In this document: positions 1 through 32,000 of the stretch, in pieces
Layout: every line of letters starts with the position of its first letter
Position numbering within the stretch: position 1 is the stretch's first letter
Assembly (NCBI GenBank): GCA_020056305.1
Contig: JAGVIA010000034.1
Span: 1 to 32,000 of the forward strand
Direction of reading: 5' to 3'
Length of the DNA: 32,000 nt
Source: an archaeon
GTDB lineage: Archaea; Micrarchaeota; Micrarchaeia; Anstonellales; Anstonellaceae
Notes under the pieces: generated by a model
The model's input: only the letters and a program-made list of their open reading frames with translations
The model's database searches: none
What the model was told of the DNA's origin: nothing
Made by a program: the position numbers and the translations under genes

Positions 1-711
1 CTTATTCATCAGAATATTCTTTTTCATGTAAGCAACTGCCGCCGGATTAAGTTCCACAGCCACAATTTTAGCATCGGGATGCGTCTTTGAAATCACAAGC
101 GCAAAAGGTCCCACGCCTGCAAACATCACCATCACTTTTTCGCGCGGCTTGACCAATTGCGCGATCCTGCCCCGCTCTGTCGCAAGCCTTGGGGAGAAAT
201 ACACTTTGGAAATGTCGAGGCGCATGCGCACGCCGTGCTCGCAATATTCTGCCTCAAGCTTGTGTTTTCCTAAAATCACCTTGAGCTTGCGCACCCGGAA
301 AGCGCCCTGCATCGCGCTCATTTTCTTTGCAATGGTTTTCACATTCCGGTGCACCCGCATTATGGCATGCGCAATCTCTTTCTCATGCTTCACAAGCGCA
401 GAGGGCACCTCTATTATCGCAACCGTGCCTATTATGTCAAATGAAGAGACAAGCAACTCAAGCTCTTTTGCAGTGAGCTTTCCGGCAAGTGCATCTTTTA
501 GCGAATGCGGCCGCACTTCGCGCTTGGGCAGCCTCTTTTGCACAAGGGAAAAAGGAGGTTTGTGCGAAATAGCGGGTTTTCTTTGCAGCGGAAAATAGAC
601 GAATTTATCATCCCTTGCAATCTGGTGCGAGATGTCAAGTTGCCCTTGCGCTAGGAGTACCTGTCTTGCCGTTTCCGCATTCTCCTTTTTCACCTTGGCG
701 CAAAGTGCCAT
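1..711 (-). CDS. trm5: tRNA (guanine37-N1)-methyltransferase, Trm5/Met-10+ family (N-terminal ~237 aa; C-terminus lies beyond the left edge)
   Basis: It is absent from the ORF track because it is open at the window edge. Translation of the minus strand from the ATG (complement of 709-711) gives MALCAKVKKENAETARQVLL...FDIIGTVAIIEVPSALVKHEKEIAHAIMRVHRNVKTIAKK...GAFRVRKLKVILG...VYFSPRLATERGRIAQLVKPREKVMVMFAGVGPFALVISK...VAVELNPAAVAYMKKNILMNK. The DIIG..AIIE, FRVR, FSPRL and MFAGVGPF (SAM-binding) motifs match archaeal Trm5 as I recall it (M. jannaschii Trm5). A TATA-like TTTATATC sits at 733-740 (minus strand), about 22 nt upstream of the ATG. Confidence 0.8.
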   Translation of the reverse strand, partial: MALCAKVKKENAETARQVLLAQGQLDISHQIARDDKFVYFPLQRKPAISHKPPFSLVQKRLPKREVRPHSLKDALAGKLTAKELELLVSSFDIIGTVAIIEVPSALVKHEKEIAHAIMRVHRNVKTIAKKMSAMQGAFRVRKLKVILGKHKLEAEYCEHGVRMRLDISKVYFSPRLATERGRIAQLVKPREKVMVMFAGVGPFALVISKTHPDAKIVAVELNPAAVAYMKKNILMNK

Positions 712-975
712 GCGTTCAATAGATACCGGGCTGATATAAATGCATTGCTAAGAAAAAGCCGGTCTGCCAAAGGTTCCAACATCAGGGCGAGCCGAAAAAT
801 ATCTCGCCGATCATCTTCACTGCAGTGTTGTCATGGCCCTTTAGCCACCTTCCTACCCTGTTTGGCCCCAACATGCCCCACACCGAATCAATAAATGAGC
901 TGCAGGCATATTAAATTTTGTGCATCTTTTTAGGAAAAACTAATGAAATATGATATAATTTGGCAATAATTTACT

Positions 976-990
976 AAAAACAAGAAAAAA
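976..990 (-). terminator. oligo-T tract downstream of leuS
   Basis: The minus strand reads TTTTTTCTTGTTTTT, starting 7 nt after the leuS stop codon. Archaeal termination typically occurs at oligo-T runs. Confidence 0.4.
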
Positions 991-996
991 TGCAAC

Positions 997-3765
997 TTAT
1001 TCAATGAATATGCTTGCCTTGCCCGGCATGGCGTTCGTTGCCTTCTGCGCATGCACGGCAGGCGCCTTGTTTTCAGGCAGCACAACAATCGGGCAGCCAA
1101 ATTCCTTTGACAAGTAGGCAGCTGAGTTATCAAGCGCAACGAGTTCCTGAGTTGCAGACAATGCCTCAACTTTCAGCCCGCCGATATTTTTCATGAGATT
1201 TTCAATCGCCTTCTTTGCCTGCTGCCCGTGCGCTTTCATCTCCGAATCTGCCATCGCAGCCTTCATAGCAGTGCCAAAGTCCCTCTTTTCCACAACTATT
1301 GCGCGCAATTTGCCTTTCCATTCATCCGCAACGTAGAGTGAAATCTTTTTTGCCTGCCCCTCTTTCTTGAGAAGTTTTAATATTGCGGAAATGTCATCCC
1401 GCGTTGCTTGCACGAATTCTTCCCCTCTTTCCAGTGCAGCATCTATTTTCTTCTCATCAGCAGCCGGGAATGCCGCCCCGGCAGCCAATTTCGAATCCTT
1501 CACAAACTTCTTCTTGCCAAGCGTTTCCCAGAATTCCTCTGCCACATGCGGCATTATGGGCGCAATAAGCAGGCACCAGTATTCAAAGAATTCGCGCAAA
1601 GCTGGCTTGTCTGTTCTTTTCAGATACCATTGCAAATCAGAGAAGCTCTCAAAGAGCAATTGCTGGCAGAGGGGGCGCAGCTCAAGTGTTTCAAACAGCT
1701 CCTTTGCCCGCTTAACCCTGCCGTGCAATCTTGAGAGCAGCCATTTGTCTGCAAATTCCAATCGTGTTTTCTTCCCTTCTTTTGAGGCTTGCTCAACCAG
1801 TGCCCGCAAACCCTTCAATCTTCCCATTATTCCTTCAGCAACCGTCCTGTTGAAGTCCGAATCCGATGCCAAATCCGCCCCTGCGACAACCGAGAAGCGC
1901 ACGACATCTGCGCCATACTGCGTTATTGCCTGGCGGATTGGCAGGATATTCCCAAAGCTCTTGCTCATCTTGCTGCCGTCCATGAGCACAAAGCCGTTTG
2001 TGATTATCTGCCGTGGCCAGTGCTTTTTTTCAAAAATGGCAGTGTGTATGAATATCAGGAACACAAGGTGATTGTGTATCAAATCGGTTGCCGAATGCCT
2101 TGAGTCCAGCGGATACCAGTAGAGGAACTCTTCCCGCAGCTTTTTCATTTCGGCAGTCGCTTTTGCATCTCCCTTTCCCAAAAATACGTAGTCGAAGAAT
2201 GCCCCATCCAATTTTCCGGCATCCTCTTTTTTGAGCAAATGCGAAATGGTATAGAATGCCATGTAAATTGTGGAATCTGAGAGCGCCTCAATCATCTGCT
2301 TCTCATCAAACGGGAATCTTGTTCCCAGCCCGCTTGCGCGCGTGCATGCCTTCTCCTTGAGCCAGTCCACTGTGTAATAGTAATCCTGCACTGTCTTTTC
2401 CGGCAGTATTCTCATTTCAGCTAAGCACTCCTTGACCTTTGCCTTCCATTTCGCATCCCCGTAATCGATGAACCATTGGTTTTTCACCATATTTACGGTG
2501 CATTGCGCGCCGCATCTGCAATAGACTGGCCCATTGGACAATTCATACAGTTTCATTGCCTTGCCTTCTGCCACCAAGTCATTGCCGATTGCCTCCTTTG
2601 CCTCAACGCCTTTCTTTCCCTTGTACTTGCCTATTGCCATGACGCCGGTGTGCGCCTCTTTCTTGTAGATGGCACTTGTTGCTTCCTCTGCCTTTGGGTC
2701 GTTCTGGCTCGTTATTTTCATCTGCTCGACTATTTCTTTCGCAGGGAATTGCCCGAATCCAACAAGCGATAACACTTGCACAAGCTCAATCTGCTTGTCC
2801 AAGCCCGCATCTCGCAATGCCAAATAGTCATAGGGCGCATGCGCGGGAACACTCATCACAATGCCGGTGCCTGTTGCAGCATCCACAAACGAAGCTGGAA
2901 ACACTGGAACAAGCTTTCCAGTAAGCGGATTTTTTGCCATCATTTTTAGCAATTCACTTGCTGCAACTTCCTTCTCCACTTTCATTCCCAGCTGCTCCGC
3001 AATCGTTTTTGCAGCTTCTTTTGCCAAATAATATTTTTCGCTGCCTTTCTTTGCAATGACATATTCTGCTTTAGGGTTCACCCAGATGTTTGTGACTCCA
3101 AATAGCGTTTCGGGGCGGTATGTGGAGCAAATCAGATTCCCTCCATCCGCCTCAAACTTGATTACTGTGACTTCCTCAATCTGCGGGTCCACGTCGCCCT
3201 TTGTGTCATGCGCGCCGACAGGGTTCTTGTCCTTTGGGCACCATGGCACAGGGTGCTCGCCCTGCAATATGAGGCCCTGCTCTTTCAATTTTGCAAACTG
3301 CCATTGAATGAACTTGTTGAAGTGCGCGTCATAAGAGTAGAATTTGCGCCTCCAGTCAATCGAGTAGCCCATCTCTTTCATGCCAGCCTCAATTTCCTGC
3401 GAGAAGTAAGTAACAAGGGGCACAGGCTCTGCCAATGAGAGCGCTTTTTCGCGTGGGATGCCATATATTTTCTCAAAAATGCCCAGAAGCTCGTCATCCT
3501 GCTCCTTGAGCCTCCTTGCCATTGCGATAATCGGTGTGCCAGTCACATGGAGCCCCATGGGAAAGAGCACGTTGTGGCCTGTCATGCGCTTGTATCTTGC
3601 GTAGATATCGGTAGTGGTGTAAGTCCTGCCATGCCCCACATGCTGCGGGGAATTGGGATACGGGAATGCTGCCGTTAGGAAGAACTTTTTGCGCTTCTTT
3701 TCAGGGTTTGCCTCAAAGAGCTTTTCCTTTTGCCATTCCTGCTGCCATCTAGCTTCAGACTCCAT
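997..3765 (-). CDS. leuS: leucine--tRNA ligase, archaeal type (922 aa)
   Basis: Full-length ORF. It has a class I HIGH-type motif (PQHVGHGRTY) and a KMSKS motif (GSKMSKSFGN). Length and the N-terminal WQxxWxxxxxFEA signature fit archaeal/eukaryotic-type LeuRS. Confidence 0.95.
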   Translation of the reverse strand: MESEARWQQEWQKEKLFEANPEKKRKKFFLTAAFPYPNSPQHVGHGRTYTTTDIYARYKRMTGHNVLFPMGLHVTGTPIIAMARRLKEQDDELLGIFEKIYGIPREKALSLAEPVPLVTYFSQEIEAGMKEMGYSIDWRRKFYSYDAHFNKFIQWQFAKLKEQGLILQGEHPVPWCPKDKNPVGAHDTKGDVDPQIEEVTVIKFEADGGNLICSTYRPETLFGVTNIWVNPKAEYVIAKKGSEKYYLAKEAAKTIAEQLGMKVEKEVAASELLKMMAKNPLTGKLVPVFPASFVDAATGTGIVMSVPAHAPYDYLALRDAGLDKQIELVQVLSLVGFGQFPAKEIVEQMKITSQNDPKAEEATSAIYKKEAHTGVMAIGKYKGKKGVEAKEAIGNDLVAEGKAMKLYELSNGPVYCRCGAQCTVNMVKNQWFIDYGDAKWKAKVKECLAEMRILPEKTVQDYYYTVDWLKEKACTRASGLGTRFPFDEKQMIEALSDSTIYMAFYTISHLLKKEDAGKLDGAFFDYVFLGKGDAKATAEMKKLREEFLYWYPLDSRHSATDLIHNHLVFLIFIHTAIFEKKHWPRQIITNGFVLMDGSKMSKSFGNILPIRQAITQYGADVVRFSVVAGADLASDSDFNRTVAEGIMGRLKGLRALVEQASKEGKKTRLEFADKWLLSRLHGRVKRAKELFETLELRPLCQQLLFESFSDLQWYLKRTDKPALREFFEYWCLLIAPIMPHVAEEFWETLGKKKFVKDSKLAAGAAFPAADEKKIDAALERGEEFVQATRDDISAILKLLKKEGQAKKISLYVADEWKGKLRAIVVEKRDFGTAMKAAMADSEMKAHGQQAKKAIENLMKNIGGLKVEALSATQELVALDNSAAYLSKEFGCPIVVLPENKAPAVHAQKATNAMPGKASIFIE

Positions 3766-3800
3766 AGAGTGCTATTGAGGAAATAAGGGATAAAAAGGGT

Positions 3801-4238
3801 ATGTTACGTAAGAAAAGCATGTCAAACTTTCCAAACAAGCTGGTCGTTGTGCTAAACGAGAAAATTGAAACTTGGCGCGCCATGAATGCTCTTTCGCACG
3901 CCATGCTCGGATTTGGAGCAGGAGTCGCGCCAAAGGATGAATTGCATCTCAACGAATATGTTGATGCGGACGGCAATGTGCACAAGCCCATTACCGAAAT
4001 GCCAATCGTTGTTCTCAAGGCAAGCTGCGAAAAGATACGCGAGCTTCGGAAATTTGCGATTGCGAACAATATCCGCTACAACGATTTTGTGGAATTCATG
4101 AGCGCAGGAGAATACGAAGAGGAATACAAGCTCATGAAGGCAAAGAAGGATGAAGAAATAGATTACTGGGCAATCATCCTCTTTGGGCCAAAGGACAAAA
4201 TAAAAGAGGCGACTGGCAAGCTGCAATTGTACAAATAG
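3801..4238 (+). CDS. DUF2000-family protein (145 aa)
   Basis: The pattern NKLVVVLNEKI...AMNALSHAMLGFG...PIVVLKAS.EKIRELR...DF...YEEEY...ILFGPKDKIKEATGKLQLYK matches my recollection of DUF2000 (KxVxVxxxxL..G...N..AH...G ... PIxILK ... ELR ... GPKKxVNKLTGxLxLL). The start could also be the second Met (3819). Confidence 0.65.
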   Translation: MLRKKSMSNFPNKLVVVLNEKIETWRAMNALSHAMLGFGAGVAPKDELHLNEYVDADGNVHKPITEMPIVVLKASCEKIRELRKFAIANNIRYNDFVEFMSAGEYEEEYKLMKAKKDEEIDYWAIILFGPKDKIKEATGKLQLYK

Positions 4239-4241
4239 GTT

Positions 4242-4646
4242 TCAGTACAGCCATTGCGCTTCTTTTGCCAGCTTGTATTTCACGGCTTCCTCGTGCTTTA
4301 GCCATTTGTAGCCTGAGAATTCCGAAGATGCGCGTGCCACATGGCTCTTCGCAGTCATGCGAAAGACAAGAATATGGATGAAATGCTTCCTCTTGCGTGT
4401 CCCCGCATTGTAGCGCTTTTCCGCAACTGATTCATGCGCCTGCGCATCTATGCCTGTTTGCTGCCGGAATGCGGAGGATATTGCCGCGACAGGGTTCTCG
4501 CCAATCATGACAAAAACAAACGGAAGCTCTATTATTTCCTGCCCAAGCGAATTTTTGCGCACCAGAAAAAGAGCGCGCTCCTTGTCTTCGAGCAATGCGC
4601 ATGCAAGTGCAACTGGCAGTGGTGCTGGCTTCTCCTTTCGTCCCAT
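4242..4646 (-). CDS. Nudix-fold protein with degenerate Nudix box
   Basis: The topology is Nudix-like (VALACALLED.ERALFLVRK...ELPFVFVMIGENPVAAISSAFRQQTGI...). In the GX5EX7REUXEEXGU box the catalytic Glu positions read A/Q (..RQQTG..). The start is ambiguous. The track gives 4679. I prefer the ATG at 4644-4646 (MGRKEKP...), which sits 1 nt after the stop of an upstream micro-ORF behind the repeated GCGGATGATTGAG motif. Confidence 0.5.
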   Translation of the reverse strand: MGRKEKPAPLPVALACALLEDKERALFLVRKNSLGQEIIELPFVFVMIGENPVAAISSAFRQQTGIDAQAHESVAEKRYNAGTRKRKHFIHILVFRMTAKSHVARASSEFSGYKWLKHEEAVKYKLAKEAQWLY

Positions 4647-4647
4647 C

Positions 4648-4698
4648 TCAATCATCCGCCCATTCGAAAGCGCGCGCATTTGGGGCTTTTGTTTTCAT
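4648..4698 (-). CDS. micro-ORF b, 16 aa (MKTKAPNARAFEWADD)
   Basis: Hand translation of the minus strand. The start ATG lies 1 nt after the stop of micro-ORF a. Its stop lies 1 nt before the ATG of the Nudix-like gene. The ORF ends in the repeated GCGGATGATTGA motif. It is too short for the ORF track and coding status is unproven. Confidence 0.2.
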   Translation of the reverse strand: MKTKAPNARAFEWADD

Positions 4699-4699
4699 C

Positions 4700-4753
4700 T
4701 TAATCATCCGCTGCCCAGCCGCGCGCAATCAGGGCATTTTCCATCATTTTCAT
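4700..4753 (-). CDS. micro-ORF a, 17 aa (MKMMENALIARGWAADD)
   Basis: Hand translation of the minus strand. The start ATG lies 1 nt after the zinc-ribbon stop. The ORF ends GCGGATGATTAA, then 1 nt, then the next ATG. Coding status is unproven. Confidence 0.2.
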   Translation of the reverse strand: MKMMENALIARGWAADD

Positions 4754-4754
4754 T

Positions 4755-4880
4755 TCAATCATCCGCCCTTCCGATCAATTTGTAGCATTCCGGGCAAATA
4801 AGCAGCGTGCCCACTTGAGTTTCCGACTCGTTTGGTTCAACTAGCTTTCCACAGTGCGGGCAATTCACTTTTTCGCTCAT
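4755..4880 (-). CDS. 41-aa LysW-like zinc-ribbon protein (MSEKVNCPHCGKLVEPNESETQVGTLLICPECYKLIGRADD)
   Basis: Hand translation; the ORF is below the track's length cut-off. Its ATG overlaps the MFS stop codon (CTATGAGC, an ATGA overlap), which suggests translational coupling. It has CPxC...CPxC knuckles. The VG-x-hydrophobic3-C-x-(D/E)-C core is shared with the genuine LysW at 11912. Confidence 0.5.
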   Translation of the reverse strand: MSEKVNCPHCGKLVEPNESETQVGTLLICPECYKLIGRADD

Positions 4881-6370
4881 AGCCTCCTCTTCCGTGAAAC
4901 TTTTGATGCAAGTTTCCTGCCTTCCTCAATTAGAATCGTTTTTGTCGTGCGAAGCTTCTGGGTCATTGCAATCCCGCCATCCATCGCCCCTTTCTCAACA
5001 ACTTTGCGCGTGAAGTTCCAGCCTCCAAGCACCCCGTTTATTGCGCCCTGCGTTGGCGCAACGGCAAAGAGCTGTATTATCATCGCCCGGTCGCCCATCT
5101 TGTTCTCGATATTCGTGCCATGCGAAAGCTTCGGCGCAAATGCAAGCACTGCAAGCAGGCGCGAGATGCCAGAAAGCAGGAAAATTAGCATTATTCCGCT
5201 AAATCCGAAAAGCATGGCGTTTGGGAAATAAACAAGGAACAGCCCGCCGGATATTGCGCCTGCGGCATAGAAGAAGCCGTTGAACGCATTGTATTTGGAG
5301 ATGAATGAGGGCCGAAGCTCACGCCCGACAAGCGCAAGGGCGTAATTGAATGATGCAAGGTCAAACCCCGCCCACACAAAGCCTGAGAATGCTGAGAATA
5401 TCATAATCCACACCTGGTCTGTGGAGGTAAGCCACAAAAGCGGCACAAAAGGCGTCATGAATGATGATGCCACGAGAACTGCGCGGTTGCCAAGCCTGTC
5501 GGCCGCCTTGCCCCAATAGGGGAATGCGACTATTTTCACAATAATTGTGGTTGCGGATATGATTCCTACGAGCCCGATGTCAAAGTGCAGGCTGTTTAGC
5601 ATATACGGCATGAAAAAGGGCGATGCAAACTGGGTTGTCGCGCTCACGAGTGCCATGAAAACAAGGAACCATAACTCATTCCTGTAAGCCGGAAGCAAAA
5701 ACAGGTGCTTGAGCTTGATTTCCCGGATAAGCTGCAATTCGTATTTCACGTCATAGAGCCTGTTGTGGAAATATGTCGCTGCAAGCCTTGAGAGGAATGC
5801 GGCAATAAACACCACTGCAAACGCAAATGCGGCGGCATATTGCAGCTCAAGCTGCCTAATTGCAATCCCTGCCCCGAATGTTGCTATGAAAAGCGACACC
5901 TGCATCAGGCTGTTTCTTGTTGCAAAAAATCCCGGGCGCTCATTATCCGGCACGATGTCGGATATCCAGCTGCTCCATGCCGGGTTTGAAAGCATCGTTA
6001 GTCCAACTCCTATGGAGAAGAAGAGTATCATCAGCGGGACTGAGAGCGGGCCTGGCCAAAACACCACTGCGGCAATCAAAATCCAGCAAATTGAATGGAG
6101 CAGCGAGCCTGAGACAACCATCTTTTTCCGGCTGCCATAGAACCGAAGAATATTTATGGAAAAGAACTGGGAAATCGCGCCAAAGAGCTGCGGAAGGGCT
6201 GCAAGCAAGCCGATTTGGAAGTTTGTTGCCCCTAGGGCGATTGCAGCGGCAGGGATGTATGTATCTCCGACTCCCACCATTGCCGAATAGCCGATGCCGT
6301 CAGCTATCGAGTTTTTCATTGCCGCATTGCGCTCATGCAGGCTGTGCGTGTCTTCGTCAGGATTTGGCAT
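4877..6370 (-). CDS. MFS-type transporter (497 aa) with ~90-aa soluble C-terminal tail
   Basis: There are about 12 hydrophobic segments in two halves. An MFS-like loop motif (RFYGSRKKMV) lies after TM2, followed by a basic hydrophilic tail. The substrate cannot be inferred. Confidence 0.7.
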   Translation of the reverse strand: MPNPDEDTHSLHERNAAMKNSIADGIGYSAMVGVGDTYIPAAAIALGATNFQIGLLAALPQLFGAISQFFSINILRFYGSRKKMVVSGSLLHSICWILIAAVVFWPGPLSVPLMILFFSIGVGLTMLSNPAWSSWISDIVPDNERPGFFATRNSLMQVSLFIATFGAGIAIRQLELQYAAAFAFAVVFIAAFLSRLAATYFHNRLYDVKYELQLIREIKLKHLFLLPAYRNELWFLVFMALVSATTQFASPFFMPYMLNSLHFDIGLVGIISATTIIVKIVAFPYWGKAADRLGNRAVLVASSFMTPFVPLLWLTSTDQVWIMIFSAFSGFVWAGFDLASFNYALALVGRELRPSFISKYNAFNGFFYAAGAISGGLFLVYFPNAMLFGFSGIMLIFLLSGISRLLAVLAFAPKLSHGTNIENKMGDRAMIIQLFAVAPTQGAINGVLGGWNFTRKVVEKGAMDGGIAMTQKLRTTKTILIEEGRKLASKVSRKRRL

Positions 6371-6483
6371 ATGGGTCGCTTTGCCACTTGCCCAGCCAAT
6401 CCTTATAAGAATTTAGAAGAGGGAAACAAGCCTACTCGAAAATGGGTAAGGCATTATAATAGCTGCCCGCCCCTTATCTCCAC

Positions 6484-7182
6484 ATGAAAAACATCCCAGC
6501 CGCGCTTGCGGCTCTAAGGAAAGGCGGCGCAGTAGTGCTATTTGACGATTCAGGCAGGGAGGCTGAGGCAGACCTGCTCTTCCACGCGAGCGCTGCAACG
6601 CCAAAAAAGATAGCAATGCTTCGCAAGGATGCAGGAGGGCTCGTGTGCCTTGCGACAAGCGGCAAGGTTGCACAGGCACTGGACTTGCCTTTCATGGCAG
6701 ATGTTCTTGCAACGTCTCAAAACAGCGCCGCCTCAAGCCTTGCAATTGCCAAAACGCCCTATGGTGACAAGCCGGCATTCTCGATTTCCATTAACAGCAG
6801 AAAAACATACACTGGCATAACTGACGAGGACAGGGCGCGCACGATAAAGGAGTTTGCGGACTTCATCTGCGGCATGGAATTTGGCAGGAAGCAATTCGCA
6901 AAGCAATTCTACTCGCCTGGGCATGTGAACCTGCTGATAAGCTCGGGGCTGAAGAACAGGCGAGGGCACACAGAATTGTCTGTCGGGCTTGCGCTTCTTG
7001 CAGGCATGCCGCCCTCAGTAGTGCTCTGCGAGATGCTGGGCGAGGGGAAAGCACTGCCCATGAAAAAAGCAAAAGAATATGCAAAAAGAAAAAAGCTGCC
7101 TTTTCTCACTGGCAAAGATGTAATTGAAGCATTTGGCAGTATTTCCTGCGGGCCAGGCTGCAGGTGCACGTGCAAAAAATAG
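6484..7182 (+). CDS. ribB: 3,4-dihydroxy-2-butanone-4-phosphate synthase
   Basis: LRKGGAVVLFDDSGREAEADLLFHASAATPKKIAMLRKDAGGLVCLA, ...GHVNLL... and RRGHTELSV are the hallmark RibB motifs. The C-terminal tail is unusual (SCGPGCRCTCKK). Confidence 0.9.
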   Translation: MKNIPAALAALRKGGAVVLFDDSGREAEADLLFHASAATPKKIAMLRKDAGGLVCLATSGKVAQALDLPFMADVLATSQNSAASSLAIAKTPYGDKPAFSISINSRKTYTGITDEDRARTIKEFADFICGMEFGRKQFAKQFYSPGHVNLLISSGLKNRRGHTELSVGLALLAGMPPSVVLCEMLGEGKALPMKKAKEYAKRKKLPFLTGKDVIEAFGSISCGPGCRCTCKK

Positions 7183-7264
7183 GAAATGCGCAAAAGAAGC
7201 GTTTGGACGCCTTTCATCCAAATCGAGCTGCGGGTGCGCAAACAAAAACTGATGGTGCAGCAAA

Positions 7265-7807
7265 ATGGCAAACAAAAAGAAGCAAATCGTTCTCGGCATT
7301 GCTGATACTACGTTTTCCCGCGTTGACATGTTCAAGTTTGTGCAGGATGAAGTGAAAAACTTCGAAAAGAAGTTTTTCAGCATTGGAATGAGCGTAGCGA
7401 ATTCCAATTCAATGAAAAAGTCCGGTTTGCCTGTCCGCATTGTGCGCTACACCGTGCCTGGCATAAAGGATTTGCCTGTCGCGTGCAAAATTCTGCTAGA
7501 TAAGAGGAAATGCGGCATTGCAATTGCGCTTGGCATGGTTGGCGGGGCTGAAATAGACGAGCGCTGCGCGCACGAGGCAAATATTGGCATCCAATTCGCG
7601 CAGTTAATGTCAAACAAGCACATCATAGGCGTGTTCGTGCACTGGAATGAGGCAAAGAATGAGGCTGATTTCTATTCAATATGCGAGAACAGGACAAGGA
7701 AGCATACGCAAAATGCGCTTTTGCTTGCAAGCGGGCAGTCGCTTTCAAAATTTGCTGGCATGGGAAAAAGGCAGGGCAGGGAAGATGAAGGCAGAATAAG
7801 CAAATAA
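7265..7807 (+). CDS. ribC: riboflavin synthase, archaeal (lumazine-synthase-like) type
   Basis: LGIADTTFSRVDM...RYTVPGIKDLPVACKILL...IALGMVGGAEIDERCAHEANIGIQFAQLMSNKHIIGVFVHWNEAK...FAGMGKRQGREDEG aligns closely with M. jannaschii MJ1184 as I recall it (VDTTFARVDM...KTVPGIKDLPVACKKLL...[29 protein letters not shown]...). Confidence 0.9.
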   Translation: MANKKKQIVLGIADTTFSRVDMFKFVQDEVKNFEKKFFSIGMSVANSNSMKKSGLPVRIVRYTVPGIKDLPVACKILLDKRKCGIAIALGMVGGAEIDERCAHEANIGIQFAQLMSNKHIIGVFVHWNEAKNEADFYSICENRTRKHTQNALLLASGQSLSKFAGMGKRQGREDEGRISK

Positions 7808-7817
7808 GGTTGTTTAG

Positions 7818-8231
7818 ATGGTGAAACTGTTTATTGTGCGCGCGCTTTTCAATGAAGAGATAACAGACAAAATGGAAAAGGAAGCGATAGTTGCGTGCAA
7901 AAAGGAAGGTGCAGCAATAACGGGCATTGCAAGGGTGCCTGGCGCATTTGACATTCCATTTGCAGCAAAAATGGCACTTATTCGCAAGGATGTTGATGCT
8001 GTTGTCGCACTTGGCGCGATAATAAAAGGCGAGACCAAACATGACGAGACAATAGCAAATGCGCTTGCAATCAAGCTTGCCGATTTGTCCTGCGAATATT
8101 CAAAGCCTGTTGCGCTTGGGGTAATCGGCCCTGGGGCAACCGAGGAGCATGCAAAAGCACGGGCAAAAGAATACGCAAAACGCGCAGTTGCTGCTGCGAT
8201 ATCGCTTCTTTCAGAGATGAAAAAAATATGA
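7818..8231 (+). CDS. ribH: 6,7-dimethyl-8-ribityllumazine synthase
   Basis: RVPGAFDIPFAAKMAL....VDAVVALGAIIKGETKHDETIANA...L......KPVALGVIGPG are RibH signature stretches. The stop overlaps the ribD start (ATGA). Confidence 0.9.
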   Translation: MVKLFIVRALFNEEITDKMEKEAIVACKKEGAAITGIARVPGAFDIPFAAKMALIRKDVDAVVALGAIIKGETKHDETIANALAIKLADLSCEYSKPVALGVIGPGATEEHAKARAKEYAKRAVAAAISLLSEMKKI

Positions 8232-9298
8232 GCAAATTCATGGCGCTTGCATTGGAGCTTGCCAAAAAAGGGCATCCTTCTCCCAACCCATATGTCGGCG
8301 CAGTCATCGTGAAAGCTGGCAAAATAATTGCGACTGGATACCACGAGAAGGCAGGGATGCCGCATGCCGAGGCAATTGCGCTTGCACGGGCAGGCAGGAA
8401 GGCAAATGGCGCAAATCTATATGTGAATCTTGAGCCCTGCTCGCACATTGATAAGCGCACGCCCCCCTGCGTAGACGCAATCATCAGCGCTGGCATAAAA
8501 AAAGTTGTTTTTGCAATGAAAGACCCAAATCCGAAAGTCAATGGTGGAGCGGTATTGCGCAAAGCCGGCATAATTGTTGAGCATGGAGATATGCAAAAAG
8601 AGGCGCAGGAGCTAAATGTTGCATTTGCAAAGCACATCAAAACAGGCATGCCATACATCACTCTCAAAATGGCAATGAGCCTTGACGGGAAAATTGCGAC
8701 CAAAAATGGCGAATCCAAATGGATATCAGGAAAAGAATCCCGTTCAATAGTGCAGCAGATGCGTGCAAGAAATGCGGCAATACTTGTTGGGGTGGGCACG
8801 GTGCTTGCGGACAACCCGCATCTTGCATGCGAAATCAAGGGAACAGCACAGCCTCTTAGAGTAATTATTGACGCGGAATTAAGGGCGCCGCTTTCCGCGA
8901 ATGTTTTCCGTGATGCAAATGCAATTGTTTTCTGCTCAAAAAATGCACGCGAAGGGAAAAAGCGGCAGCTTGCAAAAAAAGGTGTCAAGGTAATTGGGCT
9001 TGAAAGCACTGAAGGCAAGCTCGACTTCATGAAAATTGCTTCCCATCTTGGCAGCATGGGCATAAACTCCGTTCTTGTCGAGGGCGGCGGGGACACTGCT
9101 GCATCCGCGCTCTTCTCAAAATGCGTGGATAAAATTGCATTTTTCATCGCGCCAAAAATAATCGGGGGCAAGATGGCGCAGGGGCCTGTTGGCGGGGAAG
9201 GCATAAGAACGCTAACCGATGTGATTGAACTTGCAGATATGTTGTGCACACAAATCGGTGCAGACCTGCTCATTACTGCCAGCCCCAGATACAAATAA
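8228..9298 (+). CDS. ribD: bifunctional diaminohydroxyphosphoribosylaminopyrimidine deaminase / 5-amino-6-(5-phosphoribosylamino)uracil reductase
   Basis: The N-terminal CDA-type zinc motif is HAEAIAL...LEPCSH..KRTPPCVDAI. The C-terminal RibD_C reductase has LKMAMSLDGKIAT and VLVEGGG. This is the fused bacterial-style architecture. Confidence 0.9.
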   Translation: MSKFMALALELAKKGHPSPNPYVGAVIVKAGKIIATGYHEKAGMPHAEAIALARAGRKANGANLYVNLEPCSHIDKRTPPCVDAIISAGIKKVVFAMKDPNPKVNGGAVLRKAGIIVEHGDMQKEAQELNVAFAKHIKTGMPYITLKMAMSLDGKIATKNGESKWISGKESRSIVQQMRARNAAILVGVGTVLADNPHLACEIKGTAQPLRVIIDAELRAPLSANVFRDANAIVFCSKNAREGKKRQLAKKGVKVIGLESTEGKLDFMKIASHLGSMGINSVLVEGGGDTAASALFSKCVDKIAFFIAPKIIGGKMAQGPVGGEGIRTLTDVIELADMLCTQIGADLLITASPRYK

Positions 9299-9322
9299 TA
9301 AGCGCGCCTTCGCCTATCTTGC

Positions 9323-10066
9323 ATGAAAGTCCGTTTTCTTGGCACGAACGGATGGTTCGACACCAAGGCAGGCAACACGGTATGCACCCTTCTTGAGACA
9401 AAGCACGCTCACATAGTGCTTGATGCTGGAAACGGCATCCACAAGCTTGACAAGTACATCACTGATTCGCGGCCCATCTACCTTTTCATCTCGCACTTCC
9501 ACCTTGACCACATCGCAGGCTTGCACGTGCTCTCTAAATTCAATTTTTCCCAAGGAATAAATATTATCGGTCAGGCAGGCACCAAAGCAGCGCTTGCTGA
9601 TATTTTCAAAGCCCCGTATTCCGTGCCATTCTCGCAGCTTCCATACGAGGTGCGCATCCTTGAGGTGGGAGCAGGCATCCACTCAGTGCCGTTCCCATTT
9701 ACGGCACTTCCCCTCCTGCACATCCATCCAACATTCGGCTACCGGCTTGAGCTGGACAACCGAAAACTTGCATATTGCTGCGACACCGGCCCGTGCCGGA
9801 ATCTTGCCGAGCTGGGGCGCGATGCGGATATGCTCATCACCGAATGCGCGCTTCGGGCAGGCGAAAAACTCCCCGGCTGGCCTCATCTGAATCCGCAGGA
9901 TGCTGCCAAAGCCGCGCTTGCCGCGGATGCAAAAAGGCTCGTACTCACGCACCTTGACCCGGTGAAATACCCTGATGCTGCAAGCAGGCTCGGCGCGCAA
10001 ACGGCCGCGCGCGAAATATTCAGGAACACGCAAGTTGCACAGGATGACGGAGTGATAGAGATTTAA
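9323..10066 (+). CDS. MBL-fold metallo-hydrolase (RNase Z / PhnP-like)
   Basis: It has the HxHxDH motif (ISHFHLDHIAGL), downstream His/Asp ligand positions (CCDTG, THLDP) and a size of about 250 aa. Confidence 0.75.
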   Translation: MKVRFLGTNGWFDTKAGNTVCTLLETKHAHIVLDAGNGIHKLDKYITDSRPIYLFISHFHLDHIAGLHVLSKFNFSQGINIIGQAGTKAALADIFKAPYSVPFSQLPYEVRILEVGAGIHSVPFPFTALPLLHIHPTFGYRLELDNRKLAYCCDTGPCRNLAELGRDADMLITECALRAGEKLPGWPHLNPQDAAKAALAADAKRLVLTHLDPVKYPDAASRLGAQTAAREIFRNTQVAQDDGVIEI

Positions 10067-10461
10067 AGGGAAGAAATAAGCTCCTTTACCTTGCGCTCTA
10101 TCTCGTCCCGTATCTTTTTTACTTCTTCAATTCCCTTTCCCTTCGGGTCATCAAGTTTCCAGTCGATTATTTTCTTACCTTTGAGCAATATTACTGGGCA
10201 TGCTTCCTGGATGCTGCACCCCATCGTGACAATGATGTCAGCTTCCGCTGCCGTTTTGGAATCAAGCAATTTTGGCTTGCTTTTTGAAATATCAATGCCC
10301 TTTTCTTTCATCACCGCGGCTGCGTTCTGGCTAACGCCGCTCGCAGGCATTGTCCCCCCGCTGATTGCCAGAATCTTTCCCTTCCCGTATTTTTTGGCAA
10401 ACGCTTCCGCCATCTGGCTTCGCCCGGCGTTCCCGATGCACGCAAAAAGTATCGTTTTCAT
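10063..10461 (-). CDS. arsC: arsenate reductase / low-molecular-weight phosphotyrosine phosphatase family (thioredoxin-coupled ArsC type)
   Basis: It has the CX5R P-loop (MKTILFACIGNAGRSQMAEAF) and a second Cys pair (TMGCSIQEACP) positioned as in B. subtilis-type ArsC. I moved the start to the internal ATG (10459-10461), because the track's longer ORF would overlap the upstream ACT gene. Confidence 0.7.
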   Translation of the reverse strand: MKTILFACIGNAGRSQMAEAFAKKYGKGKILAISGGTMPASGVSQNAAAVMKEKGIDISKSKPKLLDSKTAAEADIIVTMGCSIQEACPVILLKGKKIIDWKLDDPKGKGIEEVKKIRDEIERKVKELISSL

Positions 10462-10471
10462 ATTCCGCCCC

Positions 10472-11134
10472 TTATTTCTTCTTGAACGTCTCTTCCAATA
10501 TGGAATACGCGCGCGTCGCATCCCGATTTGAGAGCACAAGCGAATATTCCGTCATTGTGGAAACGGTCTCGTAAAGGTTGATGCCGTTCCACGCAAGCGT
10601 GCGCGTCACCGTTGCGAAAAAGCCCGGTATCTCGACTATTTTCGGCGGAATTTTTATCGATAGCAGGGCCAGCCCGTCCATCTCAGAGAGTATTTTCTCG
10701 CCGTGCAGCTTCTGCTCTATCAGCTTTTTGTATTTCTTGTTCGCGATTATGCTGATTTCGTACGCGCCGTGTATGATGTTGAGCGTGTCGCCCCTCTCGT
10801 GCTCCACAAGCGCGTATATGCCGTGCAGCTTGTCAAACATGCCGGGCGCCCTCACCACTGTTATTTCGCAGATGTCCGAGCGTATCGAAAGCTCGACATC
10901 GGATAGCGTTACTGATGAGCGCTCCTTCCTGCCGTGCTGTTGGAGTGTTTCGGCAAGCCTGTGCAACGCCATTATAATTGCGGCATCCGTCGCCTTCTTC
11001 CCCATTTCAGCCTCAACACGCGGCTTGATTTCCTGCGAGACGCGCGCAAGGTTGAGAATCCCCTTTGCCATCGCATCTTCAAGATATGGCTGGCCGGAAA
11101 CAATCTTTTCGACGGTGCGCGCGACTGATGTCAT
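10472..11134 (-). CDS. ACT-domain protein, putative amino-acid-binding regulator (COG2150-like)
   Basis: The C-terminal ...LLSIKIPPKIVEIPGFFATVTRTLAWNGINLYETVSTMTEYSLVLSNRDATRAYSILE is a typical ACT fold signature (G.....v...La..gINi......s....s.vv...d...a...L). A second ACT-like half lies upstream. Confidence 0.55.
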   Translation of the reverse strand: MTSVARTVEKIVSGQPYLEDAMAKGILNLARVSQEIKPRVEAEMGKKATDAAIIMALHRLAETLQQHGRKERSSVTLSDVELSIRSDICEITVVRAPGMFDKLHGIYALVEHERGDTLNIIHGAYEISIIANKKYKKLIEQKLHGEKILSEMDGLALLSIKIPPKIVEIPGFFATVTRTLAWNGINLYETVSTMTEYSLVLSNRDATRAYSILEETFKKK

Positions 11135-11188
11135 AACTAATCACCTTCATTTTTGTTATTCTCTTTACATTATGTATATTAATAAACG
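11132..11188. repeat. copy 1 of a ~57-bp A/T-rich promoter/5'-leader block (functional copy, drives the ACT gene)
   Basis: CATAACTAATCACCTTCATTTTTGTTATTCTCTTTACATTATGTATATTAATAAACG. Read on the minus strand it gives a TATA-like TTATTAATATAC, then AGAATAACAAAAATGAAGGTGATTAGTT-ATG (ACT gene start). It matches 11661-11721 at about 75-80% by eye. Confidence 0.6.
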
Positions 11189-11215
11189 TTCCTAGAAATG
11201 CAGTAGGTGATTTTC

Positions 11216-11665
11216 ATGATTGCACAAGGAGTGGTATTGCCAGCACAGACTTCCACGCCGGCCGCAAGGAGGATGGAAGCTGGAATCCAGTTGCAAGGGC
11301 ATCGGGGAAGGATAGGCGACTTGATGGAACAGCTTCGGTTGCAGCTATTGCGCGGGGAAGCAAACCCCTATACTTTATCTGCATTGCGCATTGAAGCCGG
11401 CCATATGGATACCTTGCTGCGTGAGCTTGGCCAGCCACAGGGCAGCCAGAATGGCGCAAGGCAGCAGAATGTGGGTTCTGCTGCCGACCATTGGGACGAA
11501 CCCCTTGAAGAGCCTGCCGTACATCGGCAAACAGAGGAATTTCCGCTGGGAAGAATAGTTAGCGTAGACGGGACTGTCAGGTCGGTAACCTCTGTCGCTT
11601 CCATGTATCAGCATCTTGCAGGGCCACTTAGCGAAGGGGCATTAGACGTCCCTCTGACCTGCTAA
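11216..11665 (+). CDS. hypothetical protein (149 aa), no recognisable family
   Basis: The ORF is uninterrupted. A GGTGA SD lies 6 nt upstream of the ATG at 11216 (the track starts at a GTG at 11207). I recognise no motif. The ORF is bracketed by the two copies of the promoter block. Caveat: this genome produces many long antisense shadow ORFs. Confidence 0.35.
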   Translation: MIAQGVVLPAQTSTPAARRMEAGIQLQGHRGRIGDLMEQLRLQLLRGEANPYTLSALRIEAGHMDTLLRELGQPQGSQNGARQQNVGSAADHWDEPLEEPAVHRQTEEFPLGRIVSVDGTVRSVTSVASMYQHLAGPLSEGALDVPLTC

Positions 11666-11721
11666 TAACAAATCCTCCATTTTTTGTTATTCTACTAACA
11701 TAGCGTATATTAATTAAAAAG
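11661..11721. repeat. copy 2 of the ~57-bp promoter/5'-leader block (decayed: ATG position reads ATT)
   Basis: GCTAATAACAAATCCTCCATTTTTTGTTATTCTACTAACATAGCGTATATTAATTAAAAAG. On the minus strand it reads TTAATTAATATAC...AGAATAACAAAAAATGGAGGATTTGTT-ATT. The position equivalent to the ACT-gene ATG is ATT, and stops follow within about 12 codons. Confidence 0.55.
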
Positions 11722-11804
11722 AGCCGAAAAACAGTATCAAAAACGCTATAGCAAACCCGGATAGTTTTTTGGCATGGAGCTTGTGATGCCGCAGCGGGTT
11801 TCAG

Positions 11805-11888
11805 CATCGAGCTTTGCTCGATGACTGATGCATTTTGCTTGAGGCAAAATGCACATGCTACATGCTTGTCCGCGAAATATTCGCGGAC
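11805..11888 (+). promoter_or_regulatory. three consecutive perfect hairpins/palindromes immediately upstream of the lysW SD
   Basis: P1 at 11805-11823 is CATCGAGC-TTT-GCTCGATG (8 bp). P2 at 11829-11853 is TGCATTTTGC-TTGAG-GCAAAATGCA (10 bp). P3 at 11868-11888 is GTCCGCGAA-ATA-TTCGCGGAC (9 bp). The SD GGAGGAT lies at 11898-11904 and the lysW ATG at 11912. No U-tracts follow the stems. Confidence 0.5.
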
Positions 11889-11911
11889 TGCTATAATGGA
11901 GGATGGTTCAA

Positions 11912-12082
11912 ATGGCAGAAGCCGAATGCCCGGAATGCGCGGGAAAAATAGCGCTCATGGAAGGGACGGAAGTGGGTGAAATCATAACGTGCGCCGACTG
12001 CGGATGCAAGCTTGAGGTCACGGCAGTGAATCCGCCAGCGGTGCAGAAGGCTCCTGAGGTCCAGGAGGATTGGGGCGAGTAA
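11912..12082 (+). CDS. lysW: amino-group carrier protein LysW (56 aa)
   Basis: Hand translation gives MAEAECPECAGKIALMEGTEVGEIITCADCGCKLEVTAVNPPAVQKAPEVQEDWGE. It has a zinc ribbon plus the diagnostic acidic C-terminus EDWGE. It lies directly upstream of lysX. The ORF is below the track's cut-off; the track shows only an antisense ORF here. Confidence 0.9.
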   Translation: MAEAECPECAGKIALMEGTEVGEIITCADCGCKLEVTAVNPPAVQKAPEVQEDWGE

Positions 12083-12121
12083 GATGGCTGCAACGGGCGC
12101 ACGGCAAGCGGAGGCGGTAAG

Positions 12122-12979
12122 ATGAGGCTTGGGTTAATCTACACAATCATAACGCCGGAGAACAAGCTTCTCCTTTCGGCAGCGCAAGCGCGCGGTGTGG
12201 AGCTTGAGCGCATAAGCGATGACTCGATTCTCATGGACGTGCACCGCACAGGTGATGCGGCATCCTTCGATGCCGTATTGCAGCGCTCTTCCAGCTATTC
12301 CCGCAGCCTTTACATCTCACAGTATTTCGAAGAAGCAGGAACGCGTGTTGTGAATTCCTATGCCACACAGAGGTTGTTTGGGGACAAGGCATCCACTTCT
12401 TTTGCGCTTGCAAGGGCAAAAATACGCACGCCAAGGACAATAGTGGCATGTTCACCAGAATCAGCTCGCGCCGCGGCAAGGGAGCTCGGATTCCCGCTTG
12501 TGATAAAACCCCCAATGGGAAGCTGGGCGCGCATGGTGCAACGCATAAATGATAATGACTCACTTGATGCGGCGATTGAGTGCCGCGAGGAAATGGGCAA
12601 TGTCTGGCAGAAGATATATTATTTGCAGGAGTTTGTCAAGAAGCCAGGCCGCGACATACGCGTGTTTGTCGTTGGAAACGAGGCGATTTGCGCAATCTAC
12701 CGCAATTCCACTGAAAAAAGCGGCTGGATTACAAACACCGGCCGGGGCGGCACTGCAAGCAACTGCCCGCTCACGCCCGAAATTTGCGAGCTTGCAATTG
12801 CCGCAAGCTCAAAGCTTGCAGGCGAGGGAATTTACGGCGTTGACATGATGGAAGGCCCCGAGGGGCTCATGGTGCACGAAGTGAACCATACCACTGAGTT
12901 TAGGAATTCCATTGCGCCAACCGGCACTGACATTCCTGGGAAGATGATAGATTTCCTGATTCAACATGCAAAGAGGTAG
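12122..12979 (+). CDS. lysX: RimK-type ATP-grasp ligase LysX/ArgX ([LysW]-aminoadipate/glutamate ligase)
   Basis: It is an ATP-grasp of about 285 aa (FPLVIKPPMGSWARMV, YLQEFV, DIRVFVVG, GVDMME) immediately after lysW, with a GGAGG SD upstream. Confidence 0.85.
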   Translation: MRLGLIYTIITPENKLLLSAAQARGVELERISDDSILMDVHRTGDAASFDAVLQRSSSYSRSLYISQYFEEAGTRVVNSYATQRLFGDKASTSFALARAKIRTPRTIVACSPESARAAARELGFPLVIKPPMGSWARMVQRINDNDSLDAAIECREEMGNVWQKIYYLQEFVKKPGRDIRVFVVGNEAICAIYRNSTEKSGWITNTGRGGTASNCPLTPEICELAIAASSKLAGEGIYGVDMMEGPEGLMVHEVNHTTEFRNSIAPTGTDIPGKMIDFLIQHAKR

Positions 12980-12985
12980 GTTTTG

Positions 12986-14032
12986 ATGATACGAGCAAGC
13001 ATTATCGGGGCATCTGGTTACACTGGCGGCGAGCTTTACCGCCTGCTTATCATGCACCCTGAGGTGCAGGTCGAGCAAATCACAAGCGAGCGCTTTGCTG
13101 GCGAATTTGCGACAAAGATACACCCGAACCTCCGCTCTTTCACGCAACAGAAGTTTGTCTCAGTAAAGGAAATGAAGCGCGACACTGATGTCGTGTTTCT
13201 TTGCACGCCGCATGAGAAGGCAATGGATTATGTTGCGGAATTCATGTCTACTGGCATGAAGATAGTGGATCTGTCCGCGGACTTCCGGCTGCGCAATGCG
13301 CAAACATACGAGCAGTATTACACAAAGCACAGGCACCCCCAGCTTCTGTCGCAGGCAGTGCTTGGCATTCCGGAGCTTCACCGCGAGGAAATAAAGAGCG
13401 CAAAGCTCGTGGGCACCGCAGGCTGCCTCTCGACAAGCGTCATCCTCGCGCTTGCGCCCCTTGTCAAGAATGGATTGATTGACCTTGAGCACATCATTGT
13501 GGATTCCAAAATCGGAAGCGCGGCAGCAGGCGCCGCATTTGATATCTCCACTCATCACCCTGAGAGGCAGGGCGTTGTGCGCTCTTACAAGCCGACCGGG
13601 CACCGTCACACTGCTGAAATCGAGCAGGAAATGGGCCTGCTTGCAGGCAGGCAGGTGCGCGTCGGGCTTACGCCCCATGCCGTTGAGATGGTGCGCGGAA
13701 TAATGAGCACAACCCATTGCTGGCTGCCAAAGCCATTGGCGGACATTGACCTCTGGAAGGCATACCGCGGCTTTTACAAGGACTCGCCATTCGTGCGCCT
13801 TGTGAAGGAAAAGGGCACGCTGTACAGGTATCCAGAGCCAAAGATGGTAATCGGCACGAACTTCTGCGACATTGGGTTTGAGCTTGACCCAACAATGCCA
13901 AGGCTCGTTGTGATGAGTGCGATTGACAACCTTGTGAAGGGCAGCGGCGGGCAGGCAATACAGTGCATGAACCTGATGTTTGGGCTGGATGAAAAAGTTG
14001 GGCTGTGGAGGCCAGGAATGCATCCAATATAA
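12986..14032 (+). CDS. lysY: [LysW]-aminoadipate/glutamate-phosphate reductase (ArgC/LysY family)
   Basis: IIGASGYTGGELYRLL is the NADP site, and GCLSTSVILALAPL carries the catalytic Cys, typical of N-acetyl-gamma-glutamyl-phosphate reductase homologues. The start is set at the ATG at 12986 (the track uses the TTG at 12983). Confidence 0.9.
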   Translation: MIRASIIGASGYTGGELYRLLIMHPEVQVEQITSERFAGEFATKIHPNLRSFTQQKFVSVKEMKRDTDVVFLCTPHEKAMDYVAEFMSTGMKIVDLSADFRLRNAQTYEQYYTKHRHPQLLSQAVLGIPELHREEIKSAKLVGTAGCLSTSVILALAPLVKNGLIDLEHIIVDSKIGSAAAGAAFDISTHHPERQGVVRSYKPTGHRHTAEIEQEMGLLAGRQVRVGLTPHAVEMVRGIMSTTHCWLPKPLADIDLWKAYRGFYKDSPFVRLVKEKGTLYRYPEPKMVIGTNFCDIGFELDPTMPRLVVMSAIDNLVKGSGGQAIQCMNLMFGLDEKVGLWRPGMHPI

Positions 14033-14107
14033 GCGAGCAATGAAGAAAAAAGGCATTCATTGGCAGGCAAATTGACATTGAATGCGCATATTGAAAGGCG
14101 GTTGCAT

Positions 14108-14896
14108 ATGATTGTCGTGAAAATTGGTGGAAGCATATTTGGCAGGGAGGAAAAGCTCCTTGCAGACATCGCCAGCCTTGGGCAGCAGATCATTCTCGTT
14201 CATGGCGGCGCTGCCGAAACGACAAAGCTTGCTGAAAAAATCGGCGTGCCTGTGCAATACATTACCTCTCCCGACGGCTTCAAGTCCAGGCACACCACCC
14301 GCGAGATGATGGATATTTTTCTCATGGCAGTGGGCGGGAAAATCAACAAGACTCTGGTTGCGCGCCTTCAGAAGCTTGGCGTAAATGCCGTTGGCATCTG
14401 CGGCATGGATGGCAGGATGCTCTTGGCGCGAAGAAAGATTCTCACAAGCATCGAGGATGGCAAGACAAAAATGGTGCGTGATGACTATACTGGCAAGATT
14501 GAGAAGGCGAATGCAAATCTGCTGCAAGCATTGCTAGGGGGCGGCTTTACGCCTGTTGTTGCACCCATTACGCTCTCAGAGGAATCCGAGCCTCTGAATT
14601 CAGATGGTGACAGGACAGCTGCGATGATAGCAGTGGCAGTGGGTGCGCAAAAGCTCGTGCTGCTCACGGATGTGGATGGGTATTTTGCAAATTTTCCAAA
14701 TGATTTTGTGCCAAATATGAATGCCGGTGAAATTGAAAATGCAATGAAGACGGCAACTGGGGGCATGAAGAGGAAGCTGCTTGCCGCAAAGGAAGCAATA
14801 GCTGGTGGAGTAAGTGAAGTGATTCTTGCAAATGGGCAAAACGATGCGCCCCTATCAGCCGCACTGAATGGTGCAGGAACACACCTATCGAAGTGA
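14108..14896 (+). CDS. lysZ: [LysW]-aminoadipate/glutamate kinase (ArgB/LysZ family)
   Basis: MIVVKIGGS...ILVHGGA...NSDGDRTAAMIAVAVGA..LVLLTDVDG are amino-acid-kinase family motifs. Thermus LysZ also starts MIVVK. The track's TTG start at 14060 is probably too long. Confidence 0.85.
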   Translation: MIVVKIGGSIFGREEKLLADIASLGQQIILVHGGAAETTKLAEKIGVPVQYITSPDGFKSRHTTREMMDIFLMAVGGKINKTLVARLQKLGVNAVGICGMDGRMLLARRKILTSIEDGKTKMVRDDYTGKIEKANANLLQALLGGGFTPVVAPITLSEESEPLNSDGDRTAAMIAVAVGAQKLVLLTDVDGYFANFPNDFVPNMNAGEIENAMKTATGGMKRKLLAAKEAIAGGVSEVILANGQNDAPLSAALNGAGTHLSK

Positions 14897-14903
14897 TTGA
14901 GGG

Positions 14904-14922
14904 TGTGCGCATTTTGCGCACA
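14904..14922 (+). promoter_or_regulatory. intercistronic hairpin between lysZ and lysJ
   Basis: TGTGCGC-ATTTT-GCGCACA is a 7-bp perfect stem, extendable with G-U pairs. It is flanked by a duplicated AAGTGATTG (14891-14899, which contains the lysZ stop, and AGTGATTG at 14929-14936, which acts as the SD for lysJ). Confidence 0.4.
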
Positions 14923-14938
14923 TCACAAAGTGATTGCA

Positions 14939-16114
14939 ATGGACGCACAACAAATAATGGAGCTTGAGAAGAATTTCGAAGTGCCGGTCTACCCCAAGCG
15001 CAACATGGTGCTTGCGCGCGGGCAGGGCACGCGCGTATACGATAGCAACGGCAAGGAATACATTGATTGCGCAGCAGGTGTCGCAGTAGCGGTGCTTGGG
15101 CACAACCATCCGGCACTTGTGAAGGCAGTAAGCGAGCAGGCAGGCAAAATGATTACCTGCTCATCTTCGTTCCAGAACGAGCCGCGCGCAAGGCTGTTGG
15201 AAAGGCTTGCAGCAGTTGCAAAGCCGCTGGGCTTATCGCGCTCGTTCCTTTCCAATTCGGGCACAGAGGCAATTGAGGCTGCCATGAAATTTGCGCGCGC
15301 CTACACAAAGAAAAAGAATTTCATCGCATGCATGAGCGGCTTTCATGGCAGGACAATGGGTGCCCTCTCGCTTACTTTCAAGCCTGCATACAGGGAGCCA
15401 TTCGTGCCACTTGTGGAGAGCGTGAAGCACGTGCGTTATGGGGATGCAAATGCGCTGCGCGATGCAATAGATGAAAATACTGCAGCCGTTTTCCTCGAGT
15501 GCATACAGGGCGAAGGCGGGGTTCGCATGCCGCCAGATGGCTATCTGCAGCAGGCGCGCGAGATTTGCACACAAAAGGGCACACTGCTCGTCATTGACGA
15601 GATACAGACTGGCATGGGCAGGACTGGGAAGCTTTTCGCATCCGAGCATTTTGGCATCAAGCCTGACATGGTCACGCTTGCAAAGGGCATTGCTGGCGGC
15701 TTGCCGATGGGCGCGACAATAGTGCGCGAAGAGATTGCGCAATCGCTAAAGCCATTGCAGCACGGAAGCACGTTTGGCGGAAATCCGCTGTGCTGCGCCG
15801 CATCACTTGCGGTGTTTGACACGATAGAGCGCGATCATCTTGTGCAGAATGCCGCAGATGTTGGCGCATATTTCATGAACGGACTTAAGAGGATGGCGGC
15901 TGAGAAAAAGGACATCCGCGAAGTGCGCGGCATGGGGCTGCTCATTGGCATGGAAATGAAGAAGCCTGTCAAGGATTATCTCATGGGCTTGGCAGAGCGC
16001 GGTGTGATTGCGCTTTCAGCAGGTGACACAGTGCTTCGCTTCGTACCGCCGATAATATTCTCACGGGAAGATGCGGACAAGGTTCTTGCAGCGCTAAACG
16101 AGGTTGTTGGATGA
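14939..16114 (+). CDS. lysJ: class III PLP aminotransferase, ArgD/LysJ family
   Basis: SNSGTEAIEAAMKFAR, LVIDEIQTGMGRTGK and TLAKGIAGGLPMGA (PLP Lys) are acetylornithine-aminotransferase-type motifs. The start is moved to the ATG at 14939 behind a GTGAT SD. Confidence 0.9.
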   Translation: MDAQQIMELEKNFEVPVYPKRNMVLARGQGTRVYDSNGKEYIDCAAGVAVAVLGHNHPALVKAVSEQAGKMITCSSSFQNEPRARLLERLAAVAKPLGLSRSFLSNSGTEAIEAAMKFARAYTKKKNFIACMSGFHGRTMGALSLTFKPAYREPFVPLVESVKHVRYGDANALRDAIDENTAAVFLECIQGEGGVRMPPDGYLQQAREICTQKGTLLVIDEIQTGMGRTGKLFASEHFGIKPDMVTLAKGIAGGLPMGATIVREEIAQSLKPLQHGSTFGGNPLCCAASLAVFDTIERDHLVQNAADVGAYFMNGLKRMAAEKKDIREVRGMGLLIGMEMKKPVKDYLMGLAERGVIALSAGDTVLRFVPPIIFSREDADKVLAALNEVVG

Positions 16115-17163
16115 CTGAAATGCAATTCCTACTGGATTTGGTTCGTGCCTACAGTCCCTCAAGGCACGAGGCACCGGCGGCAAAAGTCCTCCATGCGCAG
16201 ATGCAGAAGCTTGGCTTTGAGCACTCCTGGATAGATGAGGCAGGCAATGCTGTTGCAACAAACTGCGCACGCAACGAGCCAATAGACTTGCTGATATTCG
16301 GGCATATTGACACTGTGCCTGGGCAGCTTGCGGTGCGAGAGGAAAATGGCAAAATATTTGGCAGGGGCGCGGTGGATGCCAAATCCCCGATGGCAGCATT
16401 GCTTTTTGGCGCTGCAAAGGCAAATGTTGATTACAATGTTATGGTTGCAGGCGTGGTGGAAGAGGAAATCACCACTTCAAAGGGCATACGGCATCTTCTC
16501 ACCTATTGCAAGCCCAAGATGGCGATTTTAGGTGAGCCGTCAAACACCAATGGCATCACTATTGCATACAAGGGCAGGCTTGTGATTGAAGGGAAGATGC
16601 ATGGCCAGTCCATGCACTCTGGCATGAGAGAGGAGAATCCTATTGAGCGCACATTTGAGTTTTACCAAACTCTAAGGCATGCATTCCCCCAGCATGGCAC
16701 TTTTGATTCTGTCATTATGAACATGACGCATGTGCATGCGGGCACGCGCGAAGTGCTAAACGTCGTGCCATCAGAGCTTGATTTTGACATTGATGTGCGC
16801 TATGCGCCTGGCACAAGCGCGCATGACATTGAGAAAAAGGTGCGTGAGCTTATGCCGCGCAACGTGCATATCACTGTAAAAGAGCAGCTTGATGGCTATG
16901 GAATCGAGGTCAATCATCCCCTTGTGCGCGCAATGGTGCCTTCGATGCGCGAGCACGGGCTTGCGCCGCGCTATGTGAAGAAGAGCGGAAGCGCGGACAT
17001 GAATATCACCGGGCCTGCGGGCATTCCAACAATCGCCTACGGGCCTGGGGACTCAAAGCTTGACCACACTGATTCAGAAGTTGTGGATATTGCGGATTAC
17101 AAGAAGGCAATCGAAGTTGCGGCATCCACAATGAAGCGGCTGAAAGGCGAGCTTTCAAAATAA
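16111..17163 (+). CDS. lysK: [LysW]-lysine/ornithine hydrolase (M20 peptidase, ArgE/LysK family)
   Basis: It is an M20 metallopeptidase (LLIFGHIDTVPG, GRGAVDAKS, VVEEE). The start overlaps the lysJ stop (ATGA). It is the last gene of the W-X-Y-Z-J-K order. Confidence 0.85.
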   Translation: MTEMQFLLDLVRAYSPSRHEAPAAKVLHAQMQKLGFEHSWIDEAGNAVATNCARNEPIDLLIFGHIDTVPGQLAVREENGKIFGRGAVDAKSPMAALLFGAAKANVDYNVMVAGVVEEEITTSKGIRHLLTYCKPKMAILGEPSNTNGITIAYKGRLVIEGKMHGQSMHSGMREENPIERTFEFYQTLRHAFPQHGTFDSVIMNMTHVHAGTREVLNVVPSELDFDIDVRYAPGTSAHDIEKKVRELMPRNVHITVKEQLDGYGIEVNHPLVRAMVPSMREHGLAPRYVKKSGSADMNITGPAGIPTIAYGPGDSKLDHTDSEVVDIADYKKAIEVAASTMKRLKGELSK

Positions 17164-17170
17164 TCCTTTT

Positions 17171-17653
17171 CTAGTCGTGCTTTAGGAATTGCTGCACCAT
17201 GAATTCCTTGCCAGGGCCAGCTTTTTTCAGAAGCGCAAGCACGTCGTTTGCAGAAGACACTTCTTCAAGCTGCTCAGCTACAAACCACTGCATGAACTGC
17301 TCGGAAATCTTGTCTTTTTCGCCCCTTGCGGCATCCACTATGTTGCAAATAAGCTCTGTTACTTTTTCCTCGTGCGTTAGCGCTGCTTGTGCCGCTTCAA
17401 CGCCGGTTGAATAAACGGCTTTTGGCGCAGGAATGGCGGGTATTTTCACATCTGCGCCGGCATCCGAGAGGAACTTTATCATCTTCTGGCCGTGCACCTT
17501 CTCCTCATCCGCCTGCTTGTAGTAATAGTCTGCGAATATCTTGAGCCCCTCGCTGTCGAAATATGCGGCAATCGCATAATAGGAGGACATCGCAAAAAAC
17601 TCATGCCCTATCTGCTCGTTAATAAGCTGGTGCGTTTTCTTCCCGATAAGCAT
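17171..17653 (-). CDS. ftn: ferritin (non-haem, Ftn type)
   Basis: LINEQIGHEFFAMSSYYAIAAYF...ADEEKVHGQKMIKFL...HEEKVTE...FMQWFVAEQLEE are the ferroxidase-centre E/H ligand motifs. The start is set at the ATG at 17651-17653 behind AGGTGG (the track's start is 6 codons further up). Confidence 0.85.
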   Translation of the reverse strand: MLIGKKTHQLINEQIGHEFFAMSSYYAIAAYFDSEGLKIFADYYYKQADEEKVHGQKMIKFLSDAGADVKIPAIPAPKAVYSTGVEAAQAALTHEEKVTELICNIVDAARGEKDKISEQFMQWFVAEQLEEVSSANDVLALLKKAGPGKEFMVQQFLKHD

Positions 17654-17734
17654 CCAAACCACCTCTGGCATTTGCTAATTGCACGGTGAATTTAATAAGA
17701 GTATGGCGGCGTTATGCACGGGCGGGGCAAGATG

Positions 17735-19081
17735 CTAAGCCCGCACCGGGATAGGCTGGCGCATTGGCATTTTCACAAGCGCTGCCTCCTGTGACAGCTT
17801 TCTTCCGGGCGGAAGCCTTGTCTGAAAGTCCGGTGGAACCGAGCCGATAAGCCGTGGCGCATTTATTTTAAATTGCGGGTTGAATGACACATCCCCGTTG
17901 CTGCCAACCTCGCCTTTCATCGCAGCCTGCAGCCGGGCGTTTATCGCCCTAAGCTCCATTGCTTTTTCGCGAAGCTCTCGGATGTCAGACTCTGATACAA
18001 ACTCATCTGCATACGCGCCCATCGATGCACCCGTGAATTCGTTTGCCCGCATGCGCTGGTAAAGGGCTTTCAGTTTTGCAAACGCTTCCCTGCCCTTCTG
18101 CGTTCCGATTTCAAAGCGCTCATTATTGTCCTCTGTTATGCCCCCGTCAACAAGCACCAGGCCTGCCGCATTTCCAGTCATTATCATCATGTCGCAATTA
18201 CGGATTTCCTGCGTCGTGAAAACGCCCCTCCTTGTTTTATAGCCCAATTCCTGTGCAGCTATCTCTGCAAGCTGCATCGTGAGGCCAGGAAGCGCGCCAT
18301 CTTCAATTCTCGGCGTAATGAGCGTGTTGCCTTTGAGGATGGCTATGTTTTCTGCAGAGCCTTCTACGGGATAACCATTGAGGTTTTTCCAGACAACTTC
18401 GTTTAGCCGTGCATAAAAATCTGCATTGCCTGGGTCTGTCCCAATCAGCCTCTCGCGCAGCGCAATCATCTTGCGCACCGCGCGCATTGATGACGGGTAA
18501 TTCTCGCCTAACTTCCTCTCCGGATGCTCGACTTTCTTCCGCTCAGAAAGAAAAAGGACTACCATCCCCTTTCCAGTGTCATTCTTGCCGTGATACGGGA
18601 CCTGGGGGAATGCGATAAGGGTGTATTGAAATGGGTACAAATTGCGGAGCACAATGTTCCTTGCAGGCCCAAGGTACATGAGCGGCCGGATGTAAAGCCC
18701 GTTGCATACGTGCACACTGCCGTCTTCCGCAAGGATGCGCATTTTTTGGTCAAATCCGTTCATGTAAATTACGTTTGCAAGCGCAAGCATGTGCTCCTCA
18801 AGGGGCATCTGCGGGTAGCCATATAAGGAATTTTCAGCGTTGAAAATCATGCGCCGGAAGTTGAGGTCCATATGATAACTGAAGGTCCTTCCGTTTGCTG
18901 TTCTGTCAACGCCGCCGCCCTCGAATATGCTCACGCCATAATTTATGGATTTGGAGCTGAAATCCACTCCAGATGAACCCACTGTTGAAAACGAGTATGT
19001 TGGATTTGATTCGCTTCCGACCAAGCAATTTGCATGGAATATGATGATGTCACTGAATTTCTCTGGGTAAATGAATTCCAT
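17735..19081 (-). CDS. class IV (BCAT/DAAT-fold) aminotransferase-like protein with ~100-aa C-terminal extension
   Basis: YGVSIFEGGG (compare HYG..vFEG), YIRPL, and ERKLGENYPSSMRAV (compare the K-x-G-x-NY PLP-lysine segment of IlvE). The start is set at MEFIYPEKF behind a GGAGG SD. The last ~100 aa (ELRAINARLQAAMKGE...PPGRKLSQEAALVKMPMRQPIPVRA) have no family I recognise. Confidence 0.55.
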   Translation of the reverse strand: MEFIYPEKFSDIIIFHANCLVGSESNPTYSFSTVGSSGVDFSSKSINYGVSIFEGGGVDRTANGRTFSYHMDLNFRRMIFNAENSLYGYPQMPLEEHMLALANVIYMNGFDQKMRILAEDGSVHVCNGLYIRPLMYLGPARNIVLRNLYPFQYTLIAFPQVPYHGKNDTGKGMVVLFLSERKKVEHPERKLGENYPSSMRAVRKMIALRERLIGTDPGNADFYARLNEVVWKNLNGYPVEGSAENIAILKGNTLITPRIEDGALPGLTMQLAEIAAQELGYKTRRGVFTTQEIRNCDMMIMTGNAAGLVLVDGGITEDNNERFEIGTQKGREAFAKLKALYQRMRANEFTGASMGAYADEFVSESDIRELREKAMELRAINARLQAAMKGEVGSNGDVSFNPQFKINAPRLIGSVPPDFQTRLPPGRKLSQEAALVKMPMRQPIPVRA

Positions 19082-19210
19082 CCCATCGCCTCCCGTGTGC
19101 ATTTCTCCAATAAAGTATTTAACAGTGTCTTTGCATGTGAAAAACTACGTCCATTGCCGAATTTTGTTACATACTTTTTTAAATTAAAATCATCACAAGG
19201 AAAAACAGAA

Positions 19211-19292
19211 TGGAGGGATTGGAATGACCAACTCAAAGAGAGGTGAGTGCGCAAACAACGCTAGCAACGGGTGTTTGGAAATTATCCCTCCA
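19211..19292 (+). other. 82-nt element closed by a 9-bp helix (E0), directly downstream of a TATA-like box
   Basis: TGGAGGGAT (19211-19219) pairs with ATCCCTCCA (19284-19292). The A/T box TTTTTTAAATTAAAAT at 19175-19190 ends about 20-25 nt upstream, which is the archaeal TATA-to-TSS spacing. No credible ORF spans it. Confidence 0.3.
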
Positions 19293-19303
19293 GCAGTTCT
19301 CGG

Positions 19304-19406
19304 TCATAAGGTGCGGTGAACCCCGCGCAAAAGCGCGGGGCATGCCCCCCGCAGGCAAAGCTCATTCTTCACTAGGTGCAGTCACGGGCATGGCCGCACC
19401 TTATGA
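19304..19406 (+). promoter_or_regulatory. structured leader-like element E1 (three-way junction, 103 nt)
   Basis: P1 is TCATAAGGTGCGG (19304-16) paired with CCGCACCTTATGA (19394-406). The junction is TGAA. P2 is CCCCGCGC-AAAA-GCGCGGGG (19321-40). P3 is CATGCCC (19341-47) paired with GGGCATG (19386-92). AGGTG lies in the P3 loop (19374-78) and an ATG at 19390-92 lies inside the P3 3' strand. Confidence 0.5.
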
Positions 19407-19518
19407 GGCAACTAAAGTAGCTTCTTGCATAACTGACAAAACAAAAGGCGAGCGGAGCACAGAAAGAAAGGAAAAAAGCATAAGCCGCAAGACGAACAAC
19501 ACGGAAGTTAGCCGCCAG

Positions 19519-19770
19519 ATGGGCTATTTTTCCGTTTCCGGTTCAAGGAAAGGTTTTTTGCATCCGACGACTGGTTTTGGGGCTGCGGCAGCTGCAAGCT
19601 TTGCCTCTCCCTCAAAAATCGGAAGGCCTCGTGCATTGTCTCCTCAAGAAGCAGCAGAGGCGCGTGAAACTTACTTTTCGCAATTCGTCAGCGTGCGCGA
19701 GATTGCGCGCTATTACGGCGTTTCGCACTCGGCGGTATGGCGGGCGATATGGAACAAAAACAGGTCATAA
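19519..19770 (+). CDS. small helix-turn-helix DNA-binding protein (83 aa; possibly 126 aa from ATG 19390)
   Basis: The C-terminus GRPRALSPQEAAEARETYFSQFVSVREIARYYGVSHSAVWRAIWNK fits the Hin/resolvase-type or IS-ORFA-type HTH pattern (GRP..L......I.......S.REIA...GVS.STV.R.L). The N-terminal part of the 175-aa track ORF runs through E0/E1 and is not credible. The stop TAA (19768-70) lies inside the E2 closing helix. Confidence 0.5.
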   Translation: MGYFSVSGSRKGFLHPTTGFGAAAAASFASPSKIGRPRALSPQEAAEARETYFSQFVSVREIARYYGVSHSAVWRAIWNKNRS

Positions 19771-19853
19771 GGTGCGGCGAACCCTGCCTTCGGCAGGGCA
19801 TGTCGCGCTGACAGATATGGAACTGGTAGGTGCGACATGACCGCACCTTATGA
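19765..19853 (+). promoter_or_regulatory. structured leader-like element E2 (paralogue of E1, 89 nt)
   Basis: P1 is identical to that of E1 (19765-77 paired with 19841-53). The junction is CGAA. P2 is CCCTGC(C)-TTCG-GCAGGG (19782-98). P3 is CATGTCGC (19799-806) paired with GCGACATG (19832-39). AGGTG lies at 19828-32 and an ATG at 19837-39. An AGGTGA SD (19853-58) follows the helix, 4 nt before the ATG at 19863. Confidence 0.5.
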
Positions 19854-19862
19854 GGTGAAAAT

Positions 19863-20063
19863 ATGCCAGGTGGATTGAGCAGAATGATGGGCGAGATGCA
19901 GGCAAAACAAGAGGTTCGAAAACAGATCCCATTCGGGCTTGACAGGCTTGCCGTTCTCCCTAGATTCAAAAATGGCGAGCCATCTGGTGGCGTTGCGGCA
20001 GCATTTTTCAGGGACAAGCCGCCTTCGGATTATGTGTATACAAAGCGCGACGGGCTTGTCTGA
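19863..20063 (+). CDS. hypothetical small protein (66 aa)
   Basis: A strong SD (AGGTGA) lies 4 nt upstream. The protein is MPGGLSRMMGEMQAKQEVRKQIPFGLDRLAVLPRFKNGEPSGGVAAAFFRDKPPSDYVYTKRDGLV. It has no TM segment and no motif I recognise. Confidence 0.4.
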   Translation: MPGGLSRMMGEMQAKQEVRKQIPFGLDRLAVLPRFKNGEPSGGVAAAFFRDKPPSDYVYTKRDGLV

Positions 20064-20067
20064 AAAA

Positions 20068-21624
20068 CTATCCCTCAAGCAGATGCTCGGCAATCGCGCC
20101 ATACGCCGGCCTTGAAATCAGTATGCCAAGCACATATCCGAGCACTGTAGCGGTCGCAAAGCCGATAATCTCCACCAATCCTGAGAACAAAAGAAGCGGA
20201 AGCATGGTAACTACGGCAACAACGACGTTTGTGGTGATTATCGAGAACGCCTTCTCAAGCTTCTTGTCAAGGGATTCCCCAGTTTTTTTGAGAAGCTCGT
20301 CAGTGATGACAATCTGCGAGTCCACGGACACGCCGATTGCGGCAAATATTCCTGCCATCGCAGCCAAGTCGATGGTAAAATAGCCGATTATTGACACCAA
20401 TATTATCATCTCTGAAAGCGAGATGAAAATGACTGGAATGATAAATTTGGGGCTGCGGTAGCGGATGCCCACTATGAGTGAAACAACAATAAGCACAAGC
20501 GCCGCGCCAATTGTGCTGAGCCGCAGGAATTCCTGACCCATCGGCGCAGGGATGGAAGTTGCGCTTCCAAGTGAAATCGGAATCGGAAGCGAGCCGCCCT
20601 TGAGTATGGATTCAACTTCGCGCTTGTTCTTCTCTGCCGAAAGTGCGCGCTCCTGTGCCGTGAAGCCCTGTGCAGGGCCTGTTATCGTGTAGCCTCCGGA
20701 ATTCACGCCAGTTGTGACAGAAGGCGCGAGTCGCGGGGCAGAAAGAAGCCCGACTGCTTTCCATTCATTTACCGAGTCTGATGCGCCTGCGCCCCCTGCG
20801 CTTATGCTAAAGAGCGGCCGCATCTCCTCCGGGGGCTTTTCAACAATGATGAATCGGTCTTTGAGGGAGTTTTTCAATTCCGCGCTTGCGGCAGATGAAA
20901 TTATCGCCTTTGTCTTGTTGGTTTTGTTTTGCAATTCGCTTGCATTCACAGTTTCCTCAAGGTAAACACCTATCTCATCGCCCTCGAGAAGCAGCGCTTT
21001 CTTCGCAAGCCCGACTGCCACTTCCTCAGATATAGGCTGCGCCTTGGACGTGTTTGCAAGCAGGTCAGAGCGCGTTATTATCACAATGGAGTCAGTAGGC
21101 CTGTCAAGGAACATGTAAAGCGGGTAATTCGCCTTTCCCTGCACCACTTCTGCGAAATGCAGATTCCCCGCAGATGTGATTGAGAATGAGACGCCCCAGT
21201 CAGCGCCCTGCAAATACTGCGTTGGGACAGGCGCTATTGTGCCAGAGTATATCTCATCGCCGCTCACTGCGACTTTCCCATCCACAATGCCCTGGTAAAC
21301 ACCCTGCTTGGAAAGCAGCCTCTCGATGTCATTGACAAGCTGCGGGTTGCCCTGCGGCACTTCCACATATATTTCGCTGTCGCCGACAGGCCGCACCTTC
21401 ACCTCGGTAAGGCCGAATGTCGCGCTTCTTGTCTTGATTGTTTGCACCATCTGATCCATGGTGAGTACGTCTGCAGGCCGATCAAGAATGACGGGAATGC
21501 GCACGCCTCCTGAGAAATCAATGCCGAACTTGATGCCCTGCGTTACCGAGAGCGCAAGTGCAAGTATGGTTACCACTGCCAAAAGGAGCACGCGCCGGTC
21601 AGTGTATATCGCATGGAGCTGCAT
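20068..21624 (-). CDS. secD: protein-export membrane protein SecD (518 aa)
   Basis: It has an N-terminal TM, a large extracytoplasmic domain, and a C-terminal TM bundle with GIFAAIGVSVDSQIVITDELLKK (counterpart of the bacterial SecD GMAVDANVLIFER region). It lies immediately downstream of secF, as in other archaea. Confidence 0.85.
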   Translation of the reverse strand: MQLHAIYTDRRVLLLAVVTILALALSVTQGIKFGIDFSGGVRIPVILDRPADVLTMDQMVQTIKTRSATFGLTEVKVRPVGDSEIYVEVPQGNPQLVNDIERLLSKQGVYQGIVDGKVAVSGDEIYSGTIAPVPTQYLQGADWGVSFSITSAGNLHFAEVVQGKANYPLYMFLDRPTDSIVIITRSDLLANTSKAQPISEEVAVGLAKKALLLEGDEIGVYLEETVNASELQNKTNKTKAIISSAASAELKNSLKDRFIIVEKPPEEMRPLFSISAGGAGASDSVNEWKAVGLLSAPRLAPSVTTGVNSGGYTITGPAQGFTAQERALSAEKNKREVESILKGGSLPIPISLGSATSIPAPMGQEFLRLSTIGAALVLIVVSLIVGIRYRSPKFIIPVIFISLSEMIILVSIIGYFTIDLAAMAGIFAAIGVSVDSQIVITDELLKKTGESLDKKLEKAFSIITTNVVVAVVTMLPLLLFSGLVEIIGFATATVLGYVLGILISRPAYGAIAEHLLEG

Positions 21625-21628
21625 AACA

Positions 21629-22828
21629 TTACCCCTCGAAAATGCTCTTGAAAATCGGCTTTTCCTCTATCAATCTGCCGTTTTTCTCGCGGCTCTGCGC
21701 ATAGTGCAGTATGATTATGGCATTTATGCCCCATGTCGCAAACAGGTCGCCGACAAGGCCGCAAATCGCAACAGCCGCAATCTCATAATAGGTGCTTATG
21801 TGCGTGATTGAGCCAAGCACGAAAAGCACGATGAATGCCGCAAGCGCAGCCACGCTCATTGTTGCGCCGGTCTTGAACGCGTCAAATGCGCGCTCCGCCG
21901 CAGTCCCCTCCTTTCTCTTTATGACGCGCATGGTGAGCAGCACGTCTGTGTCAAGGGAGAAGCCTATCAGCATGAGTATTGCGGCAAACGAGGCAAGCGA
22001 GAATGGAATGCCAAAGAGGCCCATTGCGCCCAATGCTATGATAACATCGGCGAGAGCGCCCACAAGCACTGCAATGCTTGGCACAATGGTGCGGAAGAAC
22101 AGGAAAACGGCAATTGTGACAAAAACCGCGGCAATTAGCATGGTGGTCCCGGCGCGCTCGATGAACTTGGATGAAAGGGATGCGCTTACCTCGTCAAACG
22201 ATATGCTCGTGTATGGGGATGAATCCCCAAGAAGTGAAATCAGGCTTGCTTTTCGGTCATCTCGCATCTTTGCCGATGCGGCTGCAACTGCCTTGCTAAG
22301 CTCGTTCGTTTGCTTTATGTCACTTGCTTTCGTGTCCAATCCTGCAGCATTGAATATGATGTCCGCGCTTGCATCGATATCGACTTTTGCCTTCGCATAT
22401 GCATCTGCCGCGCCTTCCGCCCCCGTGTCCGCATCTGCCTCAAGGCGGGAAACATCGTCGATTTTTGAGAAAAACACGGTTTTTGCAGTGTCTGCCGCCA
22501 GGAGCTCCTCATCCTGCTCAAGCTCGATTTCCACTATTTTTGCGCTCGCATTCACCGGGTCATCAAGCACCTTTATGCTGGTGACTGCAAGCCCGCCATC
22601 CACAAGCGCAGTCTGTATCACGTCTGCGGAAGGGTCCCCTATTGCGCCAAGGCGGATAAGCGTTCCGCCCCGGAAATCCACGCCGAGCTTAATTTGGGGT
22701 ATGAAGAATAGCGAGATGAGTATCAGGGCTATTGGAAAGATTGCAAGGCGCTTGTAATCTCCAAGGTATGGATTTGGGATTGAAACCATATAGACAGGCA
22801 ACTCCCGGGCTGCAGGAACAGTGTACAC
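21629..22828 (-). CDS. secF: protein-export membrane protein SecF (399 aa; alternative start 22789)
   Basis: LGVDFRGGT lies near the N-terminus. The C-terminal bundle has LMLIGFSLDTDVLLTMRVIKRKEG (counterpart of SecF GYSINDTIVVFDR). The start is ambiguous between M1 and M14 (MVSIPNPY...). Confidence 0.85.
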   Translation of the reverse strand: MYTVPAARELPVYMVSIPNPYLGDYKRLAIFPIALILISLFFIPQIKLGVDFRGGTLIRLGAIGDPSADVIQTALVDGGLAVTSIKVLDDPVNASAKIVEIELEQDEELLAADTAKTVFFSKIDDVSRLEADADTGAEGAADAYAKAKVDIDASADIIFNAAGLDTKASDIKQTNELSKAVAAASAKMRDDRKASLISLLGDSSPYTSISFDEVSASLSSKFIERAGTTMLIAAVFVTIAVFLFFRTIVPSIAVLVGALADVIIALGAMGLFGIPFSLASFAAILMLIGFSLDTDVLLTMRVIKRKEGTAAERAFDAFKTGATMSVAALAAFIVLFVLGSITHISTYYEIAAVAICGLVGDLFATWGINAIIILHYAQSREKNGRLIEEKPIFKSIFEG

Positions 22829-22881
22829 ATTTGCTCCAGATAGTTTTTAAACATAAATATTCCGAAAGGATAGGGATAGCT

Positions 22882-22979
22882 CAACAACTGCGGGTGCGCG
22901 GGCATCATTTTGCCCGTAAGAAGCGCATCCGCCTAAAGTCCATGTGCTTAGCACGTCGGGCTTTAGCCCGCAGTTGTTG
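22882..22979. ncRNA. 98-nt element closed by a perfect 13-bp helix (E3), candidate small structured RNA in the secF/purH divergent intergenic region
   Basis: CAACAACTGCGGG (22882-94) pairs with CCCGCAGTTGTTG (22967-79). Inner hairpins are CGGGCA-TCATTT-TGCCCG (22899-916) and AAGCGCAT...ATGTGCTT (22921-28 with 22942-49, one G-U). The competing hairpin CGGGC-TTTA-GCCCG (22957-70) overlaps the 3' closing strand. A/T boxes at 22843-22861 lie about 20-35 nt upstream on the plus strand. Confidence 0.3.
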
Positions 22980-23008
22980 TAGATTAATTCCCCTTCTTGG
23001 CTGGTTTG

Positions 23009-24556
23009 ATGGCGTCATCGCAAGCGATAGTGAGCGTCTGGGACAAGACCGGGGTTGCCGACTTTTGTAGGGTGCTTGCCAAGTGCGGCTATAATATAAT
23101 ATCAAGCGGAGGCACTGCCAAGGCGCTAACGGATGCGGGAATCGCGGTCACCGAGGTGTCGGATTACACTGGCTTTCCGGAGATGTTCGGCGGCCGCGTA
23201 AAGACACTGCACCCGAAAATAGCAGGCGGCATCCTCTATGACCGCAAAAGGGATGCAAAAGAGGCAAAGCAGCAGAAAATCGAGCCTATTGACATTGTCG
23301 TCGTGAATTTCTATCCCTTTGAGCAAGTTGCTGCCAAGGGCGCGGGCATCGGTGAGCTTATCGAGAACATCGATATAGGCGGGCCGAGCATGGTGCGCGC
23401 CGCTGCAAAGAATTTTCAGCATGTCGCAGTTATTGTCAGGCCTGAGGATTATGCAAAAGTGGCTTCAGAGCTTGAGAAGACTGGCAAGATATCTGAAAAA
23501 ACCCGCTTCGAGCTTGCAAAAAAGGCATTTGAACGCATTGCGCACTATGATGCCATAATTTCAGATGCGTTGTCAAACATAGAGCAAAAAGATGAATTCC
23601 CGGATAAAATCACGCTTCGCTTTGAGAAGGCATATCCGCTACGCTACGGCGAAAATCCGCACCAAAAGGCTGCGGCATACCGGATAGCTGGCAGGGTTTC
23701 CATATTTGACGCAAGGATATTTTCCGGCAAGCAGATGTCATACAACAACTTTTTGGATGCGGACTCTGCGCTTTCGCTCATTTTGGAATTCCCGTCTGAT
23801 ACGCCGGCGTGCGCAATAATAAAGCACAACAACCCGTGCGGCGGTGCGACTGCCCCTACATTGCAGGAAGCATATGTGAATGCTCGCGCAACAGACCCGA
23901 TTGCGGCATATGGAAGCATCATCGCATTCAACCAGAAGCTGGATGCAAAAACTGCAGCGGCAATGGGCGACAAGTTCATCGAGGTCATACTTGCGCCAGG
24001 GTATGAGCCTGAAGCCCTTGAAGTCCTAAAGCGCCGCCCAAGCAGGAGAATACTTGACGTGTCCGACCTTTTTGCGGTTGCAAACATGCGCCGCGTGAAT
24101 TTCCGCACCATAACCGGCGGCATGCTCTATCAGGATGAGGACAGGGAAGTGTATGATGAAATTGCAGCCAAAGCAGTAAGCAGGCGGACGCCTTGCAAAG
24201 ATGAGATGGCATCCATGCACTTTGCGATGAAATTTGCCAAGCACACCAAGTCAAACGCAGTCATAATTGCACGAGGCACGCAACTTATTGGCGTTGGCGC
24301 AGGGCAGATGAGCCGCATTGATTCCACCCGGATTGCGATAAAGAAGGCAACTGACAACGGCTTTGACACAAAAGGCGCGGTTTGCGCGTCAGATGCGTTC
24401 CTCCCGTTTCCGGACGTGCTAGAAAAGCTTGCGGACGCGGGCATAATCGCCCTTGCGCAGCCGGGCGGCTCAAAAAACGATGCCGAAGTGATAAAGGCTG
24501 CGGATGCGCGCGGCGTTTCGATGATATTCACGGGCTTGCGGCACTTCAGGCACTGA
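23009..24556 (+). CDS. purH: bifunctional AICAR transformylase / IMP cyclohydrolase
   Basis: SVWDKTGVADF...GGTAKAL...V.EVSDYTGFPEMFGGRVKTLHPKIAGGIL is the MGS-like IMPCH domain. The C-terminal AICARFT domain has KHNNPCG and ASDAFLPF. The start is set at the ATG at 23009. TTAATT at 22984-89 lies about 20-25 nt upstream, so the transcript is probably leaderless. Confidence 0.9.
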   Translation: MASSQAIVSVWDKTGVADFCRVLAKCGYNIISSGGTAKALTDAGIAVTEVSDYTGFPEMFGGRVKTLHPKIAGGILYDRKRDAKEAKQQKIEPIDIVVVNFYPFEQVAAKGAGIGELIENIDIGGPSMVRAAAKNFQHVAVIVRPEDYAKVASELEKTGKISEKTRFELAKKAFERIAHYDAIISDALSNIEQKDEFPDKITLRFEKAYPLRYGENPHQKAAAYRIAGRVSIFDARIFSGKQMSYNNFLDADSALSLILEFPSDTPACAIIKHNNPCGGATAPTLQEAYVNARATDPIAAYGSIIAFNQKLDAKTAAAMGDKFIEVILAPGYEPEALEVLKRRPSRRILDVSDLFAVANMRRVNFRTITGGMLYQDEDREVYDEIAAKAVSRRTPCKDEMASMHFAMKFAKHTKSNAVIIARGTQLIGVGAGQMSRIDSTRIAIKKATDNGFDTKGAVCASDAFLPFPDVLEKLADAGIIALAQPGGSKNDAEVIKAADARGVSMIFTGLRHFRH

Positions 24557-24569
24557 TTGGCGGGTTTTG

Positions 24570-25061
24570 ATGGAAAAGAAAGCTGCTGTTTTCATCGGAA
24601 GGTTCCAGCCATTGCACAAGGGGCATCTTTTTGCAATTAAGAAAATAGCCAAAAGGCACAAGGCGCTCTATATAGTAATCGGAAGCGCGCAAAAAAAGAA
24701 TGAGCCAGAAAATCCATTCAGCCTGCGCCAGCGGAAAAAAATGCTGCTGCTGGAATTGCAGCCGATTGCGCAAAAAATGAAGGCGAAATTCCAGATATTC
24801 GCGCTCAATGACAATCCAAGCAACGCGCGGTGGCTGGATGATTTTTTCAAGGCTGTGCCAAAATTCGGCGTTGCGTATTCCAATAATCCGCTTGTGAGAA
24901 AGCTGCTTCGCTCAAGAGGCGTTGTTGTGCGCGGGACCGGCAGCCAAAAACGCTCGATTTACCAAGGGAAACGCATCCGCGGCAAAATGCTTGCCGGGAA
25001 AAAATGGCAGGATTGCATTCCGGAAAAGATTGTGGCTTACGTCCGCATGGAAGCCAGATAA
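24570..25061 (+). CDS. nadM: nicotinamide-nucleotide adenylyltransferase, archaeal NadM type
   Basis: FIGRFQPLHKGHLFAIKKIA....LYIVIGSAQKKNEPENPFS..QRKKML and NNPLVR..L align with M. jannaschii NMNAT ([20 protein letters not shown]...[21 protein letters not shown]). Its stop lies 1 nt from the stop of the convergent giant gene. Confidence 0.9.
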   Translation: MEKKAAVFIGRFQPLHKGHLFAIKKIAKRHKALYIVIGSAQKKNEPENPFSLRQRKKMLLLELQPIAQKMKAKFQIFALNDNPSNARWLDDFFKAVPKFGVAYSNNPLVRKLLRSRGVVVRGTGSQKRSIYQGKRIRGKMLAGKKWQDCIPEKIVAYVRMEAR

Positions 25062-25062
25062 T

Positions 25063-28011
25063 TCACGCTCCAGTTGCAATGCAAAAGTTATTGTTGCACC
25101 GTGCCAACGATCCGCAATCAGCATGTATCGTGCACGGCAGTCTGCATGCGTCAGTATTCGTGGCGGAATCATGGTGACAGATTAGGGGTGCGGGGCAATC
25201 AGCGGGCCCTGCGCATGGCCTGACGCAGTTCGAGTCTTGGTTTATGTATTGAGCATTGCAAGGATGTGGCGGAGTGCCGAAAACCCTCATGGGGTAATAT
25301 GCGCATCTCATCGTGCCAGCATAATTCGCGCATACCCCGTTGCAGCAGTCCGAATTGCCACTGCACGTTCCAGGGAAAGACTTGCATTTTGTGCAGCCAT
25401 TGTTCCATCCACAGACGCCCGATGCGCACTCGCTGCTCCATTCACCTGGATTCGTACATGCGGGTGCCGCAGGGGTTACTCCAGAGAACGTGACGAGTCC
25501 GGCAGGATTGCACACAGTGCATTCCGCATAAGGCATGGAACTAATGCTGTATTCCACATCCAGGTTGAAGCCCATGCCGCCGCGGCAGAAATCCCCCGCA
25601 TCGATCTGTATGGTATTGACTGCTCCAAATCCATGATTCACATATGGGGTGATGTCATAAGGTCCGATGTAACAGTTTTGGCATAATGGCCCCCTGCCGC
25701 AGCTGTCAAATACGCGTAGCTGGTCATTTACATATACTCCGCCATAGTCGTCTACATTGATGTTCTTCAGCTTGACAGTCGTAAGCCTTATGGTTGGTGC
25801 GCTCGTTATTGTGAATTTGTATGCAGCATATGGCGCCCATGCTGTACCTCCCCAAACGTGAGTGGTTGTTGTGCAACAGCCGCATGTTCCTGCGTTGCAA
25901 ACATAAATAGATGGAACGCAGCAGTCGCTATTCCCGTTCGGGCAGCCACCGCCGCTTCCGGAACAGCAATTCAATGCAAACGTCGCAAGGTTGTTCGCCT
26001 CGCTGATTTCATTCTGTATCACATTTGGGTTGTCAGCATTCGCCCGTATTGTCTTCGGGCCGGGCGTTGTGCAGACTGCTAAAACTCCGGTGTTTGGCGC
26101 AGATGCGCCTGCCGCAAGCGCCACAACGGAGATAGGATAGCTTGCCTGCAAGTTGAAAGTCATCCCAGAGCTTGCCGAATCAACAAGTGTGGTGGATGCA
26201 GGCGCACCGCCATCCCCATCATTGGACGTTCCGACATTCAGGGCAAACGCATTCCCAACTACTTGGGTGGAGCTAGGCAGCGGCCCCACAAAACTTGCAA
26301 CCATGTCTGGCATTGCAGGCTCAATACATTCGAATGATGCGCTCCAATCCGCGTTGTTCCCCTCGTTTTCTTCAACATTATTCTCAGATGAATCGGCAAT
26401 AAGGCTCAATGTGTAGCTTCCTGCGGTGCTTGGGCACCTGACAGCATAAATCCATCCGCCGTCATCCCCACCTGCGGGTATTTCCATGTTCACAAAATGG
26501 TTCGCCTGCGTCTCTCCGTCCAGCAGCACGCCCGTATAGGACGGTTCCGATGCGCCATATCCGATGTTTCGCGTGTAAATAGTAGCTTCAAATTCCGAAT
26601 TCACTTCATGTTGGATGCTAAAATCCCCGGTTGCGTCTGCCACAAGGTCGGGCTGCGTTGTCAGAATGCATTCGAACGGGTATGCCTGGATGTTGTTTGC
26701 CTCGTTGCCCCCCTCATTCACCCGATCAACCCCGCCTGCATTTGCAGTAATCGTTAGTTCATGCGGCCCGGCATCTCCGCACTGCATTCTAACTTGTTGT
26801 GCAAACGACTCTGGGGACGGCAGCTCCTGCACGGTGAAGGGATTTTCAAGCACATCATCATTGCTATCAAGCAATTCGACCGGCATTCCATCAACATCTA
26901 TGCGCGTTTGCGACGGCCCTGCATCGCCCGGGCCATTGTTGCGTGTCAGAATCGTAATTTCAAAAAGTGAGCCGGCAGGATGCCCTCCGACCACGTCCCC
27001 TTGCAAATATGCCTCGAGGTCAGGGAATAGCTGCGGTGGCATCTCACACACACCCTCCAAATTGCAAACATAGCCAATGCAGCAGTCATGATCATTCTGG
27101 CAGTCGATGTCGCTGCCAGGAAGTATGCAGCAGAATTCATTTCCGTTTGCATCAGATTCGCAAGCCTGCCCGCCGCAGCATTTGTTGGCTTCTGGGTCAG
27201 GGTCGCAGGGATTCCGCGCAGACAAGCAAGATTGGCACGTGCCCAACACTGCATCGCAAACCAGCGTGCCCGAAGGGCAGCAGTCCGGACTATCTGGGTC
27301 ACATTCATAGTCGATGCCCCCGTATGGCACGCACTGCCCGTAATCCTGCAAATTCTCATCTGTTTGGCATGCAGTGCAGGAAGAAACAAAGCAGTCGCAA
27401 TCAGGGCAATAGTTGTCAGAATTCCAGTCGCACGTCTCTCCATAGTCGCACTGTCTGTTTCCGCAGTGCTCGCAAATATTGTTCAGGCAGACCTTGGGAG
27501 TGCAGCATATCCCCTCCCCGCAGGCAGCGCACCCTTCCTGCTCCTGCGCACTGCACCTTCCAAACAGATTCACAGTTCCTGTTTCAGTGCGCTCTGCGCC
27601 ATCGATGCCAAGATAGGTTATTGTGACCTGATGCTCATAATTGCCGCCGGGCTGGCAGGGCAGCCCGGTGTCAAAGACAAGAGTCTTGCGGCTGCCGGGC
27701 GCAAACAGCTCGCCAGTTGGCCCTCCAGACACAAGATTTGCCTGCTTTCCGTCAAGCGCCATTGATTTGAAGCGCAATCTGTCCTCTCCAGTGTTCTGCA
27801 AAACAGCAACAAAGCCGCCTGCAGGCGTTTTGGTGTGCTCCAGCATGCCAAACGGGTTTGCGTTGCCTTTCCAGTACGTGTCGCTGTGCGTGTATTTTGT
27901 TTCCGCACTAAGCCCCGGCACGTCAAGGAGCGCACCTGCGACGGCAAGCACAATGATAAGCACAACTGCAAGGAGAATGGTATATTCAGTTGCCGTCACG
28001 CCGCGCATCAT
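25063..28011 (-). CDS. giant secreted cysteine-rich protein A (982 aa): class III/prepilin-like signal + pilin-like N-domain + knottin-like Cys modules + 3 CARDB-like domains + PA14-like beta domain + C-terminal Cys modules
   Basis: The N-terminus is MMRG|VTATEYTILLAVVLIIVLAVAG (basic-Gly, Glu at +5, hydrophobic helix). Residues 34-152 are homologous to protein B. I hand-counted 74 Cys. C-C-CC-C-C units lie at aa 227-259, 262-294, 295-322, 683-710 and 876-903. CGNRQCDYGETCDWNSDNYCPDC lies at aa 183-205. CARDB-like units start at PDLEAYL (330), PDLVADA (454) and PDMVASF (568), each ending ..N.(V/I).E..E.NN. At aa ~715-830, YKFTITS...NVDDYGGVYVNDQLRVFD resembles PA14. Confidence 0.85.
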   Translation of the reverse strand: MMRGVTATEYTILLAVVLIIVLAVAGALLDVPGLSAETKYTHSDTYWKGNANPFGMLEHTKTPAGGFVAVLQNTGEDRLRFKSMALDGKQANLVSGGPTGELFAPGSRKTLVFDTGLPCQPGGNYEHQVTITYLGIDGAERTETGTVNLFGRCSAQEQEGCAACGEGICCTPKVCLNNICEHCGNRQCDYGETCDWNSDNYCPDCDCFVSSCTACQTDENLQDYGQCVPYGGIDYECDPDSPDCCPSGTLVCDAVLGTCQSCLSARNPCDPDPEANKCCGGQACESDANGNEFCCILPGSDIDCQNDHDCCIGYVCNLEGVCEMPPQLFPDLEAYLQGDVVGGHPAGSLFEITILTRNNGPGDAGPSQTRIDVDGMPVELLDSNDDVLENPFTVQELPSPESFAQQVRMQCGDAGPHELTITANAGGVDRVNEGGNEANNIQAYPFECILTTQPDLVADATGDFSIQHEVNSEFEATIYTRNIGYGASEPSYTGVLLDGETQANHFVNMEIPAGGDDGGWIYAVRCPSTAGSYTLSLIADSSENNVEENEGNNADWSASFECIEPAMPDMVASFVGPLPSSTQVVGNAFALNVGTSNDGDGGAPASTTLVDSASSGMTFNLQASYPISVVALAAGASAPNTGVLAVCTTPGPKTIRANADNPNVIQNEISEANNLATFALNCCSGSGGGCPNGNSDCCVPSIYVCNAGTCGCCTTTTHVWGGTAWAPYAAYKFTITSAPTIRLTTVKLKNINVDDYGGVYVNDQLRVFDSCGRGPLCQNCYIGPYDITPYVNHGFGAVNTIQIDAGDFCRGGMGFNLDVEYSISSMPYAECTVCNPAGLVTFSGVTPAAPACTNPGEWSSECASGVCGWNNGCTKCKSFPGTCSGNSDCCNGVCANYAGTMRCAYYPMRVFGTPPHPCNAQYINQDSNCVRPCAGPADCPAPLICHHDSATNTDACRLPCTIHADCGSLARCNNNFCIATGA

Positions 28012-28032
28012 CAGTTAGGCTTCAAAAACAAA

Positions 28033-28040
28033 GTTTATAA
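28033..28040 (-). promoter_or_regulatory. TATA box of protein A gene (TTATAAAC on minus strand)
   Basis: It lies 22 nt upstream of the first ATG (28011) with no SD in between, which implies a leaderless or very short leader mRNA. The same box and spacer are duplicated upstream of protein B. Confidence 0.55.
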
Positions 28041-28160
28041 GGAAAATGGCACTGCACTTGCGCGGGCTCTTTTCCTCCAGCAGTGTTCTTATCTGAAAAA
28101 TATCGGCGCGGGGCGCAATGTCCTGCTAAAAAAATTGCCTTGATGCGTGGGCTGTTGACC

Positions 28161-31058
28161 CTATTGCCCCGTTATTACCAAGGTTGGGACATAGCGGTCC
28201 GTAGTGGTGCCATCCCCAAGCTGGCTATAGTCATTTTGTCCCCAGCATAACGCCTTATCGTCTTCCCGTATGGCACACGTATGATGACCTCCGGCGCTTA
28301 TGGCAGTATATGTGTCGTCCCCGGCAATGGGCGTGGGCACCAGCCTGTCCGTGCCAGATGTGTCATCCCCAATCTGGCCGTTGGAATTGTATCCCCAGCA
28401 TAAGACCTTGCCGTCTTCCCGTATGCCGCACACATGTTCACTTCCGGCTCTTATGGCAGTATATGTGTCGTCCCCGGCAATGAGCGTGGGCGTCAAACGA
28501 GCAAAACGGTTGCCATCACCAAGCTCGCCATAGTTGTTGTATCCCCAGCATAAGACCTTGCCGTCTTCCCGTATGCCGCACGTATGCAATGCTCCGGCGC
28601 TTATGGCAGTATATGTGTCGTCCCCGGCAATGAGCGTGGGCGTCAAATGATCAACACGGGTGCCATCGCCCAGCGCGCCAGCGTCATTTAATCCCCAGCA
28701 TAAGACCTTGCCGTCCGAAGCGCGCATACCACATGTATGCTGATATCCGGCGCTTATGGCAGTATATGTGTCGTCCCCGGCAATGAGCGTGGGCACCAGC
28801 CTGTTCGTGCCAGATGTGCCATCACCAATCTGGCCGGCATGATTGTCTCCCCAGCATAAGACCTTGCCGTCTTCCCGTATGCCGCACGTATGATAACTTC
28901 CGGTGCTTATGGCAGTATATGTATAGTCCCCGGCAATGAGCGTGGGCGTCAATTTATGGACAGTGGTGCCATCACCAATCTGGCCGGCGCCATTTAATCC
29001 CCAGCATAAGACCTTGCCGTCTTCCCGTATGCCGCACGTATGATAACCTCCGGCGCTTATTTCACTATACGCTGCACTGCATTGCTGGTTTGAATTGCAG
29101 AAGAAATAGGAGCAGCACTCATTGCCTGTTGGGCAGGATGCGCCCTCTTCTGTTAGGCAGAGTGTGCATGCAGGAGAGCCTTCACTGAGATCGCACCAGT
29201 AACCGTCGCAGCATATATCACCACCACAGGAGATGGGGTTGCAGTCCTGCGCGCAGTTCGCGCAGCTCTCGCCAGAATCACAGATTTCATTGCCGCAGGC
29301 GGATGCCATGTCCATGCATAGGAACGACTCGTCCACCAAAGACCATGCACAAATCAGCCCCTGCTCCGCGCAGCAGTTTGCCGAGTTGCCATCTTCACAG
29401 CTGATGCCCTGCCCTTTGCAGTTGCTTATGATATTCCAAGGTGCGCGGTTGTTTCCTGTGTTTGGTTCGGGCACCACGCTAGCGCCGTCGGCATAATTGA
29501 CATATGCAACAAGCGCAACCTCTTCTGTTGCACCGGAAACTGACGGGCATGTTGTTTCGACATCCCAGCTCAATGATTCGCCCGGCCTAATGACGTCGAA
29601 GGGGGAGAGTTCGCGCATGGACATCTCAGTGCCCTCCGCATCAATCCTGAGGAGGCGAACAGGATAGTGAAACCCATCCCGGTTGAAAATGCCAGTCCCT
29701 ATGTTTGTTGCGGTTATTGTCATGATGATGGGATCACCGGAAAAGCATGAGACTGTACCTAAAAGAGAAACCTCAAGGTCAGGCGTGCCGCCCTCGCAGA
29801 GGTGGGATATTACATTGCATATCATGCCTTGTCCCGGGCAGCAGGGGTGGCCGACATTGCACGAATTGCCTTCGAGCCCGCAATCACCACCGGCGGGGGG
29901 AAGGAATGGCGGAGCGCATTTTTGGCCTAAGTCATCGACATCCAGGCACGTCATGCCAGGATATCCGCAGCATTGCGCGGGCAAATCGCACGCGGCGCCC
30001 TGCACCGTGCAGATCTGGCACTTGTTGGTATCACGATTGCAGGAAAATCCAGTGGTCTCGCTGCAGCAGTCGTTATCATTTGCGCAGTCGCCGCCCGGTG
30101 CAGATGGGCATGCTGCGCATCGCCTGATGGGACTGTTGGAATTGCAAATGAGGCTGCCGCAGCAGTCGTTATTGCCTCCACAGCTATTGCCTGCCGCTTT
30201 GCAGCAGAGCGCAGGTTCGCCCTCGCTCTTGCTTTCGCACCTGCCAGTGCAGCAGCTTATAGGGTTGCTGATGCTGCAGGACTCCCCGAGCAGCAAACAA
30301 ATATCAATCTCTGCCGTACAGGTCTCGCCTTCGTAACAGTCCAATCCTTCGCAGCAGTTTCCATCCGCGTCGCATTCCTGCCCCTGCGCCGGCAAGGTGT
30401 CGCATGTTCCGGTTAGCGTATTGCACGACTGGCATGCCTCCACGCAGCAGTCATTTGTCGCGGCAGGGCAGGCATCGCAAAGCTCGTCGCAGATGCCGTT
30501 GCCGCACGTCGTGCAGAAGAAGCCATTTTCATCTTCCCCGCAGACATTCGGGGTGCAGCAAGTCACGCCGCCCCCGCATCGCAGGCATCCTTCCGGAACC
30601 TCTGCCAAGCACTGCCCATAAATGGGCACGCCACCGGTCTGGGTGTGCGGCGTCCCCTGCGCATCCTGATAGCCAAACACCACGCTGTGTTCGTAGTAGG
30701 TGCTTCCCGGCGGGCATATGCTGGCATCTGTCAAAGAGAGCGCTTTCCTGCTGCCCGGCGCAAGAAGCACGCCATCGCCCGAAATGGCAAGGCGCTCGCC
30801 ATCAAGGCGTATCTCAGTGACCTTTATCCTGCCAGTGCCCGTGTTCTGGAGCACGCCTGTGAAAACGCCCGGCGCCTCCGTATGCTCGAGCAGGGCAACC
30901 GGATCCGCATCGTTTTTCCAGTACGAGTTGCTCTGCGCGTATTTTGTATCAGAAGCAATTCCCGGCACGTCAAGGAGCGCACCTGCGACGGCAAGCACAA
31001 TCACGAGAACAACTGCAAGAAGGATGGTATATTCAGTGGAAGTTACGCCGCGCATCAT
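28161..31058 (-). CDS. giant secreted cysteine-rich protein B (965 aa): class III/prepilin-like signal + pilin-like N-domain + >=8 knottin-like Cys modules + 1 CARDB-like domain + six RCC1 repeats
   Basis: The N-terminus is MMRG|VTSTEYTILLAVVLVIVLAVAG. I hand-counted 88 Cys. C-C-CC-C-C units lie at aa 219-247, 254-285, 286-314, 317-347, 350-381, 393-421, 547-581 and 634-660. CGNGICDELCDAC lies at 185 and CGNEICDSGESCANCAQDC at 588. The CARDB-like domain covers aa ~425-547. In aa 664-965 the unit (Y/H)HTCGIREDGKVLCWG.N..GQ(I/L)GDGT......PT.I is repeated six times, which is the RCC1/BLIP-II blade signature. Confidence 0.85.
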   Translation of the reverse strand: MMRGVTSTEYTILLAVVLVIVLAVAGALLDVPGIASDTKYAQSNSYWKNDADPVALLEHTEAPGVFTGVLQNTGTGRIKVTEIRLDGERLAISGDGVLLAPGSRKALSLTDASICPPGSTYYEHSVVFGYQDAQGTPHTQTGGVPIYGQCLAEVPEGCLRCGGGVTCCTPNVCGEDENGFFCTTCGNGICDELCDACPAATNDCCVEACQSCNTLTGTCDTLPAQGQECDADGNCCEGLDCYEGETCTAEIDICLLLGESCSISNPISCCTGRCESKSEGEPALCCKAAGNSCGGNNDCCGSLICNSNSPIRRCAACPSAPGGDCANDNDCCSETTGFSCNRDTNKCQICTVQGAACDLPAQCCGYPGMTCLDVDDLGQKCAPPFLPPAGGDCGLEGNSCNVGHPCCPGQGMICNVISHLCEGGTPDLEVSLLGTVSCFSGDPIIMTITATNIGTGIFNRDGFHYPVRLLRIDAEGTEMSMRELSPFDVIRPGESLSWDVETTCPSVSGATEEVALVAYVNYADGASVVPEPNTGNNRAPWNIISNCKGQGISCEDGNSANCCAEQGLICAWSLVDESFLCMDMASACGNEICDSGESCANCAQDCNPISCGGDICCDGYWCDLSEGSPACTLCLTEEGASCPTGNECCSYFFCNSNQQCSAAYSEISAGGYHTCGIREDGKVLCWGLNGAGQIGDGTTVHKLTPTLIAGDYTYTAISTGSYHTCGIREDGKVLCWGDNHAGQIGDGTSGTNRLVPTLIAGDDTYTAISAGYQHTCGMRASDGKVLCWGLNDAGALGDGTRVDHLTPTLIAGDDTYTAISAGALHTCGIREDGKVLCWGYNNYGELGDGNRFARLTPTLIAGDDTYTAIRAGSEHVCGIREDGKVLCWGYNSNGQIGDDTSGTDRLVPTPIAGDDTYTAISAGGHHTCAIREDDKALCWGQNDYSQLGDGTTTDRYVPTLVITGQ
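28164..29069 (-). repeat. six tandem ~150-153-nt intragenic repeats encoding the RCC1 blades
   Basis: The anchor string CCGG(C/T)(G/T)CTTATGGCAGTATATGT recurs on the plus strand at 28291, 28444, 28594, 28747 and 28900, with a degenerate copy at 29050 (spacing 150 or 153 nt). Long identical stretches such as CCCCAGCATAAGACCTTGCCGTCTTCCCGTATGCCGCAC occur in several units. Confidence 0.85.
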
Positions 31059-31079
31059 CAGTTAGGCTTCAAAAAGAAA

Positions 31080-31087
31080 GTTTATAA
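31080..31087 (-). promoter_or_regulatory. TATA box of protein B gene (TTATAAAC on minus strand)
   Basis: The position (22 nt from the ATG at 31058) and flanks (CAGTTAGGCTTCAAAAA.AAAGTTTATAA) are the same as upstream of protein A. Confidence 0.55.
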
Positions 31088-31210
31088 AGCGAATGCCGGC
31101 ATGTTTGGGTTGAGGCGCCAAAAGCGTGTTCCGGGCGTCGCTTGGGGCAAACGCATGCAACATACTCTTTTTTATATGTTCTATAACTCATTATACTTCA
31201 GGTGTTTTCT

Positions 31211-31846
31211 ATGGCTACTATAAGGAAGAATGCATTTTTCGGCGCACTGCTGATGTGCGGCATCATCGTAATTGGTGCGCTGGCTCCTTTTGCCGCGGGC
31301 GAACGGTTCACAAACGCCCAGCTTTACAGCCCAATTATTGCGGATGACAACAATTTCAACTATGCAAACCCATACAACGGATACTGCCAGATTCTATCAA
31401 GCGAACGGATCGTCCGCAGATTCTTCCCATTATGCATAAATCTCCTTCCGGCAGGCGCAAACTGCCGCCTCGGGCTGGTTTGCCAATCTGGCGTGTGCGA
31501 GAATGGAACTTGCCTGCCTTTGGAGATATGCGCATCTGCGCACGAAGCGTGCGAGTCAGAAGCGTGCTGCCCCAGCAACACGTGCGTTGCAAACGGAATT
31601 GACATGTGGCGCATCTGCTGGCCGGATTCGCAATGCAGGGGAACAAATATCCAATGCGCCAGCTCATCAGAGTGCTGCCCCGGCTCAAGCTGCATCCCCT
31701 CTGACGGGGAAACAAGCTTTTGCTGGCCGGATTCGCAATGCAGGGAATTCGGCCCATGTGCAAGCTACTCGGACTGCTGCCCCAACTTCCAATGCCTGCT
31801 CCCATACCCGAACGACGGGAGCGGCGGCATGTGCGGCAGATACTAG
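31211..31846 (+). CDS. secreted small cysteine-rich protein C (211 aa): Sec-type signal + 3-4 tandem knottin-like modules
   Basis: An AGGTG SD lies 7 nt before the ATG at 31211 (the track starts at a GTG at 31202). The signal is MATIRKNAFFGALLMCGIIVIGALAPFAAG. The modules are CASAHEACESEACCPSNTCVANGIDMWRIC, CRGTNIQCASSSECCPGSSCIPSDGETSFC and CREFGPCASYSDCCPNFQCLLPYPNDGSGGMC, joined by CWPDSQC. The gene is divergent from protein B. Confidence 0.75.
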   Translation: MATIRKNAFFGALLMCGIIVIGALAPFAAGERFTNAQLYSPIIADDNNFNYANPYNGYCQILSSERIVRRFFPLCINLLPAGANCRLGLVCQSGVCENGTCLPLEICASAHEACESEACCPSNTCVANGIDMWRICWPDSQCRGTNIQCASSSECCPGSSCIPSDGETSFCWPDSQCREFGPCASYSDCCPNFQCLLPYPNDGSGGMCGRY

Positions 31847-31919
31847 CAGCATGCAAATTCTGCAAGGCTAGCCGAGGCATATCAATGCAGGCTGCGGCAG
31901 CCTTGAAAACAGGGCTTTC

Positions 31920-32000
31920 CTATTGCTTCTTTTTTGCGCCAAGCTCGAATTTTGCGCCCGGCACCGCTGCCGCAAGAAGAATTTCAATGTGCGCTGCAAG
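31920..32000 (-). CDS. 3' end of an unidentified gene (last 26 codons: ...LAAHIEILLAAAVPGAKFELGAKKKQ*)
   Basis: The minus-strand frame is open from the right window edge to the TAG (complement of 31920-31922). It is too short to assign. A palindrome AGGCTGC-G-GCAGCCT at 31889-31903 lies between it and the convergent gene C. Confidence 0.3.
   Translation of the reverse strand, partial: LAAHIEILLAAAVPGAKFELGAKKKQ

Follow-up and report, generated by a model that had tools for sequence, protein, structure and literature searches.

Paired three-way-junction elements around a small HTH gene in a Micrarchaeota contig: probable copies of a rare insertion element

The locus described here lies in a 32,000-nucleotide stretch of Anstonellaceae DNA, analysed at full length and hereafter called the window. 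It contains a small gene encoding an HTH protein, flanked by two structured elements, E1 and E2, which share one orientation and lie 460 bp apart in a single small locus (Table 1). A gene caller also yields the 126-aa form of the HTH protein (P0001). No close homologues of this protein were found, and its HMMER matches are only to generic HTH domains such as those of resolvases, invertases, and transposases, frequently within multi-HTH proteins. The 66-aa open reading frame downstream of E2, ORF66, matches no family and does not resemble the HTH protein encoded at L011, a comparison locus from a related genome that is discussed below. ORF66 was also considered as a decayed second HTH repeat and rejected as such, similarity in any frame being no higher than that of shuffled sequences.

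Table 1. Features of the locus and of the region between secF and purH (positions in the window)
Feature	Position	Strand	Remarks
Segment 5' of E1	19173..19303	+	131 nt; with E1 and one G, a 235-nt block absent in L011
E1	19304..19406	+	103 nt; covariance model 99.1 bits; orientation set by the YGAA strand
E1 parts	arms 19304-19316 / 19394-19406; junction TGAA 19317-19320; P2 19321-19340; P3 19341-19392; G 19393
HTH gene	19390..19770	+	126-aa version from ATG in E1; alternative start ATG 19519
HTH domain	~19621-19764
HTH stop codon	19768-19770		TAA, inside E2 left arm
Interrupted site, left half	19752..19764	+	GAACAAAAACAGG; last HTH ORF codons
E2	19765..19853	+	89 nt; covariance model 86.7 bits
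E2 parts	arms 19765-19777 / 19841-19853; junction CGAA 19778-19781; P2 19782-19798; P3 19799-19839; A 19840
Interrupted site, right half	19854..19865	+	GGTGAAAATATG; SD and ATG of ORF66
ORF66	19863..20063	+	66 aa; downstream of E2; own SD and ATG; weak DNA echo of HTH 3' end
E3	22882..22979	+	98-nt closed multi-hairpin element, between secF and purH

E1 and E2 follow a single design, which the initial annotation had described correctly in every part: the same closing helix of 13 bp, a YGAA junction, and a pair of hairpins, P2 and P3, that abut each other. The left arm, TCATAAGGTGCGG, occurs exactly at the start of each element on the + strand and its reverse complement at the end of each, giving four exact arms in the window. 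With up to two mismatches allowed, six arm matches were observed against 0.71 expected, a number reached by no shuffle; the remaining two (11982 and 25655, both with two mismatches) lie inside genes and lack a partner arm. Unconstrained folding recovers the three-way junction in both E1 (-54.8 kcal/mol, z -5.4) and E2 (-55.6 kcal/mol, z -9.7). Out of 200 shuffles, not one matches the folding of either element, and the reverse strands of both fold equally well. A covariance model, the route that the initial annotation had suggested, recovers the two elements with the scores given in Table 1.

Exact-arm scans of public DNA revealed three further copies in other Micrarchaeota DNA, L002, L003, and L005, which share both the 13-nt ends and the architecture. 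The family spans at least four genomes and five copies of 84-103 nt, located in unrelated gene neighbourhoods. Its members share 13-bp terminal inverted repeats (TCATAAGGTGCGG ... CCGCACCTTATGA), perfect across copies and with the outermost pair lost in L003, a GAA junction after a pyrimidine, and two interior hairpins; none carries a conserved open reading frame of its own. The element ends are identical between genomes that are only distantly related. L002 comes from a Micrarchaeota MAG, also the source of L013, in which SecD is 60% identical to the SecD of the window, and that whole reference MAG holds one exact-arm copy. A covariance-model search of 186 kb of Micrarchaeota DNA returned these five copies only, and no copy was present in ~170 kb of DNA surrounding secD in nine further Micrarchaeota. 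As the public scans used exact arms, copies with diverged arms would escape them. A Poribacteria match (L001), a tandem-repeat contig (L004), and four matches in viral contigs (L006-L009) were rejected, the architecture being absent from all of them. Comparison with plasmids and phages by blastn gave no match, the peptides predicted from translation of the conserved arms had no hit in a protein search, and our literature search found no description of the element sequence or of MITEs in Micrarchaeota.

The compensatory changes first noticed between the P2 and P3 helices of E1 and E2 are real, and are seen also in the three further copies. In an alignment of the copies 96% of cells are paired, against 33-46% in slid registers, and none of 500 shuffles reaches the observed pairing score. 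Six pairs are changed on both sides and none on one side only, every change leading from one Watson-Crick pair to another. The closing helix, P2, and the base of P3 contain no G-U pairs, and the summed folding energy is equal on both strands. The interior helices thus drift in sequence yet stay Watson-Crick paired. Selection on an RNA made from one strand is disfavoured by this lack of G-U pairs, one-sided changes, and strand asymmetry, while the divergence of the interiors next to unchanged ends implies selection on the ends.

Strictly Watson-Crick helices in which all variation consists of double changes might also be perfect hairpins generated locally, for example by template-switch mutation in the course of replication, a process that both creates and repairs inverted repeats, with no function of their own and with shared ends that reflect common descent or gene conversion. 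The window does hold other clusters of perfect hairpins, one at E3 and one upstream of lysW. We nevertheless consider local generation very unlikely: four genomes carry exactly the same 13-nt ends and GAA junction, and do so at unrelated loci, which local mutation cannot explain, and the contrast between diverged interiors and undiverged ends points again to selection on the latter. E3 itself, possibly a distant architectural relative, is closed by a different 13-bp helix (CAACAACTGCGGG / CCCGCAGTTGTTG) and scores 13.1 bits with the covariance model (E ~0.03, + strand only). A permissive Rfam scan of the E3 region returned nothing, and ARAGORN found no tRNA.

Genes flanking E1, E2, L003, and L005 use signals carried by the elements. 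The ATG in P3 of E1 (19390) shares the reading frame of the HTH ORF, the corresponding ATG of E2 (19837) opens 13 codons, the HTH stop codon falls within the E2 helix, and the end of E2 contributes to the SD of the next ORF. These local facts had all been noted correctly in the initial annotation, which preferred to see in them a duplicated translation-initiation or leader module. As a cis-acting mRNA module, the closing helix would pair an SD-like AAGGUG with CACCUU beside an AUG, and its melting, whether through heat, through a ligand or protein, or through a ribosome that stops at the left-arm UAA, would gate or couple translation of the ORF downstream. Consistent with such a role, the fold is very stable, the upstream ORF ends at the left-arm TAA in both E2 and L003, and a GAGG from the element end lies 7-9 nt ahead of the start codon in E2 and L005. 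Internal AGGTGC-like motifs in E1, E2, and L003 could pair with the right arm, replacing the left arm. All five copies are oriented like the next downstream gene, which would fit an RNA-level role weakly, the independent cases being few.

The signals on which the module would depend are, however, not conserved. The P3 ATG is replaced by CTG in L002 and by ATA in L003, and the AGGTGC motif is absent from both. L003 lies behind the rpoF stop codon, ~90 nt ahead of the next gene, and L002 and L005 lie in divergent intergenic regions; across the family the position relative to starts ranges from 2 to ~100 nt, and each copy differs from the others in its distance from, and relation to, the downstream start. 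A TATA-like box stands between the element and the next gene in both L002 and L003. The downstream genes are unrelated to one another. The junction, with 4, 0, and 1 unpaired bases in its strands, offers no pocket, and the pairing pattern shows none of the G-U pairs, one-sided changes, or strand asymmetry discussed above. Rfam yielded nothing at gathering score in the window and nothing above noise in a permissive scan of E1 and E2. The elements resemble structured 5' leaders (riboswitches, RNA thermometers, and ribosomal-protein operators) in their stable helix and in the SD-like sequence set against an anti-SD-like one beside an AUG. They differ from such leaders in lacking a ligand pocket, G-U pairs, and any conserved placement relative to the start codon, in the unrelatedness of their downstream genes, and in being inserted, E2 being an insertion relative to L011. 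The leader module is thus unsupported, and we regard an mRNA-level function as unlikely. Autoregulation by the HTH protein, suggested at the same time, fares no better: no HTH gene is present in the neighbourhoods of L002, L003, and L005, and the HTH homologue of L011 has no element. The start codon provided by E1 and the SD contribution of E2 look like consequences of insertion rather than the purpose of the element.

Comparison with L011 bears directly on how the elements arrived. Eight other secD neighbourhoods yielded no additional element. Among the secD neighbourhoods compared, an HTH homologue is present only in L011 (tblastn E 3e-9; blastp 46% identity over 48 aa), which shares with the window the order SecD ... 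HTH ... long Aminotran_4. L011 carries no element. Judged from this shared arrangement, the HTH gene is a resident gene. When E2 is removed from the window, the resulting junction aligns to L011 5733-5709 at 22 of 25 positions and without gaps (E 7e-5); with the window unedited, the right-hand 14-mer alone matches. This 14-mer, GAGGTGAAAATATG, consists of the last two bases of E2 followed by GGTGAAAATATG; the window contains no second copy of it, and among 19 compared loci its single occurrence is at the start of the L011 HTH gene. Because the sequences on the two sides of E2 are joined without interruption in L011, we conclude that E2 arrived by insertion, a conclusion drawn from one comparison genome and short alignments. 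As the empty-site alignment is ungapped on exact removal, any target duplication at E2 is limited to 2 nt or less.

The event at E1 is less simple. The 131-nt segment 5' of E1 contains a TATA-like CTTTTTTAAATTAAAAT, an SD (GGAGGG), and an ATG at 19224 that opens 27 codons up to E1. Removal of 19173-19407 gives a 48-nt alignment across the E1 junction to L011 (75% identical, E 2.4e-4). The left boundary of the absent block thus lies 131 nt outside E1, and this event was therefore not a clean insertion of a single element. A deletion in L011, where the upstream copy is decayed, may instead explain the difference. The E1/E2 locus lies in a region that is variable between genomes.

The reading frame is restored across each element when E1 and E2 are excised exactly, placing ORF66 in frame with the HTH ORF and producing one ORF with its own SD and ATG, in which 70 codons past E2 stay open. 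The elements might accordingly be intervening sequences, removed from RNA or skipped in translation to give one 216-aa protein running from ATG 19224 to 20063. Both frames would fit by chance in about 1 of 9 cases, and upstream of E1 only one frame of the three is closed in any event. The boundaries show no bulge-helix-bulge and no group I or II features, and matched take-off and landing codons are absent. Moreover, the L011 homologue stops 6 codons past the E2 position with no extension, ORF66, equipped with an SD and ATG of its own, does not resemble the L011 protein, and the other copies lie outside coding sequence. We consider this reading extremely improbable. Also highly improbable in our view is a new class of archaeal intervening sequence that inserts into genes without target duplication and whose transcript is then excised, or bypassed during translation, exactly at the base of the 13-bp helix; were it real, the HTH gene would still yield a single 216-aa protein (19224-19303 + 19407-19764 + 19854-20063). 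In a less radical version of the idea, the elements would be substrates of an undescribed DPANN transposition system that reads a folded, single-stranded three-way junction.

The evidence is best fitted by what the initial annotation had named as its second choice, a small palindromic mobile repeat family. On a slight balance of probability, E1 and E2 are copies of a rare, low-copy, structure-constrained, MITE-like insertion element of Micrarchaeota, located at a resident HTH gene. The element would move, or have moved, as DNA; its mobile form is probably a folded single strand, the ends and junction of which would be read by an enzyme supplied in trans. Movement as a folded strand would explain the Watson-Crick pairing on both strands, the invariant ends, the lack of target duplication, and the internal copies of the end motif (AGGTGCGG, up to one mismatch), of which 4 were observed against 0.42 expected, with 1 of 2000 shuffles reaching 4. 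The genes so interrupted would have been patched by signals in the element ends. At E2, the TAA of the left arm would now end the HTH ORF and the last bases of the element, with GGTGA, would form the SD of ORF66; at E1, the ATG of the P3 strand would now start the HTH ORF (MAAPYE...).

Some features weigh against the insertion-element reading. Copy number is low, typical MITE families being multi-copy, and two copies 460 bp apart in a small locus are unlikely for random insertion. The sites of the copies are unrelated, as the initial annotation had anticipated for a mobile family, but no consistent target-site duplication, which it also foresaw, is seen, any duplication at E2 being limited to 2 nt and the flanks being GG/GG (E1 and E2), GG/GT, AA/GG, and AG/GA. 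A defining MITE feature is missing for this reason. No transposase, integrase, or HUH gene is present in the window or beside any copy, and no TnpA, TnpB, or RAYT gene was seen. We know of no parent IS with the ends of this element.

Several further identities were rejected from the anatomy of the elements. An archaeal bulge-helix-bulge intron, which calls for two 3-nt bulges with a 4-bp helix between them at the exon-intron boundaries, is contradicted by flanks that are not complementary and by boundaries located where an uninterrupted 13-bp helix begins. The hammerhead and other small ribozymes are incompatible with junction strands of 4, 0, and 1 nt, and a k-turn or k-junction and 5S rRNA were likewise set aside. 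There is no RT for a retron msr/msd, and the interior is GC-rich, unlike that of replication-origin ORB pairs. The GAA/A-like junction recalls an archaeal SECIS, but an extra helix is present, G is as frequent as A, and there is no Sec context.

DPANN mobile DNA is poorly charted. The family combines terminal inverted repeats that do not vary with a strictly compensated three-way junction, a very low copy number, and the absence of target duplication; this combination is unusual and points to a mobilisation mechanism that reads structure. It also carries a caution for RNA discovery: compensatory changes together with start and stop signals in a stable fold mimic a regulatory RNA, and here a DNA element, together with adaptation of the host genes to its arrival, accounts for such signals better.

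Among known systems, integron attC sites are alike in that function would depend on a folded single strand, in their conserved outer parts and paired interiors of variable length (84-103 nt here), in their position immediately 3' of small ORFs, and in the possibility of same-orientation arrays. E1, the HTH gene, E2, and ORF66 could accordingly form a short array of gene cassettes bounded by structure-specific recombination sites: two such sites surround small orphan-like ORFs within less than 4 kb, the upstream ORF terminates inside a site, and the locus lies in a region that varies between genomes. The core sites of attC follow the consensus RYYYAAC / GTTRRRY. The ends of the elements, TCATAAG... 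/ ...CTTATGA, do not fit it. Whereas an attC stem is imperfect, with extrahelical bases and an unpaired central spacer, the 13-bp stem here is perfect, lacks extrahelical bases, and leads into a three-way junction. No intI or other recombinase is encoded in the 32 kb, insertion at the E2 site brought the element alone and no gene, the HTH gene is by comparison with L011 a resident rather than a cassette, and the other three copies are solitary. Archaea do carry integrons, mostly as attC clusters without an integrase (PMC9668308). By the definition used there (at least two sites within 4 kb and/or an adjacent intI), the locus has two sites 460 bp apart and no integrase in the window. We judge a cassette array quite unlikely.

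Palindrome-associated elements (PATEs) derived from IS200/IS605 and REP/REPIN elements, mobilised by HUH Y1 enzymes, resemble the elements in their lack of target duplication, in DNA-level selection on hairpins, in being non-autonomous, and in hairpins located ~14-17 nt inside each end. They differ in having no terminal inverted repeats, in inserting 3' of a fixed tetra- or pentanucleotide, and in carrying two hairpins that are alike. An IS200/IS605-type element or PATE was rejected, since terminal inverted repeats are present here and the 5' flanks of the five copies (CTCGG, ACAGG, CATGG, AGGAA, and GTGAA) reveal no fixed target tetra- or pentanucleotide. REP/REPIN identity, which implies one short palindromic unit in two inverted copies and an associated RAYT gene, was also rejected, P2 and P3 not being complementary to each other and no HUH gene being seen.

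MITEs such as the Correia/NEMIS elements of Neisseria and the Rickettsia palindromic elements (PMC10969869) are likewise ~100 bp long and non-coding, with terminal inverted repeats and a transcript or single strand that adopts a stable stem-loop; they too occupy unrelated loci between or inside genes and can donate expression signals to their neighbours. In comparison with these, the elements described here have no consistent target-site duplication, are GC-rich rather than AT-rich, and are present in one or two copies per genome rather than in tens, and they combine highly diverged but compensated interiors with ends that are invariant across genera.

The 13-nt arm TCATAAGGTGCGG, counted together with its reverse complement, has four exact occurrences in the window, at 19304, 19394-19406, 19765 and 19841-19853, which form the ends of the look-alike folded elements E1 and E2. 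At up to two mismatches there are six matches against 0.71 expected, and six were reached by no shuffle; the two imperfect ones lie inside lysW and inside a large surface protein, neither with a partner arm. Unconstrained folding returns a three-way junction for both elements (E1, -54.8 kcal/mol, z -5.4; E2, -55.6 kcal/mol, z -9.7), and the complementary strands fold equally well. The architecture proposed in the initial annotation, a 13-bp closing helix, a YGAA junction, hairpin P2 and an abutting helix P3, agrees exactly with the sequence and with these folds. The start codons, the 13-codon ORF, the 126-aa version of the HTH protein and the TAA within the E2 helix are likewise as described there. 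The AGGTGC of the P3 loops of E1 and E2, previously read as SD-like, is more aptly regarded as the end motif AGGTGCGG repeated inside the element; the element interiors hold four such copies at up to one mismatch against 0.42 expected, and one of 2000 shuffles reached four.

Coordinates of the elements and associated features (window positions unless a comparison locus is named)
Feature	Position	Strand	Description
E1	19304-19406	+	103 nt
E2	19765-19853	+	89 nt
HTH gene	19390-19770	+	126-aa version
ORF66	19863-20063	+	66-aa ORF downstream of E2
Further copy	L002:963-1060		
Further copy	L003:2036-2119		
Further copy	L005:3230-3328		
HTH homologue	L011:5511-5711	minus	E 3e-9
HTH-type remnants	L011:5736-5985	minus	upstream of intact HTH gene
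lysK-secD segment	17171-20063		variable region
E3	22882-22979	+	98-nt closed multi-hairpin element
Perfect-hairpin cluster	11771-11890	+	upstream of lysW; z ~-5.4 to -8
AT-rich repeat	11150-11186; 11681-11717		37 nt, promoter-like
Orphan ORF	11207-11665		152 aa
Shared 5' segment	27824-28048; 30871-31095		225 nt
Tandem repeats	28200-29070		150-nt units encoding RCC1 repeats
Palindromic repeats	L001:6200-6620		GGTAGGTGCGGTTTCCTAACCGCACC and variants

Exact-pattern scans of public collections identified three further copies, in L002, L003 and L005, with the ends of E1 and E2, the GAA junction, a P2 running from CC to GG, and P3 abutting P2. Matches in L001, L004 and L006-L009 are unrelated to the family. 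That in L001, a Candidatus Poribacteria chromosome, is a chance match amid short palindromic repeats that form a REP-like family of their own, distinct from the Micrarchaeota elements. L002 and L013 belong to one MAG whose SecD is only 60% identical to that of the window, so the 13-nt ends do not vary even between genomes that are distant relatives. The interiors are almost completely diverged between copies. In the five-sequence alignment 96% of cells are paired, falling to 33-46% when the register is slid; six pairs carry two-sided changes and none a one-sided change, and 0 of 500 shuffles attain the score of the alignment. Counted directly, the core helices comprise 65 closing, 38 P2 and 34 P3-base pairs; G-U pairs are absent from them, and the two mismatches belong to L003. 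A covariance model trained on these five sequences retrieves only those five in 186 kb of Micrarchaeota DNA, and the reference genome scanned whole, the MAG of L002, has one exact-arm copy. The elements are a real, structurally constrained and rare family of about 90 bp, whose ends do not vary and whose three-way junction is kept by compensatory changes. Purely mutational hairpins are unable to account for identical ends in four genomes. Folding energies summed over copies are equal for both strands. Since every pair is Watson-Crick, every change affects both partners and the two strands are equally stable when folded, selection would appear to act on DNA rather than on a one-strand RNA.

The family occupies unrelated sites in several genomes. 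The L003 copy lies between the rpoF stop and a DUF655-type gene about 90 nt on, with an intervening TATA-like box; that of L005 occupies the space separating a sugar kinase from an uncharacterised gene, the two being divergently oriented; that of L002 is two bases from the start of an opposite-strand membrane-protein gene and about 100 nt before an RFC small subunit gene, again with a TATA-like box intervening. No HTH gene was found near the copies outside the window, and these gene contexts are unrelated. At the position of the P3 ATG, L002 has CTG and L003 ATA, and AGGTGC is missing from both. The copies have no common promoter or terminator signal marking an independent RNA gene, and the elements match no Rfam family.

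At least one copy was inserted into pre-existing sequence. The 14-mer GAGGTGAAAATATG, comprising the last two bases of E2 with the SD and ATG of ORF66, is unique in the window and occurs once among the 19 comparison loci, at the ribosome-binding site of the HTH gene of the element-free relative L011. With E2 exactly deleted the window reads GAACAAAAACAGGGGTGAAAATATG, which aligns without gaps to GAACAAACATAGAGGTGAAAATATG of L011 (22/25, E 7e-5); without the deletion, the window matches that stretch over no more than its right-hand 14-mer. E2 therefore splits a stretch that is contiguous in L011, and a target duplication, if there is one, does not exceed 2 nt. Deletion of 19173-19407 similarly gives a 48-nt alignment to L011 across the E1 junction (75%, E 2.4e-4). 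On the right this block stops at the end of E1, give or take one base. On the left it extends 131 nt upstream of E1, into a segment with its own TATA-like box, SD and ATG, so the E1 event is less clean than that of E2; the difference could instead be a deletion in L011.

A word-indexed search returned no close relatives of the HTH protein, and exhaustive HMMER matches only its C-terminal helix-turn-helix (residues ~70-125), a resolvase, invertase or transposase-N-terminal kind of domain often present in multi-HTH proteins. Local tblastn yielded one homologue, in L011 (46% identity over 48 aa), where SecD (63% identical to that of the window), HTH on the opposite strand and an unusually long aminotransferase share the order and orientation of the window and no element is present at the HTH locus. 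By this comparison the HTH gene is resident, and E1 and E2 appear to be insertions. The stretch split by E2 precedes the HTH gene in L011 and follows it in the window. Upstream of its HTH gene, L011 retains faint traces, in collinear order, of another HTH-type unit, among them ATKIGK (SKIGRP in the window) and, in frame ahead of the start, ...WVNKHRGENM. These traces, like the differing position of the stretch, would fit an ancestral tandem HTH pair from which the two genomes retained different members. Whichever side of the gene the stretch lies on, the two halves of the E2 site were once adjacent. In favour of an intron or ribosome bypass across E1 and E2, exact removal of both elements gives a single 216-aa ORF, but the prior chance of such an ORF is about 1 in 9, known splice or bypass signals are absent, and the L011 homologue lacks the extension.

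The element ends hold TAA on one side and ATG/TGA with a G-rich exit on the other. Left-arm stops serve the HTH ORF in E2 and rpoF in L003, the last bases of the element complete the SD of the ORF that follows E2 and of the one that follows the L005 copy, and the HTH ORF starts at the ATG internal to E1. Such use by host genes appears to be a local consequence of insertion, not a conserved function. Individual copies may act as a translational leader, coupling device or thermometer. As a reading of the family, however, the translation-initiation module preferred in the initial annotation is not supported: its signals are not conserved, contexts vary from copy to copy, covariation of the RNA type is lacking, and the evidence for insertion also speaks against it.

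The window is ordinary chromosomal DNA of a Micrarchaeota archaeon, encoding LeuRS, riboflavin genes, a LysW/LysX amino-acid pathway, ferritin, a long class-IV aminotransferase, SecD, SecF, PurH and two large surface proteins; the closest SecD relatives (60-65% identity) are from Anstonellaceae and other Micrarchaeota MAGs. Comparison with L010 and L019 shows that in Candidatus Anstonella and one other relative secD directly adjoins lysK, so the intervening segment of the window, with ferritin, the aminotransferase and the E1-HTH-E2-ORF66 block, is a variable region, and the site is a hotspot for rearranged gene order. Two adjacent genes for ~970-aa proteins share an 82% identical 5' segment, and one contains tandem repeats; as far as checked, the products are paralogous surface proteins, with no indication of a diversity-generating retroelement. 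The orphan ORF, with no Pfam match, is flanked on either side by an 81% identical repeat, which may reflect promoter duplication or gene insertion.

Two other hairpin clusters are present. E3, between divergent secF and purH with TATA-like boxes ~30 nt upstream, has a different perfect 13-bp closing helix, CAACAACTGCGGG/CCCGCAGTTGTTG; the E1/E2 covariance model scores it at 13 bits (E ~0.03). Given its G-U pairs and a + strand more stable by 7.6 kcal/mol, E3, unlike E1 and E2, may act as RNA. The lysW-upstream hairpins are CATCGAGC/GCTCGATG, TGCATTTTGC/GCAAAATGCA and GTCCGCGAA/TTCGCGGAC, the first two enclosed by a GCATGGAGC/GCTaCATGC helix. Other Micrarchaeota have just a short spacer before lysW, and this cluster may therefore be another insertion or an amino-acid-responsive leader.

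The sequence-invariant ends, junction and internal end-like motifs suggest that the elements are recognised by a protein. The absent target duplication would point away from classical DDE cut-and-paste and towards enzymes working on folded single strands or catalysing conservative exchange, candidates being HUH, DEDD, serine or tyrosine recombinases. No such genes were found near the copies, and the 32 kb contain no transposase, integrase, reverse transcriptase or HUH gene. An attC-like recombination site follows the same logic of conserved ends and a variable paired interior, and adjoins small ORFs in arrays; the elements nonetheless differ from attC in sequence and structure, no integrase is present, and the E2 event brought no gene. 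The literature searched describes neither the sequence in a relevant context nor MITEs in Micrarchaeota. The evidence supports the alternative originally offered, a small palindromic mobile repeat family. In their working the elements most resemble MITEs and other small palindromic mobile elements, but they lack one defining MITE feature, the target duplication, and stand apart in their copy number and in how far their structure is compensated.

Follow-up and report, generated by a model that had tools for sequence, protein, structure and literature searches.

Two adjacent genes of an archaeal contig, within the 32-kb stretch of DNA that was analysed (the window), encode proteins of nearly 1,000 residues that begin like small pilins and continue as arrays of cysteine-rich units, which raises the question of what these units are and why a pilin should carry them. 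Gene A (positions 25063..28011) encodes 982 residues with 74 cysteines, and gene B (28161..31058) encodes 965 residues with 88 cysteines, both on the minus strand. These positions and cysteine totals, and the N-terminal sequences MMRGVT(A/S)TEYTILLAVVL(I/V)IVLAVAG, are as given in the initial annotation. The two proteins share 55% identity over the first 160 residues and 44% over the first ~330. A third gene, C (31202..31846, plus strand), encodes 214 residues from a GTG start, or 211 from an ATG three codons further in, with 25 cysteines. Its N-terminus is hydrophobic, Sec-type as judged by eye from the sequence, and unlike a class III signal. Putative promoter boxes are located 23-29 nt upstream of the ATG of A (TTATAAA, 28034..28040, minus strand) and 23-30 nt upstream of that of B (TTTATAAA, 31081..31088, minus strand). 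The box of A sits inside a 225-nt segment, a second copy of which is found upstream of B.

As judged by sequence profile and predicted structure, A and B each start with a complete archaeal type IV pilin of ~155 residues. The module in A (residues 1-153; 27553..28011, minus strand) has a four-residue leader (MMRG), a predicted cleavage site between Gly and Val, Glu at +5 and Tyr at +6, a hydrophobic helix, and a β-sandwich closed by the pair C119/C153. The corresponding module in B (residues 1-150; 30609..31058, minus strand) aligns with that of A at the 55% identity given above. A profile of the first 160 residues, run against 1.84 billion representative sequences, finds 734 relatives (140 at E<=1e-10). 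Most of them are stand-alone proteins of 148-175 residues that stop exactly at the domain boundary of A and B, in agreement with the earlier suggestion that this ~120-residue domain is a complete small pilin. The family profile also matches solved archaeal pilins in the PDB (8fk7, E 7e-5; 8q30, E 1.4e-4). The AF2 model of the module in A (pLDDT 92.7) consists of a helix and ten strands arranged in a β-sandwich, and its best Foldseek matches are the archaellin 9eq7, the Aap pilin, the P. calidifontis type IV pilus (T4P) and FlaF/FlaG.

The N-terminal signal had been read as class III prepilin-like. This holds for the family, as 72 of 91 aligned members match the class III signal model PF04021. 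A and B themselves have no PF04021 match in Pfam, and the sole match in their signal region is to Flp_Fap (E 0.14). The residue at +1 is Gln in 276 of 287 family sequences (96%), and Glu-Tyr occupies +5/+6 in 274 of the 287. Unlike the family, A and B have Val at +1. Among long members, Val or Ala replaces Gln in A, P0002 and P0005, and His and Ser are found in P0087 and P0146. EppA-type processing may require Gln at this position (PMC3875500).

The cysteine-rich units follow the pilin module. In A, residues 161-322 (27046..27531, minus strand) hold a CGNxxCDxGExC unit and three modules with a C-C-CC-C-C framework (residues 227, 262 and 295), with a lone knottin-like module further on (CSGSGGGCPNGNSDCCVPSIYVCNAGTC, residues 683-710; 25882..25965, minus strand). 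Residues 876-982 (25066..25386, minus strand) contain one more such module (CKSFPGTCSGNSDCCNGVCANYAGTMRC) and a C-terminal Cys-rich region, with a weak, sub-threshold match to DUF7107 (E 0.0032) and none in the PDB. In B, six modules stand in tandem at residues 158-421 (29796..30587, minus strand), joined by linkers of 2-11 residues, and a second array at residues 547-660 (29079..29420, minus strand) has three modules and a CGNEICDSGESCANCAQDC unit. Gene C carries three modules at residues 110-211 (31529-31834, plus strand), without a pilin part. Non-overlapping counts of the pattern C-x4-9-C-x4-8-CC-x2-8-C-x3-14-C are 5 for A, 9 for B and 3 for C, where at least 5, 8 and 3 had been claimed. 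These counts were never reached in 2,000 shuffles within 100-residue blocks (mean 0.07-0.23, maximum 3).

The modules look like inhibitor-cystine-knot (ICK) peptides, in both sequence profile and predicted fold, as had been proposed. A module profile matches 84 PDB sequences at E<=10 (best E 6.6e-5), and all 60 listed are ICK-type peptides, among them AcaTx1, Xt3a, heteropodatoxin and hainantoxins. The best alignments agree at positions other than cysteine too (G5, DCC, SGL). In the AF2 model of residues 284-349 of B (pLDDT 81.6), each module ends in a β-hairpin, and about 45 of the top 50 Foldseek matches to this model are knottins (rmsd 1.4-2.7 Å over 30-37 columns, target-normalised TM 0.6-0.75). 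The modules may have a true knot topology. It could instead be that the units have another small disulfide-rich fold (Dickkopf/colipase-like, granulin-like or EGF-like), serve as spacers, and resemble toxins through cysteine spacing alone. The best Foldseek E value is 0.38, with none at E<=0.001; Cys-rich domains of Dkk1 and Dkk4 are among the top matches, and Pfam gives weak Dickkopf_N and Granulin matches. No module reaches the Toxin_12 cut-off, the first scoring 16.9 bits where 21 are needed. AlphaFold is perhaps biased toward toxin folds that it has already seen. The agreement beyond the cysteines, the uniformly ICK-type PDB matches listed, the close superposition on knottins and the ICK-like C-terminal hairpin all argue against a different fold, which we regard as fairly unlikely.

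Larger domains are interleaved with the modules. Three CARDB (Ig-like) domains occupy residues 330-682 of A (25966..27024, minus strand), with three stretches matching PF07705 (E 1.7e-15). The CARDB-like domains of the initial annotation are hence confirmed in A, and the region in B (residues 425-545; 29424..29786, minus strand) shows weak similarity, being sub-threshold in Pfam (E 0.13) and matching the CARDB region of A by BLASTP at E 0.026. The RCC1 propeller that had been recognised in B is well supported (residues 664-961; 28176..29069, minus strand), with PF25390 at E 2.9e-68 and six RCC1 matches for its six blades, which share 79-85% DNA identity (DNA repeats D1/D2).

Residues 713-875 of A (25387..25875, minus strand), earlier called PA14-like, match nothing in Pfam up to E<=10 and no sequence in the PDB, and the PA14 call is not supported. 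This unassigned, β-rich domain is 36% identical to the equivalent region of the paralog P0002.

The relatives tie this pilin family to pilus assembly genes. In one metagenome locus (L073), T2SSE-T2SSF-T2SSF, an ATPase gene and two T2SSF genes of T4P assembly, directly precede a family pilin (phmmer E 1e-19 against A). In L066 and L080, family pilin ORFs form clusters of up to seven, and the same ATPase-led set adjoins family pilin genes or lies within a few kb of them. Part of the set, cut by the contig end, is present in L071, and in L062 the set lies near the end of a short contig. These loci support a link between the family and T4P assembly genes; within the 32-kb window itself, genes for T4P machinery or a prepilin peptidase are absent. 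Cys-rich tails occur on 23 of the best 150 family members (185-700 residues), and in P0009, P0067, P0138 and L063 the pilin is extended by two to four C-C-CC-C-C modules. A count over 80 other loci gave only four ORFs with the pattern, three of which are pilin fusions. Giant members (>900 residues), among the best 150 matches, all apparently come from this single 44,452-bp contig, which probably carries four giant paralogs (the two others of 1035 and 1340 residues). Since the locus holds a small, mosaic paralog family, it suggests diversified binding specificity.

We consider it probable that an archaeal Tad/Epd-like pilus incorporates A and B as modular (chimeric) type IV pilins, in the role of minor pilins or tip adhesins. 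A prepilin peptidase would remove the four-residue leader after Arg-Gly, and the hydrophobic helix (Glu +5, Tyr +6) would dock in the filament core in the same way as the helix of the ~150-residue pilins of the family, with the β-sandwich completing a normal pilin body. The ~800-residue extension would point outward from its C-terminus. In it, strings of ~28-residue, three-disulfide knottin-like units, which probably serve as a stalk that is rigid and resists degradation, or as beads that bind ligands, would alternate with CARDB Ig-like domains and lead to a terminal binding domain, the RCC1 β-propeller in B and the unassigned domain with the Cys-rich end in A. Such bulky cargo makes it probable that A and B are minor pilins of low abundance that sit at the tip of the pilus. 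They may serve there as adhesins that attach to a surface or, should the organism be a DPANN episymbiont, to a host cell. Pilin homology and fold, the T4P gene link in relatives, the recurrent pilin and Cys-tail architecture, and precedents speak for such modular pilins. On the other side are the missing PF04021 match of A and B, Val at +1, the lack of machinery genes in the window, and the fact that, among the best 150 matches, the full giant architecture has no second independent genome.

Some of these points would also suit membrane-anchored surface adhesins, with a pilin-like N-terminus used for export and anchoring, or as a short pseudopilus stub, and the cargo displayed on the cell surface. 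The Sulfolobus bindosome, in which sugar-binding proteins carry a class III signal, is a precedent, and the very large cargo and the window free of machinery genes fit an anchor. As the +1 residue of A, B and the other long members is not Gln, processing could be changed or lost (PMC3875500), and CARDB and β-propeller proteins of Micrarchaeota are described as surface-layer components (PMC5498576). A plain anchor, however, would need none of the globular pilin domain, which is kept whole in A and B (25-38% identity to the small pilins, with the conserved disulfide pair and E+5/Y+6), and a size continuum runs from small pilins with one to four Cys modules up to the giants; we hold the anchor to be unlikely. 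Very improbable, in our view, are polyprotein precursors from which proteolysis frees toxin-like or antimicrobial peptides against host or competitor membranes. The matches to ion-channel toxins, gene C, the secreted product of which has a Sec-type N-terminus and three modules but lacks a pilin part, and known secreted proteomes with tandem Cys-rich repeat proteins (PMC6262176) would be consistent with it, but many linkers have just 0-2 residues, a recurring protease site was not found, large CARDB and RCC1 domains interrupt the modules, and the N-terminus is a pilin rather than a pro-peptide.

Among known systems, archaeal Epd-type pilins with a class III signal (Methanococcus maripaludis EpdA-E/MMP1685; PF04021 = DUF361, 'UPF0333') and bacterial Flp/Tad pilins have in common with A and B a short basic leader that ends with Gly, Glu at +5 and a hydrophobic helix, and Tyr at +6 is common to A, B and bacterial Flp pilins. 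As in Epd and Flp-Tad systems, relatives of A and B are linked to an ATPase and two separate TadB/TadC-like T2SSF genes. In contrast, A and B have Val rather than Gln at +1 and fall short of the Pfam model, and their pilin body (~150 residues) is larger than the 60-75-residue Flp/MMP1685 type (PMC3875500), with ~800 residues of cargo in addition.

The modules share six cysteines, the spacing C-x6-C-x5-6-CC-x3-4-C-x4-10-C and the DCC..GL.C signature with ICK peptides (spider, cone-snail, sea-anemone and sponge toxins, squash trypsin inhibitors, double-knot toxins), and the rmsd of their predicted fold to Hm1a, Pn3a and JzTx-34 is 1.4-1.8 Å. This likeness spans ~28 residues and fits homology or convergence alike. 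Unlike the free, secreted ICK peptides of ~30-40 residues, the units are internal to archaeal proteins of ~1,000 residues, in arrays of up to six. In the Sulfolobus bindosome, a class III prepilin-type signal places a large substrate-binding protein on the archaeal surface, as proposed for A and B. Bindosome proteins have the signal and helix only, whereas A and B have the full pilin globular domain. Bindosome loci are mentioned in PMC4858521.

The organism probably belongs to a lineage related to the Micrarchaeota symbiont Mia14, as the best LeuRS matches have 50-54% identity. Mia14 has one FlaK-like peptidase, and its two T4P systems and its strain-specific CARDB and β-propeller surface proteins are proposed for host contact (PMC5498576). 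This domain combination is common to both; the Mia14 proteins are described as surface-layer components, and a pilin N-terminus or knottin-like arrays are not mentioned for them in PMC5498576. On our reading, A and B most likely form a sticky pilus tip in a small archaeal symbiont.

The closest parallel is in bacteria, where, according to a survey of >1,200 proteins (PMC8179133), modular pilins such as Streptococcus sanguinis PilB (vWA module) and PilC (lectin module) are modelled at the pilus tip with an adhesion function. The earlier statement that this is not a described system is too strong, because bacterial pilins with grafted modules are already described there, and CARDB and β-propeller proteins are known from Mia14 (PMC5498576). 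In these pilins, as in A and B, functional non-pilin modules are grafted by a short linker onto a small, complete N-terminal pilin. Bacterial modular pilins are defined by the IPR012902 N-methylation motif, while A and B have an archaeal PF04021-type signal and an archaeal-type β-sandwich. Multi-domain cases also occur in ultra-small CPR bacteria, the most extreme one cited in PMC8179133 having 860 residues; A and B (982 and 965) and their paralogs (1035 and 1340) are longer, and their cargo is mostly knottin-like arrays, of which the available part of the survey makes no mention for the bacterial proteins.

The two large genes are located next to each other on the minus strand. Gene A (25063-28011) encodes 982 residues with 74 Cys, and gene B (28161-31058) encodes 965 residues with 88 Cys. 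Gene C (31202-31846), a divergent Cys-rich gene next to B on the plus strand, encodes 214 residues (25 Cys) from a GTG, or 211 residues from an ATG three codons in. ORF calling reproduced the positions and sizes of all three genes in the initial annotation, and the Cys counts of A and B are as given there. A and B are paralogs, with 55% sequence identity over the first 160 residues and 44% over the first ~330, beyond which they are divergent. At the DNA level, a 225-nt direct repeat (27824-28048 in A and 30871-31095 in B, 82% identical) spans the 5′ coding ends of the two genes and 37 nt upstream. A TTATAAA box is located 23-30 nt ahead of each ATG, inside this duplicated segment, which from its sequence would fit separate archaeal promoters and near-leaderless transcripts. 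C contains a repeat of its own, of 30 nt (31611-31640 and 31716-31745, 93% identical), which encodes the C-WPDSQ-C junction between knottin-like modules.

The first ~155 residues of A and B are predicted to form a complete type IV pilin, with a helix and a β-sandwich as in solved archaeal pilins. When a profile built from the two N-termini was searched against a set of 1.84 billion representative proteins, 734 relatives had E≤1e-3, of which 140 reached E≤1e-10; some are labeled in the source as the UPF0333 family. Most are stand-alone proteins of 148-175 residues that align end to end (profile positions ~3-155). They share with A and B the S..YW, N, and G..C landmarks and two Cys residues equivalent to C119 and C153 of A. 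This full-length homology bears out the proposal that the ~120-residue domain after the signal is a complete small archaeal pilin. The pilin module ends at C153 in A and C150 in B, and is followed by the Cys arrays and the CARDB and RCC1 domains. No match for the N-terminal domain was found by word-indexed homology searches (nor for the Cys region of B or a module-pair profile), no relative by a genome-contig scan with the A/B N-terminal patterns, and no NCBIfam match for A, B, C or the small pilins.

The family profile also matches solved archaeal pilins, the type IV pilus of Pyrobaculum calidifontis (8fk7, E 7e-5) and the Aap pilin of Sulfolobus acidocaldarius (8q30, E 1.4e-4). An AlphaFold2 model of the A/B-type pilin domain, calculated with a 91-row alignment, has a pLDDT of 92.7, and contains a helix (residues 8-50, with a kink at 30-33) and a ten-stranded β-sandwich. 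The best structural matches found with Foldseek are an archaellin (9eq7), the Aap pilin (8q30), 8fk7, and FlaF/FlaG, with E values of 2e-5 to 2e-4 (2e-5 to 7e-5 for 9eq7, 8q30 and 8fk7). The global TM scores against solved pilins are only 0.3-0.4, probably due to a different orientation of the helix in the model.

The N-terminus of A reads MMRG/VTATEYTILLAVVLIIVLAVAG, and that of B is identical except for Ser at +3. The leader (codons 1-4, at 28000-28011 in A and 31047-31058 in B, minus strand) is short and basic and ends in RG, in line with the [KR]-[GA] pattern, and it is followed by Glu at +5 and a hydrophobic stretch of ~20 residues. These features support the assignment as a class III signal, but the Gln at +1 and a PF04021 match are absent in A and B. 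In Pfam, neither N-terminus matches PF04021 (class III signal peptide) at E≤10, the sole match being Flp_Fap (E 0.14). The same model matches 72 of the 91 aligned family sequences at E≤0.01, and the start motif of the family, [KR]-G-Q-G-A-T-E-Y-L-V-L-L-A-V-V-L, aligns in register with the A/B signal. The membership of A and B in this family therefore derives from homology over the whole domain rather than from the motif model.

The cargo following the pilin module is dominated by Cys-rich units. The pattern C-x4-9-C-x4-8-CC-x2-8-C-x3-14-C occurs five times in A, nine times in B and three times in C. In 2,000 shuffles that preserved local composition in 100-residue blocks, the mean was 0.07-0.23 modules and the maximum was three. 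Chance clustering was rejected on this result, and a high Cys content does not explain the pattern. The 17 modules bear out the C-C-CC-C-C framework described in the initial annotation, and their loop lengths are compatible with those of knottins. A profile of 42 aligned modules, taken from the three proteins and from other members of the family, matches 84 sequences in the Protein Data Bank at E≤10, and all 60 that were listed are inhibitor-cystine-knot (ICK) type peptides. They include AcaTx1 (E 6.6e-5), Xt3a, heteropodatoxin-2, cyriotoxin, hainantoxins, conotoxins, asteropsins and Ptu-1, and in the best alignments the agreement extends beyond the Cys residues. The Pfam family Toxin_12 is matched by 18 of the 42 modules at E≤10 (best E 3.5e-4), with the first module, at 16.9 bits, under the 21-bit cut-off.

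There is a second recurring Cys unit, CGNxxCDxGExCxxCxxDC, at residues 183-201 of A (27463-27408) and residues 185-205 and 588-606 of B. It is also found, as CGNGFCELNEASSCSGDCP, in an unrelated member of the pilin family (P0091), and it has no match in Pfam or the PDB. Sequence searches of the PDB with the C-terminal Cys-rich end of A and with the first Cys-rich segment likewise gave no match.

Among the larger cargo domains, a six-bladed RCC1 propeller is confirmed in B (PF25390, 231 bits against a cut-off of 150, E 2.9e-68), with six stretches each of RCC1 and RCC1_2 in Pfam. The blades (28203-29069) are 79-85% identical to each other in DNA sequence, with a period of 150/153 nt, a likeness that suggests that the propeller repeats were recently expanded or homogenised. 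CARDB-like domains had been proposed for both proteins. They are found in A, as three stretches of PF07705 (57.4 bits, cut-off 22.7, E 1.7e-15), but the match in B is below the cut-off (E 0.13). The reading of residues 713-875 of A as a PA14-like domain was dropped: residues 700-880 match no Pfam family at E≤10, and a profile of A and its relative P0002 has no sequence match in the PDB.

Cys-rich tails of several kinds are present in 23 of the 150 best family members (185-700 residues). In four relatives, P0009 (296 residues), P0067, P0138 and one at metagenome locus L063, the pilin is followed by two to four C-C-CC-C-C modules; the contig of P0138 is archaeal and also has genes for ribosomal proteins. 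The pattern is found in four of the ~3,900 ORFs called in loci outside the window, three of which are pilin fusions. Only four of the 150 best members are longer than 900 residues, namely A, B, P0002 (1035 residues, 84 Cys) and P0005 (1340 residues, 74 Cys). For each of them the recorded source is a single contig of 44,452 bp. P0002 and P0005 were therefore rejected as independent orthologs, and all four are almost certainly paralogs on the contig behind the window. The locus probably has four or more giant paralogs of the pilin-fusion type, and two lie beyond the 32-kb window. The paralogs are mosaic: the N-terminal half of P0002 is B-like (match over residues 3-554), and its C-terminal half is A-like, over the segment equivalent to residues 454-977 of A. 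The full giant architecture was not found in an independent genome among the 150 best members.

The other genes in the window encode leucyl-tRNA synthetase (LeuRS), an MFS transporter, riboflavin enzymes, a LysX-type lysine/arginine cluster, ferritin, SecD/SecF, PurH and an NMNAT-like cytidylyltransferase. There are no tRNA genes or Rfam families in the window. All flanking genes that could be assigned have housekeeping functions and the GC content is only slightly raised, and an origin from a phage, plasmid or other mobile element was rejected on these grounds. The closest LeuRS sequences among species-representative genomes belong to an uncultured archaeon, with 54% identity, and to a MAG of Candidatus Micrarchaeota, with 50%. 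On this basis the source is tentatively placed as a probable DPANN archaeon related to Micrarchaeota. At 12122-17163, the genes for a LysX-like ATP-grasp protein, a semialdehyde dehydrogenase, an amino-acid kinase, a class III aminotransferase and an M20 peptidase are contiguous. This cluster is a LysW-type lysine/arginine biosynthesis operon, which is notable for a putative DPANN-type genome.

None of the genes in the 32-kb window encodes pilus machinery (ATPase, platform or prepilin peptidase). Such genes are located beside relatives of the pilin domain in metagenomes, where a scan gave 80 loci with 161 family ORFs and up to seven per locus. In locus L073 (1725-8181), the gene order is an ATPase (582 residues, T2SSE, E 9e-37), two proteins of 296 and 366 residues (both T2SSF), and a family pilin, which matches the N-terminus of A with a phmmer E value of 1e-19. 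The same order is found in L080 (9248-18096). In L066 (9392-17499), T2SSE and two T2SSF genes are accompanied by three tandem family pilins ~3 kb away. Both L066 and L080 contain up to seven family pilin ORFs. The three-gene set T2SSE/T2SSF/T2SSF is present on a short contig in L062, and part of the set, ended by the contig end, in L071. One ATPase with two separate TadB/TadC-like proteins is the layout of the Tad/Epd type, and L066, L073 and L080 are compact Tad/Epd-like pilus loci. A second, more divergent type of pilin (MSKGQTALEYLVTYGW...) is located directly beside the platform genes in the metagenome loci. In addition, L073 encodes a 519-residue protein (2134-3693, minus strand) in which a PF04021 signal (E 2.3e-4) is the sole feature that could be recognised, divergently oriented and just upstream of the ATPase gene; it is possibly a minor pilin or an adhesin.

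A and B are best explained as modular minor pilins. The normal pilin module would dock into the filament, and the cargo would project from its C-terminus. The knottin-like beads and the CARDB Ig-like domains may form a stiff, disulfide-stabilised stalk, ending in the RCC1 propeller in B and in the unassigned domain and the Cys-rich end in A. We infer signal cleavage, incorporation into the filament, a position at the tip and a function as adhesins for both proteins.

The residue at +1 of the signal bears on this reading. Gln is found at this position in 276 of 287 family sequences, and Tyr at +6, which is common to the Flp motif and the A/B pilin family, in 274. The residue at +1 is Val in A, B and P0005 and Ala in P0002, while two other long, cargo-bearing members have His (P0087) and Ser (P0146). 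In Methanococcus maripaludis, pilins with Gly at -1, Gln at +1 and Glu at +5 are processed by the peptidase EppA, and EppA-type cleavage may need the Gln (PMC3875500). The giant paralogs may therefore be processed differently or retained in the membrane, and the deviation at +1 is the main argument for the alternative, in which the two proteins do not polymerise but sit on the cell surface as adhesins, held by the pilin-like helix. We consider this alternative unlikely.

It is far less probable still that A and B are made as polyproteins from which free, toxin-like peptides are released. The modules resemble such peptides in sequence, but in many places the linkers between them have only 0-2 residues, and large domains are interleaved. 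A separate question concerns the modules only, which could adopt a small disulfide fold that is not knotted. The AlphaFold2 model of two modules of B (residues 284-349, 33-row alignment) has a pLDDT of 81.6, and each module contains a β-hairpin at its C-terminal end. A search of the PDB with Foldseek gives no significant E value for this model (best 0.38), which is expected for domains of only ~30 residues. About 45 of the top 50 entries are knottins, none at significant E, with target-normalised TM scores of 0.6-0.75; they include ω-grammotoxin, JzTx-34, SGTx1, psalmotoxin, MCoTI-II and EETI-II. The model superimposes on Hm1a with 1.5 Å over 31 columns and on Pn3a with 1.4 Å over 30. Dickkopf Cys-rich domains are also in the list. 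A non-knotted fold seems rather improbable.

Host recognition and attachment by ultra-small DPANN archaea are, to our knowledge, largely unknown. As modular pilins, A and B would be a concrete, directly testable candidate for such attachment, in the form of a pilus subunit whose binding end is defined. A more far-reaching scenario, which we regard as doubtful in its entirety, is that the ~28-residue units are genuine cystine knots in tandem arrays on type IV pilus tip subunits. They would serve a DPANN-type episymbiont as variable, degradation-proof ligands that latch onto, or even block, specific surface or membrane proteins of the host, with the mosaic four-gene family giving variation in host range. 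The arrays would then resemble a venom peptide on a stick, and would be, as far as we know and in the literature searched, the first knottin domains described in Archaea, used as arrays and not as free peptides. Knottins are valued in drug design for their stability, and we know of them as essentially eukaryotic. If the fold is confirmed, it would place the knottin scaffold in a prokaryote, as a repeat domain, would bear on whether this fold is ancient or was invented repeatedly, and would make available a natural set of new knottin sequences.

The architecture had initially been put forward as a system not described before. This appears to hold for the knottin-like arrays, for which no description in archaea was found in the literature searched, nor was one of Cys-rich DPANN pilus proteins like A and B. 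A pilin with a grafted functional module, however, is already known, and so are surface proteins of Micrarchaeota with CARDB and β-propeller domains. Mia14, a cultured symbiont from this group, has two type IV pilus systems and one FlaK-like peptidase, which together with strain-specific CARDB and β-propeller surface proteins have been proposed to mediate host contact (PMC5498576). What appears to be new is the archaeal PF04021-type pilin body as a carrier, the cargo size, the mosaic locus of paralogs and, above all, the tandem knottin-like arrays. [quoted passage not shown] A and B are similar to the modular type IV pilins (Raynaud et al. 2021) in having a complete pilin module followed by non-pilin functional modules. 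The bacterial set is defined by the prepilin N-methylation motif (IPR012902), whereas the A/B signal is of the archaeal/Flp type, and no bacterial N_methyl-type Pfam match is listed for either protein. A and B are therefore an archaeal analogue rather than members of that set, and would carry the principle of modular pilins over from bacteria into archaea, with far larger cargo.
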